From Patescibacteria group bacterium (GTDB lineage Bacteria; Patescibacteriota; Minisyncoccia; Phycocordibacterales; Phycocordibacteraceae), in assembly GCA_038064495.1 (NCBI GenBank), contig JBBTSZ010000004.1:5363-69362 (forward strand): DNA of 64,000 bases, written 5' to 3'. Shown here one piece after another: positions 1 through 64,000 of the stretch. The notes under the pieces were generated by a model, which had not been told where the DNA came from, searched no databases, and worked only from the letters and a program-made list of their open reading frames with translations. The position numbers were made by a program, and so were the translations under genes. Positions within the stretch are counted from its first letter, which is position 1; every line of letters begins with the position of its first letter.

Positions 1-6
1 CTCACT

Positions 7-1860
7 ATGAAACGAATGACAAGGAACCGCTTTATCTATAGTGTTTTTCTCGGATGTATTTTGTTGCTTCCGTCCTACGATGCGCACGCGGCAATGCTTC
101 AAACCCAATGGGCGAGTTCCTGTCCAGCAGGTTGGGTTTCAACGGGAATTACCGATGATAACTTTGATTCATATCATCATCTCGGCGAGGGTTTTGTACA
201 AGGCGCAATTGTTCAGCTCTGCATCAAGTCTGATGATGCAAGCATAACTCTCTTTTCTGAATGGAATGCAGGCGCAACCTGTTCAACTGACTATTCATTC
301 ATGAATTTGTATGATGACCTTGGCGACACGTCTCAATCGAGCGATCTACCGTCGCTTCACGACACAAACGAAAATAGTTATTTGCCAAGTGGCAGTAATG
401 ATAACCACTGGTGTCTGAAAGCAACTGGAGACAGCTCGACGAGCATAGTGCCTCTTTGGCGTGTCTGGAATAGTTCAAACACAGATGGACCTGGTTGCCA
501 ATCGGATGAGACAGTGATTATGGACGGAATTAATAGCGTATTCAATCTTAATCACGCAGTTCACACAGGAGCGAACGAATCCTCACTTTGTTTAAAGATT
601 GTCAGTGACGGGGCCTGTGGAAGTGCAAACGGTGTTGAAGTATCATCAGCTCCAAGCACTGATTTGTGTCTTGTGGGAACAGCAAGTGCCGTGAGTGGAA
701 CAGGACCATGGACATGGAACTGTACTGGAATAAATGGTGGAGTGACGGCATCTTGTTCCGCACCTAAAACAGCAAGTGTCCCGCCTACGGATCCTATAGT
801 TACCGGTACGGCGACCTACACAAATACCTCATATCCTTTCACGTTTACCTCAACTGATCCAAATGGCGACCCACTATGGTATGGCATTGACTGGAATGGA
901 GATGGAACAACCGACGAACTAGCTCCTGCTTCAGGAACTGTTCCAAGCGGAACACCACAAAGCGTAAACCACCAATGGGCTGTTGCCGGAGACTATGTAT
1001 TTAAAGTGCGTGCTATACGTGGAGCTTCCATAGAATCTGCATGGGTCTCAACCTCTATTCATGTTGAAGATCAAAGTGCTCTGCCAGTAGCGTTGATTAC
1101 TGCATCTCCCGAGACTGTTGCGCCAGGAAATTCAACTACGCTTACCTATACCTGTTCCGGCGGAACGTCAGCATTCATCAATAATGGCGTAGGCACTGTT
1201 GTTCCTGCAACAGGTGGAAGTACGGTAGTAACTCCTGCTCAGACAACAACGTATGAACTTATCTGCACAAACGCAGCAGGTTCAGCTGAAGACTCTGTTG
1301 TTGTGACCGTCGCTCCTCCGGGTTCGTTATCATGTACCGTATCGAATCAAAATCCTGAAGTCGGAGAGCTGATATCGTATACCGTCACTCCTTCGAGTGG
1401 TGCTGCTGGTCCCTACACCTGGGATGACTCAAATGGAGGAACGTACGGAACCGGAAATAAAGCACTTCGTACCATGGAAGCGATAGGAATCTATGCCATG
1501 AGTGTGCAGGGAATGAATGCACCCGAGGCATTCTGTCCGCAGGTAACGGTGGGAGCTAACTCCTGTAGCCAACCTTCTTCAGGCACGATTACTGCAACAC
1601 CAAGTCGGGTAAATCCTGGTGGTAGTACGGTTATCGCGTGGACTCTGAATAGAGGAGTTGGCGTTGCCTGCCACGTGACTGGTCCAGGACTTTCAGTAGA
1701 TATACCAATTCAAGCAACATGCGAAGGACCAATTCCTGTGTATGAAGATAATTCCTCTCCACAAACCATTACTGCACAATCTACCTACGTCATCACTTGT
1801 GATAGTGTTCAAGTCGCGCGTAAGACAGTAAACGTCATACCAGCAGTCAATGAGTTCTAG
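7..1860 (+). CDS. Secreted Cys/Thr-rich surface protein, paralog A (Ig-like repeats, conserved C-terminal module)
   Basis: ATG start; signal peptide MKRMTRNRFIYSVFLGCILLLPSYDAHAA; many Cys; repeated about 80 aa units (SL/ASxxAxP..TxxYxLxCTN); C-terminal about 180 aa homologous to the C-termini of the 2891 and 5726 proteins, ending VNVIPAVNEF. Confidence 0.75.
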   Translation: MKRMTRNRFIYSVFLGCILLLPSYDAHAAMLQTQWASSCPAGWVSTGITDDNFDSYHHLGEGFVQGAIVQLCIKSDDASITLFSEWNAGATCSTDYSFMNLYDDLGDTSQSSDLPSLHDTNENSYLPSGSNDNHWCLKATGDSSTSIVPLWRVWNSSNTDGPGCQSDETVIMDGINSVFNLNHAVHTGANESSLCLKIVSDGACGSANGVEVSSAPSTDLCLVGTASAVSGTGPWTWNCTGINGGVTASCSAPKTASVPPTDPIVTGTATYTNTSYPFTFTSTDPNGDPLWYGIDWNGDGTTDELAPASGTVPSGTPQSVNHQWAVAGDYVFKVRAIRGASIESAWVSTSIHVEDQSALPVALITASPETVAPGNSTTLTYTCSGGTSAFINNGVGTVVPATGGSTVVTPAQTTTYELICTNAAGSAEDSVVVTVAPPGSLSCTVSNQNPEVGELISYTVTPSSGAAGPYTWDDSNGGTYGTGNKALRTMEAIGIYAMSVQGMNAPEAFCPQVTVGANSCSQPSSGTITATPSRVNPGGSTVIAWTLNRGVGVACHVTGPGLSVDIPIQATCEGPIPVYEDNSSPQTITAQSTYVITCDSVQVARKTVNVIPAVNEF

Positions 1861-1923
1861 TCACAGGACGTAGAATAGGGGATAAGCTACGTTCGCACGG
1901 TAGACACTCGCTACAATACCTAC

Positions 1924-2904
1924 ATGCCTCCTGAACAACCACAAGAAAATACCGCCTACGAACAACAGGAAGAAAGTTTGTGGAAAAAGCAGAAAATAGC
2001 GGTTGTGTGTGGGGCTCTCGCCACACTCGTGGTGCTTGCACTGTTTTTCTTCGAGTTCAAGTCACGCCTGATACTACCAGGTGACAACATTGTTATCTCA
2101 GCCGGTTACTTTCGAGTGAGTCCGTTGTATATCGTCAACAAAGCGACAACAACACCAGTGCTCGTCAGTTACGGTGGAGTCGAGAAGAAAGCATTTGATA
2201 TGCTTATACTCAGTGATGGCTCCAAACTTTATTCTCTTCGTGAAGAGAGTGATGTACCGTCTTTAAATATCTACCGGGTGGATATCGAAGGTACCGTTAC
2301 ACAATTAACAAACAGCCCGACAGTGAAATTCAATATTTCAGCAGATCCTTCCGAGACGCATATTATTTACGAAGAAATGGTTGCCAAAGACGACCTGGAG
2401 ATATCTACTACTTCTTCGTGGGATATACAGCAACTTGATTTAAACACGCGTGCTGTTGAGCACATAACAAGTGGCGTGCAACCACGATATATACGCTCAG
2501 GTGCTCTTTTGGTCGGTCAAAAGAATGGAGTAGTCCTCTACCACCCCGAGAATCAGTCACGCAAGAGTGCGAGTTCCACCCCGGTGCTTTCTTCCAAAGT
2601 ATATTCACTCTATGCGGTGAGCGCAGAGGGAGAACACGTCGCTGCCTACAACACCAAAACAGGCGCAGTAGATGTATTTGACGTTACGGTGGCAGGGACA
2701 CTTTCCTATGCTTACTCGAGCAAGCCTGAGCACCAACCCTCCAATATCAGCTTCAGTGACGGAGAGCCAGTCTCAGTAGAATCAACCCCGTCTCCTCGTG
2801 GAGTCGTGTATACGGTAACCCGCTATAGCGTAAGCCGTACCGAATGGAACATTACTGGTCCGCAAGGACTTATAGCCCAGCGACTCATATATGCATCACA
2901 TTAA
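1924..2904 (+). CDS. Single-pass membrane protein with predicted beta-rich (TolB/PD40-like) ectodomain, paralog 1
   Basis: Short charged N-terminus then TM IAVVCGALATLVVLALFFF; remainder beta-strand-rich; paralog of 4780..5733; stop overlaps start of next gene by 14 nt. Confidence 0.6.
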   Translation: MPPEQPQENTAYEQQEESLWKKQKIAVVCGALATLVVLALFFFEFKSRLILPGDNIVISAGYFRVSPLYIVNKATTTPVLVSYGGVEKKAFDMLILSDGSKLYSLREESDVPSLNIYRVDIEGTVTQLTNSPTVKFNISADPSETHIIYEEMVAKDDLEISTTSSWDIQQLDLNTRAVEHITSGVQPRYIRSGALLVGQKNGVVLYHPENQSRKSASSTPVLSSKVYSLYAVSAEGEHVAAYNTKTGAVDVFDVTVAGTLSYAYSSKPEHQPSNISFSDGEPVSVESTPSPRGVVYTVTRYSVSRTEWNITGPQGLIAQRLIYASH

Positions 2905-4714
2905 AAGACCACTCTTTTTCATAAGTTTTATTCTCCTCGTTACTGCGCCGGGGCAGGCGTATGCGTTTTCCTACACCCAAGTACACACACTGTGGCAGGA
3001 CCCCGCCTACGTTTCAAACAATGCTCCAGACTACCTTGGTCCAACCTTCCCAGGATGGGGCTTGTTTCCTTTTTTCGCTGACCCGGTAGGACCTTTAGGG
3101 ACATATCCGACCTATGAAGCTATGTGTGACTCGTTTGCCACGGCGCAAGGCTACACGAACACCACTGACTTTTATTGTGTCTACGATGCTCAAATGAGTA
3201 GTTCTAGTTTCGGAACACCGTGTTTTGGCACTGCATGCTCACCGGGCGTAGGAACCATCAACATTTACAATGGCTTTGTTAAATTGTATACAAATCCACC
3301 GACACAGACATCCTATGCAACAATCAGTGCACAGCTTACTGCTCTCTGGACCACGTGGCTTAGCAATGTAGGTCTTGGCATACTCCCGAATCCGCTCCCA
3401 ACCAACCCAGACGTCTGTGACCGGTCAGAAGTATTTAGTGGTCTTATACCGCCGCTTGGATTCAACCCTCCTAACTCAATTCCATTCTACGACAGGTGCA
3501 ATATTTATCATCATGTAGGAATGCCTTCGAGTGTACCCAGTGCTTCGCTTTCCGCTACACCCCCAACAGTAACAGCAGGAAGTAGTGCATTGCTTACGTA
3601 CACCTGTAGTAATGGCGCCACCTCAGCAACCATTGATAATGGTGTCGGGTCAGTTACTCCCGCGGCAGGAGGGAGTGTGCCGGTGACACCAGGCTCTACC
3701 ACCACCTATAGCCTTGTTTGTACAAACGCAAATGGCGCAAGTGTTCCAGCCGTTACAACCGTAACGGTTATCCCTCTCCCAACGCTGCCGGACTTGACTA
3801 CCGGAGCTATCTCACCAACCACTGCAACCGCAGGGCAGTCCACGAGTCTTTCCGCGCCGGTATCAAACACGGGTAATGGGGCAACTGGAGTAGTCTTTAC
3901 TGACCTGTTCCAAAGCGCCACTGACTCATCGGGTAGTAACGCAACCGATATCGGTACGTATCCGAGTATTGCACTCCCTGCAAGCATTGGTAACCTCGCA
4001 CTCCTTTCCTATACCTTCCCGACGGCAGGAACCTACTACCTTCGTGCGTGTGCTGACAAATCATCTAGTGGAAGCCCCGGAGTTATTTCTGAGTCTAATG
4101 CCCTTGGTACCGCAGAAACCAACAACTGTGGCCCATGGACAGCCGTTACGGTTGCTTCTGCGGGAGTACCGAGTGTTTCCTGCACCCCCTCAAATGCAAA
4201 CCCACCAGTTGGCGGAACCGTCATCTATACCGCAACAGTCGGTGGAGGAGCGGGAGCGCCCTTTACGTGGAATCCGTCACTTCCATCAGCTTGTACTGCA
4301 AGTACGGGAAGTACCATCTCGTGTACCTTCACGACGGCAGGCCTCTACGCTATGAATGTGTCTGCTACAGGAGTCGCAGGCTCAGTACCATGTTCTCCAA
4401 ATCCTATTCAAGTTGGTGCCCCATCGTGTGCGGTGCCAGCGAATGCAACACTGACGCCAAGTATGAATCGTGTTCGACAGGGAACCGGCACGACCATTAG
4501 TTACAACGTCACTGGTGGCATCAACACCTCGTGCACTATCACGGGTCCCGGAGCTCCCGGCACCATCAACGCAAATGCCTGTGCCCTGAATCCATCATCA
4601 GGTTCCTTCTCAACTGGACCACTGAATTCACAAGCTACCTACATCATTAGGTGTGACGGCACCGAGCTCTCTCGCACTATCGTGAATATCATTCCGAACT
4701 TCAAAGAGTTCTAG
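2891..4714 (+). CDS. Secreted Cys/Thr-rich surface protein, paralog B (Ig-like repeat + CARDB-like domain + conserved C-terminal module)
   Basis: Signal peptide (…LLVTAPGQAYA); CARDB-like hallmark DLTTGAISPT…ESNALGTAETNNCGPWTAVTV; last about 310 aa about 70-80% identical to the 5726 protein; ends TIVNIIPNFKEF. Confidence 0.8.
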   Translation: MHHIKRPLFFISFILLVTAPGQAYAFSYTQVHTLWQDPAYVSNNAPDYLGPTFPGWGLFPFFADPVGPLGTYPTYEAMCDSFATAQGYTNTTDFYCVYDAQMSSSSFGTPCFGTACSPGVGTINIYNGFVKLYTNPPTQTSYATISAQLTALWTTWLSNVGLGILPNPLPTNPDVCDRSEVFSGLIPPLGFNPPNSIPFYDRCNIYHHVGMPSSVPSASLSATPPTVTAGSSALLTYTCSNGATSATIDNGVGSVTPAAGGSVPVTPGSTTTYSLVCTNANGASVPAVTTVTVIPLPTLPDLTTGAISPTTATAGQSTSLSAPVSNTGNGATGVVFTDLFQSATDSSGSNATDIGTYPSIALPASIGNLALLSYTFPTAGTYYLRACADKSSSGSPGVISESNALGTAETNNCGPWTAVTVASAGVPSVSCTPSNANPPVGGTVIYTATVGGGAGAPFTWNPSLPSACTASTGSTISCTFTTAGLYAMNVSATGVAGSVPCSPNPIQVGAPSCAVPANATLTPSMNRVRQGTGTTISYNVTGGINTSCTITGPGAPGTINANACALNPSSGSFSTGPLNSQATYIIRCDGTELSRTIVNIIPNFKEF

Positions 4715-4779
4715 ACAAAAATCTACTCTGGATTGGGGATTAAAAAAACGACAGCCTGAATCAAGGCTATACTAGACGC

Positions 4780-5733
4780 ATGCCTCCGATACAAAGCATC
4801 CCGGGAATGCCAGCGACCCCATCTTTTACAAATCACCCCAGACACTGGAATAAAAAGATATGGGCACTCGTCTTTGGTGCGATAGCTACTGTTGTAGTAC
4901 TTACGATGTTTTTCCTTGAATGGAAATCAGGACGCCTCCACTTCTCCGAACCAACAATCCTGCTAAGTCCGTCGGAAGCGCCTTTGTTTCAGGCTCTCAC
5001 CATCAATTTAGGTGGAAAAACGACCTCGCCAATTTTGGTAGAAGGCCTTGGTACCGCAGTCGTTACTGATATGGCTCCAAACAAACAGAGAAACTATTAC
5101 TTGATAGCAAACCAATCACTCACTGAATCAAATCTTTATTCTTCAGATTCCCATAACCCGCAAGCAGGCCTGAGTCAGAGAACGTTCTCGCACACCACCA
5201 AATTCAGTCTCTCGTATGACCCGCAATCAGGCGCAGTCGCGTATGTATCGAAAAAGGGTAGTGAACCTGGCGTAATAACGCTTCTCCTGCAGGGCACGAC
5301 AACAGAGAAGTTGCTGGGAGAGGGATCTAATCCAGAGTTTCTGAAAGGAGGATTTTTTGTAACGTATCAAAAAGGTAACGAAGTCCTTTCAGTAAACGTG
5401 CACACAAAAGAGACACACACCCTGTTTACTATTCCCGAGGGAGGCACGTATGCTGTAGACGGAGAAGGACTGCGAGCAGTTGTGTATGATCCGACAACAC
5501 GCACTCTCCAGTATTTCTCACTTGAGGGCATGACATCTGCAAGCTTTACGACGTTTAAGAAAGAAGAAGGAGTAGCTATCCAGAGACGTATTCTAGGAAT
5601 TTCTGGAGACACGCTTGCAAGTCTTATTCAAGCCGAGGAAGGTATCTCTATTACCCTTGGGAAAGACAAACCAGTCTTCTTCGGAGGTGTTACAGCACAC
5701 GAACACTCACGACTGACCATCTATCATGACTAA
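4780..5733 (+). CDS. Single-pass membrane protein with predicted beta-rich ectodomain, paralog 2
   Basis: Same architecture as 1924..2904 (N-terminal tail, TM IWALVFGAIATVVVLTMFFLEW, beta-rich ectodomain); N-terminal regions align; stop overlaps next gene start by 8 nt (ATGACTAA). Confidence 0.6.
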   Translation: MPPIQSIPGMPATPSFTNHPRHWNKKIWALVFGAIATVVVLTMFFLEWKSGRLHFSEPTILLSPSEAPLFQALTINLGGKTTSPILVEGLGTAVVTDMAPNKQRNYYLIANQSLTESNLYSSDSHNPQAGLSQRTFSHTTKFSLSYDPQSGAVAYVSKKGSEPGVITLLLQGTTTEKLLGEGSNPEFLKGGFFVTYQKGNEVLSVNVHTKETHTLFTIPEGGTYAVDGEGLRAVVYDPTTRTLQYFSLEGMTSASFTTFKKEEGVAIQRRILGISGDTLASLIQAEEGISITLGKDKPVFFGGVTAHEHSRLTIYHD

Positions 5734-8116
5734 TACTTCACAACTTCCCGTACTCGGTTTACTTACTTCGGCTGTGGTGATAGGTATATCGTTGTTTGCA
5801 TCGCATGCTGTATACGCGCAAACATACACAGCCGGTTCTTGTGGTGCGACAATAGTATCGAGCATAAATGCTTTTGACTGTAGCTCAAACTATTTGACGT
5901 GTGCGCCTGACCAATTAGGACAAGATCGCATACCTGCAACTAAATTACGAGAGTGTCCCGCGGGAAGCGGCGATTTCTATCTAATTGATCAGCCAGGAAG
6001 ATGTATTGCTGATCCTGTATGCGCCTTCGGAGCACCGTCTGCAAGCATAACTGCGAATCCGGCCTCTATTGTGCGTGGGAATAGCAGTGCTGTTTCCTGG
6101 AGCTCAGCAAATACAACCTCGTGTACGAGTACCAGCTTCTCCACTGGTAATGCTACGAGCGGCACGATAGCGGTATCGCCCACACAAACGACAAGCTACG
6201 ACGTTACCTGTACGGGTCCCGGCGGTTCAACGGGTATAAAAACTGTCACTGTCACCGTCACCGCTCCCGTGTTTGATGCTAGTTGTTCAGTTAATCCAAC
6301 GTCTGCACAAATTGGAGAGACGGTTACGTGGAGTGCCAGCGCATGGAATGGAACCGCACCTTATACATTTTCTTGGATTGGACAAATTATAGAAGGACTC
6401 ACAGGATCCAGTGCATCTGTGTCCTATTCAACTTCAGGTGTAAAGACAGGATCGATACAGGTAACAGACTCAACATCTAATGGAACAAGTGTCAGTCTAA
6501 CCAATAACGACAACAAAATTTGTACGGGACCTGTAATTGCATCAAACATTACGCCCGGACTTCAAGAAGACGGAGGAACACAGTCGGCTATGCAAAATGA
6601 GGCGTACTCCTTTACTAGAGGAGGTTTTCGTGGAGGTATTGGTATCTTCTATGACCAATCATACAGTGCCACCTATGCTACAGTTAAGGCAAATCCTCAG
6701 AACTACTGTATAGATGTAAAACTCTCACAACGGTGTAATCCTCCTCCTGGTTGGGAAGGTTGTAATTGGAGTTTCGATATAGATATTCACCAAGGAACGG
6801 GTCTACGAGACCCTCAAGCGAGCGATCAAGGTCCGTATGTACCGAATCAAAACGGATTTGGTACTTGGAATCAAGCGCGTTTCTTTGGTGCAGTACTTGG
6901 AACACCAGTCTCAGGAGCTCAGACAATTAACCGTTCCTGTGTAAACTCAGTTACCGTTGCCGCCGCCGCAACAACAGCAAATCTTTCTGCAAATCCTATC
7001 TCCATTACGCAAGGCAACTCCTCAACGCTTACATGGTCATCCACAAATGCCACATCCTGTACGAGTCCTGACTTCAATACCGGTGGAGCAGTCTCGGGAA
7101 GTATTTCCGTAAGTCCCTCAGCTGACACTATGTACACAGTAGACTGCACTGGTTCTGGTGCTCCTGCATCAAGTTCGGTAACGGTATCAGTCACCGCGGC
7201 TCAATCTGATCTAACTGCTGCAGCGGTTTCTCCTGCCAGTGCAATAGCCGGTACGCTCGTTACACTTTCAGCACTTGTTTCTAATTCTGGAGTTGCAGGA
7301 ACTGGAGTAGGTTTCACAGACCTGTTTCAGCGGGCCACAGACTCCTCTGGTAGTAACGCGACTGACATTGGTACCTATGCGAATACGGCACTCGCCTCTA
7401 GTGGAAATACAAGTGCAACCATGAATTACTCCTTCCCATCAGCAGGCACCTGGTATGTGCGTGCTTGTGCCGATAAAGCTTCAGCTGGCGACAGCGGCGC
7501 CATCAACGAATCAAATGAAGGAAATAACTGCGGTCCCTGGACCGCCATCACGGTTGCTGCTGCAGGAGTGCCTGCGGTTTCTTGCACCCCTTCAAACGCA
7601 AATCCTCCCGTCGGTGGAACCGTCACGTATACGGCAACCCCAAGTGGTGGGGCGGGAGCACCATTCACGTGGAATCCATCACTCCCGTCTGCCTGTACAC
7701 CAAGTACCTCAAGCACGATTTCCTGTACCTTCACAATCGCAGGCCAGTACGCTATGAATGTGTCTGCTACAGGGGTCGCCGGCTCCGTACCATGCTCACC
7801 GAATCCTATCCAAGTGGGTGCTGCGGCTTGTGGTGTTCCTGCCAGCGCAACCCTGACTCCGGTTAACAACCGTGTTCGTAAGGGCACTGGAACCAGCATC
7901 AATTACAACGTGACTGGTGGCATCAACACCTCCTGTACTATCATGGGTCCAGGAGCTCCAGGCACCATCAGTGCAAACGCCTGTACTCTCAATCCATCTT
8001 CAGGCTCTTTCTCCACCGGCAATCTCTCTGCACAAGCAACCTACATCATTACGTGTGATGGTGTTGAACTCAAACGTACGGTGGTGAACATCATTCCGAA
8101 CTTTGTTGAGTATTAA
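5726..8116 (+). CDS. Secreted Cys/Thr-rich surface protein, paralog C (two Ig-like repeats, CARDB-like domain, conserved C-terminal module)
   Basis: Signal peptide (…ISLFASHAVYA); two repeats SASITANPASI…/ANLSANPISI…; CARDB-like DLTAAAVSPA…ESNEGNNCGPWTAITV; C-terminal module shared with 2891 protein; ends TVVNIIPNFVEY. Confidence 0.8.
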   Translation: MTNTSQLPVLGLLTSAVVIGISLFASHAVYAQTYTAGSCGATIVSSINAFDCSSNYLTCAPDQLGQDRIPATKLRECPAGSGDFYLIDQPGRCIADPVCAFGAPSASITANPASIVRGNSSAVSWSSANTTSCTSTSFSTGNATSGTIAVSPTQTTSYDVTCTGPGGSTGIKTVTVTVTAPVFDASCSVNPTSAQIGETVTWSASAWNGTAPYTFSWIGQIIEGLTGSSASVSYSTSGVKTGSIQVTDSTSNGTSVSLTNNDNKICTGPVIASNITPGLQEDGGTQSAMQNEAYSFTRGGFRGGIGIFYDQSYSATYATVKANPQNYCIDVKLSQRCNPPPGWEGCNWSFDIDIHQGTGLRDPQASDQGPYVPNQNGFGTWNQARFFGAVLGTPVSGAQTINRSCVNSVTVAAAATTANLSANPISITQGNSSTLTWSSTNATSCTSPDFNTGGAVSGSISVSPSADTMYTVDCTGSGAPASSSVTVSVTAAQSDLTAAAVSPASAIAGTLVTLSALVSNSGVAGTGVGFTDLFQRATDSSGSNATDIGTYANTALASSGNTSATMNYSFPSAGTWYVRACADKASAGDSGAINESNEGNNCGPWTAITVAAAGVPAVSCTPSNANPPVGGTVTYTATPSGGAGAPFTWNPSLPSACTPSTSSTISCTFTIAGQYAMNVSATGVAGSVPCSPNPIQVGAAACGVPASATLTPVNNRVRKGTGTSINYNVTGGINTSCTIMGPGAPGTISANACTLNPSSGSFSTGNLSAQATYIITCDGVELKRTVVNIIPNFVEY

Positions 8117-8164
8117 GTAGTCCACAGTTTGTTTGAGGTGTGATATACGTGCTTTACTACGAGT

Positions 8165-8356
8165 ATGTCTCGAGGAATGATACTTATCATGCTTGGTATT
8201 TTGATTGCACTCACTCCCTTTGTTGGGCTCCCCTCAGCAATCTTGGTATTCCTTCTCCCACTTCTTGGAGCGATCGTTGCGTTTTTCGGGGGACTCATTC
8301 GAATAGAAGCAACATCGAGACCGATTCAACCAGAACACATTGTTGGTACGAAGTAG
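8165..8356 (+). CDS. Small two-TM membrane protein (hypothetical)
   Basis: 63 aa, two hydrophobic helices (ILIMLGILIALTPFVGL / ILVFLLPLLGAIVAFFGGL); sits between surface-protein block and ATPase; no homology call possible. Confidence 0.35.
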   Translation: MSRGMILIMLGILIALTPFVGLPSAILVFLLPLLGAIVAFFGGLIRIEATSRPIQPEHIVGTK

Positions 8357-8412
8357 CCACTCACACTGCTCTCACGTGAGCTCAAAACCATCAGTATCGT
8401 ATACTGTAGTGT

Positions 8413-10125
8413 ATGGATGAAAATCAGGATCGCGTCACCTATTTTGCAGCGACTGATGCCAGAGGAAGAAAACAACCCTTCGGTATAAAAATGAAGGACC
8501 GTTCCCGTCACATGTATGTGATAGGAAAGACCGGCATGGGTAAATCAACTCTGCTTGAAAATATGGCGATTCAAGATATCCGTAATGGGGAAGGCATGGC
8601 CTTTATTGACCCACACGGAAGTGCAGTGGAAACACTTCTTGACTATATTCCTGCAAACCGTGTGAATGATATTGTCTACTTCGCTCCGTTTGATTTGGAA
8701 CGCCCGATAGCATTTAACGTGATGGAGGATGTGGGCTACGACAAGCGACACCTCGTGGTGTCGGGCCTCATGGCTACGTTTAAAAAGATCTGGGTAGATG
8801 CGTGGTCTGCTCGTATGGAGTACATTCTTTCAAACACACTGCTGGCACTTCTTGAGTACCCAGGCTCCACCTTGCTCGGGGTGAATCGCATGTACACCGA
8901 CAAGGGGTACCGCAAGAAGGTGATTGATAACGTGAAGGACCCCGTGGTGAAAGACTTCTGGGTGAAAGAATTTAATACGTACACCGATCGGTACACCCAG
9001 GAGGCGACACCGGCTATTCAAAACAAAATTGGGCAGTTCACGAGCAATCCACTCATTCGTAACATCATTGGTCAGCCACACTCCTCGTTTGATATTCGCG
9101 AGTTGATGGACAAAAGAAAGATTCTCATCATCAATCTTTCAAAGGGATTAGTGGGAGACACGAACATGAAGCTTCTTGGTTCCATGATTACCACGCGCAT
9201 CTTCCTTGGGGCTATGAGTCGTGCAAACCTGCCTCCCCACGAACTCGTGAAGGCACCTAATTTTTATTTTTACGTAGATGAATTCCAGAACTTCGCAAAC
9301 GAGACCTTCGCGGAAATTTTGTCTGAGGCTCGTAAATATCGTCTGAATCTTATTATTGCGCATCAATATGTGGAACAGATGGAAGAAGAGGTCGCGGCAG
9401 CAGTCTTCGGGAACGTGGGCACGACGGTCGCGTTCCGAGTTGGACCGTTTGATGCGGAAAAACTGGAAGTGGTGTTTGCTCCAGAATTTACCCCCGAGGA
9501 CCTCGTCAACCTCGGTTTCGCGCAGATTTACCTGAGTCTCATGATTGATGGCATTGGCTCCCGGCCTTTTTCTGCAGTTACCATTCCTCCGATAGAGCCA
9601 CCGAAGCGCTCGTATCGTCCTGAAGTGATTGAAGCATCGCGCGCACAATTTAGCGGAGCACGTGAGTCAGTGGAGGGGTTGATTTACGAGGAGCTTGCTA
9701 TGAGTGAGGCTCTTCCGCCTGAACCACCTGCAAAAAAGACCTACCCACCAAAGCGAGTAGAAAATCGAGAACCCAGACTAGAACAACCGAGGCGTGAAGA
9801 GCGACCACCTGAACGACCTCGTCCAGAGGCTCGTAGACCTGAGCGTGAAAAACGTTCTGAACCTCCGCAACAGAGCGTACAAGACCTGAAAGCTATTTTA
9901 CGAGCCACTCTTGAAAAGAGTACTAAAGCAAAAGACATAACACGAGAAGAAAGAACAGGAACCCTCAAAAGCGCACTTTCAGGTGTCGTTCAAAATTCTC
10001 CCGAGCTGAAAAAAGAAGTATCACCGGCACCTTCGCTGCGTGCACATGAATCAAAACCTAAGGCGGAATCTGTGTTTGAGATTCCAGAAGAAGTATTACG
10101 CGACCTTTTCAAAAAGGAACTCTAG
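8413..10125 (+). CDS. Soluble P-loop ATPase of FtsK/HerA/VirD4 superfamily, type IV coupling protein (TraD/TraG/VirD4)-like, with charged low-complexity C-terminal tail
   Basis: Walker A GKTGMGKST; FIDPHGS about 25 aa downstream (T4CP-like DPxG); Walker B YFYVDEFQNF; IIAHQ motif; no N-terminal TM; tail rich in PRREERPPERPRPEARRPEREKR. Confidence 0.65.
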   Translation: MDENQDRVTYFAATDARGRKQPFGIKMKDRSRHMYVIGKTGMGKSTLLENMAIQDIRNGEGMAFIDPHGSAVETLLDYIPANRVNDIVYFAPFDLERPIAFNVMEDVGYDKRHLVVSGLMATFKKIWVDAWSARMEYILSNTLLALLEYPGSTLLGVNRMYTDKGYRKKVIDNVKDPVVKDFWVKEFNTYTDRYTQEATPAIQNKIGQFTSNPLIRNIIGQPHSSFDIRELMDKRKILIINLSKGLVGDTNMKLLGSMITTRIFLGAMSRANLPPHELVKAPNFYFYVDEFQNFANETFAEILSEARKYRLNLIIAHQYVEQMEEEVAAAVFGNVGTTVAFRVGPFDAEKLEVVFAPEFTPEDLVNLGFAQIYLSLMIDGIGSRPFSAVTIPPIEPPKRSYRPEVIEASRAQFSGARESVEGLIYEELAMSEALPPEPPAKKTYPPKRVENREPRLEQPRREERPPERPRPEARRPEREKRSEPPQQSVQDLKAILRATLEKSTKAKDITREERTGTLKSALSGVVQNSPELKKEVSPAPSLRAHESKPKAESVFEIPEEVLRDLFKKEL

Positions 10126-10214
10126 ATTTGAAACTTTTTTGAGGGTTCTTGAGTACTAGTAAGTACAGAACATTACGAACGAATAACCACCGAATGATAT
10201 GGTGAATGCACTCT

Positions 10215-10254
10215 TGGCCCCTCCGCTCTAGCAACCACTAGAGCGGAGGGGCCA
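10215..10254. promoter_or_regulatory. Perfect GC-rich 17-bp-stem inverted repeat (hairpin) between ATPase gene and glycan operon; terminator-like but no U-tract
   Basis: tGGCCCCTCCGCTCTAG-caacca-CTAGAGCGGAGGGGCCa read directly from sequence. Confidence 0.5.
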
Positions 10255-10303
10255 CCTGTTGCTCGTCCTCTGGTACTCTCGTATCCTACAGACAACTACT
10301 GAT

Positions 10304-11542
10304 ATGAAGCGTATACTCATCTTCTCGTTAAACTACTATCCCGACTTTGTTGGGGGTGCTGAGGTAGCAATTAAGGAGATTACCGACCGTCTGCCGCAGG
10401 AGGAATTTGAATTCCACGTCATAACGCTTCGTTTTAATAGAAACCTTCCAAAGGAAGAAAAAATCGGGAATGTGTCCGTACATCGTATCGGTTTCAGTCT
10501 ACGGGGCGCTACCATACACGACCTTGGTCGGTATCCACTCAAACTCAATAAATACTGGTTTCAGTTCGCAGCAGCGTGGCATGCGCTACGCCTCCACCGG
10601 AAGATCCCCTGTGACGCAATCTGGGCCATGATGGCTCACTCGAGCGCTATTCCAGCAGGACTTTTTAAACGCCTTCACCCGAGTGTCCCGTACCTCCTTA
10701 CCCTTCAGGAAGGAGACCCCCCCGAGTATATAGAACAACAGATGCGAACTGTGTGGCCACTGTTCATCCGAGGAGTGAGAAGCGCTGACTTCATTCAATC
10801 CATCTCAATCTATCTTCAAGCGTGGGGAAGGCGACTACGACCAACCGGGGAGTCCGTTGTTATACCAAACGGGGTTGATATACAGCTGTTTTCTCAAAAA
10901 CCAAACACACCAGCACTCACCGCGTATAAGAACACACTTGGTAAGAAAAAAACGGACATCTATCTCGTGACTACCTCACGACTCGTATTTAAAAACGGCA
11001 TCGATACGGTTATTCGAGCACTTCCAAAACTTCAAGAACACATCTCGTTTCTTATTTATGGAAACGGACCTGACGAGAAGAAGCTACGAATGCTCGTAGA
11101 AGAAATCGGTGTCACATCGCGCGTTCGGTTCATGGGTTACATCTCGCACGCGGACATGCCGCTTGCGCTTAGTGCTTCAGATATTTTTATTCGACCATCA
11201 CGCTCAGAAGGTATGGGCAATTCTTTTATAGAAGCTATGGCAACAGGTGTGCCGGTCATTGCAACTCGTGAAGGTGGCATCCCTGACTTTCTTTTTGATT
11301 CTAAGAACCATCCGGAACAACCTCAGACCGGCTGGTCAGTGAATACCGACGATCCTGATGATGTTGCCCGTATTGTTAATGCCATACTCGCTTCTCCTGA
11401 CACAGTTCGTACCGTGACTCAAAACGCACAAACGCTTGTGACAGAGAAATACGACTGGAACACGGTCGCACGCTCTATCCAGGAACTCTTAGAGAACCTA
11501 ACAAAGGTCTCCGCAATGGGAGGCGAGAACAGGGTACAATAG
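10304..11542 (+). CDS. Glycosyltransferase family 4 (GT-B, group 1)
   Basis: N-terminal ILIFSLNYYPDFVGGAEV; C-terminal EGMGNSFIEAMATGVPVIAT (E-x7-E-like); ATG at 10304 preferred over upstream TTG at 10259. Confidence 0.75.
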   Translation: MKRILIFSLNYYPDFVGGAEVAIKEITDRLPQEEFEFHVITLRFNRNLPKEEKIGNVSVHRIGFSLRGATIHDLGRYPLKLNKYWFQFAAAWHALRLHRKIPCDAIWAMMAHSSAIPAGLFKRLHPSVPYLLTLQEGDPPEYIEQQMRTVWPLFIRGVRSADFIQSISIYLQAWGRRLRPTGESVVIPNGVDIQLFSQKPNTPALTAYKNTLGKKKTDIYLVTTSRLVFKNGIDTVIRALPKLQEHISFLIYGNGPDEKKLRMLVEEIGVTSRVRFMGYISHADMPLALSASDIFIRPSRSEGMGNSFIEAMATGVPVIATREGGIPDFLFDSKNHPEQPQTGWSVNTDDPDDVARIVNAILASPDTVRTVTQNAQTLVTEKYDWNTVARSIQELLENLTKVSAMGGENRVQ

Positions 11543-11547
11543 CCATC

Positions 11548-12645
11548 ATGCGGGTTCTGATAGCCACACCCCTATATCCACCCGAGCTTGGTGGACCAGC
11601 AACCTACTCAAAAATCCTTGAAGAAGGATTACCTGTCCGTGACATAGCCGTTACACTCCTTGCCTTTAGCGAAGTGCGTCATCAGCCGAAAATTTTTCGA
11701 CACCTGCTCTATTTTTGGAAAGCCCTTCAGCTCGCACGCGCTGTTGATGTTGTGCTCGCACTTGACCCAGTCTCAGTCGGTCTGCCAGCGTACCTTGCGG
11801 CACGGCTGGCAGGGAAGAAATTTGTCGTAAAAGTGGTGGGGGACTACGCCTGGGAACAGGGACGTCAACGGTTCGGCATCTGGCTTCCGCTTGATGAATT
11901 TGTCCGCACCAAGGAAGTTCCTTTGCAGGTATTGCTACGACGTACGGTGCAAGAGTTTGTGACACGCAGAGCCCTCCGGGTGATTGTCCCGAGTAACTAC
12001 CTGAAACACATCATACAGTTCTGGGGTATTCCTCAAGAGAAAGTCAGCGTTATTCATAATGCCGTTGCAAGTACGAAGCCGAGTACGGTTCCAAGTGTGG
12101 TCGCCGACTCAGGAACACCAAGAATTATTAGTGTCGGGCGACTTGTTCCGTGGAAAGGCATGCACGGACTCATTAGTGCAATGCCTGAAATACGAACGCA
12201 CGTTCCAACCGCGGAGCTTATCATTGTGGGTGAAGGACCTGACCAGGAACAGCTTGAACGATTTGCTGAAGCGCGTGTTCCAGGAGGTGTGGTGTTTACC
12301 GGAGCCCTTCCTCATGACGAAACCTTGGCAGCAATCGCCGCATCAGATGTTGTGGTACTTAATTCAACCTACGAAGGACTCTCACATCTCCTCATTGAGG
12401 CCCTAACTCAGGGGTCTGCCGTAGTGGCAACAAAGGCTGGCGGAAACCCAGAACTGATTGAATCTGAGAAAAATGGTCTCCTCATTTCTATTGGCGACCC
12501 TGAAGGTCTTGCTCGCGCCTGTGTTCGTCTCCTTACCGACACTGCCTTTGCCGGGAGGCTTAAGATGGAAGCAAAAAAATCAATGCAGGACTTTAGTCAG
12601 GAGCGGATGCTCTTGGCTACGGAAACCCTTCTGCGAGGCGTATGA
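11548..12645 (+). CDS. Glycosyltransferase family 4
   Basis: MRVLIATPLYPPELGGPATY; C-terminal EGLSHLLIEALTQGSAVVAT. Confidence 0.75.
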   Translation: MRVLIATPLYPPELGGPATYSKILEEGLPVRDIAVTLLAFSEVRHQPKIFRHLLYFWKALQLARAVDVVLALDPVSVGLPAYLAARLAGKKFVVKVVGDYAWEQGRQRFGIWLPLDEFVRTKEVPLQVLLRRTVQEFVTRRALRVIVPSNYLKHIIQFWGIPQEKVSVIHNAVASTKPSTVPSVVADSGTPRIISVGRLVPWKGMHGLISAMPEIRTHVPTAELIIVGEGPDQEQLERFAEARVPGGVVFTGALPHDETLAAIAASDVVVLNSTYEGLSHLLIEALTQGSAVVATKAGGNPELIESEKNGLLISIGDPEGLARACVRLLTDTAFAGRLKMEAKKSMQDFSQERMLLATETLLRGV

Positions 12646-13760
12646 ATGTCCTCTTCATCTCAAACGACCCCTCCCTTTGTCTTCCTGAGAGTTCTGCTCG
12701 CACTCGCCTGAAAGGGTATGCCCGCACAATCGGCACGTTGCATGTGCTCACTCCTGCAAAAGAGAATCTTGAAGTAACTGATGAGAATCTCACCATTCAT
12801 GGTGTTCGTGGAAGCGCGGTTACTACATACCGTTCGCGTCTCAAGCGTGGACGTGCCCTCGTGCAGGATGCAGAGATAGAGATAGTCTCAGCACAGGACC
12901 CATTTGAAAACGGATGGCTTGCTCGCGCAATCACTCGTGGCACGAAAGCAAAACTCCATCTACAACTCCATACCGACTTCCTCTCACCCTGGTTTGTACG
13001 AACAGGGTCACTGAGTATGTCATTCAAAAATCGCGTGCGCAGAATGATTGCTGACATATTACTGCCGCAAGCAGACGGTATCCGTGTGGTTTCCGAGCGT
13101 ATCAAGACATCACTCGCTACTCGGTACGCTAATCGTATTCAATCGGTAACCGTACTCCCGATTGCGGTGAGCACTACGGTTCCAGAACGTGCGGAACTTC
13201 CACCGCATTCGTTTCAAACCGTCCTCGTAACCATCGGTAGACTTGAAGCAGAAAAGCATATAGACGATATCTTGCGGGCACTTTCAAAAACACCATCCTC
13301 CGTCGGTCTCTTTGTTATTGGAGAGGGGAGACTCCGTGCTTCTCTTGTTAGGCGTACCCGTGAGTTGCATATATCTGACCGAGTAAGCTTTCTGGGTGCT
13401 CAGACTAACGCCTGGGGACTTATGCAAAGTGCGGATGCCTATATTCAAGCAAGTGTATATGAAGGCTATGGGATGACGCTCGTAGAGGCGGCACTTTCCG
13501 GGGTGTCGATTATCACCACCGACGTCGGGATTGTGGGGGAGGTGCTTACGCCAAAGAAGGATGTTGTGGCAGTATCTCCTGGCGATATCAAGGGCCTTAC
13601 AAGTGCCATTACTGGCCTCACAGGGCCCCTGACAGAGCGAGAGACACGTAGAGCGAACGCTCGCAACTCAGTACAGTCTCATCTGAGCGCGTATCAAAAT
13701 CTAGCCAGTTTAATCACGAGCGACCTTTCGAGGCTTCTTGCTGGTTCTACAAGAGCATGA
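12642..13760 (+). CDS. Glycosyltransferase family 4 / group 1
   Basis: C-terminal EGYGMTLVEAALSGVSIITTDVG; 4-nt ATGA overlap with upstream gene. Confidence 0.7.
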   Translation: MNVLFISNDPSLCLPESSARTRLKGYARTIGTLHVLTPAKENLEVTDENLTIHGVRGSAVTTYRSRLKRGRALVQDAEIEIVSAQDPFENGWLARAITRGTKAKLHLQLHTDFLSPWFVRTGSLSMSFKNRVRRMIADILLPQADGIRVVSERIKTSLATRYANRIQSVTVLPIAVSTTVPERAELPPHSFQTVLVTIGRLEAEKHIDDILRALSKTPSSVGLFVIGEGRLRASLVRRTRELHISDRVSFLGAQTNAWGLMQSADAYIQASVYEGYGMTLVEAALSGVSIITTDVGIVGEVLTPKKDVVAVSPGDIKGLTSAITGLTGPLTERETRRANARNSVQSHLSAYQNLASLITSDLSRLLAGSTRA

Positions 13761-14272
13761 CCTACTTCGTCGACTTTGACCGAACCCTTTTTGATACCGA
13801 CCGCTTCCAGAAGGACTACGCGGAGCAACTTTCCCTTGCCGAGGAAGAACCGGGAGTTATTCACCGGGCGCTCGTGAAACTTTTGGCGGAGGGAAATCTC
13901 ACCTTTACGCAAGGAGAACTTACTCCCTACCTCTATGCAGACGCAGCAGAATTCTTACGAGGACTCGGGAACGAAGCTACTATTATCACTCGTGGGGATA
14001 TCGCGTTTCAAACAGCAAAAGTAAAAAGTGCGCTTGTCGGCATTCCGCGCCTCAGTGTGTTTTACACAGGTGAAAACAGCAAGGCTGCATACCTTGCTCC
14101 ACGGATTGATGCCTACCGAGATCCGGTGCTTGTTGACGATAAGCCTCTTGAGCTTGAGATACTGGCAACTACCTGTCCGACACTCCGTTTGTACGAAATG
14201 CGTAGAGATGGAGAGAAAGGGGACGGGCGGTGGTCTATCGTACAGTCACTCGGAGAGCTACCTTCAACATGA
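13757..14272 (+). CDS. HAD-superfamily hydrolase (sugar-phosphate phosphatase, possibly GmhB-like)
   Basis: HAD motif I FVDFDRTLFDT (DxDxT) at N-terminus; 171 aa. Confidence 0.5.
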   Translation: MTYFVDFDRTLFDTDRFQKDYAEQLSLAEEEPGVIHRALVKLLAEGNLTFTQGELTPYLYADAAEFLRGLGNEATIITRGDIAFQTAKVKSALVGIPRLSVFYTGENSKAAYLAPRIDAYRDPVLVDDKPLELEILATTCPTLRLYEMRRDGEKGDGRWSIVQSLGELPST

Positions 14273-15312
14273 GATTACTTATTGTCACGCAGAAAGTAGA
14301 TCGCGAAGACCCCATCCTCGGGTTCTTTCACACGTGGCTTCTTGAATTTGCTAAGCAGGTGGAATCACTCACGGTGATATGTCTCTCTGAAGGAGTCCAC
14401 TCGCTTCCAGAAAATGTCACGGTCTATTCCCTCGGTAAGGAAGAAGGAGAGCGTTCTTTACTCTTGTATAGTTTTGATTTTCTACAGCGTGTCATCAGAC
14501 TACGCGATACCTATGACACGGTGTTTGTGCACATGAATCCTGAATACCTCATTCTGGCCGGTGCTTTCTGGAGAGTCACGGGCAAGCGTACGGCGCTCTG
14601 GTATATGCACAAGGAGGTCTCGTGGCGCCTTCGGCTCGGTGTCTTCTTTGCTCATGACGTGTTTACCGCAACGAAGGAGAGTATGCGCCTAGATACGCGT
14701 AAGAAACGGGTCATGGGCCATGGTATTGATACAGACACTATTCCTGAACTTACTCCACCAAACTATCCACCACTCCACCTTGTTTCGGTGAGTCGTATTT
14801 CTCGCATCAAGCGCCTTCATATTCTTATTGAAACCGTCTCGCAACTCCTTGAGGGAGGCATAGAAGCTGAACTCACCCTTATTGGTGGACCGGTAACGGA
14901 CGACGACGAGGTGTATCTCAAGGAGCTCCATGGTCAAGCCGAGGCGCTTGGCTCTGCAGTCCGCATTCGGTTTATGGGGCCGGTAGAGCGCTCCGAGCTA
15001 CGCTACGTGTTTGAAGACGCTCACCTGTTTCTCCACGCCTCAGCTACCGGCTCGCTTGATAAAGCATCACTAGAACCACTACTTGCGGGTGTACCGGTCA
15101 TTACGGTTTCAGAAGAGCTTGCGGAACTTTCACTTCCGGGCATTCTCCTTGCCGCACCAAATGCTGAGGCGTTTACGAGTGTGGTCCGCAAAGCAATTGG
15201 CACACGCCTCTGGGACGATACGGAGATACGGGCATCTTCAAGAGCCTATGTTATGGAACAGCATGACGTCGCAAAACTCATTCCACGCATACTTGCTATA
15301 GTACAAACCTAG
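14269..15312 (+). CDS. Glycosyltransferase family 4 / group 1
   Basis: MRLLIVTQKVDREDPILGFFHTWL N-terminus; ATGA overlap with HAD gene; an alternative GTG start at 14230 would create a long overlap. Confidence 0.65.
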   Translation: MRLLIVTQKVDREDPILGFFHTWLLEFAKQVESLTVICLSEGVHSLPENVTVYSLGKEEGERSLLLYSFDFLQRVIRLRDTYDTVFVHMNPEYLILAGAFWRVTGKRTALWYMHKEVSWRLRLGVFFAHDVFTATKESMRLDTRKKRVMGHGIDTDTIPELTPPNYPPLHLVSVSRISRIKRLHILIETVSQLLEGGIEAELTLIGGPVTDDDEVYLKELHGQAEALGSAVRIRFMGPVERSELRYVFEDAHLFLHASATGSLDKASLEPLLAGVPVITVSEELAELSLPGILLAAPNAEAFTSVVRKAIGTRLWDDTEIRASSRAYVMEQHDVAKLIPRILAIVQT

Positions 15313-15314
15313 CT

Positions 15315-15950
15315 ATGGACGCTCCACAAACAGACAAATCGCATTACGCTATCGGCTCCTACGGATTTGAGGGCAGATTTGTGAGTTATTTTCACCAGCT
15401 ACACGAAGTGCTTTCACTGAAACCAAGAACCATTCTTGAAGTTGGGGTAGGGGACCGCGTGTTCGGCGATTTTATTAGAAACAACACAGGTGTGGGCTAT
15501 ACCTCAGTTGATATCGCTCCCGATCTCCATCCGGACGTGCTTGGAAGTGTGACAAAACTTCCATTTGCCGACAACTCGTTTGATGTGGTGTGTGCCTTTG
15601 AAGTCCTAGAACACCTTCCGTTTGAGGAGTTTGATGTCGCACTTTCTGAACTTGCTCGTGTTGCCAAGCGCGCCGTTATCCTTTCACTTCCGCATTTTGG
15701 TCCTATGCTCTCGTTCTCTCTAAAGGTTCCGTTCATTCCTCAGCTTCAGTGCGCAGTGAAGCTCCCGGTGTCTCGCACACATGCATTCAACGGTCAGCAT
15801 TATTGGGAAATTGGGAAGCGAGGATATCCACTCAGCCTCATTCGCACCAAGCTACACACGATCGGCGTACGTACCAAAGATTTCATTCCGTTCAACAGTC
15901 CATATCATCATTTCTTTACTATTGATGTTTCCAAACAACGCGGCGTATGA
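15315..15950 (+). CDS. Class I SAM-dependent methyltransferase
   Basis: Motif I ILEVGVGDRVFGDF; motif post-I region CAFEVLEHL. Confidence 0.7.
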   Translation: MDAPQTDKSHYAIGSYGFEGRFVSYFHQLHEVLSLKPRTILEVGVGDRVFGDFIRNNTGVGYTSVDIAPDLHPDVLGSVTKLPFADNSFDVVCAFEVLEHLPFEEFDVALSELARVAKRAVILSLPHFGPMLSFSLKVPFIPQLQCAVKLPVSRTHAFNGQHYWEIGKRGYPLSLIRTKLHTIGVRTKDFIPFNSPYHHFFTIDVSKQRGV

Positions 15951-16960
15951 AGTACGCGTACCTCTACGGCGGAGCCATCGGGGATTCTTTAGTCGGTCTT
16001 CACCTCGGGCGTGCACTTCACGAGCGCCTACCTGGGTCACATTTAATTCTTATCTCAACACGTCGAAGTCCATTTGTTCGTGAATTGGCAGAAACACTTC
16101 CGTATGTTCACTACCAGGAATTAATAAAAGAGGATCCCCGAACATGGTGGTTTTTTATGTTGCTTGCAATAACACCTTCGTCTATTTTTGTGTTTGAGCC
16201 GACCGATGTTTCGGTTCCGAGGTGGTGGAAACTTATCTTACGAGTAGCGACCGTGCTCCCCGGCAGTAAAGAAGTACACAGTCAGCTTATCGGTCATGAA
16301 CGAGCCGTACGTGCGCGGGTAGTGACGAGTATTGTTGGTCCCGAGGACAATCTCTTTATGGTTAATGTGCCACGAACTCTTCGTGCATGGGCAGTAGACC
16401 CGGGAGATGCACTAACGCCATTTCTACCGAGACCAAAGTGCAAGACTCCAGAGAAACCGAATATCCTCTTTCATTTCTTTGCCGCTAGTTATCGTCGTAG
16501 CTATCCCGTTGATAAAGCACGCAGTGTGCTTGAGCACGCACGCACACTGTTTCCTACCTACGAGTTTATTCTCAGCGCAACACCAGACGAACGTGAGCGA
16601 GCTGAAGCTATGGCAAAAGGCATTCCCGATATTCGGATTGAAACAGAGTTATCTGCGTCCGAACTCCTTTGTTACTTACAAAACGCCACCGTTGTGGTCG
16701 GTGTTGCTTCGGGAGTAACGCACCTTGCTTCACATCTTGGGAAACCAGTCATTGCACTTTCCAACCTCTCTGATCCGTATTGGCTGCCGACCTATGCACC
16801 AAAGACGATTATTCTTGCTAATCGTGAGCACTGTCGGTGCAAGGGGAACAAGCAGGGAGACTGTGTAGAGGATACTCCCGACGGGGAAGTGTTCAGATGT
16901 CTCTACTATATATCGACAGAATCGATACTTGAGGCCATGCAAGCAACGCACGCGCTATGA
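15947..16960 (+). CDS. Glycosyltransferase family 9 (heptosyltransferase-like)
   Basis: N-terminal YLYGGAIGDSLVGLHLGRAL and C-terminal VGVASGVTHLASHLGKPVIAL (GT9 GxxSGxxHLA-like). Confidence 0.6.
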   Translation: MKYAYLYGGAIGDSLVGLHLGRALHERLPGSHLILISTRRSPFVRELAETLPYVHYQELIKEDPRTWWFFMLLAITPSSIFVFEPTDVSVPRWWKLILRVATVLPGSKEVHSQLIGHERAVRARVVTSIVGPEDNLFMVNVPRTLRAWAVDPGDALTPFLPRPKCKTPEKPNILFHFFAASYRRSYPVDKARSVLEHARTLFPTYEFILSATPDERERAEAMAKGIPDIRIETELSASELLCYLQNATVVVGVASGVTHLASHLGKPVIALSNLSDPYWLPTYAPKTIILANREHCRCKGNKQGDCVEDTPDGEVFRCLYYISTESILEAMQATHAL

Positions 16961-18006
16961 GTACACACTTTTACCTACCTAAACCGTGTGACTCCATGCC
17001 GATTCATAACCTGTTTTACTTCAGGTTCCAGCCGGTGGACCTTAAAACAAATGTATTCAACGAACCACCCTTTGAAAACTTCTTTGAGACGGTCTCGCTC
17101 GTGAACGAGGTCGAGACTGCAGACGCGATCATACTTCCAAACAACTTCGCCTCACTGGATGATGATGCGCGAACATACATACGCACGTATGCAGATATGG
17201 GTGAACGTTTCCGTATCCCAGTCTATCTGCTTTCTTTCAGCGACTATTCCTATCGGCTTGTCTTTGACTCCCGTGTACGAGTATTCCGTATGTCGAGCTA
17301 CAAGAGTTTAATGCGAGACACCGATATCATTGTTCCGACAACCGCTCGCAGGTTTGAAGAAATCCCATTTGTGCCGAGGAAAAAACAAGAACTACCCATG
17401 GTTTCTTTCTGTGGTTATGCAGGATTTAAAACAGCACGACAATGGGTTACCTATGGCGCTCGAAATCTATGGTGGGAAGTTCGTGCGCTTTGTATACCTC
17501 ACTACCGGGCACGGAAAGTTGGTATTTACTGGCGTAGGGCGTCCATGCGAGCGCTTGCAGGTTCGGGGCGTATTCGCACGAACTTCATTGTTCGTCGGAG
17601 TTTCTCAGGAGCTGTCCGTACCATAGAACTTTCACCTGCCGAAGCACGAGCAGAATTCATAGACAGCATCGTCAACAGTGACTTTGTGCTTGCTCCAAAG
17701 GGAGATGGGAACTATTCAAATCGCTTTCTTGAAGCACTTTCCCTTGGTCGGATTCCGGTGCTTATTGATACTGATGTACCGCTTCCGTGCGAAAACGTCA
17801 TACCATACGAGAAAATTATGGTTCGAGTCCCTATGCAAGAGGTACATAAGACCGCTGAGTACGTCAGTAGATTTTACGATGCGTTGAGTGAACCTGAATG
17901 GGTGGAACGACAAGCACTTGCACGCACTATGTTCAGAGACTATCTCGAACAAAAGCAGTTCTTTCAGAATTATTTTGCGACTCATCCGACAACCGTACGT
18001 CCATGA
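16957..18006 (+). CDS. Exostosin-like glycosyltransferase (GT47 family)
   Basis: FVLAPKGDGNYSNRFLEALSLGRIPVLIDTDVPLPCENVIPYEKI matches exostosin motif FCLxPRG…[16 protein letters not shown]…LPF. Confidence 0.55.
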   Translation: MSTHFYLPKPCDSMPIHNLFYFRFQPVDLKTNVFNEPPFENFFETVSLVNEVETADAIILPNNFASLDDDARTYIRTYADMGERFRIPVYLLSFSDYSYRLVFDSRVRVFRMSSYKSLMRDTDIIVPTTARRFEEIPFVPRKKQELPMVSFCGYAGFKTARQWVTYGARNLWWEVRALCIPHYRARKVGIYWRRASMRALAGSGRIRTNFIVRRSFSGAVRTIELSPAEARAEFIDSIVNSDFVLAPKGDGNYSNRFLEALSLGRIPVLIDTDVPLPCENVIPYEKIMVRVPMQEVHKTAEYVSRFYDALSEPEWVERQALARTMFRDYLEQKQFFQNYFATHPTTVRP

Positions 18007-19172
18007 AAAAGAAACTCATATATCTGAGTCATTGGCGCTTTCCGTCCGAGAAGACCATGACGCCACTCATCATGAAAACTTGCGAAGGCTTCGTGCAGGA
18101 GGGATATGATGTTGAACTCTGGATTCCCACTCGACACAATCCCGAGTTCCATATTCAGGACCCATTTCAAGTCCACAACATCAAAACACAGTTCACGATA
18201 CGCCGATTGTTTGCGATTGACCTCATACGTTTTCTCGGAAGATTCGGTTTCTTGCTTCTCGTCATGTCTTTCAATCTACAGGTTTTTCTACGACTTTTGT
18301 TTGCTGACCGTTCACGCACCATTCTGTATGCGCATGACGTCCGGGATATCCTTTTTCTCACGTACCTTGGATACCCGACCTACATAGAGATACACGACTT
18401 CTACGAAAGCAGACTGCACGCTATAAATCGCATGGTATTTCGTCACACCACGGGGCTTATTGTGACGAATACGTTAAAACTAAAGCATATTGCTGGGACG
18501 TATGGATTTCCTGCTACCGCAATGATTCATCAACCAAACGCTGTTGACTATACATTCTTCAATACCAATCTTAAGCAAGATGAGGCACGCAAGGTACTTG
18601 GATTACCTAACGACAAACGCATCATTCTGTATACTGGGCACTTGTTCTCTTGGAAGGGAGTAGAAACGCTTGCGCTCGCATCCCGCTCTCTGCCAGATGA
18701 TTACCTTGTCTATTTTGTTGGAGGAACACCCCATGACCGAGAGGTACTCAAGGAATTTGTCAGAGAACATTCTCTTCCACGTATTGAGTTCCTTGCACAC
18801 CAGGATCATGCGAGAATCCCACTTTTCTTGAAAGCAGCTGATGTACTTGTTCTACCAAATACTGCAAAGGAAGAGGCCTCACGTCTTGAAACATCACCCG
18901 TTAAATTGTTTGAGTACATGGCATCGGGTGTTCCTATTGTTGCTTCAGATTTGCCGTCCATTCGCGATATCGTGACTGATAATGAGGTCCAATTCTTTGT
19001 TGCTGACGACCCCGAGAGTCTCGCCGAAGCAATCAAGGAAACACTTACGAACCCAGACGAGTCTACTGAGCGTTCTCAGCGTGCAGCAGAGCATGCTAAA
19101 CGACTATCTTGGGAGGCCCGGAGAGCGGCTATTGCGATTCTCATTCGAGAAACAAGTACTATACGCTCGTAG
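18003..19172 (+). CDS. Glycosyltransferase family 4
   Basis: ETSPVKLFEYMASGVPIVASD (E-x7-E); ATGA overlap with upstream gene; ORF-track N-terminal extension from 17898 rejected. Confidence 0.75.
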   Translation: MKKKLIYLSHWRFPSEKTMTPLIMKTCEGFVQEGYDVELWIPTRHNPEFHIQDPFQVHNIKTQFTIRRLFAIDLIRFLGRFGFLLLVMSFNLQVFLRLLFADRSRTILYAHDVRDILFLTYLGYPTYIEIHDFYESRLHAINRMVFRHTTGLIVTNTLKLKHIAGTYGFPATAMIHQPNAVDYTFFNTNLKQDEARKVLGLPNDKRIILYTGHLFSWKGVETLALASRSLPDDYLVYFVGGTPHDREVLKEFVREHSLPRIEFLAHQDHARIPLFLKAADVLVLPNTAKEEASRLETSPVKLFEYMASGVPIVASDLPSIRDIVTDNEVQFFVADDPESLAEAIKETLTNPDESTERSQRAAEHAKRLSWEARRAAIAILIRETSTIRS

Positions 19173-19207
19173 TTGCGCTCCTTCGCCTAAATGGATAGCA
19201 TCAACCT

Positions 19208-20434
19208 ATGTCTAAAAAGCTCTTGAAGCCGAGATTCGACGTCTGTGTCATAGGCGGAGCAGGGCATGTGGGACTTCCACTTGGTGTCTCATTCGCGCTT
19301 GCAGGGAAAAGGACCGTCCTTTTGGATATTAACGAAGTGTCGGTTGCTTCAATTATGCGCGGAAAATTTCCCTTCAAAGAAGAAAAAGGAGATGAGCACC
19401 TGAAGAAAGCTTTGAAACAAGGAACGCTTACTGCTGTCACTGGACCAGCGGATGTAATCAGCCAGAGCAAGGTGATTGTAATGGTTGTTGGTACACCGGT
19501 CGATGAATACCTGAATCCACACTTCGGTGCGCTCGAACGCACGCTTGAAAAATATCTACCACACTTCCGGGACGGCCAGGTCTTTATGTTGCGCAGTACG
19601 GTTTTTCCTGGGACTGCAGAGCGTATTCAGAGTTACTTTAAGAAACATCGTCTGACCATTGGTGTTGCATTTTGTCCGGAACGAATCGTGCAGGGCAAGG
19701 CATTCAAGGAATTAAAGGAGATGCCACAAATTATCTCCGCGTTCGATAAAAAGACCTTGTCGAGTGTGCGTGCGCTTTTCAGCAGCATCTCAAATTCTGG
19801 GGTTGTAGAAGTTGAACCGGTAGAAGCTGAGCTCGCAAAACTGTATTCAAATGCTTGGCGGTACATTACGTTTGCTGTGGTGAATCAGTTTTATATGATG
19901 GCGAACGACCTTGGAGTTGATTACACGAACATACATAAGGCAATGACGTTGAATTACGAGCGCAATAAAAATCTCCCGCGCCCGGGATTCACCGCTGGTC
20001 CCTGTTTGTTCAAGGATACGATGCAGTTGGCGGCATTTAATCACAACCGGTTCTTCCTCGGGCATTCGGCAATGCTTATAAATGAAGGACTTCCGCAGTA
20101 CATCATGCAACACGTGAGTGACAGGGTAGGGAGGGACGAACTAAAAAAGAAAACCATAGGAATACTCGGTATGGCATTTAAAGCCGATAGCGATGATCAT
20201 CGAGACTCACTTTCATTCAAACTCCGGAAAGTGGCAAGTCAACATGCACGCGAGGTGCTCTGTCATGATTACTTCCTGGAACGTGATATACTTTCTCCTC
20301 TTGATGAGGTCCTTAAGAAGTCACACATTCTTATTGTGGCGACACCGCATAGTGAATACAAAATGTTACCAAAAAGCGCCCTCAAAGGGAAAGTCGTGAT
20401 TGATATTTGGAATCACCTTCCGTCGTATACATAA
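19208..20434 (+). CDS. Nucleotide-sugar 6-dehydrogenase (UDP-glucose/GDP-mannose dehydrogenase family)
   Basis: N-terminal Rossmann VCVIGGAGHVGLPLGVSFA; catalytic Cys region GFTAGPCLFKD; 408 aa. Confidence 0.75.
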   Translation: MSKKLLKPRFDVCVIGGAGHVGLPLGVSFALAGKRTVLLDINEVSVASIMRGKFPFKEEKGDEHLKKALKQGTLTAVTGPADVISQSKVIVMVVGTPVDEYLNPHFGALERTLEKYLPHFRDGQVFMLRSTVFPGTAERIQSYFKKHRLTIGVAFCPERIVQGKAFKELKEMPQIISAFDKKTLSSVRALFSSISNSGVVEVEPVEAELAKLYSNAWRYITFAVVNQFYMMANDLGVDYTNIHKAMTLNYERNKNLPRPGFTAGPCLFKDTMQLAAFNHNRFFLGHSAMLINEGLPQYIMQHVSDRVGRDELKKKTIGILGMAFKADSDDHRDSLSFKLRKVASQHAREVLCHDYFLERDILSPLDEVLKKSHILIVATPHSEYKMLPKSALKGKVVIDIWNHLPSYT

Positions 20435-20435
20435 G

Positions 20436-21431
20436 ATGAAAAAAATTCTTATCACTGGCGGAGCAGGATTCATTGGGGGTACGCTTGCAAAGCGTCTTGC
20501 GGGAGAGGGTCATGATATTACCCTTGCAGACAACTTTTTCCGAGGAAAGCGTGATTCTGATTTTGAGGCACTGATTGTACTTGATAATGTGACCCTCATT
20601 GAGGGAGACCTCACCGCGTCGTCTGCATGGGATGCTCTCGGCACTGGGTACGATGAGGTGTACCACCTCGTTGGTATCAATGGAACGAAACTTTTTTATT
20701 CCATTCCTCATGAAGTGCTTCGCATCGGGGTTTCAACGACCATGAACGCGCTTGAGTGGTTCCGTTCTAAAAATGGAAAGCCTGATGCGAAGATACTGTA
20801 CACCTCGTCAAACGAAGCCTACGCGAGCGGATTCGATTTGGGTATTATCCCGATTCCAACTCCGGAAACAGCCCCCCTCATCATCAGCGATACTTACAAT
20901 GCGCGCTGGTCCTATGGAGGTCAGAAATTGATCGGCGAGCTGTTTTTCATTAACTACTCTCGAGCATACAACTTCCGTATGTCTATCGTGCGCCCCCATA
21001 ATTTCTATGGACCTCGTGCAGGCTATGATCATGTTATTCCTGAGATTATCGGACGTATTGAGGCAAGAGTAGAACCGTTTCCTATCTTCGGCACAGGAGA
21101 AACGCGCTCATTCTGTTATATCGAAGACGCTGCAGAGGCGATTCAAAAGGTGATGGAATCGAAAACGACAGATGGTGGAACCTATCACATTGGCACCTCT
21201 GAAGAAACAGAGATTCAAGGTCTTGTTGAAAAACTCTTTGAACTCGCTGGGTGGAAGCCAGGAGAGCTCGATATACAGGCTTCACCGGAGGGAAGTGTGA
21301 AGCGCCGTCTTGCGGATGTATCTAAAATCGAACGCGATACCGGGTGGAAAGCCTCAACACCACTACAAGAAGGACTTACGAAGACACTTGAATGGTATCG
21401 TGCACATCCTAAGCCCAAGGAGAAATCCTAA
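20436..21431 (+). CDS. NAD-dependent epimerase/dehydratase (extended SDR; UDP-glucuronate decarboxylase-like)
   Basis: ILITGGAGFIGGTLAKRL; YxxxK as SYGGQK. Confidence 0.7.
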   Translation: MKKILITGGAGFIGGTLAKRLAGEGHDITLADNFFRGKRDSDFEALIVLDNVTLIEGDLTASSAWDALGTGYDEVYHLVGINGTKLFYSIPHEVLRIGVSTTMNALEWFRSKNGKPDAKILYTSSNEAYASGFDLGIIPIPTPETAPLIISDTYNARWSYGGQKLIGELFFINYSRAYNFRMSIVRPHNFYGPRAGYDHVIPEIIGRIEARVEPFPIFGTGETRSFCYIEDAAEAIQKVMESKTTDGGTYHIGTSEETEIQGLVEKLFELAGWKPGELDIQASPEGSVKRRLADVSKIERDTGWKASTPLQEGLTKTLEWYRAHPKPKEKS

Positions 21432-22359
21432 CGCGCTTTCCCGTTTTCGCAGATTTCTGGAACGCCTCCGTAATTGCTACTGATGCAATTCCGTCCGCGA
21501 GTGTTGCAAGTGAAGTCTTCTTTCCTGCAAGCTCTTTCAGGAATGATTGGATCGTTCTCTCGTACAGCTCTGCTGGAACATGTGTGAATATATCGCGAAT
21601 TTCAATAACACCTTTCGTTCCATACAACACGACACGGTTATCGCTATTTGGTACTGACTTACTCGTCATAACATACACAGCAGCACCATTTGAAAGTGTG
21701 AGAACTCCGAGAGCGGTACGGTCTACGGTGGTAGGGGTTGCATCAGACTTAGCGAGTACCGAGATCACCTCCTTTCCCGTAAGGAATCGTATGAGATCAA
21801 ACAAGTGTGAACCACGTGTTGGGAGCGAACCCCCTCCAGACTCTTTCGGATCTTCTCGCCATCGCATATGCGGAGGAAGGGAAGGGGTTTTTCCTTCAAG
21901 TCCTCCTACAGCCCACACGAACTCCCCGTACAGGAGTGTCCCAATCTTTCCTTTTTGTATATCTCTTTGAGCCTTCAGTACGCTTGGGTGCATACGCAAT
22001 TGAAAATCCACAAATCCTTTCACGCGATTCTTTTTTGCCGCTGTGCGAATACGTTTCGCTTCGCTCAGTGTCCGAGCCAGCGGCTTCTCTATAAGGAATG
22101 GTTTTTTACACTCGGCGACAGCTATCGCGTCAGATGCATGAAGATGGTTTGCGCTTGCTACCAGTACAGCATCTACATCTTCCAACGTGGAGATGGAAGA
22201 TGTTCCGTGTATCTTTCGTATCTTTGTAAACTCCGCAAGTCGTTTTTCTGAACGGCTCACGGTACAGGTAAGAATCACCCCTTTCGTTTTTGAGGTTGCG
22301 TCTGTAAGACGTTCACCTTGAAGACCGAGACCGATGAGTGCGATGCGTACCAAGAGCAT
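21409..22359 (-). CDS. Gfo/Idh/MocA-family NAD(P)-dependent oxidoreductase
   Basis: Start MLLVRIALIGLGLQG; EKPLA motif; convergent 23-nt overlap with upstream plus-strand gene. Confidence 0.6.
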   Translation of the reverse strand: MLLVRIALIGLGLQGERLTDATSKTKGVILTCTVSRSEKRLAEFTKIRKIHGTSSISTLEDVDAVLVASANHLHASDAIAVAECKKPFLIEKPLARTLSEAKRIRTAAKKNRVKGFVDFQLRMHPSVLKAQRDIQKGKIGTLLYGEFVWAVGGLEGKTPSLPPHMRWREDPKESGGGSLPTRGSHLFDLIRFLTGKEVISVLAKSDATPTTVDRTALGVLTLSNGAAVYVMTSKSVPNSDNRVVLYGTKGVIEIRDIFTHVPAELYERTIQSFLKELAGKKTSLATLADGIASVAITEAFQKSAKTGKRVRISPWA

Positions 22360-22461
22360 GCTATCCAGTATACCGAAAGAGATTACGGGATAGGTATTAT
22401 TGACAAATGGTATTAATTCTGATATAGTTAATACAGACTTCATTACACGAGGAGACATAGA

Positions 22462-22857
22462 GTGCCTGGTCATATAGCAGAACTGGTAGCCATCGGTCAC
22501 CAAGATGGACGACGAACAATTTACGACCTCATCACTGGCGGAGATGCTGGGGGAGGTGAGGAGCTTTCAAATCTGGCCTACTTCAGCCCGCTACGTGCAG
22601 GAATGTCCATCGGCAGGCACTACCACGAAAAGATGTGGGAAACCTATCTCATTCTTTCCGGCCAGGGTCAGTTTTCGCTCATTGATATTGATTCGGGCGA
22701 ATCTGAACGGATTGAAATAACACAGGTTCCGTTTCGGATAACGGTACCCCCGCGTCACGCCCACACGCTTCTGGCACGGACTGAAATGACACTGCTCATC
22801 GCAGCAACCGGAGAAGTGTCAGACGCAGATATGATTCCGTATCCCACGCACGCCTGA
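22462..22857 (+). CDS. Cupin-domain protein (sugar isomerase/epimerase-like)
   Basis: GTG start with GGAG 8 nt upstream; cupin core GMSIGRHYHEKMWETYLILSGQGQF. Confidence 0.5.
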   Translation: MPGHIAELVAIGHQDGRRTIYDLITGGDAGGGEELSNLAYFSPLRAGMSIGRHYHEKMWETYLILSGQGQFSLIDIDSGESERIEITQVPFRITVPPRHAHTLLARTEMTLLIAATGEVSDADMIPYPTHA

Positions 22858-22896
22858 CGACATTCAGAAGTGCGGATAGGAATCTCACTAAACGTG

Positions 22897-22930
22897 TAGG
22901 CCGGCTCGTGAGAGCCGGCCTATTTCATTT
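22897..22930. terminator. Bidirectional rho-independent terminator between convergent genes
   Basis: taGGCCGGCTC-gtga-GAGCCGGCCta followed by TTTCATTT. Confidence 0.6.
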
Positions 22931-24173
22931 ATATAACCTTTGTTTTAGGGAGGGGAAGTATGAATTTTCCTTTGTAGCCGAGTTTCTTCATGAGAGCAAC
23001 GAGCTCTGTGCCAATGTGCCAGGAGAGTACGAGTGCGTACTCTGGTTGCTCAGCGAATAGTCGGGATTCGTCAACCACTGGAACGTGCGTACCTGGCGTA
23101 TACATACCAATCTTTGGTGAGCCCTTTTTTTCACACGCATAGTCAAGTATGGAATCATCGATATTGCAGAAACCAAGCAGAGTATTTGAGCGAGCTGAGC
23201 TGGTAAGGCCCACAATCCGCTTACCACTTTTCTTCAACGCAAGAAGGGTCGATACCAGGTCATACTTTGCCTGGTATACCTTTTTAGAAAATGCGAGTAA
23301 CTTTTTCTCGTCATTGATACCTGCCGTTGTCTCACGTGCAAGCAATTTCTTTGCACGGGCGCTCATCGGATGCGTACCTTTCTTTGCATAGACACGTATT
23401 GAACCACCTGCCGCAGAGATATGTTCTGCATCAATAACGGAAAGCCCATGTTTGTTGAGTAAGTAGGTAATTGTTTTTAACGAGTAAAAGCGAAGATGTT
23501 CGTGATAGACCGTATCAAACTCAAGTTTTTCGACGATGTCCATAAGATACTGGGACTCAGACACGAAAACACTTTTTGGACCCATGAGACTTTTCACATT
23601 CTGTACCAGAGAGGCAGTATCGTTGATGTGAGCAAACACATTTGTTGCTGTCACCACTTTTGCCGTGCCGTATTTCTTCTTGATTTTCTTCACGGTACTG
23701 CTGCTGAAATATTCCTGATAGGTAGGAATACCATTTTTGTTCGCACTCTTCGCAGCGTCCGTTGGTTCAACGCCAACAACACGTGCACCACGGGCTTTGA
23801 ACGGTTTCAGGAGTGTGCCGTCATTTGAACCAATATCAACAACGAGCCCGCCCGCCGTGTATGCTTTCTCATCTTCAAGTCCTCCGGCAAGTGATTCAAA
23901 GTTTCGAATTAGCATGTTCGTAAGTCCGGTGCGATAGGGGTATTGTCGCGGAAAGACCTTTCTTGGATCCACGATGTAACTAAGTTGTACGAGCCCGCAT
24001 TTCCTACAGCGCACGAGTTCGAGTGGATACGTTTCTTCAAGACCTGAAAGGTCGGCTTTTGTAAGATATTCCTGAACAATAGGTTGATGGCCAAGTGAGA
24101 GAATGGATATAAGGCGTGAACTACTGCAGACTTGGCACGTCGTAACGGGGCCAATATGAAGGGGTTTTTTCAT
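22929..24173 (-). CDS. NDP-hexose C-methyltransferase-like (N-terminal Zn-ribbon + class I SAM MTase; TylCIII family-like)
   Basis: CQVCSS…CRKCGL zinc ribbon; SAM motif GLVVDIGSNDGTLL; 414 aa. Confidence 0.55.
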   Translation of the reverse strand: MKKPLHIGPVTTCQVCSSSRLISILSLGHQPIVQEYLTKADLSGLEETYPLELVRCRKCGLVQLSYIVDPRKVFPRQYPYRTGLTNMLIRNFESLAGGLEDEKAYTAGGLVVDIGSNDGTLLKPFKARGARVVGVEPTDAAKSANKNGIPTYQEYFSSSTVKKIKKKYGTAKVVTATNVFAHINDTASLVQNVKSLMGPKSVFVSESQYLMDIVEKLEFDTVYHEHLRFYSLKTITYLLNKHGLSVIDAEHISAAGGSIRVYAKKGTHPMSARAKKLLARETTAGINDEKKLLAFSKKVYQAKYDLVSTLLALKKSGKRIVGLTSSARSNTLLGFCNIDDSILDYACEKKGSPKIGMYTPGTHVPVVDESRLFAEQPEYALVLSWHIGTELVALMKKLGYKGKFILPLPKTKVI

Positions 24174-24274
24174 AGGGAGGGATATTGGTAGCGGGTGTCA
24201 AAACTGTAGCATGGCCTCGAGGTGCGTGCAGTATGTGATAGACGCTCCTTCGGACGACCCGTATAGTACTTCGT

Positions 24275-25105
24275 ATGCGCGTATCGGTTGTACTTCCGGC
24301 TATTGACGAAACAAGATCTCTTCTTGAGACAGTCACTGTGGTAGAGGAGAAACTCAAGAAACATGAGGTGACGTATGTCATTGTCACTTCACCAAAACTC
24401 ACAACGAAAGGGTGCCGCAACGCCATTAGAAATCTTACTGACACGTACGGTTCAGCCATCGACCATTTTGAACAGAGCCTTCCAGGTGTTGGTGGCGCGC
24501 TTCAAGAGGCGTTCGCACGAGCGGACGGAGAGGTCGTTGTCCTGATGACTTCAGACCAAGAGACACCGCCGCAAGTAGTTGGGGAAATGGTTGCAAAAAT
24601 AGAAGAGGGATACGATATGGCAACGGCAACCAGATGGCGTAAGGGGATCGCCTTTAATGGGTATCCGCCGATAAAGCTCCTACTGAATTTCTGCTATCAG
24701 CAAGTCTTCCGTATTCTGTATCTAACGAGGTTGTCGGATCTGACCTATGGGTATCGTGCTATGCGTGGCGATAAACTCCACGCAATTAAGTGGGAAGAAC
24801 TACGCCACCCATTCTTTTTTGAGACACTATTGAAACCACTTCGACTTGGATACCGTATCGCTGAAGTAGATGCTCCGTGGGCTCTGTTCACGACGCGTAA
24901 AGCAGACAGACATCGCGGGAAAACCGACGATCTCTTGTCATATATAAAAAAAATAGGCATACCCTATACCCTGATGGGTTTACGGATTCGCTTTACTTCG
25001 CGGAGACACCTCCTTAGTACTGGAAGCATGGTATCGCCAAATCCACAGTCTGTACCACGTGTAATTCCAGAAAAAACTAAGGATAATACTTCCACCATAC
25101 GCTAG
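24275..25105 (+). CDS. Glycosyltransferase family 2, polyprenol-phosphate sugar synthase-like (GtrB/DPM1-like)
   Basis: MRVSVVLPAIDETRS…; DGEVVVLMTSDQ; short soluble GT2 about 276 aa. Confidence 0.6.
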   Translation: MRVSVVLPAIDETRSLLETVTVVEEKLKKHEVTYVIVTSPKLTTKGCRNAIRNLTDTYGSAIDHFEQSLPGVGGALQEAFARADGEVVVLMTSDQETPPQVVGEMVAKIEEGYDMATATRWRKGIAFNGYPPIKLLLNFCYQQVFRILYLTRLSDLTYGYRAMRGDKLHAIKWEELRHPFFFETLLKPLRLGYRIAEVDAPWALFTTRKADRHRGKTDDLLSYIKKIGIPYTLMGLRIRFTSRRHLLSTGSMVSPNPQSVPRVIPEKTKDNTSTIR

Positions 25106-25450
25106 GTGGAGCAAGACAATGTCAGTGGTGGCATTCTCCGTAAGATATACACAGATGAACTGAATAAGAACCGCTCCTGATACTACGAGGTGAAAGCGAG
25201 CGAGACGCATCAGCACTGAATGTCTCGTGGCAATATCACCAAAAGCAAACCAGTTATTCAAAGTGAAGTTAAGAAGAATACCAGCTTCTGCACCGATAAC
25301 CGTTGCTACCGATGGAGCGACGAGTCCCAACCAGATTGCGAGTATCTCAAATATTGCGGTTTGGAGCATAACGCTCAGACCTCCAGATAGAAGAGAACGT
25401 ATCACGCGTCGAGAGAGAAGGGTAGTACAGAATAGAGTGACCTGATGCAT
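24980..25450 (-). CDS. GtrA-family small polytopic membrane protein (putative lipid-linked sugar flippase)
   Basis: About 157 aa, 4 predicted TMs (LQTAIFEILAIWLGL…, GAVLIQFICVYL…); start chosen at MHQVTLF; 3' end overlaps the convergent GT2 gene by about 125 bp. Confidence 0.45.
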   Translation of the reverse strand: MHQVTLFCTTLLSRRVIRSLLSGGLSVMLQTAIFEILAIWLGLVAPSVATVIGAEAGILLNFTLNNWFAFGDIATRHSVLMRLARFHLVVSGAVLIQFICVYLTENATTDIVLLHLAYGGSIILSFFWNYTWYRLWIWRYHASSTKEVSPRSKANP

Positions 25451-25492
25451 GTGTTCTAGAGTATAGCTGAAGCAGGGTATACTACGCGTACT

Positions 25493-27310
25493 ATGCCTGA
25501 ACAGAGGAGTCTTCGCGTACGCGCGGGGCTGTGGATACAAGCAAATAAAGGGTTTTGCACGGCTCTCGCTTTTATACTTGCCGTCATGCTCGTGCCGACT
25601 ATTTTGCCGAGAATTATTCTTGGCGAGGACTACAAGGACGTTCCAGTTGCATTTACTGATGCTGCGATGTACCAAGCGCATGTTGCACACGTGGGGAGAG
25701 GACACCTGAGTGATGGGAATCCCTATCTCTTAGAACATGCTCATGAACCTGCACTGGTCATCTTCCTTGGAGACTATCTCCATGCACTCCCCTTATTTGT
25801 CGGAGTCCCGCTCGTTCCGACTTTGTTTCTAAACCTCCTTGTGTTTAGTCTTTTGTTCGCAATCTCATTTTATCTCCTGTTTCTCAGACTTGGTGTTGGT
25901 CGCAATAAATCTGCACTCGGCGTAGCTCTCCTCTACCTCCTTTTCTTCAGCCACATAGACCGACCGAGCAATATGCAGCCGTTCCTCCCACTTCTTGCAC
26001 TGTTCTATATCGGTCTTCTCGGAATGTTAGAGGCCCCAACGAAACGATCAATTGCTCTGGTTGCAACTACGCTCGGTGCAATGTTCTATTTTTATTCATA
26101 CCTATGGCAATCATTTGTTATTTCGCTCGGCCTCCTTTTCCTATATGCGCTCGTTCGCAAACAAAAAGAACGAGTAAAAGGGACCGTACTTGCTGGTAGT
26201 AGCGGGGTGCTCATCGGCCTCCCGTCGCTCTTCTATATTCTTTGGCTTTCACACACCTCGCCATACTTTTGGGAGAGCATTGGTCGGTACGGTCTCGTAG
26301 AAACACATTTACCGATGATGGAAGCACTGTACTCTGGCGGATGGGTATGGTTTGCACTCTGCCTTCTCAGTATTCTTCTGTGGCGTGTGAAAGTGCTTCG
26401 AAACGACTCTTTTTTTACGAGGCTCTCAGTGTTCTTTTTTGTTTCCGGCTTTGGTCTCTGGTTCATGCAAGTCAGTAATGTACTTACGGGAAAACTTCTT
26501 GAGAATGCTCAGCACATGGTGTACTTCATTGCTGCTTGGCTCATTCTTTTTGTATTTGCGATGGGAGCGAGACTGTACGATTTTCGACATCTCCTGACGC
26601 GCAGATTACAGGCTCTCGTTTTTTTCAGTCTTCTGTTACTTACGCTCGTTTCGCTCAATAACCTATACCGATATTACGTACTAAATTATATTCGTGACCC
26701 TCTGACAGCGAGACTTACCGACATTTGGCGAACCCAACAACTTTCCCAAGCACCGCTTGCCTATATCGACGCACACGAAACAGATCCTGTTGTTATATGG
26801 GAAGACCCACACGACATGAGTACGTGGGACACACCAGTTCTTTCGCGTGATTATGTGTTGTTTGCGACGCCAGCTATGTGGCATCTCGTACCAGACGGTG
26901 AACTCGTAGAGCGATTTCTGGTAGCAGAGTACTTTGCTACTCCAACAGAGGAAAGTCTTAAGAAAGATGTGGATCTCTATCTTGGACGTCAGTGGGCATT
27001 CCACAAAGCAAAGACCATTGAACGTCGCATAAAGCTCTGTCGTATTCTCCATCACCTTACGAACCCATCTTATGATTGCGGTACCGTACCCTCATCAGTG
27101 GACGTCATAGGAGAAGAACGATTTGTCGAGTGGGAACGCAAATTCACAAGTGATATCAAGCCACATATACTCGACTACCTCGCAAAGTATCACGTCTCCT
27201 ATATCTTGAAGGATGTACTCTCTCATCCTGAATATCAGCCGGAGAAACTCGGAGCCAAGAAGGTATATGAAGATGGACGGTTTGAGCTATGGAAACTAGC
27301 GAACCAGTAG
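25493..27310 (+). CDS. Polytopic membrane protein, GT-C-type glycosyltransferase candidate (GtrC/PMT/ArnT-like)
   Basis: At least 10 hydrophobic helices in N-terminal about 400 aa followed by soluble C-terminal domain; context GtrB-like + GtrA-like. Confidence 0.45.
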   Translation: MPEQRSLRVRAGLWIQANKGFCTALAFILAVMLVPTILPRIILGEDYKDVPVAFTDAAMYQAHVAHVGRGHLSDGNPYLLEHAHEPALVIFLGDYLHALPLFVGVPLVPTLFLNLLVFSLLFAISFYLLFLRLGVGRNKSALGVALLYLLFFSHIDRPSNMQPFLPLLALFYIGLLGMLEAPTKRSIALVATTLGAMFYFYSYLWQSFVISLGLLFLYALVRKQKERVKGTVLAGSSGVLIGLPSLFYILWLSHTSPYFWESIGRYGLVETHLPMMEALYSGGWVWFALCLLSILLWRVKVLRNDSFFTRLSVFFFVSGFGLWFMQVSNVLTGKLLENAQHMVYFIAAWLILFVFAMGARLYDFRHLLTRRLQALVFFSLLLLTLVSLNNLYRYYVLNYIRDPLTARLTDIWRTQQLSQAPLAYIDAHETDPVVIWEDPHDMSTWDTPVLSRDYVLFATPAMWHLVPDGELVERFLVAEYFATPTEESLKKDVDLYLGRQWAFHKAKTIERRIKLCRILHHLTNPSYDCGTVPSSVDVIGEERFVEWERKFTSDIKPHILDYLAKYHVSYILKDVLSHPEYQPEKLGAKKVYEDGRFELWKLANQ

Positions 27311-27326
27311 GTCAGAATTAGTATCT

Positions 27327-28349
27327 ATGAAGATTAAGAAAGCGCTGACATTTCGGGCTTCCTCCATAGGAGACTGTCTTATGGGAAAGTATTTGCTTGA
27401 AAATATACATCAGGCCTATCCTGACGCACGTTGCGGAATCGTCGTCGGCAGTCGTGGCTCGATGATACGTGACTTGCTAGCTGACTATCCCTGGATAGAA
27501 GTGATTGAAGCGAATCGGAAGAGTCCGAAAGCTTTGCTTACACTGATACGCACCTACTGGAGAAGTGACCTTGTCACGACCTTGTACACGGGCGGAAAAC
27601 TTAATCTCTCAACCAAACTCGTCGCACGTTTACTTGCGAAGCGAGGAAGTCTCGTAGGATTCACCGACACCTCGCCAGCTAATAGATTCCTGTTTGATAT
27701 CACATTACCAACTCATGGACGGGACGGTGTGCCGCGCCTCCACGAGCTTGCCGTACTTACCGCAATGCATATTCCTGTCGGTATAACGTGGATGAGGTAC
27801 TCCTATATCCCACAGAGGGAACTCTTGCCTCGGTTACAACTTACTGAAAAAACGTATGTTGTTGTAGGACTTTTTTCTGGAGCTGACGCTAGAGGACTTT
27901 CGCCAAAGCGTAAACAAGACCTCATTGAGGCACTTGCGCGTTCATTCCCAAATCATAAATTGGTTTTCACTGGCACTCCTACTGAACGTGCAAAACTTGC
28001 TGAGCTTCACGTGCCACCAACCGCAGTTATTGCTGAAACAACAGTGCAAGAAGCAGCAGCACTTATTGCTGCTTCGGTGGGCATGGTCTCACTTGGCACT
28101 GGAACGTCTCATATCGCGGCCCTCCTGCACGTTCCACTCGTGGTCATGGTTGCTTGTCAGGGTCGCCAATGGGTTGGTCCGGAACAATTCGGTGACGCTC
28201 CCGTACGTGTTTTCTCAAACCCGAGCGCCTGTCCACCAGAAGGACACGACTATTCAGGCTACGCGCCGTGTATCAATACGATAGATATGGATACTCTTAG
28301 TAAGAGTGCACAACAATTATTCCTTAGTACGGAGACACCTTCTGTGTAA
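27327..28349 (+). CDS. Glycosyltransferase family 9 (heptosyltransferase-like)
   Basis: N-terminal LTFRASSIGDCLMGKYLL; C-terminal LGTGTSHIAALLHVPLVVM. Confidence 0.6.
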   Translation: MKIKKALTFRASSIGDCLMGKYLLENIHQAYPDARCGIVVGSRGSMIRDLLADYPWIEVIEANRKSPKALLTLIRTYWRSDLVTTLYTGGKLNLSTKLVARLLAKRGSLVGFTDTSPANRFLFDITLPTHGRDGVPRLHELAVLTAMHIPVGITWMRYSYIPQRELLPRLQLTEKTYVVVGLFSGADARGLSPKRKQDLIEALARSFPNHKLVFTGTPTERAKLAELHVPPTAVIAETTVQEAAALIAASVGMVSLGTGTSHIAALLHVPLVVMVACQGRQWVGPEQFGDAPVRVFSNPSACPPEGHDYSGYAPCINTIDMDTLSKSAQQLFLSTETPSV

Positions 28350-29154
28350 ACGTCGCGTATTTGTTTTCAAAAAAAGTTCCTCTCCCTTTGTAGTACTCCC
28401 AGTCAATCGGCTCGTCTAAAGTGACAACGTGCGGAGTGTTTCCAAACCATGCAGCAAGATTGCTCATACTTGAATTCGTGCCAATGATGACGCTCGTAGT
28501 GCTAAGCAAATGAAAATCAAGGGAAGGCACATCAGTACCTCTCACGGTTGCATATTCTGCAAACGCCCCATTGGGAAATGGTCCATCAGAAACAACGACA
28601 AGTCCAACCTCTCCTTTAGACAATCCTTGGTGTGCAAGATATTCAGAAACAATAGCTTCAACACGCTCAGGCTGTAGAAGAAATTCGCCGTCCGAAAAAT
28701 ACGTAAAGGGACGTTGGCGTACATGTATTCCGATAAGCGTACGACCGGCGAGCGGTTGGAGTATCTCGCCAATTCTCTTAGTCACTCGGTCAGGAGCACG
28801 GAACCGCTCCTTGATTTCTGTTCCGTACTTCTCAAACCCGAGAGGATTTCGAAAAAGCATTCCCAGTAGATACAGATTTCCAGAATCTGTATATTTCTCC
28901 GGAAGCGGAGTCGTTGGTGGTAGATAACGCACGGTGCCGCCCCAGGCAAACATGCTGTCCTTAGGGTGGAGTACTCGCCCTATATACTGCGCATATACCT
29001 CATAGAGTGTGCGAAGGAACGGAATGTTTTGGACAAGAGGTGGTAGTGTTGCTTTCGCACCCAGTTCTAGACTAGCGGCATACACACTCAGATCGTTCCA
29101 GAGTCGGTTTGCATACTCCTTACAATCGTATTTCACTGCAATCAAGTTTTTCAT
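28324..29154 (-). CDS. Putative glycosyltransferase (GT11 alpha-1,2-fucosyltransferase-like motifs)
   Basis: IGIHVRQRPFTYF resembles GT11 HVRRGDY motif; C-terminal NSSMSNLAAWFG resembles STFSWWAAYL; start chosen at MKNLIAV, 1 nt after upstream stop. Confidence 0.35.
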   Translation of the reverse strand: MKNLIAVKYDCKEYANRLWNDLSVYAASLELGAKATLPPLVQNIPFLRTLYEVYAQYIGRVLHPKDSMFAWGGTVRYLPPTTPLPEKYTDSGNLYLLGMLFRNPLGFEKYGTEIKERFRAPDRVTKRIGEILQPLAGRTLIGIHVRQRPFTYFSDGEFLLQPERVEAIVSEYLAHQGLSKGEVGLVVVSDGPFPNGAFAEYATVRGTDVPSLDFHLLSTTSVIIGTNSSMSNLAAWFGNTPHVVTLDEPIDWEYYKGRGTFFENKYATFTQKVSPY

Positions 29155-29155
29155 A

Positions 29156-29857
29156 CTACGAGAGGACGACCCATGGCTTACGAAGTACCGGAAGGTTCCA
29201 TGCTGCATTCGGACGTGCATACCTATGCACAAAGAGTTTCTGGCCGGGCGCTTTGTATTTCATGCAATCAATCAAAAACATGAACGAAGAATCAATCACA
29301 TGCACTTCCTCTGCTCGCTCAATAATTCCCGAATAATCAAAAAGGTTATCGGTTAGTCCAGGACCAACTCGGAACTTCGGAAGGGGAGAGGTGACTAACT
29401 CGTCGTTAATGGGATATCGTCCATCATCATGTACAAACACATACTGTGAGGGAAGAGATAGTTTTGCCTCAAGAATTCGTTCAGCGTCCCTATCCCGCTC
29501 TACATGAAAACTGTCCCATTTCTTTACGTACGGAACGTCGGCTAATTTATAAAATTGGTACTCTGACGGAATACCCGTTTCAAAATCCACATCCCATATT
29601 TTTCGTATTTCATCGTAGTGTCCTGAACCGAAGGTAAGAAAATTCTTTATCCGAAAGAATGTTTTGTCGCGGTGTGTGTGTACGATAACGATTTCAAGAT
29701 TTGGGAGGTCTCGAAACATAAAACGAACGAACGGTTCGAATGTGGGTATGGTAAAAAGACCAACTCGGTCGTGCCGCTTTGCATATTCCCGGACAAGACC
29801 GTTACACATCAAGTGGTCTCCGAGCCGGTTGTGGTGGTCTACTAGCACGCTCGACAT
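29156..29857 (-). CDS. Short GT9-like glycosyltransferase
   Basis: N-terminal RLGDHLMCNGLVRE and C-terminal VIDSSFMFLIDCM resemble GT9 motifs; 233 aa. Confidence 0.4.
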   Translation of the reverse strand: MSSVLVDHHNRLGDHLMCNGLVREYAKRHDRVGLFTIPTFEPFVRFMFRDLPNLEIVIVHTHRDKTFFRIKNFLTFGSGHYDEIRKIWDVDFETGIPSEYQFYKLADVPYVKKWDSFHVERDRDAERILEAKLSLPSQYVFVHDDGRYPINDELVTSPLPKFRVGPGLTDNLFDYSGIIERAEEVHVIDSSFMFLIDCMKYKAPGQKLFVHRYARPNAAWNLPVLRKPWVVLS

Positions 29858-29926
29858 GGCGTTAGTGTACTACGTCGACTGAGTAAAAATGAGAACCTTT
29901 TATGCTAGATTGAAGTTCTATTGGGC

Positions 29927-31093
29927 ATGAAATACGACATCATTATCTGTGGAGGTGGTATTGCAGGGCTCTGGCTCTTGAATACTCTTACAGCGAAGGG
30001 TCTCAACGTGGTGCTTATAGAAAAGAATACTCTGGGTGGGGTCCAAACACTCGCTTCTCAAGGAATGATTCACGGAGGACAGAAATATCTCTTACAAGGA
30101 CATGCGACTCCCGAGGCGCTCTCAATCGCGAAGATGCCTGAACGCTGGCAGAAGTGTTTTGAGGGAAGTGGCGACATCAATCTATCACGGGTTTCCACGC
30201 TTTCTGAAACACAAGTCATGTGGCCAGCAGGTTCAAAACTTTCTGAAATCGGGCTTGTTGCAGCAGCAAAGCTAGTGAACGCAAAAACGAAGAAACTCTC
30301 TCCAAACGAATATCCAAAGGCTCTTCGTGGTGGCACTGGCCACGGACCAGTATATGAGTTACCTGAGAAAGTCATGGACACCCATTCGCTTGTCTCAGCA
30401 CTCGTCGCACCACATACGGAACGGATTGTGAAAGGTGACATCACTAAACTTGCAGTGGATGGTTCACTTACCGTAAATGGACTCAAGCTTGAGGCTCAAT
30501 TAATCATCTCTACCGCGGGCACTGGTAATGAGGAAGCTTTACGGATGCTCGGTGTATCGGTGGAAGAACATTCGCAGCGTCGACCGCTCCGTCAAATTAT
30601 GATTAAGACGATGGAGTATCCGCTGTATGGTCATGGAGTGGTAAACAACCCGAAGCCTCGGGTAACGATAACGAGCCACCCGCTCCCTGAAGGTGGATAT
30701 GTATGGTATTTGGGGGGAGCCATAGCAGAACAAACCGCCACACTTTCGGATGCCGAAGCGATTACCTATGCGAGAAAGGAAATGCAGGACATATTTCCGG
30801 AAATCGATTGGTTTGGTAAGCATTGGGCCTCATGGCTCGGCGACCGTGCTGAAGCACGCCATCCCGGAGGAGTTATCCAAGATGGTCCAGCAGTTCAAGA
30901 ATACGGAAAGGTTCTCGTAGTGTGGCCGACGAAACTCACCTTCATGCCCGCATTATCAGACAACGTGCATGCTTACGTTGATTCTCACGGACTCACTCCT
31001 TCTTACACTGACGAACCGCCAATCCTCTCATTTCCAGAGGGGGGAGTGTCTCCTTGGGAAAGTGCTCACTGGGCTCATAAAAATCAGGAATAA
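29927..31093 (+). CDS. FAD-dependent oxidoreductase (DAO family)
   Basis: MKYDIIICGGGIAGLWLLNTLTAKGLNVVLIEKN dinucleotide-binding motif. Confidence 0.65.
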   Translation: MKYDIIICGGGIAGLWLLNTLTAKGLNVVLIEKNTLGGVQTLASQGMIHGGQKYLLQGHATPEALSIAKMPERWQKCFEGSGDINLSRVSTLSETQVMWPAGSKLSEIGLVAAAKLVNAKTKKLSPNEYPKALRGGTGHGPVYELPEKVMDTHSLVSALVAPHTERIVKGDITKLAVDGSLTVNGLKLEAQLIISTAGTGNEEALRMLGVSVEEHSQRRPLRQIMIKTMEYPLYGHGVVNNPKPRVTITSHPLPEGGYVWYLGGAIAEQTATLSDAEAITYARKEMQDIFPEIDWFGKHWASWLGDRAEARHPGGVIQDGPAVQEYGKVLVVWPTKLTFMPALSDNVHAYVDSHGLTPSYTDEPPILSFPEGGVSPWESAHWAHKNQE

Positions 31094-31201
31094 TCTGAAA
31101 GGTACGTGCCAGGCTGAAACCGCCATAACAGCAATTCAGTTTGAATAGATACGACAGCCTATTTAGACAAAGCCTTATTTTATCTATATAATTTGCCAAT
31201 T

Positions 31202-32233
31202 ATGAAAGCAGCCGTCCTTGAGACGCTTAATAAACCTCTTGTTGTGGGAGAGGTCACGCTGACTCCTTTGACTCCAGGCCAAGTACTCGTCAAGAATCTG
31301 GTCACGGGTATTTGTGGGGCTCAGCTCGAGGAGATACAGGGCCATAAGGGTAACGCGAAATTCGTTCCACATCTCTTAGGGCATGAGGCATGTGGCATTG
31401 TGGAGGACATCGGTCCTGAGGTACAAAAAGTTAAAAAAGGAGACAAAGTAGTACTGCACTGGAGAAAGGGAGAAGGCATCGAATCAGATTTTCCGAAATA
31501 TATCTACAAGGGAAAAGAAATATCAAGTGGGAAGGTAACAACATTTAGCGAGTACACTATTGTTTCTGAAAATCGGGTAACGCCGGTACCGCACGACACT
31601 CCGAATGATCTTGCTGCGCTACTTGGATGTGCACTTTCTACGGGACTTGGTGTGGTGAGCGGAGCTGCCAAGGTTCAGCCTGGTGAATCCGTCATCATCA
31701 TTGGGGCTGGGGGTGTTGGTTTGAATCTTATACGAGCAGCAGTACGAGCCGGTGCGAATCCCGTCATAGCGGTTGATATCGCAGACAAAGAAACACTGGC
31801 AAAAAATGTGGGCGCCCATTTTTTTATTCATTCAGGTAAAACCGGTCTCGCTGACGGATTAGAGAGCGTGGCAGGTATCAAGAACGTTGACGTGATTATC
31901 TCTACCGTTACTGATAAGAAAACCGCTGAAGAGGCACTTCCACTCCTCGCCCCCTCGGGCAGATATGTGATGGTTGGACAGCCTGTTCCGGGAGAATCTC
32001 TTGAAATTACGAATGCGTTTCATTTCCATGAGGGAGAAGGGAAGGTTCTCATGGGTACCCAGTCCGGAGGTTTTAATCCTACCCGTGACATTCCGAGATA
32101 TCTCAAAATGGCACAAGAGGGTGAGGCTACTATCGACGGAATTATCACGAAGCGCATCAAACTCGACCAAATAAATGAAGCTATTGATGAGATTCGTGCA
32201 GGCAAGGCTGGCAGAATCATGATTGATTTCTAA
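31202..32233 (+). CDS. Zn-dependent medium-chain alcohol/polyol dehydrogenase
   Basis: GHEACGIVEDIG zinc-ligand motif; Rossmann GAGGVGLNLIRAAVRAGA. Confidence 0.7.
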   Translation: MKAAVLETLNKPLVVGEVTLTPLTPGQVLVKNLVTGICGAQLEEIQGHKGNAKFVPHLLGHEACGIVEDIGPEVQKVKKGDKVVLHWRKGEGIESDFPKYIYKGKEISSGKVTTFSEYTIVSENRVTPVPHDTPNDLAALLGCALSTGLGVVSGAAKVQPGESVIIIGAGGVGLNLIRAAVRAGANPVIAVDIADKETLAKNVGAHFFIHSGKTGLADGLESVAGIKNVDVIISTVTDKKTAEEALPLLAPSGRYVMVGQPVPGESLEITNAFHFHEGEGKVLMGTQSGGFNPTRDIPRYLKMAQEGEATIDGIITKRIKLDQINEAIDEIRAGKAGRIMIDF

Positions 32234-32234
32234 T

Positions 32235-33191
32235 ATGAGTACGAACCTAAAGGCATACAAACGAATGCTCTACCTACGGCTCGCTGAACAGGAGCTCGTT
32301 AAGATGTATCTGGATAAGAAGATTTTCAGCATGGTGCATTTTTATGTGGGCCAGGAAGCGGTTGCAGTCGGCGTGTGTGAAGCGCTTACTCCAGAAGATA
32401 AAGTGCTCGGCAACCACCGTTCGCATGGACACTATCTTGCAAAGGGAGGAAACTTCAGAAAGATGGTGAGTGAACTTCTGGGAAGAGCTGATGGCGTTGC
32501 TCACGGCAAAGGGGGTTCCATGCATATGATAGATAAGTCCGTGAATTTCGTCGGCTCTACACCACTCCTCGGGAGCGTTGCGCCTATTGCAGCAGGCGTT
32601 GCCTTCGAGCAGAAATACAACGGTCGCGATGACGTTACCGTCGCATTCTATGGGGACGGTGCATCGGAAGAGGGAGTTGTTTACGAAACGTACAATCTCG
32701 CTGCGCTGTATGAGGTACCACTCCTGCTTGTCGTTGAGAATAATTTCTTTTCCATAAACTCACGTGCACGCGAACGCAGGCCTCAAGGATATGATCTAGA
32801 GAAGATTGTTACAGGATTCGGGATTCCCTTTATGCGTGCTGACGGCAATGACTATGAAGATGTGAATACCAAAGCTGCGAAACTTTTAGAAATGGTACGC
32901 CGTGAGAAGCGTCCGGCAGTGCTTGAATGCCTCACGTTCCGTCACATGGCGCACTCTACGCCTCTGATGGAGGAGAAATATCGTGAGCATGATACGGCAG
33001 AGGTTCGTGAAGCAAAGGACCCGCTTACCAAGATGAAAAAAGATATCCTCTCAAGCGGAGTATCTCAAGCGGAACTTATTTCAATGGAAGAAGGACTGCG
33101 TGAAGAAATCGCGAACGATATTGCAGAAGCAGAGAAAGCCGCATTTCCCACGCGAGAAGAGATGTTTACCGATATGTACTACACCGAATAA
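32235..33191 (+). CDS. TPP-dependent 2-oxoacid dehydrogenase E1 alpha-like subunit
   Basis: TPP-binding YGDGASEEGVVYETYNLAALYEVPLLLVVENN. Confidence 0.7.
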   Translation: MSTNLKAYKRMLYLRLAEQELVKMYLDKKIFSMVHFYVGQEAVAVGVCEALTPEDKVLGNHRSHGHYLAKGGNFRKMVSELLGRADGVAHGKGGSMHMIDKSVNFVGSTPLLGSVAPIAAGVAFEQKYNGRDDVTVAFYGDGASEEGVVYETYNLAALYEVPLLLVVENNFFSINSRARERRPQGYDLEKIVTGFGIPFMRADGNDYEDVNTKAAKLLEMVRREKRPAVLECLTFRHMAHSTPLMEEKYREHDTAEVREAKDPLTKMKKDILSSGVSQAELISMEEGLREEIANDIAEAEKAAFPTREEMFTDMYYTE

Positions 33192-33193
33192 GT

Positions 33194-34222
33194 ATGAGCG
33201 ACCGAATCCTCAAATACACAGAAGCTCTCAGGGAAGCAACCGCGCAGATGCTCGCGGAAAATGATCAGGTGTTTGTCATAGGTCTTGGTGTTCCGCAGGG
33301 CGCAGCAGGCACAACTATGGGCCTAAAAGATGAGTACCCCACGCGCGTGTTGGATACACCTATTTCAGAAGGTGCACTTACCGGTCTTGCGGTGGGTGCG
33401 GCCATCTCCGGCCTACACCCGGTGGTCTACCATGAGCGTGTAGAGTTTGCGCTTGTGGCGGCAGATCAGATATTCACACAGGCGGCAAAGTGGAACTACA
33501 TGTTCGGTGGCGACAACCCTGTACCATTAACACTACGCGTCGCAGTAGGGCGCAAGTGGGGCAATGGTCCTCAGCACTCGCAGGCACTCTACTCTCTGTT
33601 CGGTGCAGTACGAGGTTTGAAGGTGGTTATTGCGTCCACTCCATACATGGCGAAAGGACTCCTCATATCTGCAATACGCGATAAGAATCCTGTCATACTG
33701 CTGGAGAATCTCTGGCTGTATCAGGTAAAGGAGGAAGTTCCTGAAAAAATGTACGCACTTCCTCTTGATAAGGCGAGAGTTGCACAAGAGGGAACCGATG
33801 TCACCGTCGTTACGTACGGGGACGGATTCGTGGACTCTCTTTCTGCACTTACACTCCTTCCGAAAGACATCTCCGTAGAACTCATAGATCTCGTGTCCAT
33901 TAATCCAGTGGATTATGACACTATTGAACAGTCCGTACGAAAGACCGGTCGGCTCATAACGGTAGATACGACCAACGCCGCCTTCAGCGTGGGTGCTGAA
34001 ATCATTGCCAAGATGACCGAGCGAGCTATTCCGCTCTCGAGTACGCCGATTGCGATTGCAACTCCTGATGTGCCAGTACCCACCTCGTCCGCCCTCCTGG
34101 AATTCTATTACCCTACCAAGGTAGACATCGCGAATGCAGTGCTCAAAATGCTTAACAAGGAAGCCCTTGAAACCAAACTCTCCTTTGAAGAGTTACATTT
34201 AGCACCAAGCCACACCCTGTAA
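33194..34222 (+). CDS. TPP-dependent 2-oxoacid dehydrogenase E1 beta-like subunit (transketolase-like)
   Basis: 342 aa; typical E1beta N-terminal pyrimidine-binding and C-terminal domains; immediately follows E1alpha. Confidence 0.7.
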   Translation: MSDRILKYTEALREATAQMLAENDQVFVIGLGVPQGAAGTTMGLKDEYPTRVLDTPISEGALTGLAVGAAISGLHPVVYHERVEFALVAADQIFTQAAKWNYMFGGDNPVPLTLRVAVGRKWGNGPQHSQALYSLFGAVRGLKVVIASTPYMAKGLLISAIRDKNPVILLENLWLYQVKEEVPEKMYALPLDKARVAQEGTDVTVVTYGDGFVDSLSALTLLPKDISVELIDLVSINPVDYDTIEQSVRKTGRLITVDTTNAAFSVGAEIIAKMTERAIPLSSTPIAIATPDVPVPTSSALLEFYYPTKVDIANAVLKMLNKEALETKLSFEELHLAPSHTL

Positions 34223-34226
34223 TGTC

Positions 34227-34970
34227 ATGAAAAAAATCCTCGTCATCGGAGACAGTTGTCGCGACGTTTTCGTGTACTGCCATGCCCAGCGCCTTGCGCC
34301 CGATTTGCCGGTGCCTATTCTTGATGTACATGAAGAAACAGAAAACCCCGGCATGGCAATGAATGTTCTCCGAAATATTCAGGCTATTCACGATGGAGCA
34401 GATATCGCGACAAATCGTGAATGGGAAAAAGTCACCAAGACTCGGTATGTCCACCACAAAACAAACCACACATTCATTCGTATTGATTCTAAGCACCCTA
34501 CAGAACCGATTCTTCTTGATGAAGTACCACTTAACGACTACGACGTGATTGCTATATCTGACTACAACAAAGGATTTCTTACCGAAAAAGATATTGAGAC
34601 TATTTGTAAGAATCATGCGTGTGTATTTATTGATACCAAGAAACAGCTTGGTACGTGGGCTGAGGGTGCTACGTACATCAAGATTAATGATTTTGAATAC
34701 GAACGGTCCAAACATGCACTCACTCCAACTCTAGAAGAGAAGATTATTCGTACTGAAGGTTCCGCTGGTGCAGTGTACAGAGGTAAGCGCTATCCCGTGT
34801 CCAAGAAAGTGGAGGTTCGAGATACCACCGGCGCAGGCGACAGTTTCTACGCAGCACTTTTAGTGAAATACGCCGAGACGGGAGATATCGAGGAGGCAAT
34901 ACAGTTTGCAAACGAGTGTGCTCGCCGTACCGTAATGCAAAAAGGGGTCTCACTCATTGAGCGTCCATAA
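34227..34970 (+). CDS. PfkB-family carbohydrate kinase (HldE/RfaE domain I-like, heptose-7-phosphate kinase candidate)
   Basis: DTTGAGDSFYAALL PfkB signature; 247 aa. Confidence 0.6.
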   Translation: MKKILVIGDSCRDVFVYCHAQRLAPDLPVPILDVHEETENPGMAMNVLRNIQAIHDGADIATNREWEKVTKTRYVHHKTNHTFIRIDSKHPTEPILLDEVPLNDYDVIAISDYNKGFLTEKDIETICKNHACVFIDTKKQLGTWAEGATYIKINDFEYERSKHALTPTLEEKIIRTEGSAGAVYRGKRYPVSKKVEVRDTTGAGDSFYAALLVKYAETGDIEEAIQFANECARRTVMQKGVSLIERP

Positions 34971-34973
34971 TAT

Positions 34974-35474
34974 ATGGGAAAGATAGCCACACTTGAAGAA
35001 GTATTGAAAGCAACACAAAAGGCACGTAAGCAGGGAAAGAAAATAGTTGCTACCAATGGCTGCTTCGATATCCTTCACGTAGGACATGTGCGCAATCTTC
35101 AAGCCGCCAAGAAACTCGGCGACATTCTTATTGTAGGTGTAAACTCTGATGCATCGGTACGACAGAATAAAGGTTCACTTCGGCCCATCGTTCCAGCTCG
35201 TGAGCGGGCAGAGGTCATCGCCGCTCTTGAGGCAGTTGACTACGCTTTCATTTTTTCAGGAAAGACTCCACTTGGTTGGATAGCTAAGATTAAACCGGAC
35301 TTTCACGTAAAGGGTGGGGGAGCGGACGTAAAGGCCCACCCAGATTTTCCTAAGCACGAGGAAGTGGTGAGGAAGGAAGGAGGAAAGCTGATTCTCTTGA
35401 AACATCACCACGGACGTTCAACATCCACGATTATAGAGAAAATAGTAGAAGCTGAAAAAAGGAAGAAAACCTAA
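34974..35474 (+). CDS. D-beta-D-heptose 1-phosphate adenylyltransferase (HldE/RfaE domain II-like cytidylyltransferase fold)
   Basis: GCFDILHVGHVRNLQAAKKLGDILIVGVNSDASV closely matches RfaE domain II. Confidence 0.75.
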   Translation: MGKIATLEEVLKATQKARKQGKKIVATNGCFDILHVGHVRNLQAAKKLGDILIVGVNSDASVRQNKGSLRPIVPARERAEVIAALEAVDYAFIFSGKTPLGWIAKIKPDFHVKGGGADVKAHPDFPKHEEVVRKEGGKLILLKHHHGRSTSTIIEKIVEAEKRKKT

Positions 35475-35487
35475 TTATATCGGCTAT

Positions 35488-35516
35488 TTGACTTACACTC
35501 GCATATGTGCTATGGT
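35488..35516 (+). promoter_or_regulatory. Sigma70-like promoter (TTGACT-17 nt-TATGGT) upstream of NUDIX gene; GGAG RBS at 35551
   Basis: Read directly from sequence. Confidence 0.45.
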
Positions 35517-35560
35517 CCAGATTAGAATACTAGACTGTTCTCATATCTAGGGAGTTTGAA

Positions 35561-36073
35561 ATGGATCATGAAATGGTGGGTGAGGTCGTCTTTTCGGGAC
35601 ACTTTCTTACACTGACCATCGAAAAGCGCGATACCCTTACTTTTGAGCGTTGTTATCAACGCAATGGTGTCTCGGTCATTGTGGTGCCTGAACCAGGCAA
35701 AATTCGACTCATCACTGAAAAGGATTGGGAAGACGGTCTTTCCAAGACCAAGGTGGTTAGCGCCTACCGTGAGGACGGCGAAGACCCTCTTGCCTGTGCC
35801 AAGCGCGAACTGCAAGAAGAAATGGGCTTCACCGCGGAAAATTGGGAACTGTACCATGTCTCCAAGAGCGACGGCGCTATCATCAAGGACCAGCACTACT
35901 ACGTTGCAACCGGTCTCACCGAGGTTGGTGCGAAGCCAGACGAAGATGAAACTATCTTCTACTGGCGGGATTTCTCATTTGAGGAAATCCGCGAGAAGTC
36001 GCTTTCGCTCGGCTTCGGAACGCACGAAAATGCGTTCGCCCTTCTCAGGTTTGTTACTGAAGTACGGGAGTGA
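35561..36073 (+). CDS. NUDIX hydrolase (nucleotide-sugar/ADP-ribose pyrophosphatase-like)
   Basis: Nudix box GEDPLACAKRELQEEMGF. Confidence 0.75.
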   Translation: MDHEMVGEVVFSGHFLTLTIEKRDTLTFERCYQRNGVSVIVVPEPGKIRLITEKDWEDGLSKTKVVSAYREDGEDPLACAKRELQEEMGFTAENWELYHVSKSDGAIIKDQHYYVATGLTEVGAKPDEDETIFYWRDFSFEEIREKSLSLGFGTHENAFALLRFVTEVRE

Positions 36074-36087
36074 GTACCTGGAAACCT

Positions 36088-36122
36088 AACGTCGTTCGAG
36101 CAATTGCTCGAACGACGTTTTT
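36088..36122. terminator. Bidirectional rho-independent terminator (perfect 32-nt palindrome + T-run)
   Basis: AACGTCGTTCGAGCAATTGCTCGAACGACGTT then TTTT; between convergent NUDIX and cupin genes. Confidence 0.7.
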
Positions 36123-36497
36123 CTATTTCTTCTGGCTATCGCCTTTTCCAATGCGGTAGGAATCGTTTTCGTCGTGCGTGGTGGAGATTTCAATTATCGT
36201 TCCTTCCGTGAGAGCGATGAGCTGGTGGGGGGTTGATGGGGGAATGTGCGCCACATCTCCTGGATTGAGTTTCGTTACGAAACGGTCTGCGTTGGTGAGG
36301 TCATAGTGACGGAGCTCAAACTCGCCTTCAAGCACGTACCAGGTCTCTTCCTTCTCAATATGGTAGTGATCACTGAAGGTAGCTCCTGCATTGAATTTAA
36401 GGAGTTTGCCACAGTACTTCTCATTGTTGATGAGCCATACCTCAGCACCCCAGCCCTTGGGGTGATATTCTCCCTTCAAAAACTCAATCTTTTTCAT
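36123..36497 (-). CDS. Cupin-domain protein
   Basis: GATFSDHYHIEKEETWYVLEGEF cupin motifs; 124 aa. Confidence 0.55.
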   Translation of the reverse strand: MKKIEFLKGEYHPKGWGAEVWLINNEKYCGKLLKFNAGATFSDHYHIEKEETWYVLEGEFELRHYDLTNADRFVTKLNPGDVAHIPPSTPHQLIALTEGTIIEISTTHDENDSYRIGKGDSQKK

Positions 36498-36585
36498 AGG
36501 CTCGCATGGTATCGTTTGTTACTGCATTTCGCAACTCGGCTGCATCTTTTAGGTCTCTACCCTAGGTTACTCTCTATAACAGCAC

Positions 36586-38487
36586 ATGAAGGAGAAAGGT
36601 CTCATTTTCGTCTACGAAACCGAACAGATACCGGCGGTCCTTGTGTATCTCGAGGAACATCCAGACTCCATGGTCATCAGCCTCACCCTTTGGGTTGAAC
36701 GGGAACTACGAGCAAACGGGGTGACGAGTCTCCCTCTTACTGACTTTGTATTGCCAACTGAAAATAATCACTCACTATTGGAACAGGCTGACACGCTCGC
36801 ACGAGAGTGGTACCAAACTCCTGAGATGAGTTTCTTCTCGTATGCCGGGATGCATCTCGGGGAAGTTCTAGAGCCGATGCTCTCTGAATATTTCCAAAGA
36901 ATTCTGTACTATCTTCGAGCAGTGCATGCTGTTCTTGCAGTACATGCCGACAGAACATTGCTCGTTACACCGCACTCTTGTAAGGAGGCGCGGTCCACAA
37001 GTGGTCCTCTCGCGCCGTTTGAAATACGTATTGTGGCAAATGTTATTTCTACTATCGGCAAGCAGCGAAGCCTCTCAGTTCAGCTACTTGGTAGGGAACC
37101 AGTAACTCCTACCGCACATATCTACCCTCGTTCACTACTTCGCTCGTATTCACTTGCCTGCATCAACGCATGCACCAAATTCCTAACTCCCCAAAAGCCT
37201 CTTAGGATATATGCAAGTGAATATTGGTGGCACGTCGCTCCCTTCATTCAGACTATGGATGATGCAGAAGTGGTATTTATGGAACGAAAAGAACTCCGGA
37301 ATATTCCATGGACTGAAATACGGAAACATCGTATCAGGTTTGCACACCCCGTTGATGCCACCTCACGGAAGATGAGACGAGACACACGCGAGATAGTGAA
37401 GCAGTTTACGCGTGAGTGGGAAGCAAAACGCGAGAGTGTACGCTCGATGGAGGGCTTCACCTACGAGGGAGACAACTGGTGGAGCTTAGTTGAAGCGGCA
37501 TATGAATATCTCGTCACCGTATATGCAGAACGTATTGTTACTGACCACAAAGCCTTTGAAGCATTATTTAAACGTGAGCATATCAATCGGGTACTGCTAC
37601 GCGCCAGTGTTGGGGGAACACAACACCATTTTTTTGTCGCTGCTCAGGTAGCACGCATGCTCCATATTCCCTCAATTGAGTTACAGCACGCAACTGAAGT
37701 CGTGGATGCACAATCGGTCCACTCTCGGCTTGCTGCGGATTATCTGGCTTCATATGGAGAAGCAACGAAAGAGAATCTAACTCGTAATCACGGGTATGAC
37801 CCAAACCGGATACGAGCGATAGGGTCACCTCGCTTTGATTCGTATACTCAACGTGATTCCTTTACTGAAGCTAAGAAAAGTGAATTTCTTACAACTCTTG
37901 GTTTGAATCCAGAAAAGCCAACACTCCTGTACGCCGTACCATCAGAAATTGTTGATTTGTATATTGCTAACTTTGATTCGTACCAAATCGCTCACTACTT
38001 TACAGAACTCAGGGCGGTGCAGGAACATATTCCGGAGTTGCAGATACTTGCGAAATTCAGAGGCGGCGCGCTGACTGAACGCTATCGGGATTTCCTTACT
38101 GAACTATTTCCTGATGGGGGAATAGTGCTTTCTGATTCACGAGACATCGTGTCGCTTATGCGGGCTTCAACACTTGTCCTCGCCGGTAACTCAACACTCT
38201 TTCTTGAGGCACTTCAGGCAGATTGCCCAACGCTGCTCTATCCGCTTCAGCCCCATGACGTTGTTACGAAGCAGACCTATCAGGCCGTACTTCCTGCACC
38301 AGATAACGCTGATACACTTAAAAACCTTGTCGAACGACTTGTCTTCAATCAGGCCGAACGGGAATTACTGCTTACAGCACAGCAGGCGTTCCTCCACACC
38401 AAGTATGCATTTGACGGCAAGGCGAGTGAGCGTATAGCTGCATTGCTTCGCGAACCACTCGTTAGCTATCCAAACGACATAGCGTAA
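36586..38487 (+). CDS. Hypothetical 633 aa protein; candidate Maf/DUF115-like or capsule-synthesis (KpsC/S-like) nonulosonate transferase
   Basis: No strong motif; size and position directly upstream of PseB-like gene; C-terminal half has GT-B-like alternating pattern. Assignment is inference only. Confidence 0.25.
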   Translation: MKEKGLIFVYETEQIPAVLVYLEEHPDSMVISLTLWVERELRANGVTSLPLTDFVLPTENNHSLLEQADTLAREWYQTPEMSFFSYAGMHLGEVLEPMLSEYFQRILYYLRAVHAVLAVHADRTLLVTPHSCKEARSTSGPLAPFEIRIVANVISTIGKQRSLSVQLLGREPVTPTAHIYPRSLLRSYSLACINACTKFLTPQKPLRIYASEYWWHVAPFIQTMDDAEVVFMERKELRNIPWTEIRKHRIRFAHPVDATSRKMRRDTREIVKQFTREWEAKRESVRSMEGFTYEGDNWWSLVEAAYEYLVTVYAERIVTDHKAFEALFKREHINRVLLRASVGGTQHHFFVAAQVARMLHIPSIELQHATEVVDAQSVHSRLAADYLASYGEATKENLTRNHGYDPNRIRAIGSPRFDSYTQRDSFTEAKKSEFLTTLGLNPEKPTLLYAVPSEIVDLYIANFDSYQIAHYFTELRAVQEHIPELQILAKFRGGALTERYRDFLTELFPDGGIVLSDSRDIVSLMRASTLVLAGNSTLFLEALQADCPTLLYPLQPHDVVTKQTYQAVLPAPDNADTLKNLVERLVFNQAERELLLTAQQAFLHTKYAFDGKASERIAALLREPLVSYPNDIA

Positions 38488-38518
38488 CTTTTTGCACACG
38501 AGCGCGGTATACACTACT

Positions 38519-39520
38519 ATGCAACCTATGATTACGGCTTTTCTCAAAGATAAGGTGGTTCTGGTGACCGGAGGTACCGGTACGTTCGGTAACGCCTTTG
38601 TGAAGAAGGTTCTTGCTGAGAACCAGATTAAGAAACTGATTATCTTTTCACGTGACGAATTGAAACAAAGTCAGATGCAGGCTTCTATAGAAGACCCGCA
38701 CAAAAAACTCCGGTTCTTCCTCGGAGATATCCGTGATTTGCCGCGCCTTAATCAAGCATTTCATGGAGTAGATTATGTTGTTCATGCCGCTGCCTTGAAA
38801 CGAGTTGATGCACTTGAATACAATCCGTCTGAAGCCATCAAAACAAATATCCTTGGAGGTCAGAATGTTATTGATGCAGCGCTCGCGAACAACGTGACTA
38901 AGTGCCTCCTTATTTCTACTGATAAAGCAGTTCAGCCGATTAACCTCTATGGTGCAACAAAACTTGCTGCCGAAAAACTCTTTGTTGCAGCGAACGCATA
39001 CCGGAGTCCTTCACAGAACACCGCATTCGGCGTTGTGCGGTATGGAAACGTCGTCGGTAGCCGTGGGAGTTTTATAGAAATGATTAAGACTCAGCGAGCG
39101 ACGGGTGTCATCACCCTTACCCACGAAAAGATGACGAGGTTCTGGATAACCATAGACAAGGTGATGGACGTGATTATTGAGAGTCTCGACCGGCTCCAAG
39201 GAGGAGAGACTTTTGTGCCGAAGATGGGGAATATGCCGGTCGTTGATGTGATTAAAATGCTTACTCCTGAATGTGAGATTAAGACAATTGGTATGCGCCC
39301 AGGTGAGAAACTCCACGAAGTGCTCGTTACCGAATATGAAGCACCGCGTACCAAAGATGGAGGAACAACCTTTATTGTGAAGCCCGAACAAGACTTCGTT
39401 GCCTCCTATTGCGGATGGCTCGACACACTTCCCGAAGCAGAAAAAGACTTTATTTTTGCAAGTGACAATCCTACATTCTTGCTCACGCAACCAGAAGCTG
39501 AAAAGATTCTCAAAATCTAA
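38519..39520 (+). CDS. pseB: UDP-N-acetylglucosamine 4,6-dehydratase (inverting), PseB/FlaA1 family
   Basis: VLVTGGTGTFG; IIFSRDELKQ; YGATKLAAEKLFVAAN; VVRYGNVVGSRGS; RFWIT; MRPGEKLHEV. All collinear with H. pylori FlaA1/PseB. Confidence 0.8.
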   Translation: MQPMITAFLKDKVVLVTGGTGTFGNAFVKKVLAENQIKKLIIFSRDELKQSQMQASIEDPHKKLRFFLGDIRDLPRLNQAFHGVDYVVHAAALKRVDALEYNPSEAIKTNILGGQNVIDAALANNVTKCLLISTDKAVQPINLYGATKLAAEKLFVAANAYRSPSQNTAFGVVRYGNVVGSRGSFIEMIKTQRATGVITLTHEKMTRFWITIDKVMDVIIESLDRLQGGETFVPKMGNMPVVDVIKMLTPECEIKTIGMRPGEKLHEVLVTEYEAPRTKDGGTTFIVKPEQDFVASYCGWLDTLPEAEKDFIFASDNPTFLLTQPEAEKILKI

Positions 39521-40224
39521 CTACCAGTATAGGTAATGTCTTCGTCATCAAGTCGTCGGTAGGGCTTTTCGTTTTGTATTTCCTCAAGGGCGTGCGCCAT
39601 CATTCCCGGCATGCGACCGAATGCGAAGAGCGGTTTGCCGAGATGTGGGTCAAGTCCGAGCTCAAGCATAAGTGCTGCTATGGCCCCATCAATATTGAGC
39701 GGGAGGTGCTTTCCGGTCGCGACCGCAAGTTCCTTTTCAATTAAACGTGCTTGTTCAACATGTACCCCTGCGATTCCGAGCTCTGTCGCAGCCTGAAGGA
39801 GTTGCTGCGCACGCGGGTCAGCATCCTTATAGACTTTGTGTCCGTAGCCCGGAAAGCGTGAACGCTCTGCAAGTACTTTCTCCACTGAGGTCTTCGCCTG
39901 AAAGTACTGTGCCGCCGCTTCAATAGCACCACCATGGTGGTCTCCTGTTGCGAGAATGCCTGCCGCAATGGCCACATGGAGCGGGTTACCCACTGAGGCC
40001 GATACGCGAGCACTAAATGCCGAAGGAGCCTGGACCCCATGCTCACTCATGGAAACGAGCATCATATCGAAGAGTTTTTGTTCGGTATCTGAAGGAAGTC
40101 TTCCAGAAAGAAGGAGGAAGGAAACCTCTGAAAAGGAATGGTCTCGGACCAGTTCTGAAAGGGAGATGCCCCGTACTACAAGTTGGCCCTCTTTTGTCGT
40201 GCTAATAGCGGTGTTCCATTTCAT
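39517..40224 (-). CDS. Citrate-synthase-family small protein (citryl-CoA lyase-like)
   Basis: TGDHHGGAIEA (citrate synthase GPLHGGANEA) and GYGHKVYKDADPRA (GFGHRVYKxxDPRA). Confidence 0.6.
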   Translation of the reverse strand: MKWNTAISTTKEGQLVVRGISLSELVRDHSFSEVSFLLLSGRLPSDTEQKLFDMMLVSMSEHGVQAPSAFSARVSASVGNPLHVAIAAGILATGDHHGGAIEAAAQYFQAKTSVEKVLAERSRFPGYGHKVYKDADPRAQQLLQAATELGIAGVHVEQARLIEKELAVATGKHLPLNIDGAIAALMLELGLDPHLGKPLFAFGRMPGMMAHALEEIQNEKPYRRLDDEDITYTGS

Positions 40225-40227
40225 ACG

Positions 40228-41124
40228 TTATGTAAGTATACGCTTAAGGGCAGGAGAGATTTCTTCAACCGTGGAAACGATGGTGACGCCAGCAGCAGTG
40301 AGTGCTTGCACTTTAGAGGCATAGCTTCCACGGCCTTTCGCTACGATGGTTCCCGCGTGACCAAGTACTGTGCCGTCAGTGAGTGTGTCTGCAAACTCTC
40401 CAGCGATGAGGGCAACAACAGGTTTGGAGAAAGAATTCTTTTTAATATAGTCAGCAGCTTGCTCCTCATAGGTACCGCCCACCTCTCCGAAGAGAACAAC
40501 GGCTGTCGTTTCAGCATCCTCAGCAAACAAGGTAAGGAGGTCAGTAAAATCGGAACCGATAAGAATGTCAGCACCAATACCTACAGCCGTTGACTGACCC
40601 AGTCCGGCGTTCGTCAGCGCGAGTGCAATCTCACTCGTCATTCCCCCTGATTTTGAAAGCACCCCAACAGAACCAGGTGAATAGACCTTCACCATCTCCC
40701 CAGAACCAATACTTCCAATCTTTGCTTTACCGGGAGAAATGATGCCAACCGACGAAGGGCCGACGACTCGTATGCCACACCTCCTCGCTTCAGCAAGCAT
40801 CCGGGCGGTGTCCTGTGTAGGAATATGTTCGGTCAGAATTACCACAAGCGGAATAGAGGCTCGTATAGATTCAAGTGCAGCGTCCATTGCAAATCGTGCT
40901 GGAACGACAACGAGGGACGTATTTATCTCGGGATGAGCAGTGAGTGCCTCAGCAACCGTGTTGTAGACCGGCACACCTTCCACCATCTCACCTCCTTTGC
41001 CGGGTGTGACGCCCGCAAGCACGGGTGTGCCGTATGCAAGAGACTCTCGACAGGTGCGTGCACCTTCATTCCCGGTGACGCCTTGTATCAAAAGTCGTGT
41101 CTCCTTGTCGATGAGGATGCTCAT
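40228..41124 (-). CDS. Succinyl-CoA synthetase alpha-like CoA-binding subunit (ATP-citrate lyase / citryl-CoA synthetase small subunit-like)
   Basis: LIQGVTGNEGARTCRESLAYGTPVLAGVTPGKGG; phosphohistidine loop LGHAGTIV. Confidence 0.7.
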   Translation of the reverse strand: MSILIDKETRLLIQGVTGNEGARTCRESLAYGTPVLAGVTPGKGGEMVEGVPVYNTVAEALTAHPEINTSLVVVPARFAMDAALESIRASIPLVVILTEHIPTQDTARMLAEARRCGIRVVGPSSVGIISPGKAKIGSIGSGEMVKVYSPGSVGVLSKSGGMTSEIALALTNAGLGQSTAVGIGADILIGSDFTDLLTLFAEDAETTAVVLFGEVGGTYEEQAADYIKKNSFSKPVVALIAGEFADTLTDGTVLGHAGTIVAKGRGSYASKVQALTAAGVTIVSTVEEISPALKRILT

Positions 41125-42179
41125 ACCGTTTTGTACGCAAGCGTCACCATAGTTGTTGCGGTGTCCTTCATGCTCGTCGTTGCGTCAAACAAATGAATAT
41201 CAAATCCTTCCTCTTGGGCAGCATCCTGGAGCATACGAAATGCTTCTTCACGCCGTGGGCCATCCCGGCGTATGACAATAGGGAAGGTTGGCTTCACTTC
41301 ACGCAATGCCTCAAGAAAGCCGGACATGGTTTCATAAATATCCGTAAAGTTCGCCGCGGCACCAACGACCCAGCACCCACGGAGTCCGGGATGCGATAGA
41401 ACTCGCAGGGTTAGTTCCTTAACGACCGACGCGGGAGGATTCCCCGAGTATTCCGTATAGTTTGCCGGTTTGCCTCCTGCACGAATGAGCGTGTCCATGT
41501 TTAAAAGGGAAGCGCCTCCACCAGACGCGAGAATGGCAATGTCCCCCGTGAGGGTCAGGATACGTTTCTCGCCGGGAGCAACTCTTTCGTCATCAGTTTG
41601 AATCTTAGCGTCGCCCGCAACGAGGCCACCGGCTGTTTCAAAAAGCGGATTGATTTCCGCCACAAGCGCGTATTCGTCAATAAACAATTTCCAGAGCTTC
41701 TGAATAACGTCTGAGAATTCTGAATGAACCTCTTTAGGAATATCAGCCGCGGTGTACGCCATGCTGAGGAGTTTGTCAGTAAGGCCTTCGAGAATGGAGA
41801 TGGGTGTGGTGTGTGCATCACTAATTCCCGTTCCTCCAGTTCGTGAGAGTGATAGAACTGGTGCTCGCGTATCTGTGTCGTACGAGAAACTCACATAATA
41901 TTCGTTCGTTGCCTGCACTCGTTCCTCTACAAGGATGTGTTCAACAGGCTCACCGGAAATCTCCTTCGAAAAGAGCGTCGCGAGCCCTTCCTCGGCCTCA
42001 GCCTGGTTTTCTGCAAAGATAATGCCCCCAGCCTTCATGCGGTCGCCAGAGCGCACCTGAGCCTTCAGTACGACCGGGAAGCTGGAAAGGGTGGTAGGAG
42101 CCTCAAGAAGGCTCCCCTCCGGTACTGGGATGCCATAGGAGGTGAAGAGTGCCTTTCCTTCAAATTCTCGGAGCCTCAT
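41121..42179 (-). CDS. Succinyl-CoA synthetase beta-like ATP-grasp subunit (ATP-citrate lyase / citryl-CoA synthetase large subunit-like)
   Basis: REFEGKALFTSYGIPVP, EINPL, ASGGGASLLNMDTLIRAGGKPANYTEYSG collinear with SucC; start chosen at MRLREFEG. Confidence 0.65.
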   Translation of the reverse strand: MRLREFEGKALFTSYGIPVPEGSLLEAPTTLSSFPVVLKAQVRSGDRMKAGGIIFAENQAEAEEGLATLFSKEISGEPVEHILVEERVQATNEYYVSFSYDTDTRAPVLSLSRTGGTGISDAHTTPISILEGLTDKLLSMAYTAADIPKEVHSEFSDVIQKLWKLFIDEYALVAEINPLFETAGGLVAGDAKIQTDDERVAPGEKRILTLTGDIAILASGGGASLLNMDTLIRAGGKPANYTEYSGNPPASVVKELTLRVLSHPGLRGCWVVGAAANFTDIYETMSGFLEALREVKPTFPIVIRRDGPRREEAFRMLQDAAQEEGFDIHLFDATTSMKDTATTMVTLAYKTV

Positions 42180-42259
42180 AGTTAGGAAAACTATACCCCA
42201 GGCTGATACGTTGCGACACAAAACTTTTACCGCTCCTCGTGGTTCTATATACTGTATAT

Positions 42260-42805
42260 ATGGAAGCAAAAGCCTTTCTTGAAGGAGATACACTCATACT
42301 CCGACCACTCGCTATCAGCGACTTGGAAGGGGCTTATATCTCGTGGCTGAATGACCCGGAGGTGAATGCTCATAACTCGCACCACGTGTTTCCGTATACA
42401 GAGGCTCAGGCACGAGCTTACGTGGAGCGGGTGAGTACTGACGAACACAATCTTGTGCTTGCAATCGTCGCAAAAGATTCAAAGACTCATATTGGGAATA
42501 TTTCTCTGCAACACATTGATTTCGTTTCGCACTCGGCCGAATATGCCATTCTCATAGGCGACCGCGCGTATTGGGGAAAGGGCGTGGCTGCTGAAGCATC
42601 AAGGCTTTTGCTGAAACACGGATTCACTGCACTCAATCTCCATCGTATTTATTGCGGGACTAGTTCTGAAAATATTGCCATGCAGAAACTCGCAGCAAAG
42701 CTCGGATTTGTTGAAGAGGGGAAACGCCGAGAAGCCCACTATAAGAATGGAGCCTATACTGACATCATTGAGTACGGTCTTCTCGCCTCAGAATTCTCTG
42801 CATGA
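42260..42805 (+). CDS. GNAT-family N-acetyltransferase (RimL-like; PseH candidate)
   Basis: GNAT core IGDRAYWGKGVAAEASRLLLKHGF; about 181 aa; alternative GTG start at 42239. Confidence 0.6.
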   Translation: MEAKAFLEGDTLILRPLAISDLEGAYISWLNDPEVNAHNSHHVFPYTEAQARAYVERVSTDEHNLVLAIVAKDSKTHIGNISLQHIDFVSHSAEYAILIGDRAYWGKGVAAEASRLLLKHGFTALNLHRIYCGTSSENIAMQKLAAKLGFVEEGKRREAHYKNGAYTDIIEYGLLASEFSA

Positions 42806-43992
42806 TTCCCGAAGACGCAACACCGCTTTTTCCGCACCTTATGTACTGCACTCGTTGTTGTATACCTGAGACTCAAGAAGGAATTGATTTTGACGAGCTT
42901 GGTATCTGTAAAGCATGTCGTTCTTCCGAACAGAAAATACACATCGATTGGGTGGCGCGTGGTAAACAGCTCGAAGAGATACTTGCCGATGCAAAAGCAA
43001 AAGCGGGAGATAACTATGACTGCATCATTCCAATAAGCGGTGGCAAGGACAGTACGTTTCAACTCCACGTACTCACGAAGGTGTATGGCATGAAGCCACT
43101 GGCCGTGACCTTCAGTCATAATTGGTGGAGTGAGAGTGGGTGGTACAACTTACAAAACGCGCTCGAAAAATTCAACGTTGACCACATCGCCTTCACACCG
43201 AACCGTGCCCTTATTAACCGGCTTACCAAACATTCTGTTGAAGGTATCGGAGACGTTAGTTGGCATGATCATGCTGGTGTAGGTTCGTTTCCGCTTCAGA
43301 TGGCTGTGAAATACAACATTCCGCTTTTGATATGGGGTGAATCAATAGCAGAGTCCTCGGGCCGTGCTTCATATGACGATCCGGTCCATAAGTTTGACCG
43401 TGATTATTTTCTTAAAGTATCGGCGAAACTTGCTCCGGACGAAATGGTAAATAAAGACGTTACTTCACGTGACCTGTATCCATTTGTAGTACCGTCTGTC
43501 GAAGAAGTAGAAAAAACTGGCGTTTGGGGTCTTCACTTGGGTGATTACTTATTTTGGGACGAAGAACGTCAGACGGAGTTTATTCGAGATACGTACGGTT
43601 GGCGCGAAACGGAAATGGAAAACGCCTATAAGCGGTACAAGAGCGTTGAGGACATCATGAGTGGTATGCATGACTTCACGTGTTATCTAAAGCGCGGGTA
43701 CGGACGTGCCACCTACCAGGCCTCCATCGACGTGCGCAACGGATTACTCACGCGCGAGGAAGGCTTTCAACTTATTCGGAAACACGACACGGAACGACCG
43801 GAGGCTCTCGACTACTATCTGAAAGTGTCAGGCTCTACTGAGGAAGAATTCTATGCCACGATGGAAAAGAAGCGTCACTCAAAGATGGTAGGAATCAATA
43901 TACCCGTGCACCCTAAAACACATAAAAGCGAAGAGCGCATACTGCCATTTCCGGAGCAATTGATTGAAAAGTTCGACACGAACCATGAATAA
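42802..43992 (+). CDS. N-acetyl sugar amidotransferase (PP-loop ATPase; WbuX/PseA family)
   Basis: N-terminal Cys-rich CTRCCIPETQ…CKACRS; PP-loop IIPISGGKDST. Confidence 0.7.
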   Translation: MIPEDATPLFPHLMYCTRCCIPETQEGIDFDELGICKACRSSEQKIHIDWVARGKQLEEILADAKAKAGDNYDCIIPISGGKDSTFQLHVLTKVYGMKPLAVTFSHNWWSESGWYNLQNALEKFNVDHIAFTPNRALINRLTKHSVEGIGDVSWHDHAGVGSFPLQMAVKYNIPLLIWGESIAESSGRASYDDPVHKFDRDYFLKVSAKLAPDEMVNKDVTSRDLYPFVVPSVEEVEKTGVWGLHLGDYLFWDEERQTEFIRDTYGWRETEMENAYKRYKSVEDIMSGMHDFTCYLKRGYGRATYQASIDVRNGLLTREEGFQLIRKHDTERPEALDYYLKVSGSTEEEFYATMEKKRHSKMVGINIPVHPKTHKSEERILPFPEQLIEKFDTNHE

Positions 43993-45322
43993 ACTTTTTA
44001 TCGAGAACTCCATCAATACACTTGTCGAAAAGCTTCACAGAGGAGCACTTCGACCCGAGGACCTATCGAATGCAACGCGTGAGAACATCTCTGAGCTCGA
44101 CTCGAAGTATCATGCGTTTGTCGTGTCGGCGGACAAGGGAGAGATGCTACGTATGCAACAGACCTCCGCCGGGAAAGGATTGTTCGCGCATGTTCCCGTT
44201 GGCGTAAAAGACATCTACAACACGGCCGATTTTCCAACACAGATGGGAAGTGCGTTATGGAAAAATTTCAAACCAGGCAACGATGCGCGCAGCCTCTTTA
44301 ATTTAAAGCGAGAAGGTGCGGTCGTGGCGGGGAAGACGGTCACGGCTGAGTTTGCCGTACATGCACTGAATGAAACCCTGAATCCCTACGACGTAACCCG
44401 TACGCCGGGCACATCTTCATCGGGTTCCGCTGTCGCGGTTGCGCTCGGCATGGTGCCGTTTGCTACTGGCACCCAGACGGCAGGGTCCATCATCCGTCCT
44501 GCGAGTTTTTGTGGTATCTACGGTATGAAGCCGTCCTTCGGATTTATTCCCCGCACGGGTGTACTGAAGACTACCGACAGTCTCGACACGCTCGGATTTT
44601 TCAGCGTGCATCTCGAGGATTTGAGGCGAGGCTTCGATGCCATGCGCGTTCATGGTCTTGACTACCCGATAAGCAACGTCGCCATAACGGACACGACGCG
44701 ACAGCAGAAGCGGGAAGGTCGCCCCTGGCGCGTCGGCTTCGTTCGCACTCATACCTGGGACGATGCTGAACCATACGCACAAGAGGCGTTCCTTGCGTTT
44801 GCGAAAAAACTTGGTGAGGAACGTGGTTTTGAAGTCGTTGACGCAACACTTCCGGAGCTGCTGCGGCAAGCGCACGAGACGCACGAGACCATATATGACA
44901 AAGCTCTCTCGTATTATTTCCAAAACGAGTACAAACATGCCGAGGACATTTCTCCCGTGATGCAGGAGATGATAGAGAAAGGGAAGGCGATTACGCCCGA
45001 GATGTACCAGGTGGCACTCGCTCGTCAGAGCGAGATGCTCTACGCGATGGACGAATATCTCAAAGAATTCGAGGTGCTTATCACACTTTCGACTGCGGGC
45101 GAAGCCCCGCTTCGTGAAGTGCGCGAGAAGCCAGACTCGTCTCTCATATGGACACTTACGCATCTTCCGGTGGTCGGCGTACCAGCATTTCGCTCACCGG
45201 ACAATCTCCCGTTCGGGTTTCAAGTGGTCGCACGCAAATACAACGACTACCTCCTACTCTCGTTCCTCGACACACTTCGTGAACGGAACCTTATTCCTGC
45301 GCGAGCCGGGTATTTCCTATGA
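43985..45322 (+). CDS. Amidase-signature family enzyme
   Basis: [45 protein letters not shown] amidase signature; 8-nt overlap with upstream gene. Confidence 0.7.
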   Translation: [445 protein letters not shown]

Positions 45323-46158
45323 AAGTTCTTGTACCAGGTTCGCGCGGTCTTTTAGGGACTACACTTACGGCAGTATTACAAAGTCAGCGACATGAAGTAA
45401 TTATCTTTGAAGGAGATATATCTGATGAGCAGAATGTAAAAGAGCAGGTACGTCACACATCGCCGGACGCCATTGTGAATGCATCTGCTATTGCGGATGT
45501 AAAAGTCTGTGAGGAGGAACCGGAGAAGGCAAGGGCAGTAAATGCGCTCGGCCAGAAATATCTCGTCGAAATGGCACAAGAGCTTTCGATTCCAATTATC
45601 TATATTTCCACGGTGTCAGTATTTAACGGAGAAGGAAATTACAAAGAGGATGATATCCCGAATCCACAGAATGTTTACAATAAAACCAAAAGAGAAGGCG
45701 AGCTACATACCCTTGCATACCAGAAGGGAATCGTGGCTCGTGTAAATATAATAGGTATTCATCGAAACGGTTCACGCGGGAAGGCGTTCCTTGAATGGAT
45801 GATTGATACGATAAAGGCTAATAAGGATCTGACTTTGTACACAGACTCGCGAATCAATCCATTATCAAATATCACCTTATCAGATCTCATACTCAAGCTA
45901 CTGGAAAGGCCTCCTGAGTATCAGATTATCCATCTAGGCTCTAAGGATGTGATATCGAAGGCAGATATCGGTGAGATGGTGTTGTCATATTTTCCTGAAT
46001 ACGCTGGTGAGGTGACGCGAACCCCTCAGTCAACCCAGTCAACGCAACCAAGGGAGATGTGGCTGAATGTGGAAAGAGCCGCAAAGCTGTTCGGCCCTCT
46101 TCCCTCTGTTTCAGAGGAGGTTCAGAAAATATTGCTTAATAAGAATGTTGCTTCCTAA
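45319..46158 (+). CDS. RmlD-like NAD(P)-dependent sugar 4-ketoreductase (dTDP-4-dehydrorhamnose reductase family)
   Basis: MKVLVPGSRGLLGTTL; YNKTKREGE (YxxxK). Confidence 0.6.
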   Translation: MKVLVPGSRGLLGTTLTAVLQSQRHEVIIFEGDISDEQNVKEQVRHTSPDAIVNASAIADVKVCEEEPEKARAVNALGQKYLVEMAQELSIPIIYISTVSVFNGEGNYKEDDIPNPQNVYNKTKREGELHTLAYQKGIVARVNIIGIHRNGSRGKAFLEWMIDTIKANKDLTLYTDSRINPLSNITLSDLILKLLERPPEYQIIHLGSKDVISKADIGEMVLSYFPEYAGEVTRTPQSTQSTQPREMWLNVERAAKLFGPLPSVSEEVQKILLNKNVAS

Positions 46159-46186
46159 GCTCTTGGCGCGAGGTTATACTCGGTAC

Positions 46187-47278
46187 ATGAACAGGCAACC
46201 GATCAAAATAGGAAACCGTTTAGTGGGTCCGGGGTATCCGGCCTACATCATTGCCGAGATAGGCTCCAATTTTGACGGCGATCTTGAGAGGGCAAAAATG
46301 CTCGCTAAGATGTCCAAAGACGCGGGAGCAGACGCGTATAAGATTCAAAACTTTCTTGCTCCAAAGATTGTCTCCGCAGAAGGATTTAAAGACCTCCAAG
46401 TAGCCTTCCAGGCAAAATGGGACAAACCGGTAGTGGAAGTATATAAAAACGCGGAGTTTCCTCGTGAATGGGTAAAAGAAGTTGCAGACTACTGCAAAGA
46501 AATCGACATCGAATTCTTCTCTAGTCCGTATGACGAAGACGCAGTGGACCTCCTCGAAGAGCTTGGTGTGGCCGCTTACAAGGTAGGTTCAGGGGAAATA
46601 GATAATCTCGAGTTCATTACGCGTATTGCAAAGACCGGAAAGCCAGTCATTATTGGCGCAGGAGCCGCAACGATAGAAGAAGTTGAAGATGCGATACGTA
46701 CCGTACGCCAGGCGGGGAATGAACAAATTGTTCTTCTCCAGTGTGTTACGAATTATCCTTCACCTATGAAAGACGCAAACTTGCGTGCCATGGTCGCGAT
46801 GGGCGAACAGTTCAACGTACTCTACGGATACTCTGACCACACTATAGGTACCGCAGGCGGAGGAGATGACCCGCTAAACGGCATCACCGTTCCTTTGGCG
46901 TCGGTTGCACTTGGCGGTTGCCTCATAGAAAAACACGTTACGGATGACACTACTCGAAAGGGTCCAGACCATCCCTTCGCTATGGTCATCAACGGAAACT
47001 TCAAAGATATGATTGCTGGCGTACACGCCCTTGAATCCGCCCTTGGTGACGGACATAAGGGGCTCACGTCATCCGAAACGGAGACGTCCGTTATTCAGCG
47101 CCGTGGTGCGTACGCACTGCGGGACATTACGTCGGGAGAGACTATCACCCGAGCTGATTTCGAGTACCTGCGACCGGCAGTAGGCATTCGTCCTCGCGAA
47201 GCAGGAACACTAATTGGTGGAATTGCCAGCCGCGATATTACGAAAGGGAAGCCCATAAAGAATGATGACCTCGCCTAA
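46187..47278 (+). CDS. pseI: Nonulosonic acid synthase (NeuB/PseI/LegI family) with C-terminal SAF domain
   Basis: YIIAEIGSNFDGDLERAKML (canonical NeuB IIAEIGxNHNG); about 364 aa from ATG 46187; ORF-track 5' extension rejected. Confidence 0.75.
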   Translation: MNRQPIKIGNRLVGPGYPAYIIAEIGSNFDGDLERAKMLAKMSKDAGADAYKIQNFLAPKIVSAEGFKDLQVAFQAKWDKPVVEVYKNAEFPREWVKEVADYCKEIDIEFFSSPYDEDAVDLLEELGVAAYKVGSGEIDNLEFITRIAKTGKPVIIGAGAATIEEVEDAIRTVRQAGNEQIVLLQCVTNYPSPMKDANLRAMVAMGEQFNVLYGYSDHTIGTAGGGDDPLNGITVPLASVALGGCLIEKHVTDDTTRKGPDHPFAMVINGNFKDMIAGVHALESALGDGHKGLTSSETETSVIQRRGAYALRDITSGETITRADFEYLRPAVGIRPREAGTLIGGIASRDITKGKPIKNDDLA

Positions 47279-47927
47279 CGAAAAAGTTATTGCCGTCATA
47301 CCGGCCTATAACGAGGCAAAAACAATCAGGAGGGTCATAGAAGGACTACGTCCTTACGTTTCCTCCGTTGTTGTCGTGAACGACGCTTCAAAAGACGAAA
47401 CGGAGAATGAGGCGCACGCTGCGGGCGCCACGGTAGTGTCGCACAAAGTTAACCAAGGATACGACACCACTATTAATGATGGATTCAAGAAAGCTGCGGA
47501 AGAAGGTGCAACCATTATTCTTACGTTCGATGCCGACGGCGAACACGAGCCAACTGACGTGCCGCGCATTCTTGCACCTATTCGTGAAGGAAAAGCAGAC
47601 TTGGTACTCGGCCAAAGGCCAGAGAGTCGCCACTTCGGTGAGCGAGTACTCGCCAGCTATACAAAGGCGAGGTATGGAATTCCTGACCCACTCTGCGGAC
47701 TGAAAGCATATAAGCGAGAAATCTATAACCGTGTGGGTTTTTTTGATTCGGTCTCGTCCATTGGTTCAGAACTTTCGCTTCGCGCGATACGTCTCGGGTA
47801 TAATCCTGCTCTCGTCCCGATAACACTTCACGCGCGGGAGGTAGGAGATACGTCTCGGTTCTACGAATTTAATCTACGGGGTAACATGCGAATACTTATG
47901 GCATTGTGGCGCATACTATGGATATGA
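47262..47927 (+). CDS. Small glycosyltransferase family 2 protein
   Basis: VIAVIPAYNEAKTI…VVVVNDASKDET. Confidence 0.55.
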   Translation: MMTSPNEKVIAVIPAYNEAKTIRRVIEGLRPYVSSVVVVNDASKDETENEAHAAGATVVSHKVNQGYDTTINDGFKKAAEEGATIILTFDADGEHEPTDVPRILAPIREGKADLVLGQRPESRHFGERVLASYTKARYGIPDPLCGLKAYKREIYNRVGFFDSVSSIGSELSLRAIRLGYNPALVPITLHAREVGDTSRFYEFNLRGNMRILMALWRILWI

Positions 47928-48925
47928 AAACCTATCGAGGCGTCGTTATAGGGTGCGGAAAGGTGGGCGCCACCTTCGAAATGGATACCGGTCTTGTGAG
48001 GCCTGCCTCACACGCAGCCGCGCTTGTGGCGCACCCGCAAACAGAACTCGTCGCGCTTGTAGACCCCATGCCTGAGGCACTCGAACGCGCTGGAGGATAC
48101 TACAAGGTGCCTACCTATACTGATGCCGAGACATGCTTCACAGCAATGAAGCCGGATATTGTCATCATCGCGACTCCACCACCTACGCATGAAGCAATGC
48201 TTGCTCTCGCATTTGCGCATAACATTCCTGCTGTAATTTGTGAGAAGCCCGTGGCAGATACTCGTGTAGAAGCAGAACGTATGATTGATGCGACCGCGAA
48301 GGCTTCCACGCTCGTTATTGTTAATCATCAGCGCAGATTCTTTCCTCTGTTTATTGACGCTAAGGAGCGTATTGCAAAAGGAGAGCTAGGACGGGTGCAA
48401 CAAATAACGGCATACTACACTAATGGTCTTACCAATAACGGTACACACACACTTGATGCGATTGCATATCTCATCGCTGACCATGCTACGTGGGTAGTGG
48501 GGGTACGTAACGAAAAGAACACTACAGCGCCATTCAGCACGAACATCGATGGACTTGTCGGGTATGCGGGTGGAGCTGTCGCAGCAATACAGAGTCTTGA
48601 TAACGACTCATACGGGGTTCACGATTTCCGTATATACGGAACGGAGGGGGTCCTCACTATCGGGCAGTACGGCTATGCCTTTTCTCGAACACCTGTCGCA
48701 GAAGGCATAACGTTTGCCGGCGTCAAAGAGCCAGACTGGGAACACTCGGTGAACGAGCTTGATAAACGGAGCATGCTCCTCGGGACCCTTGCCCATACAG
48801 TGGAATGCTTGGAGCGAGGCACCCCGCCACGTAGCACCCTTTCCGATGGTTATCAGACTATGCAGGTACTCGAGGCGCTTACCGAGAGCGCAGACAATGG
48901 AGGCCAGCGCATTACCATTTCATAG
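47918..48925 (+). CDS. Gfo/Idh/MocA-family oxidoreductase
   Basis: YRGVVIGCGKVGATF; ICEKPVADT. Confidence 0.65.
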   Translation: MDMKTYRGVVIGCGKVGATFEMDTGLVRPASHAAALVAHPQTELVALVDPMPEALERAGGYYKVPTYTDAETCFTAMKPDIVIIATPPPTHEAMLALAFAHNIPAVICEKPVADTRVEAERMIDATAKASTLVIVNHQRRFFPLFIDAKERIAKGELGRVQQITAYYTNGLTNNGTHTLDAIAYLIADHATWVVGVRNEKNTTAPFSTNIDGLVGYAGGAVAAIQSLDNDSYGVHDFRIYGTEGVLTIGQYGYAFSRTPVAEGITFAGVKEPDWEHSVNELDKRSMLLGTLAHTVECLERGTPPRSTLSDGYQTMQVLEALTESADNGGQRITIS

Positions 48926-48931
48926 TTTTCC

Positions 48932-50221
48932 ATGGATATCGAAGCTCCAGCCATTCTTGGCGGCACACCCGTTCTTACGACTCCTCTACCACCTACGCAC
49001 AATGTGGGTGAGGAAGAGGTGCGTGCTACTACGCGCGTTCTCATGGGCGGCCCACTTTCCGGTTTCATCGGTACCGTTGGCGCGAGGTTTCTTGGGGGGG
49101 CGGAAGTCCAGCGTTTCGAAGAGGCATTTCGCGAATATTTTGGGGTGAAGCACGCGGTTGCATTTAACTCAGGCACTACCGCGCTTCATGCGGCGATTGC
49201 CGCACTCGGTATTGGGCCGGGTGATGAGGTCATTGTCCCACCGTACTCTATGGCCGCGTCTGCAGTATGTGTCGTGAACAATGGTGCCATACCCGTGTTT
49301 GCAGACATCGACCCAAAGACGTTCACTCTCGACCCAGAATCAGTGAAATCAAAAATCACGAAGTACACCAAAGGCATTGTGGTCGTGAACTTGTTTGGTC
49401 AGGCTGCAGACCTCGATGCCATCATGACCATCGCAAAAGACCACAACCTCAAGGTGCTTGAGGATAATGCGCAGTCACCGCGCGCCATGTACAAGGGAAA
49501 ATATGCAGGCACCATTGGAGACGTGGGCATGTTCAGTTTCAATGTGAACAAAGTTGCGCAGTGTGGAGAGGGTGGGGTGGTGGTTACGAACGATGACACC
49601 TACGCACTTCGTGCGCAGCTTATGCGCAATCACGGCGAGTCAGTGGTGGACGATTTACCTGACTACGATGCTGGACCTATATTCGGCAGTAACTACCGCA
49701 TGACGGAACTCGAGGCTGCCATCGCGTACGAGCAGCTGCAAAAGCTCGAACATTTCAATGCGCGCAAAGTTGAGCTTGCTGAATACCTCACGAGTCAGTT
49801 GAAGGATATTCCTGGGATAACGACTCCGTTTATTCCAGAAGGGAACACCCATGTGTATTTCCAGTACGCACTCAAAGTCGATGTAGAGAAAACAGGCATC
49901 TCGCGCGACAAGCTCGTTGAAGCAATGGCTGCCGAGGGATTCCCCATGGCACGCGGCTACGTGAAGCCCATTTATCTTCTGCGTATGTTCCAGGAGCGCA
50001 AGGCGTTTAACGATACTCATTTCCCCTTTGAGTACGATGGATATCAGGGCAACCCCGACTACTCGAAGGGGTCGTGTCCAGTTGTGGAGCGCATGTACGA
50101 AACGGAGCTTACCTCTAGCATGCTCTGTCAGTTCCCACGCACAAACGAACACATCGACTTGTTCGTGTTCGCATTGAAACGAGTGTTAGCAAACGCAGAG
50201 GCAGTAATGAAAGGAGCATGA
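48932..50221 (+). CDS. pseC: DegT/DnrJ/EryC1/StrS-family PLP aminotransferase (PseC-like)
   Basis: Family-typical length (429 aa) and pattern VIVPPYSMAASA…FSFNVNKVAQCGEGG. Confidence 0.65.
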   Translation: MDIEAPAILGGTPVLTTPLPPTHNVGEEEVRATTRVLMGGPLSGFIGTVGARFLGGAEVQRFEEAFREYFGVKHAVAFNSGTTALHAAIAALGIGPGDEVIVPPYSMAASAVCVVNNGAIPVFADIDPKTFTLDPESVKSKITKYTKGIVVVNLFGQAADLDAIMTIAKDHNLKVLEDNAQSPRAMYKGKYAGTIGDVGMFSFNVNKVAQCGEGGVVVTNDDTYALRAQLMRNHGESVVDDLPDYDAGPIFGSNYRMTELEAAIAYEQLQKLEHFNARKVELAEYLTSQLKDIPGITTPFIPEGNTHVYFQYALKVDVEKTGISRDKLVEAMAAEGFPMARGYVKPIYLLRMFQERKAFNDTHFPFEYDGYQGNPDYSKGSCPVVERMYETELTSSMLCQFPRTNEHIDLFVFALKRVLANAEAVMKGA

Positions 50222-51006
50222 TAGACGGTAAGAAGATCGTTGCGATTATCGAAGCACGCATGACCTCGTCACGCTTGCCGGGGAAGGTGCTCATGCCACT
50301 AGCAGGGGAGTCCGTACTGGCACGCCAGATAGAACGATTGCGCCACAGTACGCACATTGACGACGTCGTGGTCGCAACGACCACGAATGCTCCAGACGAT
50401 GCTATCGTTGCGGAGTGCGAGCGTCTCAACGCGCGCTATTGGCGCGGAAGTGAGGACGATGTGCTTCTGCGCGTACTTGAGGCAGCGCAATCGGTACAAG
50501 CGGATATCATTGTCGAAATCTGTGGAGATTGCCCCTTTATTGACTGGCGTCATGCGGATGCCCTCCTTGAAATGATGGGTAAGGACGGGTATGACTATGT
50601 CGCAAACTCGCTGGAAGAGACGTTCCCCATCGGATTTGATATTCGCATTTTCCCGACGACCATTCTTGATGAGGTAAACCGCATCAGCAAAGACGCATAT
50701 GATCACGAGCACGTCTCTTTGTATATCTACAATCACCCTGAGAAATATAAGCTCGGGAATATCGCTGCGGAAGGAAAGATGCGTCGCAGGGACCTCCGAC
50801 TCGTTATCGATAACAAAGAGGACTATCAACTCGCTTCAACCATCTACGAGAAGCTCTATCCAGGAAATCCCAACTTTAGTGCCGAGGACGTGATTACATT
50901 GTTTGAGCAGGAGCCAGAGCTCGCACTCATAAACCGCGACATTAAACAGAAAGACCCCTACGGTACGTTTATGGAACGGCACATGCGTGAGGACACTATC
51001 GAATAA
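50218..51006 (+). CDS. pseF: CMP-nonulosonate synthetase (acylneuraminate cytidylyltransferase family, PseF-like)
   Basis: KIVAIIEARMTSSRLPGKVLMPLAG matches CMP-NeuAc synthetase N-terminal signature. Confidence 0.7.
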   Translation: MIDGKKIVAIIEARMTSSRLPGKVLMPLAGESVLARQIERLRHSTHIDDVVVATTTNAPDDAIVAECERLNARYWRGSEDDVLLRVLEAAQSVQADIIVEICGDCPFIDWRHADALLEMMGKDGYDYVANSLEETFPIGFDIRIFPTTILDEVNRISKDAYDHEHVSLYIYNHPEKYKLGNIAAEGKMRRRDLRLVIDNKEDYQLASTIYEKLYPGNPNFSAEDVITLFEQEPELALINRDIKQKDPYGTFMERHMREDTIE

Positions 51007-51074
51007 CAGAACGGGTTACGGGTACCGCTCTTACCTCAGTTTCTCTGATTGTTTTACAACCAGCGTTTCTCGTG

Positions 51075-51203
51075 ATGGATATCGTTATACCAATTACGAT
51101 GGGCATCATGATTTTCAAGGAGCGCCGTCAATTCGGACCATGGGACATTGTGTTCTATGTTCTCGGAATTATCGGTTTCCTGCTGGTGCTCTTCGGCTCA
51201 TAA
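51075..51203 (+). CDS. Unannotated 42 aa hydrophobic peptide (small membrane protein)
   Basis: MDIVIPITMGIMIFKERRQFGPWDIVFYVLGIIGFLLVLFGS; below ORF-track length cutoff; followed by intrinsic terminator. Confidence 0.3.
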   Translation: MDIVIPITMGIMIFKERRQFGPWDIVFYVLGIIGFLLVLFGS

Positions 51204-51207
51204 ACTC

Positions 51208-51248
51208 GCGCCCCCACAACGCAAATTGTGGGGGCGCTTTCTGTGGTA
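51208..51248 (+). terminator. Rho-independent terminator
   Basis: GCGCCCCCACAA-cgcaa-TTGTGGGGGCGC then TTTCTGTGGTATCTTT. Confidence 0.65.
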
Positions 51249-51294
51249 TCTTTGCATCGTATACAGGACCTTCAAGGTTATATCTAGTACTTAA

Positions 51295-53058
51295 ATGAAA
51301 AACTGGGGCACGATTAAACGTTTATATGGTAAATACCGACTGCATGTCGGTACCCTTATTGTACTTGGACTTGTTGGGGCGGTGCTTGATGGTCTGGCTA
51401 TCAACATTGCCGTACCCTCTATATCGTTTCTCGTAAATCCGCACTCGGTCCCTACCGACATCATTTCAAAGACCATAGCAGCACTCTTTGCTTTTTTTGG
51501 TGTTTCGTTCACCTTTCGGCACCTCATTATCCTTATTACGATTCTTATGTTCGTTCGTGCAGGGGTGCTTGTTATCTTCGGCTACCTGCGTGGCTGGATT
51601 ACGGGAGATTTCCTTGCAAGTGAAAGTAAGATTGTGCTTGGTGCCACGCTTGCTGCCTCGTGGCCCTTTCTCCTTAAGCAAAAGATTGGTCATGTACAAA
51701 ATACCCTTGAGCGTGATTTGCAACGTTCAGCAAATCTACTTGAGTCGTTTAGTCAACTCGTCCAGTCTTTCACTGGATTCTTGATGTACCTCCTGGTGGC
51801 ACTCAATATCTCTCCATCGACAACCCTTTTTACCTTTGCTGCGGGTGTCGGGCTGGCATTACTCATTCGTCCTTTACTTGCCCGAACACAACGTATTGGC
51901 ATGCAAATGGCCAATACCGACCGTCAGGTATCCCAGTTTGTAACTGAGCATGTTATTGGCATGAAGGCGTTAAAAGCTGCTGGCGTAGAGGGGAAGGCTT
52001 TCTTGGCTGGTTCAGAACTATTTACGACACTGCACACGCTCTATGTGCGGATGGCAACGGTACGTTCACTTTCAACGAGCTTTTTTCAACCGTTCGCAAT
52101 GATATTTATCATTATTCTATTTACACTTAAATATCATTCCGGCTCGTTTGATATTGTGGCATTTGCTGCCACCCTCTATTTGATTCAGAAGATCTTTACG
52201 TATCTCGAGAGTACTCAGGCATCACTCCACGGCATTCGGGAACTCCTGCCGTATGCCGCACACATTGATGAGTTTAAGCAGCAGCTCGAGACTGCCCATG
52301 AGGAGCCTCAAAAGGGCACTCAGTCCTTCTCGCTCAAGAAATCTCTTGCATTTAAGAATGTGTCATTTGGCTACAGCCAAGAAAAGGTAATCCTCAAGAA
52401 TGTATCGTTCTCACTTGCTGCAGGAACCACGACAGCTGTTATTGGTCCCTCTGGTGCCGGGAAGACTTCTATCGCCGACCTAGTGCTCCGTCTCTTTGCT
52501 CCGACTAGTGGAGTGATTGAAGTGGATGGTATTGACTACAAAGACATTTCTCTCGAGAGCCTCCGTGGTTCACTTGGATACGTTACACAAGACTCATTTC
52601 TACTCCACGCATCCATCGCAGATAATGTACGTTTCTACCGCAGTGAACTACGCGATGAAGACATAACCAATGCACTACACTCTGCAAACCTTACGGATTT
52701 TATTGAAAGCCTACCGGATGGAGTTAACACCATTGTGGGGGATAGGGGAGTGCTACTTTCAGGGGGCCAGCGCCAGCGTGTCGCGCTTGCACGTGCACTT
52801 GCAGGCTCACCTGCACTCTTGGTACTCGATGAAGCAACGAGCGCGCTTGATCGTGAGTCAGAACGTCTGGTGCAGGAATCTATTGAGGCACTGCATGGCA
52901 AAGCCACAGTCTTAGTTATTGCTCACCGTCTCTCAACGATTGAGCGAGCTGACTCTATTTTAGTTCTGGATAAGGGTTCTGTTCTTGAGTCGGGTCGCCC
53001 TGAAGAACTGATACAAGACCCAAATTCGTACTACAGTCGTCACCGCACAGGAGGGTAG
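51295..53058 (+). CDS. ABC transporter, fused permease/ATPase exporter (MsbA-like)
   Basis: 6-TM N-terminal domain; Walker A GPSGAGKTS; signature LSGGQRQRVALARAL; Walker B LLVLDEATSALD. Confidence 0.8.
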   Translation: MKNWGTIKRLYGKYRLHVGTLIVLGLVGAVLDGLAINIAVPSISFLVNPHSVPTDIISKTIAALFAFFGVSFTFRHLIILITILMFVRAGVLVIFGYLRGWITGDFLASESKIVLGATLAASWPFLLKQKIGHVQNTLERDLQRSANLLESFSQLVQSFTGFLMYLLVALNISPSTTLFTFAAGVGLALLIRPLLARTQRIGMQMANTDRQVSQFVTEHVIGMKALKAAGVEGKAFLAGSELFTTLHTLYVRMATVRSLSTSFFQPFAMIFIIILFTLKYHSGSFDIVAFAATLYLIQKIFTYLESTQASLHGIRELLPYAAHIDEFKQQLETAHEEPQKGTQSFSLKKSLAFKNVSFGYSQEKVILKNVSFSLAAGTTTAVIGPSGAGKTSIADLVLRLFAPTSGVIEVDGIDYKDISLESLRGSLGYVTQDSFLLHASIADNVRFYRSELRDEDITNALHSANLTDFIESLPDGVNTIVGDRGVLLSGGQRQRVALARALAGSPALLVLDEATSALDRESERLVQESIEALHGKATVLVIAHRLSTIERADSILVLDKGSVLESGRPEELIQDPNSYYSRHRTGG

Positions 53059-53092
53059 TCGCCCTTTTCGAGAGTGGTATAGTCTAGGACAT

Positions 53093-55240
53093 ATGTCCAC
53101 CATGAAAACCACATTACGCTGGGTAATTTACATAGCACTTTTTACTATCCCGTTCCTGGCACTATATGTCGCAAACGGCCTGTTTTTCCCGTTTATAACT
53201 GGGAAAGGATTCGCGTTTCGTATTTTGGTAGAAATTGCACTTTTTGCGTGGATTCTCCTTGCGTGCGCAGACCCGGCGTACCGACCTCGTTTTTCATGGA
53301 CTCTGATTCTCTACGCGGTGTTTGTCTCGTGGATTTTTATTGCGGATGTGTTCGGCGTTAATCCACATAAAGCACTCTGGAGTAATTTTGAACGCATGGA
53401 AGGGTGGGTGACTCTTGTGCACGTGTTTGCGTTCTTCCTGGTTACCGCATCGGTATTTACGACTGATAAACTTTGGCGTAAGTGGTGGCTGACCTTTGTT
53501 GCGGTGGCTGCGCTCGTTTGTTGTTATTGCTTACTTCAGCTTTCGGGGGCGATAACTATTCACCAGGGAGGGGTACGTGTGGACGGAACCTTCGGTAACG
53601 CAGCCTATCTCGCCGTGTATCTGCTATTTGGTGCTGCGGTAGCTCTTTGGCAGGCATTTGAGTCAAAAGGGTTCCTCCGATATTCACTCTTTGTGCTCTC
53701 TTTTGTAGAAGTGGTTATTCTCTTCTTTACTGCCACTCGTGGTGCCGTGCTTGGTCTCGTAGGAGCTATTGGTCTTGGTGCACTTCTTTGGATGGTTGAG
53801 TCAGGTTCAAAGGGTAAAAAAGTGGCAGGAGGCATCTTCGTTGCTCTCGTGATTGTTGCCGGAGGGTTCTATCTCCTTCGTGAAAGTGCCTTTGTACAGT
53901 CAGAACCTACACTGCAACGCATTTCCTCCATCTCTATAGGCGATTTAAAAGTTCGCTTTACGCTCTGGGGTATGGCGGTGAAGGGTGTGAGCGAGCGACC
54001 GCTCACGGGGTGGGGCCAGGAAGGTTTTAATTACATATTCAACGAACATTATGTTCCTTCCATGTATCGCCAGGAGCCATGGTTTGACAGAGCCCACAAT
54101 GTCTTCATTGATTGGCTTGTTGCTGGGGGTATTCCTGGGTTTCTTCTTTTTGTCGCTCTTCTGATAAGTGCGGTGCGAGCACTGTATATGGCTGGAGCGA
54201 CTCGGCCTGAACGCGTGATGCTGGTTGCTGCACTCGGCGGATATGCTATTCAAGGTCTCGTGGTGTTTGATAATCTCTTTACCTATGTGCCGCTTGCCGC
54301 AATACTTGCGACCGCACATTCAGTTTCCTCGCGTCCATGGAAGAAGATTGAGGCGCTACCGGTAGCTCGCGAGGCAACGCTCCAGGTCGCCACCCCTATT
54401 GTGGCTGTGTTTGCTGCAACCATTATATGGATGGTAAACGTGCCGAATATCGCAGCATCTAATGAACTTATACATGCCATGTCGTTTACGAGTAACGACC
54501 TCACTTCAAACGTTGACTACTTTAAACAAGCACTTGCAGAGAATACCTACGCGAAACAAGAAATTCGAGAACAGTTAATTATGTTCACCTCGAACGTTGC
54601 GAATCAGCAACAAGGACCCTCACAAGCGATGACGCAACTCGGACAGTTTGCAATGGAAGAAATGGGTAAAGAAGTAGCAACACAGCCAAAGGATGCTCGT
54701 ATTCGCCTTGAGTACGCATTAGGATACCGTGCACTCGGTGACTATGAACATGCACTTGAACAAATTGGTATTGCCCATGAACTCTCACCAAAGAAGCAAG
54801 GCATTCTTCTGGAACAGGGGATTAACTATTGGCAGGTGAACAAATGGGGTGAAGCGCGAGCCTCATTTCATCAGGCGTATGACCTCGATCACTCGTTCCC
54901 CGAACTCGCTGCCTACGCTGCCGCAGGAGACCTAACAACTGGGCACCTCCAGGAGGGCACAGACCTACTTCTTCAGACGGTGGGTACAACTACCGTAGAC
55001 TCTGAGCCGCTCATCCTTGCCTACTACCAAGTGAAGATGTATCCAGAACTCATTCACTCGCTCCAGCTTCAGGTTACCCGTCAGAACGGTTCGGCGGCGT
55101 CTCGTTTCCGTCTTGCCGCAGCGTATGTGGCTGCCGGACAACATGCTGAGGCTCGTGCACAAGTAAACAAAGCTGTTCTTGAGCACCCCGAAGTTGCAGC
55201 TCAAGCAGCTGAATTCATGAAGCACATTCCTGGTGGTTAA
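53093..55240 (+). CDS. O-antigen ligase/polymerase-like polytopic membrane protein with C-terminal TPR-like repeats
   Basis: About 12 TM helices in N-terminal 430 aa; C-terminal soluble helical repeats (AYALGYRALGDYEHALEQ…). Confidence 0.5.
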   Translation: MSTMKTTLRWVIYIALFTIPFLALYVANGLFFPFITGKGFAFRILVEIALFAWILLACADPAYRPRFSWTLILYAVFVSWIFIADVFGVNPHKALWSNFERMEGWVTLVHVFAFFLVTASVFTTDKLWRKWWLTFVAVAALVCCYCLLQLSGAITIHQGGVRVDGTFGNAAYLAVYLLFGAAVALWQAFESKGFLRYSLFVLSFVEVVILFFTATRGAVLGLVGAIGLGALLWMVESGSKGKKVAGGIFVALVIVAGGFYLLRESAFVQSEPTLQRISSISIGDLKVRFTLWGMAVKGVSERPLTGWGQEGFNYIFNEHYVPSMYRQEPWFDRAHNVFIDWLVAGGIPGFLLFVALLISAVRALYMAGATRPERVMLVAALGGYAIQGLVVFDNLFTYVPLAAILATAHSVSSRPWKKIEALPVAREATLQVATPIVAVFAATIIWMVNVPNIAASNELIHAMSFTSNDLTSNVDYFKQALAENTYAKQEIREQLIMFTSNVANQQQGPSQAMTQLGQFAMEEMGKEVATQPKDARIRLEYALGYRALGDYEHALEQIGIAHELSPKKQGILLEQGINYWQVNKWGEARASFHQAYDLDHSFPELAAYAAAGDLTTGHLQEGTDLLLQTVGTTTVDSEPLILAYYQVKMYPELIHSLQLQVTRQNGSAASRFRLAAAYVAAGQHAEARAQVNKAVLEHPEVAAQAAEFMKHIPGG

Positions 55241-56265
55241 TGATTGTTCGAGAAGCAGTACCATTTTCTGAACTCACCACCTTCCAAGTAGGAGGTGAAG
55301 CGCACCTTCTCGTTGAGTGCGAGACACATGAGGACGTACCGCTCGCGGTCGCGTATGCGCGCGAGCACAACCTTCCATTTGTCATGCTCGGACAGGGTAG
55401 CAACGTACTTCCTCCTGATGAGGGATATCTTGGAGTCGTTATACGAGTATCTTCAAAAGCGCGCGCGTATAGAACGGTCGGAGACACCGTAGTCGTCACT
55501 GCTGATGCTGGCGTGTCGTGGGACGAGCTCGTTTCTGAAGTTGCATCCCGAGATCTTTGGGGGATAGAAAATCTTGCCGGTATACCTGGTACGGTGGGCG
55601 CAGCTCCCATTCAAAACATTGGTGCCTACGGTACTGAACTCCAGTCAGTATTTGTTTCGCTTGTAGCTTACGATGCTCACACAGACACTGAGCGAGTTAT
55701 TACGAAAAGAGAAGCAGGCTTCGGGTATCGTGATAGTCGTTTCAAACATGAGCCGGAACTCATTATTACCGAGGTAACGTTTGCACTTTCAAAAAACGGT
55801 GAGCCCCAGATTGGCTATAGTGACCTTAGGGATGCACAGACTCGAGGAGTAGACCTCTCTACACCATCCGCAATTGGTCGCGCCGTACGTGAAATACGCA
55901 GTACCAAGTTCCCTGATTTGAAGACCCACGGTACCGCTGGTTCGTTCTTCAAGAACCCCATTGTCTCGCCGGAACAATTTTCAACACTCTCAACTCGGTA
56001 CGGCGCTATTCCGAGTTACCCGGTGCTTGATGGAGTTAAGATTCCACTTGCGTTTATTTTGGACCGAATACTAAATCTTCGTGGTTACCGAAAGGGGACT
56101 GTTTCGTTGTTCGGTAATCAACCACTCGTACTGGTTGCCGATCGAGGAGCCACTACTCGTGACGTAGATGCGTTTGCGAAGGAGATTGAAGAAAAAGTAT
56201 TTACTGCAACGGGAATTAGTATTGAACGCGAAGTGCGGATGCTCACCGCGCGCGCATCAAAATAA
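55240..56265 (+). CDS. murB: UDP-N-acetylenolpyruvoylglucosamine reductase
   Basis: FAD-binding N-terminal pattern TTFQVGGEAHLLVE; length 341 aa. Confidence 0.7.
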   Translation: MIVREAVPFSELTTFQVGGEAHLLVECETHEDVPLAVAYAREHNLPFVMLGQGSNVLPPDEGYLGVVIRVSSKARAYRTVGDTVVVTADAGVSWDELVSEVASRDLWGIENLAGIPGTVGAAPIQNIGAYGTELQSVFVSLVAYDAHTDTERVITKREAGFGYRDSRFKHEPELIITEVTFALSKNGEPQIGYSDLRDAQTRGVDLSTPSAIGRAVREIRSTKFPDLKTHGTAGSFFKNPIVSPEQFSTLSTRYGAIPSYPVLDGVKIPLAFILDRILNLRGYRKGTVSLFGNQPLVLVADRGATTRDVDAFAKEIEEKVFTATGISIEREVRMLTARASK

Positions 56266-56426
56266 ATTATTTTTTTGTAAAAAAAGTTATCCACATTTAC
56301 TAAAAAAAAGTTACAAAAAAATTAATTGCGCGCAATAATATTACTTAGAACACATTCGCGTGAAGTATAAAAAGTTTACGTGGATGGGTCGACAATATCA
56401 GTCGTAGAGAACATATACATATACTT

Positions 56427-56552
56427 ATGGCAGCAAAGAAGAAGGCCGCAAAGAAGACGACTAAGCGCAAAGCCGCAAAGAAGACAACTAAGAAGGCCGC
56501 AAAGAAGACCACGAAGAAGGCAGCAAAGCGCAAGACCGCAAAGCGCAAATAG
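56427..56552 (+). CDS. 41 aa Lys/Ala-rich basic repeat protein (histone H1/Hc1-like nucleoid protein candidate)
   Basis: MAAKKKAAKKTTKRKAAKKTTKKAAKKTTKKAAKRKTAKRK; built from 24-27 nt tandem DNA repeats; AT-rich upstream region with 12-bp palindrome ATTGCGCGCAAT (56325-56336); hairpin terminator downstream. Confidence 0.45.
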   Translation: MAAKKKAAKKTTKRKAAKKTTKKAAKKTTKKAAKRKTAKRK

Positions 56553-56570
56553 TCTCTTCTGACTTTTTCC

Positions 56571-56600
56571 AAAAGACTCCTCTCCAGGAGTCTTTTGCGT
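56571..56600 (+). terminator. Hairpin terminator after small basic protein gene
   Basis: AAAAGACTCCT-ctcc-AGGAGTCTTTT. Confidence 0.5.
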
Positions 56601-56747
56601 TAGCAAGCTCTTGAAGCCCTCGTCTGCTTTGTTGCGGGCTACGTGCTTTCTTCCACCGTACTTCAAGTACGTTTCCAGAAATCACGTGCTCGCGCCTCGC
56701 ATACAAGGCCTTCCAGAGCCATCTAAGAAAAGGTATAGTCTATCTCT

Positions 56748-59276
56748 ATGGCCACGTTTTTGGGCAAGTTATTCTCTCAAAACCAGTCCGCAGCTTTTTT
56801 AAAGGCTGGCGGGGCAGTGGTTCTACACGCCAACTCGCTTGCGGCGGGTCTTGAGAAACTCACGAAGGAAGAGCTTAGAGCCCAGCTACAAACGGTGCGT
56901 GCTCGTACGAGTGGCGCACCATCTAAAGACGAAGACATCGGAGAGGTTTTTGCACTGGTTCGTGAAGCATCTCGCCGCACCTTGAAAGAGCGCCACTACG
57001 ACGTACAGCTCCTCGGAGGTCTTGCCCTTAGTAAAGGAAAGATTGCTGAGATGCGTACCGGAGAAGGTAAGACGCTCGTTGCTACGCTTGCCGTTACCCT
57101 TCGTGCTATTGCCGGTAAAGGTGTTCATGTCGTGACAGTGAATGATTACCTTGCACGCCGTGATGGTGCGTGGATGGGGCAGATTTATGAGTACCTCGGT
57201 CTTACGCTTGGCGTGGTCACTTCAAGTGGCTCGTATGTATATGATCCTTCGCACGTTCCAGCAGAAGAAGACGAAGCACGTGACGAAACTGCTTCATTCC
57301 GTGTGTTCTACGATTTCCTTCGTCCGGTGAATAAGAAGGATGCGTACGCATCGGATATTACGTACGCGACGAACAACGAGCTCGGGTTCGATTATCTTCG
57401 AGATAACACTGCGTACGACGCGTCACAAATGGTACAACGCGGACACCACTATGCGATTGTGGACGAGATTGACTCTATTTTGATTGATGAGGCGCGTACC
57501 CCGCTTATTATTTCTGGTCCTGCAGGAGACGCAGAGTCGCTCTACGAGCGCTTTGCTGGCATTGCGGCAACCCTTGCTCTCGGTGAGGACTACACGATAG
57601 ACGAGAAGCAAAAGGCAATTCAGCTGACCGGCGAGGGAATTACTAAGGCCGAGCAGGCGCTCGGGATTGAAAACCTCTACACCGAAGGCGGTATGAAGTA
57701 TGCGCATCACCTGGAGACGGCAGTACGTGCCCAGGCCCTTTTCCATAAAGACAAGGAGTATGTGGTTAAGGATAACGAGATTCTTATCGTGGACGAATTT
57801 ACCGGACGCCTCCAGCCGGGGCGCCGTTGGAGCGAAGGTCTCCACCAGGCGATAGAGGCAAAGGAGCGCGTACCCATACAAAAAGAAACCCGTACGTACG
57901 CAAGTGTGACTTTCCAAAATTACTTCCGCATGTACGAAGCCCTCTCTGGTATGACGGGTACCGGACTTTCTTCAGAAGAGGAGTTCTATACCGTGTACGG
58001 CCTTGATGTCGTTGTGGTGCCAACGAACCGTGAAGTAGCACGTATTGACCACCACGACCTTATTTTCCAGACCACCAAAGGAAAGTACGAAGCACTTACG
58101 AGGCACGTTGAGGAACTCCACAAAAAGGGTCAGCCTGTGCTCGTCGGTACGGTATCCATTGAAGATAACGATGTGGTCGCCGACTATTTTAAGAAAGCGG
58201 GTATTCCGCACGAAGTATTGAATGCGAAGAATCACGAACGTGAAGGAGAAATCATTGCGCAGGCAGGACGCGCAGGACGCGTCACCGTTGCAACGAACCT
58301 CGCCGGTCGTGGTGTGGACATTAAGCTGGGTGGTGCACCGGTTGTTCCTGAGGAATACGACAAGGTTAAAAATGCAGGCGGACTTGCGGTGATTGGTACG
58401 GAGCGTCATGAGGCTCGTCGTATTGATAACCAGCTTCGCGGTCGTGCAGGACGTCAGGGAGATCCCGGTGACACCATCTTCTATGTATCGCTTGAAGATA
58501 AACTCATGCGTGTCTTCGCTTCAGACATGATTAAGAACGTGATGGGCACGTTCAAGATTCCTGAAGATGAACCGATTGCAAGTGGCATGATTACCAAGTC
58601 CCTAGAGACCGCTCAAAAGCGCATTGAAGGGTTTAACTTCGATTCGCGTAAACAGGTGCTTGCGTATGACGACGTCTTGAACACCCAGCGCCTTGCGGTC
58701 TATCAGGACCGAAGAACAGCTCTCCTTGGCACGCCCGAGGAGCTTGAGAGCCGCGTACACGAGCTCATTGAGAGTGATGAGACTGCAAAGCAGGCCTTTG
58801 AGCAAAAGAAAGTGGAAATTGGTACCGAAGTGTTCAGTGCACTCCTCCGTCGTATTGTGCTCCAAGTCACGGACGCGTTCTGGCTTGAACAGTTGGAAAC
58901 GATGGAATACCTTCGTCGCTCTGTCTCGCTTCGTGCCTACGGCCAGCGGGACCCTCTTATTGAGTATCGTAGAGAGGGACTTATTCAATTCAACGTGATG
59001 CAGGAGGGTATTCGTCGCGCCGTCGCTGAAGCGGTTGTGCATGTCGCGCCTGCTGACGATGCGCGCATTCGTGCAGAAGAAGAGCGCACGCGTCGTGCCC
59101 TCGTTGCCGCAAGTGAGGGCGCCGATACTTCGGCAGCCCCTACGCCAGTGGTCCACACGGGTGTTCAACACAGACGGAATGATGAGGTCACCATCCGTAA
59201 GGGAGACGAGACAAAGACACTCAAATTTAAGAAAGCAGAACCGCTCCTTGCTGAAGGTTGGAGTATCGTCGAATAG
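56748..59276 (+). CDS. secA: Preprotein translocase ATPase SecA
   Basis: 842 aa; Walker A MRTGEGKTLVATL; DEAD-like IVDEIDSILIDEARTPLIISG; typical SecA layout. Confidence 0.9.
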   Translation: MATFLGKLFSQNQSAAFLKAGGAVVLHANSLAAGLEKLTKEELRAQLQTVRARTSGAPSKDEDIGEVFALVREASRRTLKERHYDVQLLGGLALSKGKIAEMRTGEGKTLVATLAVTLRAIAGKGVHVVTVNDYLARRDGAWMGQIYEYLGLTLGVVTSSGSYVYDPSHVPAEEDEARDETASFRVFYDFLRPVNKKDAYASDITYATNNELGFDYLRDNTAYDASQMVQRGHHYAIVDEIDSILIDEARTPLIISGPAGDAESLYERFAGIAATLALGEDYTIDEKQKAIQLTGEGITKAEQALGIENLYTEGGMKYAHHLETAVRAQALFHKDKEYVVKDNEILIVDEFTGRLQPGRRWSEGLHQAIEAKERVPIQKETRTYASVTFQNYFRMYEALSGMTGTGLSSEEEFYTVYGLDVVVVPTNREVARIDHHDLIFQTTKGKYEALTRHVEELHKKGQPVLVGTVSIEDNDVVADYFKKAGIPHEVLNAKNHEREGEIIAQAGRAGRVTVATNLAGRGVDIKLGGAPVVPEEYDKVKNAGGLAVIGTERHEARRIDNQLRGRAGRQGDPGDTIFYVSLEDKLMRVFASDMIKNVMGTFKIPEDEPIASGMITKSLETAQKRIEGFNFDSRKQVLAYDDVLNTQRLAVYQDRRTALLGTPEELESRVHELIESDETAKQAFEQKKVEIGTEVFSALLRRIVLQVTDAFWLEQLETMEYLRRSVSLRAYGQRDPLIEYRREGLIQFNVMQEGIRRAVAEAVVHVAPADDARIRAEEERTRRALVAASEGADTSAAPTPVVHTGVQHRRNDEVTIRKGDETKTLKFKKAEPLLAEGWSIVE

Positions 59277-59283
59277 GCTAACC

Positions 59284-59826
59284 ATGAAAGACGTTGTCTT
59301 TATTACGGGCAATGAGCGGAAAGCGGATTATCTAGCCCAGTATCTCGGGATACCAGTTGAACACGTGAAGATGGAGCTCGACGAGATACAGTCACTCGAT
59401 TTCACGGAAGTAGTCCGTCACAAAGTCCGGCAAGCTTATATACGGGTTGATCGACCCGTTCTTGTTGAAGATTCCGGACTAGAGTTCGCTAGTTTCGGTC
59501 GGCTTCCTGGCACATTTAGCAAATCTTTCATTCACGAGATCGGCCTTGAAGCCATGTGTCGACTGGTAGATGGTAGAGACCGATCGGCCACCGTTCGATG
59601 CGTTTTCGGATATTTTGACGGTGAACACGAGGCATATTTCGAGGGTAGTATGTCGGGAACTATTGCAGAGCACCCTGTCGGGAAATCTGGTTTTGGGTTC
59701 GATACTATCTTTATACCAGAAGGGTATAAGGTAACTCGTGCTGAACTTTCTGAAGACGACGACCGAAAGACGTACCTTCGTATTAAGCCGTTTGAACAAG
59801 TAAAGGAGTTTCTGCTCTCCAGGTGA
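59284..59826 (+). CDS. rdgB: Non-canonical purine NTP pyrophosphatase (RdgB/HAM1 family)
   Basis: VVFITGNERKADYL; FGFDTIFIPEG; 180 aa; ORF-track 5' extension overlapping secA rejected. Confidence 0.65.
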   Translation: MKDVVFITGNERKADYLAQYLGIPVEHVKMELDEIQSLDFTEVVRHKVRQAYIRVDRPVLVEDSGLEFASFGRLPGTFSKSFIHEIGLEAMCRLVDGRDRSATVRCVFGYFDGEHEAYFEGSMSGTIAEHPVGKSGFGFDTIFIPEGYKVTRAELSEDDDRKTYLRIKPFEQVKEFLLSR

Positions 59827-59856
59827 TTTCTAGCGACTTGTGATAGGGTGGGCTAT

Positions 59857-60831
59857 ATGGCACTGATAGACCACCTCATACTCCATGCAACAGCCGGTCG
59901 CGGTGGCGACGGTGTGGTGCGCTGGCTTCATATTAAAGGAAAAGAAAAAGGAGGACCTGCTGGTGGCGATGGAGGGAAGGGTGGTGACATCATTCTTGAA
60001 GGAGTACAGGACTTAGGCGCACTCGCTCAGTATCGCTACAGCAAGAAGTTTCGTGCAGAGCACGGTTTTCCCGGAGAGAACAACAACCGCCATGGCGCTG
60101 ACGGAAAACCGGTCGTCATTAAAGTTCCGGTGGGAACGGTTATTAAGAACGCGACTACCAAAGAAACAGTTGAGATTCTTGCTGAAGGTCAGCGCGAAAC
60201 AATCTTTAAAGGTGGAGCAGGTGGGAAAGGGAACGCTCACTACAAAAGCTCTATAAATCAGAATCCAACCGAGTCTTCACCTGGTAAAAATGGAGGGGCT
60301 GGGGATATCGATTTAAGCCTCAAACTCATCGCTGACGTGGGGTTTATCGGCTTCCCGAACGCAGGGAAGTCATCTCTTTTGAATGAATTGACCCATGCAA
60401 AGTCCAAAGTCGCTTCCTATGCCTTCACCACACTTGATCCTCACCTCGGCAACTTTTACGGCTTCATCCTTGCAGACATCCCAGGACTCATTGAAGGTGC
60501 ATCGTCAGGGAAAGGTCTTGGTTCTCGTTTCCTCAAACACATAGAACGTACTAAGTTTCTTGTACATCTCGTCTCGGCTGAACAAGATAAGCCTGCAGAG
60601 GCCTATAGTGCAATACGAAACGAGCTAGCAAGCTTCGGTCGTGGACTTGCGGAAAAGCCGGAACTCGTACTCCTTTCCAAAACGGATATGCTTACTCCCG
60701 AAGAGCTCAAAAAGACCCTTAAGGAACTTGAAGTGGTCACCAAGGTCCCGGTATTGCCACTTTCCATTTTAGAACCGGCGCTCGTAAAATCAGTCTCCGA
60801 CAGACTCGCGAAAGAGCTCAAAACGACCTAA
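59857..60831 (+). CDS. obg: GTPase Obg (N-terminal Obg fold + G domain, no C-terminal extension)
   Basis: Gly-rich Obg fold GRGGDGVVRW…GGPAGGDGGKGGDIILE; G1 GFPNAGKSSLLN; G3 DIPGLIEGAS. Confidence 0.8.
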   Translation: MALIDHLILHATAGRGGDGVVRWLHIKGKEKGGPAGGDGGKGGDIILEGVQDLGALAQYRYSKKFRAEHGFPGENNNRHGADGKPVVIKVPVGTVIKNATTKETVEILAEGQRETIFKGGAGGKGNAHYKSSINQNPTESSPGKNGGAGDIDLSLKLIADVGFIGFPNAGKSSLLNELTHAKSKVASYAFTTLDPHLGNFYGFILADIPGLIEGASSGKGLGSRFLKHIERTKFLVHLVSAEQDKPAEAYSAIRNELASFGRGLAEKPELVLLSKTDMLTPEELKKTLKELEVVTKVPVLPLSILEPALVKSVSDRLAKELKTT

Positions 60832-60900
60832 GTACCGCTTGCGAACCAAGCAGTCTCCATGCAAGATAGAGGTAATGGGAGCGACTAAACGAAAACGAGT

Positions 60901-62145
60901 ATGAGATACGTGACCCTACTTCTTGGCTTCCTTCTTCTGGCTCCTCAAGCACACGCTGCACGAATTTTCCAGACGGGGGCTGAACTTAATAGTACGACCG
61001 CAGGTATGGAAGTGACTTCGGTTGATGGCACGGGAGCAAGCGTAAGCTCAACGAACGTACGCTCTGGTAACTACGTCTGGCGCTCTAACAACAGTGGAAA
61101 TACGAGCGGCATCACACAACGTCTCTCAGGAAACGATGTTTTTACACCTGGTTATCTTCGCGTCTATTTTTACTTCGCCACACTACCCAGTGTGAAGCAA
61201 CGCATCATGCAGTTCAATACCGCAGCTAACCTGCTGTCAGCAAGAGTAGACATATATACCGATGGAAAACTTGTTCTCATGAACTCATCAAGCGTGGCGA
61301 TAGGTACTTCAACTCTTGCACTCCAAACTAACAGGTGGTATCGGCTGGAACTTAAAGATGACCCGACGTTGAACCCAGGAAAACTTGAGCTGAGGGTAGA
61401 CGGCGTCACCGTCGTTAAAGGAGACAGTGATTCACAAGCAGGTTGGGCACGTGTGCGTGTGGGACCAAACTTGAATAACAGCGTCACGGACGTGTACTAC
61501 GACGATATTGCGGTAAACACGAGTTCCGGTACGAGCCAAAACTCATGGCCGGGGGACGGTAAGCTCGTACTCCTTTCGCCAAATGCGGCTGGAGACTCAA
61601 ATCAGTGGCTGGATACGGTGGGAGGAGCTGGTACTACCAATAACTATACGTTGGTTGATGAAATACCACCCAACAACGCTACTGACTTTGTGAACTCCGG
61701 AACACTCAACGATACGGACTGGTACGGCATTTCTCCAATGTCGGCAGTGAGACGTATTAACGTGGTGAGTGTGCATGGTAGGCTCACGAACAATACAGCC
61801 GACGCGACCACAGCAGCAAAATGGCAGATACAGAAGATATCAGGAGGCACGGTCTCCCAAGGAACAGCAGTTATTCCGAACTCAACGACGTGGTGTACGG
61901 ACGGTAACAGCACAACCATTTGGCAGAATATTCTGACACTTTACAACGACCCCGATGGGCAGCCATGGACGTGGCAAACACTACAGACAGCACAAATAGG
62001 TCCTAAGATAACTGCTTCAAACGCGAACCGTATTCAAGTATCCTCTATGTGGGTGTATGTGGATTACTCAGACTTGTCGAGCGGCGTGTATATCCAAACA
62101 AAAGGTCTCTTCCAACTCCTTAAAGGGCTGTTCGTAATACTATAA
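60901..62145 (+). CDS. Secreted lectin-like protein (concanavalin/LamG-like jelly-roll predicted), hypothetical
   Basis: Signal peptide MRYVTLLLGFLLLAPQAHAA; two beta-rich domains; many N-x-S/T; lies between the obg direct repeats. Confidence 0.55.
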   Translation: MRYVTLLLGFLLLAPQAHAARIFQTGAELNSTTAGMEVTSVDGTGASVSSTNVRSGNYVWRSNNSGNTSGITQRLSGNDVFTPGYLRVYFYFATLPSVKQRIMQFNTAANLLSARVDIYTDGKLVLMNSSSVAIGTSTLALQTNRWYRLELKDDPTLNPGKLELRVDGVTVVKGDSDSQAGWARVRVGPNLNNSVTDVYYDDIAVNTSSGTSQNSWPGDGKLVLLSPNAAGDSNQWLDTVGGAGTTNNYTLVDEIPPNNATDFVNSGTLNDTDWYGISPMSAVRRINVVSVHGRLTNNTADATTAAKWQIQKISGGTVSQGTAVIPNSTTWCTDGNSTTIWQNILTLYNDPDGQPWTWQTLQTAQIGPKITASNANRIQVSSMWVYVDYSDLSSGVYIQTKGLFQLLKGLFVIL

Positions 62146-62192
62146 GCAATCCAAACAATGCGGCGCACTGGAGCTTAGGTGACGCAAAGGGG

Positions 62193-62490
62193 TCATCCTT
62201 GCAGACATCCCAGGACTCATTGAAGGTGCATCGTCAGGGAAAGGTCTTGGTTCTCGTTTCCTCAAACACATAGAACGTACTAAGTTTCTTGTACATCTCG
62301 TCTCGGCTGAACAAGATAAGCCTGCAGAGGCCTATAGTGCAATACGAAACGAGCTAGCCACCTTCGGCCGTGGACTCTCAGAAAAGCCACAAACCATCTT
62401 CGTAAAAATAAGTCTCCGACAACCTCGCGAAAGAGCTCAAAACGACCTAAGTACCGCTTGCGAACCAAGCAGTCTCCATGCAAGATGGAG
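62193..62490 (+). pseudogene. Degenerate partial duplicate of obg 3' end plus obg-gatB intergenic region (direct repeat of about 60463-60870)
   Basis: About 166 nt identical to 60463-60629, then diverged/deleted segment, then about 77 nt matching 60791-60868. Confidence 0.75.
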
Positions 62491-62493
62491 GCA

Positions 62494-63900
62494 ATGAGGG
62501 AGTATCGTCCAACTATCGGTCTTGAGGTGCATGCGGAACTTTCTACGCGTACCAAGATGTTTTGCGATTCAGCAAACGACTCTGAAGAAACTGAGCCGAA
62601 CGTGAATGTCTGTCCAGTGTGTCTCGCGCACCCAGGAACGCTTCCCGTGATAAACAAGCAGGCAGTTGCGCACGTGCTTCGTGTTGGCACAGCACTCGGG
62701 AGTACACTCGCAGACTACACTGAGTTCGATCGCAAGTCCTATTTTTATCCGGACATACCGAAGGGCTATCAAATTAGTCAGTATGAACATCCACTCGTTT
62801 CTGGTGGTGAATTGAATGGTGTTGCTGTCACGCGAGTGCATCTTGAAGAAGATACCGCACGCTCTTCGCACGCGAATGACGTAAGTCTTGTTGATTTCAA
62901 TCGTGCAGGTGTGCCACTCATGGAGCTGGTGACGGAACCGGTGATTCATGACGCGAAGACTGCAGGCGCGTTTGCTCGCGAACTCCAGCTTTTGCTTCGT
63001 GCGCTTGGTGCATCACATGCAAATCTTGAGAAGGGAGAGATGCGCGTGGAAGCAAACATTTCTGTGTCAAAAACAGATTCTTTCGGAACAAAAGTAGAAG
63101 TAAAGAATCTCAATTCATTCCGCTCGGTAGAGCGCGCCATTGAGTATGAGATAGCTCGGCAGACAGAGCTCCTTGAATCAGGAGGCACCGTGACCCAAGA
63201 AACTAGAGGGTGGGACGAGAATAAAATGGAGACATTCCCGCAGCGACTCAAGGAGGGAAGTGCCGATTACCGCTATTTCCCTGAGCCAGATTTACCAAAG
63301 CTCGTACTCTCTGACCTTGAAGAATTCAAGAAATCGGTTCTTGAAGAGAGTCTCCCTGAACTGCCTCACGCGCGCAGAACACGCTACGTATTACGGGGAC
63401 TCAAACCAGAAGAGGCGAGTCTCATCACGAGCTCGCTCGAACAGAGCGCATTCTTTGACGAGGTAGTAGCTACACTTGGAGCAGACAGTGAGTCCGTTCG
63501 CTTAGCCACAAATTATTTGCTCAACGACCTTGGAGACGGCCCGCTGCCGAAGGCCAGTGCGTTCTGTGAGCTTATAGAGCTTATACGCAGCAATAAGCTT
63601 TCTTCTCGCGGCGCCAAGGATACGCTCGCAATTCTCGCCGAAACCACTGCACCATCTGCGCTTGCTGTTGCAACTGAGCATGGCTGGCTTCAGGAAAGTA
63701 ATCCTGAGGCCATCCGGGAGGTAGTACGGGGTGTCGTAGCGGCAAACGCGTCCGTGATCGAAGAATACCGGGGAGGAAAGCAAAGTGTCCTGCAATTCCT
63801 GGTCGGACAGGGCATGAAATTGAGTCGTGGAGCGGGCAATCCTGAGGTCCTCAAGAAGTTGCTTATCGAGGAGCTGGGAATACTACCGCCGAAAGAATAA
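62494..63900 (+). CDS. gatB: Asp-tRNA(Asn)/Glu-tRNA(Gln) amidotransferase subunit B
   Basis: YRPTIGLEVHAELSTRTKMFC; VCLAHPGTLPVIN; 468 aa from ATG 62494; ORF-track start 62458 reads through obg remnant. Confidence 0.85.
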   Translation: MREYRPTIGLEVHAELSTRTKMFCDSANDSEETEPNVNVCPVCLAHPGTLPVINKQAVAHVLRVGTALGSTLADYTEFDRKSYFYPDIPKGYQISQYEHPLVSGGELNGVAVTRVHLEEDTARSSHANDVSLVDFNRAGVPLMELVTEPVIHDAKTAGAFARELQLLLRALGASHANLEKGEMRVEANISVSKTDSFGTKVEVKNLNSFRSVERAIEYEIARQTELLESGGTVTQETRGWDENKMETFPQRLKEGSADYRYFPEPDLPKLVLSDLEEFKKSVLEESLPELPHARRTRYVLRGLKPEEASLITSSLEQSAFFDEVVATLGADSESVRLATNYLLNDLGDGPLPKASAFCELIELIRSNKLSSRGAKDTLAILAETTAPSALAVATEHGWLQESNPEAIREVVRGVVAANASVIEEYRGGKQSVLQFLVGQGMKLSRGAGNPEVLKKLLIEELGILPPKE

Positions 63901-63960
63901 ATTTTTTATGACTGTGAACAACCTATCCAAAACGAGCCGAGATAGCCTATACTAAAGCCA

Positions 63961-64000
63961 TGGATGAACTTACTATCGGTGACCAAAAATATCTCTCGTC
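63961..64000 (+). CDS. Possible 5' end of next CDS (MDELTIGDQKYLS…), truncated by window
   Basis: ATG 60 nt after gatB stop, open to window end. Confidence 0.2.

What the first reader, a model, noticed from the sequence alone, without database searches (positions are those of the whole stretch)
7..10125. Repeated cassette: secreted Cys/Thr-rich CARDB/Ig-like proteins paired with single-pass membrane proteins, next to a soluble VirD4/TraD-like ATPase. Candidate undescribed surface or secretion system.
Three paralogous signal-peptide proteins (7-1860, 2891-4714, 5726-8116) alternate with two paralogous single-pass membrane proteins (1924-2904, 4780-5733) that have predicted beta-rich ectodomains. 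Each membrane-protein gene overlaps the start of the following secreted-protein gene by 14 and 8 nt, which implies translational coupling and 1:1 stoichiometry. The block ends with a small 2-TM protein and a soluble P-loop ATPase with type IV coupling protein (T4CP-like) motifs. I know of no characterized system with this architecture, in which a dedicated membrane partner is co-translated with each variable surface protein and an FtsK/VirD4-type motor follows. It could be a surface adhesin/host-attachment apparatus, a dedicated export route, or a contact-dependent DNA/protein transfer module.
Basis: partly seen in the sequence, partly recalled or inferred. Interest (0 to 1): 0.85.

Follow-up and report, generated by a model that had tools for sequence, protein, structure and literature searches.

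The report
Paired surface-protein genes, unrelated neighbouring ATPase
This stretch of an uncultured Patescibacteria genome carries repeated two-gene units, each a membrane-anchored partner followed by a secreted adhesin-like protein with a shared tail; the units recur in relatives, but the neighbouring VirD4-like ATPase belongs to a separate, widely conserved cell-wall gene block.

Summary
In detail: all seven ORFs, the paralogy, the 14- and 8-nt overlaps, the signal peptides, the single TM anchors and the soluble T4CP-like ATPase are there.

The interpretation splits in two. (1) The partner-plus-secreted-protein pairing is real and conserved. All five M-family members sampled without reference to S are followed by an overlapping gene. 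Where that gene is complete, it is an S-family protein. The S family is defined by a ~90-aa Cys-containing Ig-like C-terminal domain ending ...VNVIPxFxEF-COOH, with no Pfam or NCBIfam model. A third pair (456-aa type I membrane protein + S1) starts just upstream of the window.

(2) The ATPase is not part of it. None of 80 ATPase loci from other species has an M or S gene within 10 kb. The ATPase and the small 2-TM gene instead lie in a conserved block (Mur ligases, TP_methylase, peptidoglycan enzymes, GT4s), and the cassette is inserted into that block here.

Best reading: modular cell-surface display units. The shared tail probably binds a common envelope receptor and the partner serves the variable head. 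That mechanism is inferred, not shown. It is an undescribed variant of a known kind, not a new secretion system.

The parts
7..1860 (+). S1: secreted S-family protein (617 aa). Signal peptide, unique Cys-rich head, Ig-like domains, shared C-terminal domain ending IPAVNEF. Its partner gene (456 aa, signal peptide + C-terminal TM) lies just upstream of the window and overlaps the S1 start by 4 nt.
1924..2904 (+). M1: type II membrane protein (326 aa). Short cytoplasmic N-terminus, one TM helix, TolB-like beta-propeller ectodomain. Overlaps the S2 start by 14 nt.
2891..4714 (+). S2: secreted S-family protein (607 aa). Signal peptide, alpha/beta head (~26-210), Ig-like, CARDB, two Ig-like domains, tail IPNFKEF.
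4780..5733 (+). M2: paralogue of M1 (317 aa, 27% identity), same topology. Overlaps the S3 start by 8 nt.
5726..8116 (+). S3: secreted S-family protein (796 aa). Signal peptide, different head and middle region, CARDB. The C-terminal 388 aa are 66% identical to S2. Tail IPNFVEY.
1573..1857 (+). S1 C-terminal ~95-aa tail domain. Family signature: invariant R, C, GP, C, Q, C, N, P, E and terminal aromatic residue.
4427..4711 (+). S2 C-terminal tail domain, same signature.
7829..8113 (+). S3 C-terminal tail domain, same signature.
8165..8356 (+). Small 2-TM protein (63 aa). NOT part of the cassette. It belongs to the conserved ATPase/cell-wall block, with homologues on the same strand upstream of the ATPase in 57 of the 80 other genomes.
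8413..10125 (+). Soluble TrwB/TraD-like P-loop ATPase (570 aa) with a 140-aa E/P/R/K-rich tail. NOT part of the cassette. It is an orphan T4CP homologue conserved across Paceibacteria-type Patescibacteria in a peptidoglycan/glycan gene block.

Best explanation
The region holds three tandem copies of a two-gene envelope module found in Paceibacteria-type Patescibacteria. Each module has an upstream membrane-anchored partner gene that overlaps a downstream gene for a Sec-secreted, Cys-rich, beads-on-a-string Ig-like/CARDB protein (the S family). Here two partners are the M type (N-terminal TM anchor plus TolB-like propeller) and one is a type I membrane protein just outside the window.

S proteins combine a variable head with a conserved ~90-aa C-terminal Ig-like domain that always ends ...VNVIPxFxEF at the very C-terminus.

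Shown: the pairing and its gene overlap are conserved across many genomes; the S tail domain is a widespread family without a curated model; the cassette is a lineage-specific insertion into a conserved cell-wall/glycan block; and the 2-TM protein and VirD4-like ATPase belong to that block, not to the cassette.

Inferred: these are cell-surface display or attachment units. The shared tail, which is homogenised within each genome, docks all S proteins to one common envelope receptor such as wall, glycan or S-layer. The partner, which diverges together with the head, binds or matures its own S protein at the membrane. The variable heads would give the cell a repertoire of binding specificities.
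For: Pair conservation, starting from M: the orthologues P0002, P0003 and P0006 and five distant M-family representatives all have an overlapping downstream gene (overlaps of 4-20 nt). Where that gene is complete it is an S-family member ending VPKFQEF or IPRYEEF.

Pair conservation, starting from S: a DNA pattern scan gave 119 loci, 87 of them confirmed by the tail HMM. Of 44 complete S genes with at least 900 nt upstream, 12 have an M-family gene directly upstream. Of 45 upstream same-strand neighbours, 40 have a hydrophobic segment against a 35% background, p=7e-14. Homologues of the 456-aa partner (E=5e-76 and 3e-74) also overlap S genes in L177 and L211.

Family sizes: M has 148 representative clusters, nearly all about 300-340 aa. 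34 of 59 similarity-found S homologues end in P-x-x-x-E-[FYW] at the exact C-terminus. Invariant tail residues are shown.

Head, tail and partner evolution: within-genome paralogue pairs have very similar tails (0.55-0.93 normalised score) but divergent partners (0.10-0.17) and heads (0.06-0.18). The S2 tail is closer to the S3 tail (0.82) than to the tails of its own orthologues (0.38-0.41).

ATPase independence.
Against: No physical interaction between partner and S protein was tested. AlphaFold-multimer was not available. The M1 model has only moderate confidence (pLDDT 67).

Partner-head co-divergence is confounded by phylogeny. The Spearman correlation of M with head is 0.47 and of M with tail is 0.40, which is not very different.

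Only 12 of 44 S genes have a detectable M partner. The other upstream genes belong to several unrelated families, and an N-terminal hydrophobic segment can be a signal peptide rather than an anchor.

The S-side loci were selected by the tail motif. No receptor for the tail was identified. The S2 head fold has no informative match.

In two relatives a different DUF87 ATPase (911 aa, DUF8128) lies 2.5-4.5 kb downstream of the cassette. This was not followed up.
Confidence: 0.55

Rival explanations
1. One reading: secreted proteins, membrane partners, the 2-TM protein and the VirD4/TraD-like ATPase form one apparatus, either a dedicated export route or a contact-dependent transfer module driven by the ATPase.
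For: The genes are adjacent and on the same strand in this genome. The ATPase is a true TrwB/TraD-superfamily NTPase. A different DUF87-type ATPase lies a few kb downstream of the cassette in L001 and L002.
Against: None of the 80 orthologous ATPase loci has M or S genes within 10 kb, even with profile HMMs. None of the 119 S-motif loci has the ATPase, and neither do the M loci. In contig Ga0181349_1000001 they are more than 50 kb apart. The ATPase's conserved neighbours are Mur ligases, TP_methylase, DUF4015, YkuD/Peptidase_S11, an LTD/PKD protein and GT4s. The S proteins have ordinary Sec signal peptides. PMC12102498 reports that most Patescibacteria T4CP homologues are not near virB4.
Confidence: 0.04
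2. Effector-protector pairs. The variable S heads are harmful activities aimed at host or competitor envelopes. The co-translated membrane partner shields the producer's own membrane or wall, as an immunity-like protein does.
For: Heads are variable on a constant delivery or anchoring scaffold. The partner diverges with the head rather than with the tail. There is one dedicated partner per S gene, with tight coupling. Membrane-anchored extracellular immunity proteins are known in monoderm toxin systems (established knowledge, not tested here).
Confidence: 0.15
3. The partner is a transient assembly factor. The membrane-anchored propeller or other ectodomain acts as a foldase, holdase or disulfide/maturation scaffold for its Cys-rich S protein as it emerges from Sec, and is not part of the final surface structure.
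For: S proteins have 18-26 Cys and multi-domain beta-sandwich architecture. Coupled translation would place the partner at the site of export. Partner families are diverse, as expected for client-specific helpers.
Against: No chaperone, thioredoxin or peptidyl-prolyl isomerase signature is present in M. A generic folding problem would not need a head-specific helper of 300 aa. This cannot be separated from the anchoring model with sequence data.
Confidence: 0.15
4. There is no functional link. These are ordinary, fast-evolving surface proteins that happen to lie next to membrane-protein genes in compact Patescibacteria genomes.
For: Patescibacteria genomes are gene-dense with frequent short overlaps. 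About 35% of background ORFs carry a hydrophobic segment. Many S genes have non-M upstream genes.
Against: M-S adjacency was retained in every M locus examined, across 17-55% M identity and in different genomic contexts. The module is duplicated as a unit (this window, L002, L136, L159, L211). Upstream envelope partners are enriched at p=7e-14.
Confidence: 0.06

Closest known systems
WxL / Csc cell-surface complex clusters of lactobacilli and enterococci (recalled from the literature, not tested here)
   Same: Monoderm envelope. Clusters encode secreted proteins with a conserved C-terminal non-covalent anchoring domain, together with a co-encoded membrane-anchored partner (signal peptide plus C-terminal TM, the same topology as the 456-aa partner of S1). 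Modules are multiplied within a genome and thought to form surface complexes.
   Different: No WxL, DUF916 or LPXTG sequence signature. The commonest partner here is an N-terminally anchored beta-propeller. The tail is a Cys-containing Ig-like domain with a strict ...PxFxEF-COOH end.
TolB of the Tol-Pal system
   Different: No TolB N-terminal domain, no PD40/TolB Pfam hit, no tolQRA/pal context and no outer membrane expected. M is TM-anchored and is always paired with an S gene. The similarity is in fold only.
Type IV coupling proteins (VirD4, TrwB, TraD)
   Same: The ATPase passes Pfam cut-offs for TrwB_AAD_bind and TraG-D_C. TrwB is the closest solved sequence. It has Walker A and B motifs.
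   Different: No N-terminal TM domain. Scores are far below every NCBIfam equivalog cut-off (44 vs 366 bits). No VirB4, relaxase or other T4SS genes were seen in the ORFs of the window that were scanned, or among the recurrent gene families around the ATPase in 80 loci. The conserved neighbours are wall and glycan genes. This matches the orphan T4CP homologues reported for Patescibacteria (PMC12102498).
CARDB/Ig-like archaeal and bacterial cell-surface proteins and intimin/invasin-type adhesins
   Same: S2 and S3 carry a CARDB domain. S2 models as a string of beta-sandwich domains whose best matches are CARDB cell-surface domains and intimin Ig domains.
   Different: No LPXTG, TM, lipobox or beta-barrel anchor. 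They have a distinct conserved C-terminal domain and tail, and a dedicated upstream partner gene.
T9SS C-terminal domain (CTD) cargo signal of Bacteroidota (analogy recalled from the literature)
   Same: A ~90-aa Ig-like C-terminal domain is shared by otherwise unrelated secreted proteins, which suggests a common sorting or attachment step.
   Different: No match to the curated CTD models. The phylum is different and no outer membrane or T9SS is expected. The domain's role here is untested.
VARTIG modules of Thermococcales (PMC8416519)
   Same: Gene modules centred on multi-Ig-domain surface proteins with a hypervariable part and variable companion genes, of unknown function.
   Different: In VARTIG the C-terminal Ig domain is the variable part and the companions are downstream. 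Here the C-terminal domain is the constant part and the companion is upstream.

Membership tests
Type IV coupling protein (VirD4/TrwB/TraD) as part of a T4SS | Nucleotide-binding domain homologous to TrwB, with Walker A and B | tested here: met
   PF10412 36.6 bits (cut-off 20.5). PF12696 29.2 bits (cut-off 22). Walker A at residue 38, Walker B at residue 285. TrwB is the only PDB sequence hit.
Type IV coupling protein (VirD4/TrwB/TraD) as part of a T4SS | N-terminal transmembrane domain anchoring the hexamer | tested here: not met
   The highest 19-aa Kyte-Doolittle window is 1.35, at residue 364. There is no N-terminal hydrophobic segment.
Type IV coupling protein (VirD4/TrwB/TraD) as part of a T4SS | Genomic association with VirB4/MPF genes or a relaxase | tested here: not met
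   No such genes among the window ORFs that were scanned. The recurrent gene families within 8 kb of the ATPase in 80 loci are wall and glycan genes. The literature reports only 148 of 5,713 Patescibacteria T4CPs near virB4.
Type IV coupling protein (VirD4/TrwB/TraD) as part of a T4SS | Score above a curated equivalog/subfamily cut-off | tested here: not met
   The best NCBIfam hit is TIGR03743 at 44.2 bits against a cut-off of 366.
TolB (Tol-Pal) | Beta-propeller domain | tested here: met
TolB (Tol-Pal) | N-terminal TolA-binding alpha/beta domain and a PD40/TolB sequence signature | tested here: not met
   There are no Pfam or NCBIfam hits above noise. The region between the TM helix and the propeller is a low-confidence linker.
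TolB (Tol-Pal) | tolQ-tolR-tolA-tolB-pal operon context | tested here: not met
   The neighbours are S genes, a sigma/anti-sigma-like pair, or SLT-like, L25 and L31/RF1 genes.
CARDB-domain cell-surface proteins | CARDB domain above the Pfam gathering score, plus a signal peptide | tested here: met
WxL/Csc surface-complex clusters | WxL C-terminal domain, DUF916 partner and a small LPXTG protein | tested here: not met
   None of these Pfam families was reported for any S protein, M protein or the 456-aa partner. The resemblance is architectural only.
T9SS CTD cargo | Match to the curated Por secretion tail models, and presence of a T9SS | tested here: not met
   No NCBIfam hit at E<=0.1 on the tails. 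T9SS genes were not searched genome-wide.
Polymorphic toxin systems | Variable C-terminal toxin domain followed by a cognate immunity gene | tested here: not met
   The variable part is N-terminal, the constant part is C-terminal, and the companion gene is upstream. No toxin domain was detected.
Anti-phage defence systems (PADLOC) | Match of the cassette proteins to a defence-system model | tested here: not met
   There are no hits for S1-S3, M1, M2 or the 2-TM protein. The ATPase gives only generic mad8/HerA P-loop hits.

The most novel reading that the evidence does not exclude
The ~90-aa Cys-containing C-terminal domain with its invariant ...N-x-x-P-x-F-x-E-F-COOH end is a previously unrecognised surface-sorting or anchoring signal of Paceibacteria-type Patescibacteria. 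A single genome-encoded receptor or processing enzyme reads it, which would explain its homogenisation within genomes. The upstream partners (TolB-like propeller, type I membrane protein, small TM proteins) are head-specific docking subunits. Together they would form a modular, exchangeable host-attachment repertoire for these presumed episymbionts.
Probability: 0.3. Interest if true: 0.65.

Novelty: new variant of a known kind. Interest (0 to 1): 0.42.

Why it matters
Patescibacteria make up a large share of bacterial diversity and are thought to live attached to other cells. Outside type IV pili in Saccharibacteria, the molecules on their surface are almost unknown.

A recurrent two-gene unit (membrane partner plus variable-headed secreted protein with a shared tail) gives concrete candidates for host-attachment proteins and for a phylum-specific anchoring signal. 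It also provides a simple sequence handle, the terminal PxFxEF domain, for finding such cargo in metagenomes.

The negative result matters as well. The VirD4-like ATPase should not be read as evidence of a secretion system here. It belongs to a conserved cell-wall/glycan block and is a separate open question.

Tried and rejected
1. The search for related loci with protein alignments of the M family (A2, A3) and of the S tail (A4) failed because no stretch was conserved enough. A degenerate DNA pattern for V-N-x-x-P-x-F-x-E-F-stop was used instead.

2. tRNA and Rfam scans of the window found nothing.

3. The promoter/terminator scan gave no signal above shuffles that would separate the cassette from the ATPase.

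4. PADLOC gave no defence-system match for the cassette.

6. Literature searches found no description of the M-S pair or the tail motif.

7. M as an anti-sigma factor was considered, because an ECF sigma gene and a DUF5667 membrane protein lie directly upstream in L001 and L003. It was rejected because M has only ~20-25 cytoplasmic residues, and a separate DUF5667 protein sits in the position expected for an anti-sigma factor.

8. The C-terminal Phe as an outer-membrane beta-signal was considered and rejected. The tail ends a soluble Ig-like domain, not a beta-barrel, and I expect this phylum to lack an outer membrane (background knowledge, not tested).


Full report
OBSERVATION. M1 and M2 are paralogues (27% identity, E=3e-14). 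S2 and S3 share 66% identity over their last 388 residues. S1 shares the last ~190-210 residues with both at 36-37%. The M-S overlaps are 14 and 8 nt. The S proteins have 18-26 Cys and 11.5-13.7% Thr. M1 and M2 each have one strong N-terminal hydrophobic segment. The ATPase has none, and carries Walker A (GKTGMGKS, residue 38) and Walker B (YFYVDE, residue 285) motifs followed by a 140-residue E/P/R/K-rich tail. Pfam finds CARDB in S2 and S3 only. In the ATPase it finds TrwB_AAD_bind, TraG-D_C and DUF87. NCBIfam gives only sub-threshold TraD/VirD4-like hits.

SOURCE AND WHAT LIES JUST OUTSIDE THE WINDOW. M1 is identical to a protein of a Patescibacteria MAG (GCA_964357455.1, contig CAYHLG010000004.1, 73.7 kb). 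The window starts 6 nt before S1. Upstream on the contig lies a 456-aa protein with a signal peptide and a C-terminal TM helix, and its gene overlaps the S1 start by 4 nt. Before that come a TP_methylase gene and, on the opposite strand, a Mur ligase. The locus therefore holds three partner-S pairs, not two.

IS THE PARTNER-S PAIRING CONSERVED? Yes.

- The close M1 homologues (49-55% identity) are all followed by an S2 orthologue with the same 14-nt overlap, in different contexts. In L001 and L003 the pair follows an ECF sigma gene and a DUF5667 membrane protein. In L007-L009 it follows ribosomal protein L25 and an SLT-like protein.
- L002 has two tandem M-S pairs, as this window does.
- A profile of the M family found 148 representative clusters among 1.84 billion, nearly all about 300-340 aa long.
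- Five of these were chosen without reference to S (P0199, P0230, P0261, P0291, P0318). All five have an overlapping downstream gene. The complete ones are S-family members.
- L211 repeats this window's arrangement: a homologue of the 456-aa partner (E=3e-74) overlapping an S gene, then M overlapping another S gene.

THE S FAMILY. Of 59 homologues found by similarity to S2, 34 end in P-x-x-x-E-[FYW] at the exact C-terminus. An alignment of the last ~95 residues shows invariant R, C, GP, C, Q, C, N, P and E, a nearly invariant terminal F, and the consensus ...IVNVIPxFxEF. No Pfam or NCBIfam model covers this domain.

A tail HMM confirmed 87 of them. Of 44 S genes with a complete 5' end and at least 900 nt upstream, 12 have an M-family gene directly upstream. 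Most others have a different tightly coupled, same-strand gene. These include homologues of the 456-aa partner, a family of ~100-111-aa proteins with an N-terminal TM, proteins with a C-terminal TM, and 231-aa proteins. 40 of 45 upstream neighbours carry a hydrophobic segment against 35% of background ORFs (p=7e-14).

WHAT VARIES WITH WHAT. In four genomes with two M-S pairs, the two S tails are very similar (normalised scores 0.55-0.93). The two partners (0.10-0.17) and the two heads (0.06-0.18) are not. The S2 tail is closer to the S3 tail (0.82) than to the tails of S2's own orthologues (0.38-0.41), although heads and partners follow orthology. So the tail is homogenised within a genome, and the partner tracks the head. 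I infer that the tail meets one common, genome-specific interactor and that the partner serves its own S protein. This is an inference. The across-genome correlations (0.47 for M vs head, 0.40 for M vs tail) are confounded by phylogeny.

THE ATPase IS A SEPARATE STORY. It has more than 8000 homologues. The 120 best listed share 67-89% identity with it, and those with source names come mostly from Patescibacteria. A scan of one genome per species returned 80 loci. Pairwise searches and profile HMMs find no M or S gene within 10 kb in any of them.

Clustering the neighbours shows a conserved block:

- PrcB_C protein
- Mur ligase, sometimes Glu racemase, Mur ligase
- TP_methylase (64 loci)
- small 2-TM protein (57)
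- DUF4015 glycoside-hydrolase-like protein or a 375-aa protein
- YkuD + Peptidase_S11 protein
- the ATPase
- LTD/PKD protein with a C-terminal TM (60)
- GT4 glycosyltransferases (68)

In this genome the order is Mur ligase, TP_methylase, [456-aa partner, S1, M1, S2, M2, S3], small 2-TM, ATPase, GT4s. The cassette is thus a ~9.5-kb lineage-specific insertion into that block.

In the other direction, no S-motif or M locus carries the ATPase. On the 675-kb contig Ga0181349_1000001 the ATPase block lies at about 446-453 kb and two S genes at 502-507 kb.

[quoted passage not shown] The ATPase here is one of those orphans. It lacks the N-terminal TM domain and any T4SS context, so I do not classify it as a functional coupling protein.

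MECHANISM. Shown: tandem, duplicable two-gene envelope modules; Sec signal peptides on S; a membrane anchor on the partner; a conserved terminal domain on S; and independence from the ATPase. Inferred: S proteins are displayed on the cell surface. The common tail docks them to a shared envelope component. The partner binds or matures the cognate head at the membrane. Head diversity provides binding specificities, plausibly for attachment to hosts or substrates.

Rival readings cannot be excluded from sequence alone. They are an immunity-like protector of a harmful head, a transient folding helper, and coincidental adjacency.

COMPARISON WITH KNOWN SYSTEMS. The closest functional analogy is the WxL/Csc surface-complex clusters of lactobacilli and enterococci (recalled from the literature). 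Those also combine secreted proteins sharing a C-terminal wall-binding domain with a membrane-anchored partner. None of their defining domains is present here. The shared C-terminal Ig-like domain also recalls the T9SS CTD in principle, but not in sequence. VARTIG modules of Thermococcales are a looser parallel with the opposite polarity of variability.

VERDICT. The partner-S module and its tail domain look undescribed and moderately interesting for Patescibacteria biology. The claimed ATPase-driven system is not real. Novelty: a new variant of a known kind, namely modular cell-surface protein complexes.

Noticed in passing
window 8165-10125, and L010-L089, L216: The soluble TrwB/TraD-like ATPase is 56-75% identical across the 80 loci from other species. 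Most are labelled Paceibacterota, Kaiser-, Adler- or Nomurabacteria; about a third carry an 'uncultured Saccharibacteria' label. It sits in a conserved block with Mur ligases, TP_methylase, a small 2-TM protein, DUF4015, a YkuD+Peptidase_S11 protein, an LTD/PKD membrane protein and GT4 glycosyltransferases. This points to a role tied to envelope biogenesis or division rather than conjugation. The small 2-TM protein might be a detached membrane domain of the T4CP; that idea was not tested.
   Followed up: partly
L004 4169-5539 (source contig, immediately upstream of window position 1): A 456-aa protein with a signal peptide and a C-terminal TM helix overlaps the S1 start by 4 nt. Homologues (E=5e-76 and 3e-74) overlap S-family genes in L177 and L211. 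This is a second class of S partner that the window cuts off.
   Followed up: yes
L001 5276-6725; L003 1918-3349: An ECF-type sigma-70 gene and a DUF5667 membrane protein (a putative anti-sigma factor) lie directly upstream of the M-S pair in two relatives. This hints that the module may be under envelope-stress or ECF control there. No such pair lies next to the cassette in this genome.
   Followed up: no
L001 12288-15023; L002 8289-11024: A 911-aa DUF8128 + DUF87 (HerA-like) ATPase lies 2.5-4.5 kb downstream of the M-S cassette in two relatives, separated from it by Na/Ca exchanger and holin-like genes. It is a different family from the window's ATPase. Whether this recurs is unknown.
   Followed up: no
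window 4121-4420 vs 7523-7822; also L002, L136, L159: The S tails within one genome are much more alike than their heads or partners, and more alike than orthologous tails. The DNA repeat in the window is 79% identical over 300 nt. This suggests gene conversion, or co-evolution with one genome-specific receptor.
   Followed up: partly
window 10259-56265: There is a very long surface-glycan biosynthesis region. It has at least three GT4 glycosyltransferases, a C-methyltransferase, a DegT-type aminotransferase, a Wzy_C/O-antigen-ligase-like protein fused to TPR repeats (53093-55240), an ABC exporter (51295-53058) and a Glyphos_transf-like protein (36586-38487). SecA (56748-59276) and GatB (62458-63900) follow.
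   Followed up: partly
L007-L009, L210, L211, L213: One genomic context recurs for the M-S module in other lineages: ribosomal protein L25, a 450-480-aa SLT-like (lytic transglycosylase) protein, M, S, ribosomal protein L31, RF1. The SLT-like neighbour may be functionally relevant to wall insertion of S proteins.
   Followed up: no
window 25493-27310 and 60901-62145: Two large ORFs (605 and 414 aa) have no Pfam match at E<=0.001.
   Followed up: no

Follow-up and report, generated by a model that had tools for sequence, protein, structure and literature searches.

The window analysed here, a stretch of 64,000 nucleotides from a Patescibacteria bacterium, carries three large ORFs, A, B and C, which lie where the earlier note had placed them and are interspersed with genes for two membrane proteins, M1 and M2 (Table 1). 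The N-termini of A, B and C, read directly from the sequence, are signal peptide-like, and all three are likely to be Sec-exported, multi-Ig-domain cell-surface proteins of this bacterium, Cys-rich and presumably disulfide-bonded. The PKD-like domain of A (aa 256-350) was recognised by its match to 4xed; no Pfam family was found in A, which is also without a CARDB domain. The head of B matches no PDB sequence, and tblastn against 75 related loci found nothing like it; the composite head of C consists of Ig/PKD-like domains and a novel domain of about 170 aa. Database searches including Pfam gave no function for any of the heads.

Table 1. Features of the A/B/C cluster and its surroundings, with coordinates counted from the first nucleotide of the window
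Feature	Coordinates	Strand	Description or basis
Protein A (617 aa)	7..1860	+	ORF; signal peptide, novel Cys-rich head, PKD-like domain, Ig-like domains, EF-tailed terminal Ig
Terminal Ig-like domain of A with tail VNVIPAVNEF	1585..1857	+	Alignments; tail-less HMM
M1 (326 aa), predicted single-pass membrane protein with beta-propeller ectodomain	1924..2904	+	ORF; M2 paralog; jackhmmer seed
Protein B (607 aa)	2891..4714	+	Signal peptide, novel head of ~215 aa, Ig-like, CARDB, Ig, EF-tailed terminal Ig
Constant module of B (CARDB, Ig, terminal Ig, tail VNIIPNFKEF)	3791..4711	+	76% aa identical to C module
M2 (317 aa), predicted N-terminal TM helix (aa 23-49) and beta-propeller ectodomain	4780..5733	+	AF2, Foldseek
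Protein C (796 aa)	5726..8116	+	Signal peptide, composite head, Ig, CARDB, Ig, EF-type terminal domain (VNIIPNFVEY)
Head segment of C, exchanged recently between lineages	6290..7009	+	93-96% nt identity to groundwater MAG
Constant module of C	7190..8113	+	AF2 and Foldseek
Extreme C-terminal tail of C (P-N-F-V-E-Y), stop codon directly after	8096..8113	+	
p55, hydrophobic peptide (55 aa, apparently membrane) lying between C and the ATPase gene	8189..8356	+	
Orphan VirD4/TraD-like coupling-protein ATPase (570 aa)	8413..10125	+	Pfam, NCBIfam

A variable head joined to a constant C-terminal module, as the earlier note had described it, is the true architecture of these proteins. B and C share 66% identity over 388 aa (BLASTP, E 3e-159), and their last 308 aa are 76% identical, in keeping with the 70-80% claimed for about 310 aa. 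The heads are unrelated as stated, but the homology runs about 70 aa further upstream than had been thought, taking in a further, less similar Ig-like domain, and the proposed start of the module at 3790 is out of frame, the in-frame start being 3791. At the DNA level, a 24-nt identical run occurs exactly twice (4348-4371 and 7750-7773; 0 occurrences expected by chance), and there is a 300-nt direct repeat that is 79% identical (4121-4420 vs 7523-7822). The CARDB domain of the shared module passes the Pfam PF07705 cut-off of 22.7 bits in both proteins (B aa 300-412, 26.7 bits; C aa 494-602, 28.6 bits). A does share its C-terminal end with B and C (about 190-210 aa at 36-37% identity), but not, as supposed, only the final 180 or so residues, and a further Ig-like domain is common to A (352-430) and B (208-285) at 46% identity. 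The AF2 model of the C module (pLDDT 90.2) contains three confident beta-sandwich domains, the CARDB domain (module aa 1-123), a middle Ig domain (129-209) and a terminal Ig domain (219-302). Foldseek matches it to generic Ig tandems and to the CARDB structure 3idu (TMt 0.75).

A specific feature of the proteins is the end of the last domain. The tails VNVIPAVNEF, VNIIPNFKEF and VNIIPNFVEY had been read correctly for A, B and C, and all three fit a single type in which the domain comes last and a V-N-[VI]-[IV] strand is followed by about six residues and E-[FY]-stop; among the 378 stop-to-stop ORFs of at least 60 aa in the window only these three end in E[FYW]. A scan of 596 Gb of DNA with the degenerate pattern V-N-[VI]-[VI]-P-x-F-x-E-F-stop yielded 79 matches, spread over 70 stretches of which about 65 are Patescibacteria records; by our own estimate about 4 matches would be expected by chance, and 3 of those obtained are junk ORFs of 10-15 aa, in line with that chance level. 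With a tail-less HMM, the EF end is found in 72 of 74 copies of the domain that lie C-terminally, including 11 of the 13 that do not fit the DNA pattern, and [EN]F closes all 14 full-length homologs that a search with the 308-aa module recovered. Across the 74 terminal copies V(-10) and N(-9) are each conserved in 73, P(-6) in 69, F(-4) in 66, E(-2) in 73 and F(-1) in 72, which places E(-2) and F(-1), after which the protein stops, among the most conserved positions of the end-domain. Two cysteines, C39 and C79, are invariant. The earlier note had staked its reading on the motif recurring in homologs elsewhere, and pattern scan, HMM and homologs all find it conserved there.

The same note had allowed that the shared region may be just a generic Ig fold. 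This is true of the fold itself: the last domain of A, B and C matches a profile of about 85 aa with two conserved cysteines, a repeat family for which no Pfam name was found. At E<=1e-3 this family takes in 7028 proteins, many of which repeat the domain 5-44 times. It is not true of the terminal VN...EF version: the top matches of the profile are multi-repeat proteins from many lineages and phyla without the tail, and internal copies of the same domain end in VTV or LTV and are likewise tail-less. The proteins that carry the tail differ widely in their N-terminal parts, which span 190 to >1000 aa and begin with either a signal peptide or a TM anchor. About 65 species-level genomes have the end-domain, frequently more than once, and most of the relatives recovered bear the label Paceibacterota or Parcubacteria. 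Attached to a wide variety of proteins across these 65 or so related genomes and reshuffled by recombination, the EF-tailed end-domain is a real, undescribed and lineage-specific module whose function is inferred. Its signature is a C-terminal Ig-like domain with the last strand and free end V-N-[VI]-[IV]-P-x-F-x-E-F-COOH.

The earlier note had taken the genes for products of an old duplication without recent gene conversion. The part of that proposal which holds is purifying selection, with omega of about 0.07-0.16 across the shared module and 0.07-0.12 over the last 230 or so residues in a codon comparison. The ortholog of C in another genome (L008) is about 80% aa identical in the head and only 37-45% in the module, whereas B and C of the window genome are 77-88% identical in that module region. 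Likewise, in 9 of 29 within-genome paralog pairs from other genomes the end-domains are at least 78% identical behind unrelated heads. The module has therefore been exchanged or homogenised within genomes, and the homogenised paralogs include pairs on different contigs (L009/L078, L027/L073). The head segment 6290..7009 of C matches a groundwater MAG at 93-96% nucleotide identity; the Mur ligase genes of that MAG and the window genome are about 68% nt identical, and the segment has evidently been exchanged between lineages recently. The exchange or homogenisation of the B/C module, with a pS of 0.53-0.72, is not recent. The genes are thus mosaics, in which heads and C-terminal modules have different histories and the end-domains are homogenised among the paralogs of one genome, so that duplication without conversion is unsupported.

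M1 and M2 are paralogs (27% identity, E 3e-14) without a Pfam match. The 3' end of M1 overlaps the start of B by 14 nt and that of M2 the start of C by 8 nt, and M2 orthologs with the same 8-nt overlap lie upstream of C orthologs in L008 and L006. The AF2 model of M2 has a pLDDT of 65 overall and of 73-92 for aa 100-260; with this pLDDT-65 model the top Foldseek matches are Kelch and TolB propellers (E ~1e-7, TM 0.38-0.54) and prolyl-endopeptidase propellers, on which the predicted ectodomain superposes. Several of the matched PDB propellers bind a short peptide, as in Kelch-peptide and TolB-colicin peptide complexes. Unlike TolB, M is N-terminally membrane-anchored, does not have TolB's N-terminal domain and has no Tol-Pal context. 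A jackhmmer family seeded with M1 accounts for 15 of 43 ORFs upstream of tagged genes in other genomes, M being missing upstream of about two thirds of them, and in two genomes (L009, L037) M is fused to the tagged protein, the L009 fusion passing Pfam PD40 (37.7 bits vs a cut-off of 20.9). B and C are each coupled in translation to the gene just upstream, which encodes a predicted membrane-anchored propeller of the TolB/PD40-like kind, a pairing that recurs elsewhere. M1 and M2 are 23-27% identical vs about 80% for the modules of B and C, and therefore M does not co-evolve with the module; gene order, fusions and divergence patterns suggest that the membrane partner goes with the head end and not specifically with the C-terminal module.

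Downstream of C, the ATPase ORF is a type IV coupling protein (TrwB_AAD_bind 36.6 bits, cut-off 20.5; TraG-D_C 29.2 bits, cut-off 22), and the order C, p55, ATPase recurs in L057. No other T4SS genes are found among the annotated ORFs, which cover only part of the window, and orphan coupling proteins are common in Patescibacteria (PMC12102498). The ATPase is a neighbour of the A/B/C cassette. Across 73 loci, the genes found repeatedly nearby are M, a coiled-coil SLT_2 lytic transglycosylase and the housekeeping genes rpmE, prfA, rpsB and tsf.

The reading we favour, with about as much doubt as conviction, is that A, B and C are surface adhesins subject to recombination, in which a shared module acts in docking or as a stalk. 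The constant CARDB-Ig-Ig module would serve as stalk and common docking piece, and by analogy with dockerin-cohesin pairs or the T9SS C-terminal domain, its terminal domain and tail would bind one shared, genome-specific envelope component. The variable heads, swapped by recombination, would determine what is bound, such as host cells or surfaces. An M propeller and its cognate protein may form a membrane-anchored complex, more likely via the head end. Proteins anchored by an N-terminal TM segment or fused to an M domain keep the tail all the same, and it therefore cannot simply be a membrane anchor.

The retention of the tail in such proteins would also suit a purely structural role, which we consider unlikely. 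Here VN...P.F.EF would close the last Ig domain as a cap, with the Phe residues packing on the sandwich and the Glu and the carboxylate forming an internal salt bridge; there would be no trans-acting receptor, the module would be a passive stalk, and gene conversion between tandem paralogs would produce the within-genome similarity as a side effect. In other respects the domain is a generic repeat. Asn(-9), which lies in the last beta-strand, is invariant only in terminal copies and so co-occurs with the tail, and this too would suit a tail packed onto its own domain. The confidence of the AF2 model drops to a pLDDT of about 75 at the last six residues, PNFVEY, which is not full disorder, but DSSP assigns them as coil. 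Moreover, the 72 proteins end exactly after EF while the rest of the domain is about 35% identical, tail-like ends (PPIFFEF, KPIFIEN, QPIFIED, KPVFVEF) also follow non-homologous sequence (P0012, P0019, P0119, P0073), and tandem conversion fits poorly with homogenisation between paralogs on different contigs.

It is less probable still that the terminal domain and tail are an export or sorting signal, by which Sec-exported cargo would reach a Patescibacteria machine dedicated to taking it across the wall or S-layer or attaching it there. Such a signal would resemble the T9SS C-terminal domain or a sortase signal in function, and might afterwards be cleaved or ligated. A lineage-restricted C-terminal Ig-like domain on diverse cargo in multiple copies per genome would be in line with this, as would the SLT_2 transglycosylase that adjoins the cassette in 19 loci; specialised enzymes of this kind typically accompany envelope-spanning machines, according to background cited in PMC12102498. 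However, neither a candidate machine nor a processing enzyme adjoins the cassette consistently, the genes that recur nearby are the housekeeping genes, and no SLT_2 lies near the cluster of the window genome. There is also no TM helix after the motif and no Pfam or NCBIfam match to a known sorting domain. A polymer, in which each tail would fit a groove on the following subunit, or the M propeller of an adjacent complex, so that a fibre or lattice (S-layer, appendage) is built, is highly improbable: Foldseek matches of the C module include Sap, SbsB, mastigoneme and invasin, the end-domains of one genome are kept alike and the fused M-Ig proteins with their tails would allow head-to-tail chaining, but all three Ig domains of the module are predicted complete with no strand missing, and for components of a lattice the proteins differ widely in copy number, length and head.

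Returning to adhesins with a common docking module, a more far-reaching form of this reading is possible, if doubtful. The VN..P.F.EF-COOH end-domain may be the cargo tag of an undescribed, Patescibacteria-specific surface-display system, with diverse and rapidly recombining host-recognition heads, a genome-specific docking domain with its free carboxylate, a common envelope receptor, and TolB-like propellers as assembly or anchoring partners. If so, it would be a counterpart, in monoderm, ultra-small cells, of the logic of the T9SS C-terminal domain or of dockerins, and the hypervariable locus, which keeps one place on the chromosome (typically SLT_2 - cassette - rpmE - prfA), would be the determinant of host range in Paceibacteria.

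Several known systems share features with the EF-tailed proteins. LPXTG/sortase, PEP-CTERM/exosortase and MYXO-CTERM proteins also bear a short conserved C-terminal motif on surface proteins with a lineage-specific distribution. In such tripartite signals a TM helix and a basic tail come after the motif, and a transpeptidase or protease removes the signal. A sortase- or exosortase-type signal (LPXTG, PEP-CTERM, GlyGly-CTERM) was rejected, A, B, C and all homologs stopping 0 residues after ...EF with no hydrophobic segment. The beta-signal of outer-membrane proteins was rejected as well: a terminal F/Y is present, but the protein is a chain of Ig sandwiches and not a barrel, and the hydrophobicity of the tail does not alternate to the end. 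A hypervariable module of Thermococcales likewise has large secreted Ig-domain proteins at its core, together with accompanying genes and a content that varies, and its authors read the loci as self/non-self or conflict-related; it differs in its archaeal lineage and partner genes, and, compared by description only, no EF tail appears in the relevant passages of that account (PMC8416519).

The C-terminal domain of the T9SS (TIGR04183/Por_Secre_tail) in Bacteroidota is also a C-terminal Ig-like beta-sandwich of about 80-100 aa that is carried by many unrelated secreted or surface proteins of one lineage only, in several copies per genome. The resemblance would be functional only, as A, B and C do not match the T9SS models (TIGR04183, Pfam) at E<=0.1 in Pfam and NCBIfam searches, and the conserved feature here is the free ...EF-COOH end. 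Published accounts describe Patescibacteria as monoderm-like and without a T9SS. Compared with the dockerin-cohesin pairs of cellulosomes, the end-domain is an Ig sandwich and not a Ca-binding dockerin, it is non-enzymatic and no cohesin-like partner was found. Both have a constant C-terminal docking module, here putative, on diverse heads, and in both the modules within one genome resemble one another more than they do modules from other genomes, which is what co-evolution with one shared scaffold would lead one to expect.

The tail-bearing terminal Ig domain of proteins A, B and C, three neighbouring secreted multi-Ig-domain proteins with differing heads and a common C-terminal part, is lineage-specific and is carried by diverse secreted or anchored proteins, and the finding is more general than could be seen from the window alone. 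The three genes exist as ORFs where the earlier note had placed them, and the membrane protein genes M1 and M2, located just upstream of B and C, are likewise real ORFs. B and C align with 66% identity over 388 aa (E 3e-159), and their last 308 aa, the module, are 76% identical, as expected from the roughly 70-80% over about 310 aa first noticed. The identical 24-nt run common to both genes occurs exactly twice (0 expected by chance), and the window contains a direct repeat of 300 nt with copies that are 79% identical. A is 36-37% identical to B and C over the last ~190-210 aa, in keeping with a shared final ~180 aa, but the sharing is not restricted to this part since A has an extra Ig-like domain in common with B (46%). 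The proposed CARDB-like domain scores above the Pfam threshold in both B and C and is absent from A in a Pfam search. Of the window's 378 stop-to-stop ORFs of at least 60 aa, A, B and C are the only ones with an E[FYW] ending, and a search of the window found no additional copy of the domain. M1 and M2 are paralogs (27% identity, E 3e-14). A promoter and terminator scan of positions 1-10400 gave no convincing forward-strand signals between the genes, and the operon structure of the cluster is deduced from the overlaps and short gaps alone. The window lies within contig CAYHLG010000004.1 of MAG GCA_964357455.1, and one source lists M2 under the name 'Patescibacteria group bacterium'. Just upstream of the window start, the same contig (L001) encodes a 456-aa secreted protein with weak Pfam matches (NPCBM_assoc/BsuPI-like Ig), a homolog of which (38% identity) adjoins tail-bearing genes in the related locus L071.

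Coordinates of the gene cluster, its neighbours and features of related loci
Feature	Record	Position	Strand	Description
A	window	7-1860	+	ORF
M1	window	1924-2904	+	ORF; overlaps B start by 14 nt
B	window	2891-4714	+	ORF
M2	window	4780-5733	+	ORF; overlaps C start by 8 nt
C	window	5726-8116	+	ORF
CARDB	last 308 aa of C	1-123		beta-sandwich (AF2 model)
Ig	last 308 aa of C	129-209		beta-sandwich (AF2 model)
Terminal Ig	last 308 aa of C	219-302		beta-sandwich (AF2 model)
C head segment (C aa 189-428)	window / L006	6290-7009 / 11493-12212 (approximate)		~720 nt
blastn span of C head segment	window / L006	6042-7194 / 11245-12400
p55	window	8189-8356		55-aa hydrophobic peptide
VirD4/TraD-like ATPase	window	8413-10125		orphan
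Surface-glycan cluster	window	~10259-22500 and 48900-55240		GT4/GT9/GT47-like glycosyltransferases, methyltransferases, DegT aminotransferase, ABC exporter
605-aa ORF	window	25493-27310		no Pfam family at E<=1e-5
633-aa ORF	window	36586-38487		no Pfam family at E<=1e-5
456-aa protein	L001	2915-4285		C-terminal TM anchor; overlaps A start by 4 nt
Tagged gene, p55, ATPase	L057	about 3273-4812	-	same order as in window
~195-aa family member	L004	9396-9980		MRTIKK...FTQPAS...
M-propeller fusion	L009	5081-7036
Mini-protein	L078	3865-4437
CxxC protein	L016	1550-2233		227 aa
301-aa tagged protein	L019	389-1294	+
65-aa ORF	L019	2483-2680	+

The C-terminal motif, for which a wider search had been proposed, is kept in homologs whether these are sought by protein search, by DNA pattern or by an HMM lacking the tail. 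The 308-aa module retrieved only 19 proteins from 5.8 billion protein clusters, labelled Patescibacteria in the few sources where a name is given, and the 14 homologs that reach into the last domain all have an [EN]F ending (e.g. ...VNVIPNFQEF, ...VNVVPNFEEF). Scanning one genome per GTDB species (596 Gb) with the degenerate DNA pattern V-N-[VI]-[VI]-P-x-F-x-E-F-stop gave 79 matches in 70 stretches, where by our own estimate about 4 would arise by chance (~38 bits against 1.2e12 positions). About 65 of these stretches belong to Patescibacteria records, namely Paceibacterota or Parcubacteria, Kaiserbacteria, Nomurabacteria, Minisyncoccia and bins labelled Saccharibacteria, although several of the last may reflect loose labelling. 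Three matches are junk ORFs of 10-15 aa from records outside Patescibacteria, and all the real ones carry the same Ig-like domain ahead of the motif (...TQSTYTItC...VNVIPxFxEF). Bona fide EF-tailed genes were also seen on contigs in bins labelled Sulfuricellaceae (L039) and Bacillota (L060), which are most likely mis-binned Patescibacteria. As a control for circularity, the domain HMM was stripped of its last 10 columns and run on 1909 ORFs of 73 loci. Of the 74 ORFs in which it placed the domain at the C-terminus, 72 terminate in EF, and the two exceptions have EY (protein C) and YY; of 13 C-terminal copies that fall outside the DNA pattern, 11 nevertheless end in EF (e.g. VNVSANQLEF, VNVDSGSGEF). 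Across the 74 terminal copies the conserved positions are V(-10) in 73, N(-9) in 73, P(-6) in 69, F(-4) in 66, E(-2) in 73 and F(-1) in 72, and internal copies of the domain end in VTV or LTV without a tail.

The fold of the module is ordinary. An AF2 model of the last 308 aa of C, built from a 17-sequence alignment, has a mean pLDDT of 90.2 and comprises three beta-sandwiches, the last strand being ...TVVNII and the final six residues, PNFVEY, forming a coil of lower confidence (~75). Apart from the CARDB structure 3idu, the Foldseek matches are confined to generic Ig tandems (invasin, filamin, S-layer proteins, complement MG domains). When the last domain and its tail were searched together as one profile, 7028 representatives out of 1.84 billion proteins matched at E<=1e-3. 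The strongest matches are large proteins with many repeats, of other kinds and without the tail, and some terminate in a hydrophobic-plus-Arg-rich sequence. Only 14 of the best 149 of the 7028 matches end in [ED][FYW], 12 of which fit the profile up to their own last residue. The objection that the shared region is merely a generic Ig fold therefore holds for the repeat, which is widespread, but not for the terminal VN...EF version, which is specific. Tail-like ends also follow unrelated sequence in a few proteins (...NPPIFFEF, ...KKPIFIEN, ...QPIFIED, ...KPVFVEF), a hint that the tail could function on its own as a short motif. The end-domain has no match in Pfam or NCBIfam, nor do the heads of A, B and C or M1 and M2, and no description of the domain or its tail was found in these databases or in the literature searched. 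The heads have no sequence relatives in the PDB except for a PKD match in A, and tblastn against 75 related loci gave no match for the B head.

The family shows mosaic and concerted evolution. Codon-level comparison (Nei-Gojobori) of the B and C modules gave pN 0.08-0.26, pS 0.53-0.72 and omega ~0.07-0.16 (0.07-0.12 over the last ~230 aa), which confirms the purifying selection previously suggested, and the two copies are not recent. The accompanying idea of an old duplication rather than gene conversion is contradicted by the mismatch of head and module in the C ortholog of L008 and by paralog pairs in other genomes. In L008 the head (aa 1-482) is 70-83% identical to that of C and the last ~200 aa only 37-45%, whereas B and C are 77-88% identical over the same last ~200 aa; the histories of head and module are in conflict. 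A further C ortholog, on the groundwater MAG contig L006, is 95-98% identical at the aa level and 93-96% at the nt level over C aa 189-428, with flanks of only 27-47% aa identity. Elsewhere the two genomes are diverged (Mur ligase 62% aa and ~68% nt, TP_methylase 76% aa, M2 48% aa), which shows that this head segment has undergone a recent lateral exchange between diverged lineages. When end-domains were compared across the family with the tail left out, median identity was 0.49 for paralogs within a genome versus 0.35 between genomes (Mann-Whitney p = 3e-10), the 99th percentile of the between-genome pairs being 0.625. Nine of 29 within-genome pairs have end-domains that are at least 78% identical, and those heads with enough length for a comparison show no relationship (0.13-0.25); the members of some of the nine pairs sit on different contigs. 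The B/C case is thus a recurrent property of the family, in which modules are exchanged or homogenised within genomes and heads swapped.

A membrane partner with a predicted TolB-like propeller is likewise recurrent. In the AF2 model of M2 (pLDDT 65 overall, 73-92 for aa 100-260) a TM helix spans aa 23-49 and four-stranded blades come after it, and the top Foldseek matches of the model are Kelch, TolB and prolyl-endopeptidase propellers. Orthologs of M2 (61% and 48% identity) immediately precede C orthologs, again with an 8-nt overlap, and 15 of 43 ORFs immediately upstream of tail-bearing genes in independent genomes belong to the M family (jackhmmer). In two genomes an M-like TM-plus-propeller region is fused N-terminally to a tail-bearing Ig protein (L009, 651 aa; L037, 1027 aa), and the L009 fusion scores above the Pfam threshold for PD40. 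That M and the secreted protein are functionally linked is well supported, on the strength of gene order, overlap and fusion. Three features point to M as a putative binder of the head end of its partner: the fusion connects the C-terminus of M to the partner's N-terminus, M1 and M2 are only 23-27% identical whereas the B and C modules are ~80%, and the tail is kept by fused and TM-anchored proteins.

Tail-bearing proteins range from 190 to >1046 aa, most having an N-terminal signal peptide and several a longer TM anchor. The smallest, the 190-aa L078 protein, consists of a TM helix, an acidic linker and the end-domain; it is encoded in the same MAG as the L009 fusion, on a different contig, and the two end-domains are 82% identical and the linkers of both are Gly-rich, acidic and of low complexity. 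A family of ~195-aa proteins with a signal peptide and no Pfam match (L004, L048, L053, L071) is encoded directly upstream of tail-bearing paralogs with heads of 'SGWAWSSTIGWVSFN' repeats. In L019 a 65-aa ORF exactly repeats the last 34 aa of the adjoining tagged protein (...AITQQSLYTLTCQTSGNPVTQTAIVNVVPGFQEF) and looks like a 3' fragment left over from recombination.

In relatives the cassette occupies a fixed chromosomal site, near rpmE (L31; seen in 43 loci), prfA (RF1; 42), rpsB (S2; 34), tsf (EF-Ts; 34), a 137-aa membrane protein (32), a 227-aa membrane-anchored protein with a C-x-x-C motif (26), a coiled-coil SLT_2 lytic transglycosylase (19) and L25 (13). Judging by its motif the 227-aa protein may be a thioredoxin-like disulfide oxidoreductase, a role that would fit Cys-rich secreted proteins. 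Searches of the window found no SLT_2, L31, RF1 or L25; in the genome of the window the cluster instead comes after TP_methylase and the 456-aa protein and is followed by p55 and the ATPase, an order that recurs in L057 with an ATPase that is 82% identical at the aa level. An N-terminal TM region is not apparent in the ATPase, and no VirB4 is found among the annotated ORFs of the window. As orphan VirD4 homologs are common in Patescibacteria, no link to a T4SS is claimed; the T4SS study that reports this also detected no adhesins in the group (PMC12102498). A possible connection with the Mur-ligase and FemAB-like genes located upstream was likewise discarded, as these were seen only in L001 and L006 and do not recur. 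Much of the remaining window encodes surface-glycan biosynthesis, one of the products being a Wzy_C (O-antigen ligase-like) protein of 715 aa that also carries TPR. SecA and GatA/GatB are encoded in the window too. The large glycan cluster, which has many glycosyltransferase genes, may be relevant to the glycosylation or anchoring of surface proteins.

It is proposed that A, B and C are surface-displayed binding proteins in which the heads would supply specificity and the constant module would combine a stalk with a common docking domain to which one shared, genome-specific partner binds. Alternatively, the tail may cap the domain structurally, signal export or attachment, or act as a polymerisation strand. 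A sortase- or exosortase-type signal is ruled out as no residues follow the motif, an OMP beta-signal as there is no barrel, and an intramolecular isopeptide or ester cross-link via the invariant Asn and Glu as the alignment has no conserved Lys partner.

Patescibacteria account for a large share of bacterial diversity, and the few that have been cultivated live attached to host cells. To our knowledge almost nothing is known about host recognition or attachment in Paceibacteria-type lineages, and a terminal Ig domain ending in ...EF, often beside a TolB-like membrane protein, offers a simple sequence handle for listing their surface proteins. If the tail is a docking or sorting signal, it would represent a new kind of protein-targeting tag and point to an unknown receptor in a poorly understood cell envelope. 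The swapping of heads and homogenisation of docking modules at these loci is reminiscent of contact and recognition proteins elsewhere, and the family, whose mechanism is putative, resembles a known kind of arrangement in which a C-terminal docking or sorting domain is carried by modular surface proteins.

Follow-up and report, generated by a model that had tools for sequence, protein, structure and literature searches.

Which process does the ATPase encoded at 8413-10125 of this DNA serve, and what does it move? Patescibacteria account for much of bacterial diversity; they have no nucleotide synthesis and depend on hosts. Behind this stands the wider question of how nucleic acid and other goods get across their envelope. 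In the one genetically tractable species the T4SS is essential, yet it comes without a recognised coupling protein. A near-universal, strongly conserved orphan ATPase of the T4CP type is an obvious candidate to fill either this gap or the one in the core com set, for which neither ComFA nor ComEA is named. The whole stretch analysed, 64,000 nucleotides, is referred to as the window. The gene and the domains and catalytic motifs of its product are located as follows.

8413..10125, + strand: complete ORF for the TMD-less T4CP-family ATPase (mechanical ORF list; translation of 570 aa)
8413..9702, + strand: ATPase body, aa 1-430, RecA-like nucleotide-binding domain (alignment, AF2 model, Foldseek)
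8524..8547, + strand: Walker A, GKTGMGKS, aa 38-45 (motif scan)
8608..8619, + strand: DPHG box, aa 66-69 (aligns with DPNG of TrwB)
8737..9111, + strand: all-alpha domain of ~8 helices, aa 109-233 (secondary structure of the AF2 model)
9265..9282, + strand: Walker B, YFYVDE, aa 285-290, followed by FQNF (motif scan)
9358..9366, + strand: AHQ motif, aa 316-318 (motif scan)

The ORF is far beyond chance, given three Pfam families above their gathering cut-offs and more than 8,000 homologues. An identical copy of the 570-aa protein is P0001 on contig CAYHLG010000004.1. Bacillus phage G gp156 is 29% identical to the ATPase. The Walker A, DPHG, Walker B and AHQ motifs named in the earlier note were all located in the translation. 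Across 135 sequences G38, G41, G43 and K44 of Walker A, the entire DPHG box, V288, D289, E290 and F291 of the Walker B region and Q318 of the AHQ motif are invariant, and the alignment shows the body (aa 1-430) to be nearly invariant in Paceibacteria orthologues. In the model the all-alpha domain is predicted as an insertion in the nucleotide-binding domain, where TrwB has its AAD.

The absence of a hydrophobic N-terminus, also claimed in the earlier note, holds. The highest mean Kyte-Doolittle value over 19 residues is only 0.36 within the first 60 aa and 1.35 for the whole protein, hence there is no TM helix. In-frame stops are found 2 and 12 codons 5’ of the ATG, and the start position is common to 29 of 29 aligned homologues. 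The lack of a TM domain is thus no start-codon artefact, and a missed N-terminal TM domain can be ruled out. The P-loop is preceded in the model by ~30 aa with two short strands only. The gene product is, as judged from its sequence, a cytoplasmic ATPase with intact, invariant catalytic motifs. Such a protein is less of an exception than the earlier note had implied, as TMD-less T4CPs are a recognised subfamily, e.g. TraJ of pIP501 (PMC7434980).

The protein had been proposed to be a VirD4/TrwB-type ATPase of the FtsK-HerA superfamily, with an HMM search as a suggested check. In this search TrwB_AAD_bind (36.6 bits, gathering cut-off 20.5, spanning aa 27-345), TraG-D_C (29.2 bits, cut-off 22) and DUF87 (27.8 bits, cut-off 23.2) pass their cut-offs. 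T4SS-DNA_transf is narrowly under its cut-off (17.9 versus 20.1), and FtsK_SpoIIIE is under it as well (12.7 bits versus 24). The scores demanded by the curated NCBIfam T4CP models are far from reached (SXT_TraD 44 versus 366, CD1115 39.8 versus 250, TraD_Ftype 14.9 versus 521). A PDB search with a profile of 135 homologues returned TrwB and DotL as sole matches. AF2 with 30 close homologues gave a poor model (pLDDT 61), in place of which one from the 135-sequence alignment was used (pLDDT 90.2). Foldseek with the latter gives TrwB as the top match (E 1e-14, TM-score 0.60-0.63), followed by HerA, DotL and Cagbeta; the C-domain of DndH is also among the fold matches. Based on the Pfam matches, the PDB profile search and the fold match of the pLDDT-90 model, the ATPase very probably belongs to the VirD4/TrwB (T4CP) branch of the FtsK-HerA superfamily, as had been proposed.

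The body is followed by a tail with the following elements.

9703..10122, + strand: disordered C-terminal tail, aa 431-570, 140 aa (alignment, pLDDT <50, composition)
9874..9912, + strand: tail motif 1, SVQDLKAILRATL, aa 488-500 (alignment)
9961..9990, + strand: tail motif 2, TLKSALSGVV, aa 517-526 (alignment)
10072..10122, + strand: C-terminal motif, VFEIPEEVLRDLFKKEL, aa 554-570, predicted amphipathic helix (alignment, model)

The tail as a whole consists of 16% E, 14% P, 12% R and 11% K, its part at nt 9750-9880 (aa 446-490) of 27% R, 22% P and 22% E. This Arg/Glu/Pro-rich linker varies among orthologues in length and sequence. Conservation of at least 90% is seen for D491, L492, K493, I495 and L496 in motif 1 and for K519, A521 and L522 in motif 2. 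Most of the 82 orthologues have the C-terminal motif in the relaxed form (E/K)(V/I)PExxL(R/K)xhL or the variant LERMMRV. A new finding is a tail with three conserved motifs, one of them a predicted C-terminal helix. T4CPs commonly bind partners through an acidic or charged C-terminal extension (PMC7434980), and the likening of the tail to a partner-recruiting one in the earlier note is in line with a disordered tail carrying conserved docking-type motifs.

More than 8,000 close homologues are found in Patescibacteria, with full-length identities of 67-100% for the top 120, and at least 596 GTDB species representatives carry the gene. For the same genome pairs, the median identity is 66% for the ATPase, 48% for the Mur ligases and 54% for RsmI. 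The gene belongs to the chromosomal core of Paceibacteria, is inherited vertically and is not a mobile-element gene. The best plasmid relative, a Sulfitobacter plasmid gene with 38% identity amid recombinases and transposases, was uninformative. PADLOC and PHROG matches exist, but a defence-system or phage origin was rejected, the context being chromosomal and syntenic. The orthologue group is already counted as “orphan T4CP” in a 2025 census (Quinonero-Coronel et al., PMC12102498); as a correction to the earlier note, orphan homologues of T4CPs had been described from Patescibacteria before.

Long forms in other classes have an N-terminal TM helix and DUF8128 (PF26449) fused to the ATPase. 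This N-terminal part of ~400 aa is missing from the window ATPase, which is 45-53% identical to 105 long forms over aa 1-440. A further new result is that it represents, by this comparison, the Paceibacteria short form of a Patescibacteria-wide family that elsewhere carries the TM helix and DUF8128. Unlike the long forms it has tail motifs of its own, and its neighbourhood differs from theirs, as they follow a Sigma70_r4/HARE-HTH gene. A split gene with the DUF8128 half nearby was rejected, since phmmer with the N-domains of five long forms matched none of the ORFs in the window and in 84 loci. A literature search yielded nothing on DUF8128.

In the genome, the ATPase gene is part of a conserved block in the order murD-murC-rsmI-small 2-TM ORF-ATPase-epimerase-GT4, the latter being sugar genes. 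The neighbouring features in the window are these.

7..8116, + strand: surface-protein cassette, five of six genes (gene annotation, locus comparison)
8165..8356, + strand: small 63-aa ORF, two-TM hairpin, 57 bp upstream of the ATPase and in another frame (profile of the family)
10215..10254, + strand: 17-bp GC-rich hairpin (MFE z-score -5.7)
10259..13760, + strand: three GT4 glycosyltransferase genes, downstream neighbours, context and not part of the ATPase (gene annotation, locus comparison)

The small ORF family shows a profile match in 70 of 85 loci, always upstream and on the same strand. It adjoins the ATPase in 19 loci, and the gap to rsmI is ~0 bp in most. A 79-aa ORF at 8140-8379, taken by a greedy ORF call in the frame of the ATPase, is spurious. 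The 2-TM protein is possibly a membrane adaptor for the ATPase, but a role as its dedicated anchor is weakened by the tighter coupling to rsmI. The GC-rich hairpin is probably a terminator or insulator; the spacer that contains it, from the ATPase to the first glycosyltransferase, measures 134-178 bp. As stated in the earlier note, VirB4, relaxase and pilin genes are absent, and this applies to the whole 64-kb window; moreover, neither a T4SS gene within 10 kb of the ATPase nor a recurrent VirB4/relaxase cluster is found at 82 orthologous loci.

Several roles outside nucleic-acid transport have to be weighed. The earlier note had considered the adjacent surface proteins as a substrate. That the ATPase secretes this cassette has physical adjacency in one genome as its sole support and is hardly conceivable: only this genome has the cassette between rsmI and the small ORF, none of the cassette genes has a homologue in 82 related loci, their proteins carry Sec-type signal peptides or N-terminal TM anchors, and a SecA gene is present in the window. 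The cassette is a genome-specific insertion, unlinked to the ATPase in relatives, which is new. Since conserved linkage, set beforehand as the criterion, is absent, the link fails, and we are confident that the ATPase has nothing to do with the cassette. A service to the cluster for glycan synthesis that lies downstream (epimerase, GT4 array, Wzy-like protein, ABC exporter), e.g. by energising or organising the assembly of envelope polysaccharide, is improbable. In 62 of 85 loci GT4 genes do lie downstream in the same orientation, mostly with tight spacing, and in the window ~45 kb of sugar genes lie directly 3’ of the ATPase. Against this stand the strong hairpin and spacer, the long-form relatives, which have no glycan neighbourhood, and the more distant orthologues, where the island is missing and Wzy_C plus a second shared gene are found directly 3’. 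We also know of no T4CP/HerA-type ATPase in glycan export. A role as HerA-like helicase or ATPase in a system for anti-phage defence or DNA modification (mads8, DndH-like, SIR2-HerA-like) is suggested by a PADLOC match to mad8 (E 2e-15) with weak HerA matches, by HerA and the DndH C-domain among the fold matches and by DUF87 past its cut-off. This is very improbable and largely refuted by context, as no nuclease, SIR2, DUF4297 or methylase partner adjoins the gene in 82 loci, and a gene that is universal, syntenic and vertically inherited behaves contrary to the pattern of defence islands. In addition, there is no HAS-barrel, with ~30 aa before the P-loop, and T4CPs beat HerA in both sequence and fold scores. 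Finally, the ATPase might be an exapted, T4CP-derived housekeeping enzyme with no part in T4SS or competence, e.g. for handling the chromosome during division or for another process at the envelope. Such a role would suit its core-gene behaviour and the cell-wall and division neighbours that recur across classes (murD/murC in Paceibacteria, the dcw cluster in L085, murJ and ftsH in L086, ftsQ and a murC-murB fusion in L093). FtsK is reportedly mentioned in papers on the saccharibacterium TM7x, so that a missing division translocase is no obvious gap, and neighbourhoods in small genomes are dense in housekeeping genes anyway. Although also raised by the authors of the census, exaptation is unlikely, the homologue being dispensable in Southlakia (PMC12102498).

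Relatives of the locus point in another direction. In 52 of 80 relatives a modular surface-protein family is encoded less than 400 bp downstream of the ATPase on the same strand, and in relatives the following gene on that strand is separated by a median of 2 bp. The N-terminal module is a ComEA-type HhH or an LTD; HhH modules score E ~1e-20 with HHH_3 and 66.7 bits with TIGR00426 (cut-off 53.1). Newly recognised here, the next gene encodes a predicted surface protein with a ComEA-type HhH or LTD in roughly two thirds of relatives; the window has no such neighbour. That these two modules, both from extracellular DNA-handling proteins, swap at one position argues for DNA binding by the surface protein. 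A DNA-receptor-like gene directly downstream in most relatives points to nucleic-acid transport and not to export of neighbouring surface proteins. The core com set of Patescibacteria as given by Wang et al. is ComEC, DprA and ComFC, with neither ComFA nor ComEA named (PMC10633639), and our literature search on ComFA/ComEA in Patescibacteria yielded nothing specific. In Tn-seq of Southlakia the T4CP homologue and the com genes are dispensable, while T4SS genes are essential (PMC12102498, PMC10633639). A role in DNA uptake is favoured because the com set names no motor or receptor, and because the T4CP homologue is dispensable like com genes and unlike T4SS genes. A type IV pilin-like gene just upstream of the ATPase in 4 relatives counts for it as well.

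Our best guess, tentative and a little short of an even chance, is that the ATPase serves a DNA-uptake route as its cytoplasmic motor or receptor. It would form a ring and use ATP for moving nucleic acid or handing it over at the membrane, the tail motifs would dock it to partner proteins encoded elsewhere, and it would act together with the ComEA-like/LTD surface DNA receptor and the ComEC/ComFC/DprA set of Patescibacteria. Against this count the lack of a ComEA/LTD gene in the 64-kb window, which is shared by the closest relatives (78% identity), and the restriction of the association to Paceibacteria, as it is absent from 7 of 7 long-form loci examined. The gene order may also be inherited inertia, since the unrelated mur and rsmI genes are equally syntenic. 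To our knowledge, there is neither a precedent for a T4CP in competence nor an experiment linking any T4CP to it. DNA uptake is weakened further because T4CPs normally serve T4SSs, which Paceibacteria also have, and the Southlakia result loses some weight since redundancy among 2-3 paralogues could explain it. The main rival is a classical coupling protein acting in trans, i.e. a substrate receptor and motor of the conserved chromosomal MPF-FATA-type T4SS of Patescibacteria, encoded elsewhere, usually near dnaA. The tail, perhaps with the small 2-TM protein, would connect it to the channel in the way suggested for the TMD-less TraJ/TraI pair of pIP501. We regard this as possible but rather doubtful. 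In its favour, T4CPs are the nearest family in sequence and fold, a conserved 2-TM hairpin ORF lies 57 bp 5’ of the ATPase, pairs of a TMD-less T4CP and a small membrane protein are known from monoderms (PMC7434980), and the T4SS cluster of Patescibacteria has no coupling protein of its own (PMC10633639). The census counts 5,713 T4CP homologues in 2,918 of 3,035 genomes, only 148 of them near virB4; among these homologues is KKR54179.1, the orthologue in L051, scored as T4CP in Table S3 (t4cp1 profile, 98% coverage, ‘VirB4 proximity: No’) in a genome that also holds VirB2, VirB3 and TrsD (PMC12102498). Moreover, a DUF8128 paralogue adjoins a T4SS_pilin gene in L090 and L092. Opposed to this are the loci without T4SS genes described above, the absence of relaxases from nearly all Patescibacteria and, with the same caveat of paralogue redundancy, a T4CP homologue that is non-essential where the T4SS is essential (PMC12102498). 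The small ORF is bound more tightly to rsmI than to the ATPase, and the conservation of the sequence is far above what is usual for T4SS parts.

Carrying the DNA-uptake reading further, one may speculate that the motor missing from DNA (or host nucleic-acid) import in Patescibacteria was converted from a coupling protein of conjugation, a ring ATPase that would pull DNA in where it normally pushes it out. The DNA-binding head of the surface receptor would be a ComEA-HhH or an LTD, either replacing the other, and in Paceibacteria the motor would have been freed from the membrane and docked by a conserved C-terminal peptide. In this full form we consider the idea rather unlikely. The ComEA/LTD neighbour provides a concrete, testable prediction. 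For the window itself, the outcome is a correction towards a conserved core gene outside any local secretion or surface-protein system.

Among known systems the canonical T4CPs TrwB (R388), VirD4, DotL and Cagbeta are closest in fold, with an alignment of almost full length. They likewise possess a P-loop domain with an inserted all-alpha domain, and the GxxGxGKS...DP(H/N)G and hhhhDE motifs align. In contrast to them, the ATPase has no N-terminal TM domain, is only 14-17% identical at a TM-score of ~0.6, and is a chromosomal core gene without T4SS, relaxase or oriT context whose median identity over a whole bacterial class is 66%. TraJ of pIP501, likened here by description, is also a soluble T4CP without TM domain; TraJ/TraI belong to the monoderm (MPF-FATA) world to which the T4SS of Patescibacteria is assigned, and a small 2-TM ORF lies directly upstream of the ATPase. 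Unlike TraJ/TraI, the ATPase lies outside any tra operon, and the small ORF goes with rsmI. HerA shares the superfamily, with DUF87 past its cut-off, and is the second-best fold class. It differs by its HAS-barrel and effector partners such as NurA, of which the ATPase has none (no NurA-like gene lies beside it in the examined loci), and TM-scores are lower (0.51-0.53). ‘DNA-translocating ATPase CedD’ of NCBIfam is a weak and partial match (aa 20-85 only, 26 bits versus a cut-off of 600), and ComFA, the competence motor of Bacillota, is a DEAD-box helicase with an unrelated fold. ComFA, the ComB ATPases of H. pylori and crenarchaeal Ced are functional analogues only; as in these systems, the proposed role of the ATPase would be that of a cytoplasmic, ATP-driven motor for incoming DNA beside a ComEA-type receptor.

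Translation confirms that 8413-10125 is a genuine, complete ORF. All four motifs assigned to its product, an ATPase, in the earlier note are present. The features of the locus are as follows:

8413-10125, plus strand: ATPase ORF, complete, 570 aa
aa 38-45 of the ATPase: Walker A, GKTGMGKS
aa 66-69: DPHG
aa 285-294: Walker B, YFYVDE-FQNF
aa 316-318: AHQ
aa 431-570: tail rich in E, P, R and K
within the tail: three islands, SxxDLKAILR, LKSAL and a C-terminal helix (F)E(V/I)PExxLRxhFK
8165-8356: small ORF, 63 aa, two TM segments forming a hairpin whose PF(x)G(L/I)P turn is conserved

Of the Pfam models put forward in the earlier note, TrwB_AAD_bind, TraG-D_C and DUF87 score above gathering thresholds; NCBIfam models (SXT_TraD, CD1115 VirD4-like, CedD) match only partially and far under their curated cut-offs. 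Among PDB sequences a profile of 135 homologues finds TrwB and DotL only. A first AlphaFold model based on close homologues was weak (pLDDT 61); using the 135 sequences the ATPase body reached a pLDDT of 90.2 and a pTM of 0.88. The modelled fold is a RecA-like core with about eight helices inserted at aa 109-233. Foldseek ranks TrwB first (E 1e-14, TM score 0.60-0.63, nearly full-length), followed by HerA, DotL, Cagbeta and the DndH C-domain. Taken together, Pfam, profile and Foldseek results place the ATPase, as a divergent member, in the coupling-protein branch, and the T4CP/FtsK-HerA class proposed before is thus correct. HerA and FtsK proper were ruled out: the N-terminal HAS-barrel of HerA is absent, its fold match ranks behind TrwB, and the FtsK_SpoIIIE Pfam model scores under its cut-off.

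Relatives occur in phage genomes as well, as seen from PHROG family phrog_5156 (unknown function; E 1e-49 to the ATPase body; 824 profile positions in a layout like that of the long form described below) and gp156 of the giant Bacillus phage G (JN638751.1 91999-93162; 29% identical to the body). Another relative, protein P0203 (1,227 aa), belongs to a GC-rich organism; after its N-terminal domain the ATPase body occurs twice in tandem.

Hydrophobicity in 19-residue windows peaks at 1.35 over the whole protein and at 0.36 within the N-terminal 60 aa, and no window comes near TM level. Since in-frame stops lie just 5' of the start codon and every aligned orthologue shares the N-terminus M-(D/E)-N-P-(D/E)-R-V-T-Y-F, the absence of a TM segment is genuine, as the earlier note had read it. 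The tail is disordered, with conserved peptides. Its stretch at nt 9750-9880 (aa 446-490) consists of 27% R, 22% P and 22% E, in line with the Arg/Glu/Pro tail described previously. Across 30 aligned orthologues the body hardly varies, and the tail is a variable linker holding the three islands, of which the C-terminal helix, in relaxed form, recurs in most of 82 orthologues.

Many relatives are longer (840-1,140 aa) and consist of an N-terminal TM helix, a DUF8128 domain of ~350 aa (PF26449), the ATPase (~50% identical to the short form) and a tail. They stem from Microgenomates, Berkelbacteria, Saccharibacteria and others, and their genes sit in housekeeping contexts. In five of seven loci (L085, L089, L090, L092, L093) a ~350-aa Sigma70_r4 (+HARE-HTH) gene lies directly 5'. 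Four loci (L089-L092) hold a second DUF8128-ATPase paralogue of ~835 aa within 10 kb, adjoined in L090 and L092 by a T4SS_pilin (PF18895) gene. As so many relatives have TM helix and DUF8128 fused to the ATPase, the Paceibacteria protein is a truncated (or never-fused) short form of this family; no separate DUF8128 gene occurs within 10 kb of it. A search for published literature on DUF8128 returned nothing.

The ATPase behaves like a core gene. A word-indexed search gave at least 8,000 matches, the best 120 of which align over the full length at 67-100% identity and bear Patescibacteria/Paceibacteria names. An exhaustive search returned 21,353 cluster representatives with E<1e-3, of which 5,687 had E<1e-30, and the gene is present in at least 596 GTDB species representatives. 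Its median identity (66%, tail included) exceeds that of its neighbours in the same genome pairs (Mur ligases 48%, RsmI 54%, epimerase 60%, GT4s 45%), a contrast somewhat inflated because similarity to the ATPase decided which loci were compared. The Paceibacteria-type short form, along with its synteny block, also turns up in many MAGs whose title reads 'uncultured Candidatus Saccharibacteria bacterium' (e.g. L011, L012, L015, L016, L018, L020); such titles may be generic placeholders and not reflect the true classification.

Clustering of ORFs from 82 orthologous loci revealed a conserved block: murD-murC-rsmI-small two-TM ORF-(variable envelope genes)-ATPase-(surface protein)-epimerase-three to four GT4 genes. 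Linkage of the ATPase with the surface-protein cassette, on which the earlier note had made its reading depend, is not seen in the relatives: the five large upstream ORFs (7-8116) have no counterpart in any of the 82 loci. Contig CAYHLG010000004.1 reads rsmI, six-gene cassette, small ORF, ATPase; the cassette comprises the five genes in the window and ~1.4 kb more upstream in that contig (locus L087, 228-1598). As the closest relatives (78% identity) have nothing between rsmI, small ORF and ATPase, the cassette is a genome-specific insertion between rsmI and the small ORF, unique to this genome among 82 related loci. Its proteins bear signal peptides or TM anchors, and two of the five large ORFs match CARDB. 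Three of the five, of 617, 607 and 796 aa, are secreted paralogues rich in Ser/Thr, alternating with two TM-anchored paralogues of ~320 aa. The three share the C-terminus ...TY(I/V)ITCD...VN(V/I)IP(A/N)(F/V)xE(F/Y), which might be a sorting or processing signal.

Besides sugar/glycan genes the window encodes SecA and GatB with an adjoining amidase-family (GatA-like) gene. The spacer between ATPase and first GT4 gene contains a perfect GC-rich hairpin of 16-17 bp without T-run (10215-10254) and folds at z = -5.7 versus shuffles; it is ~170 bp in the closest relatives too, and most orthologues abut the next gene. Then follow ~45 kb of sugar/glycan genes (10259-56265; GT4s, GT9, GT47-like, UDP-glucose dehydrogenase, NeuB, DegT, ABC exporter), bounded by the ATPase and a Wzy_C/TPR protein (53093-55240) with its next gene (55240-56265). 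Homologues of this pair lie closely 3' of the ATPase in four more distant loci (L056, L062, L073 and, with one intervening gene, L057), so this island seems to be an insertion site that can expand.

In 52 of 80 relatives the gene immediately 3' of the ATPase encodes, on the same strand, one modular surface-protein family (signal peptide, N-terminal module, PKD, C-terminal TM anchor); the next same-strand gene follows after a median of 2 bp. As N-terminal module, 13 loci have a ComEA-type helix-hairpin-helix (HhH) (L010, L013, L015, L017, L019, L021, L022, L026-L028, L036, L048, L054; HHH_3 E ~1e-20, TIGR00426 above curated cut-off) and 32 a lamin-tail domain (LTD; e.g. L001, L016), while PKD, middle region and anchor are retained. 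ComEA-type HhH modules are established in extracellular DNA-handling proteins; LTDs probably occur in them too, judging by their Pfam description and by a weak match of the module here to the N-terminus of the extracellular exonuclease ExeM. The exchange of two such modules at one position suggests that the surface protein binds DNA. Among functional clues to the family, this neighbour is the strongest. Its gene is absent from the 64-kb window, the closest relatives and the long-form loci examined, and gene order in the Paceibacteria clade is generally sticky.

The ATPase thus combines a T4CP-type fold and intact catalytic motifs with no TM domain and no local T4SS; neither VirB4 nor relaxase nor T4SS pilin is encoded in the 64-kb window, as already noted. 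It is one of the orphan T4CPs, a class already recorded but uncharacterised. Quinonero-Coronel et al. 2025 (PMC12102498) listed 5,713 VirD4-type T4CP homologues, spread over 2,918 of the 3,035 Patescibacteria genomes surveyed; just 148 lie near virB4. Among those not near virB4 is our L051 orthologue, KKR54179.1 (Table S3), whose genome also has a second T4CP, VirB2, VirB3 and TrsD. The same study detected T4CPs in 96% of genomes versus 80% for VirB4, as would be expected from two copies versus one in incomplete MAGs; hence the difference does not show independence from the T4SS.

Tentatively, and at less than even confidence, we favour a DNA-uptake motor or receptor, based on the HhH/LTD neighbour. 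The ATPase would assemble into a ring and use ATP to handle nucleic acid, with the tail motifs presumably docking it. The conserved com set (ComEC, DprA, ComFC) is dispensable for growth (Wang et al. 2023, PMC10633639). The same work describes a Southlakia T4SS without recognisable coupling and relaxase proteins; the lack of a coupling protein there counts in favour of the next reading, rather unlikely, of a classical coupling protein acting in trans for the T4SS. Some other exaptation, raised as possible in PMC12102498, where the Southlakia T4CP homologue was non-essential, is decidedly unlikely. A link to glycan synthesis, despite the epimerase and GT4 genes of the block, is less probable still, and a role in defence even less so. 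Secretion of the cassette proteins is hardly credible given a genome-specific cassette whose products have signal peptides or anchors; the earlier note was right on classification and wrong on surface proteins as substrate. With the relationship of short and long forms, the tail motifs and the ComEA/LTD neighbour, the function of the ATPase is now testable.

The small ORF, unannotated in most records, belongs to a family (MSRxxLIxxLGxLxxxxPFxGLP...G..LR) that a profile search recovers in 70 of 85 loci, with few exceptions upstream of the ATPase and on its strand. It abuts rsmI, the gap being ~0 bp for the majority of 54 cases, and directly adjoins the ATPase in only 19 loci, so that the evidence for linkage is ambiguous. 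Its topology equals that of the T4CP TM domain, and a small two-TM protein beside a TM-less ATPase recalls the TraI/TraJ pair of pIP501 (PMC7434980).
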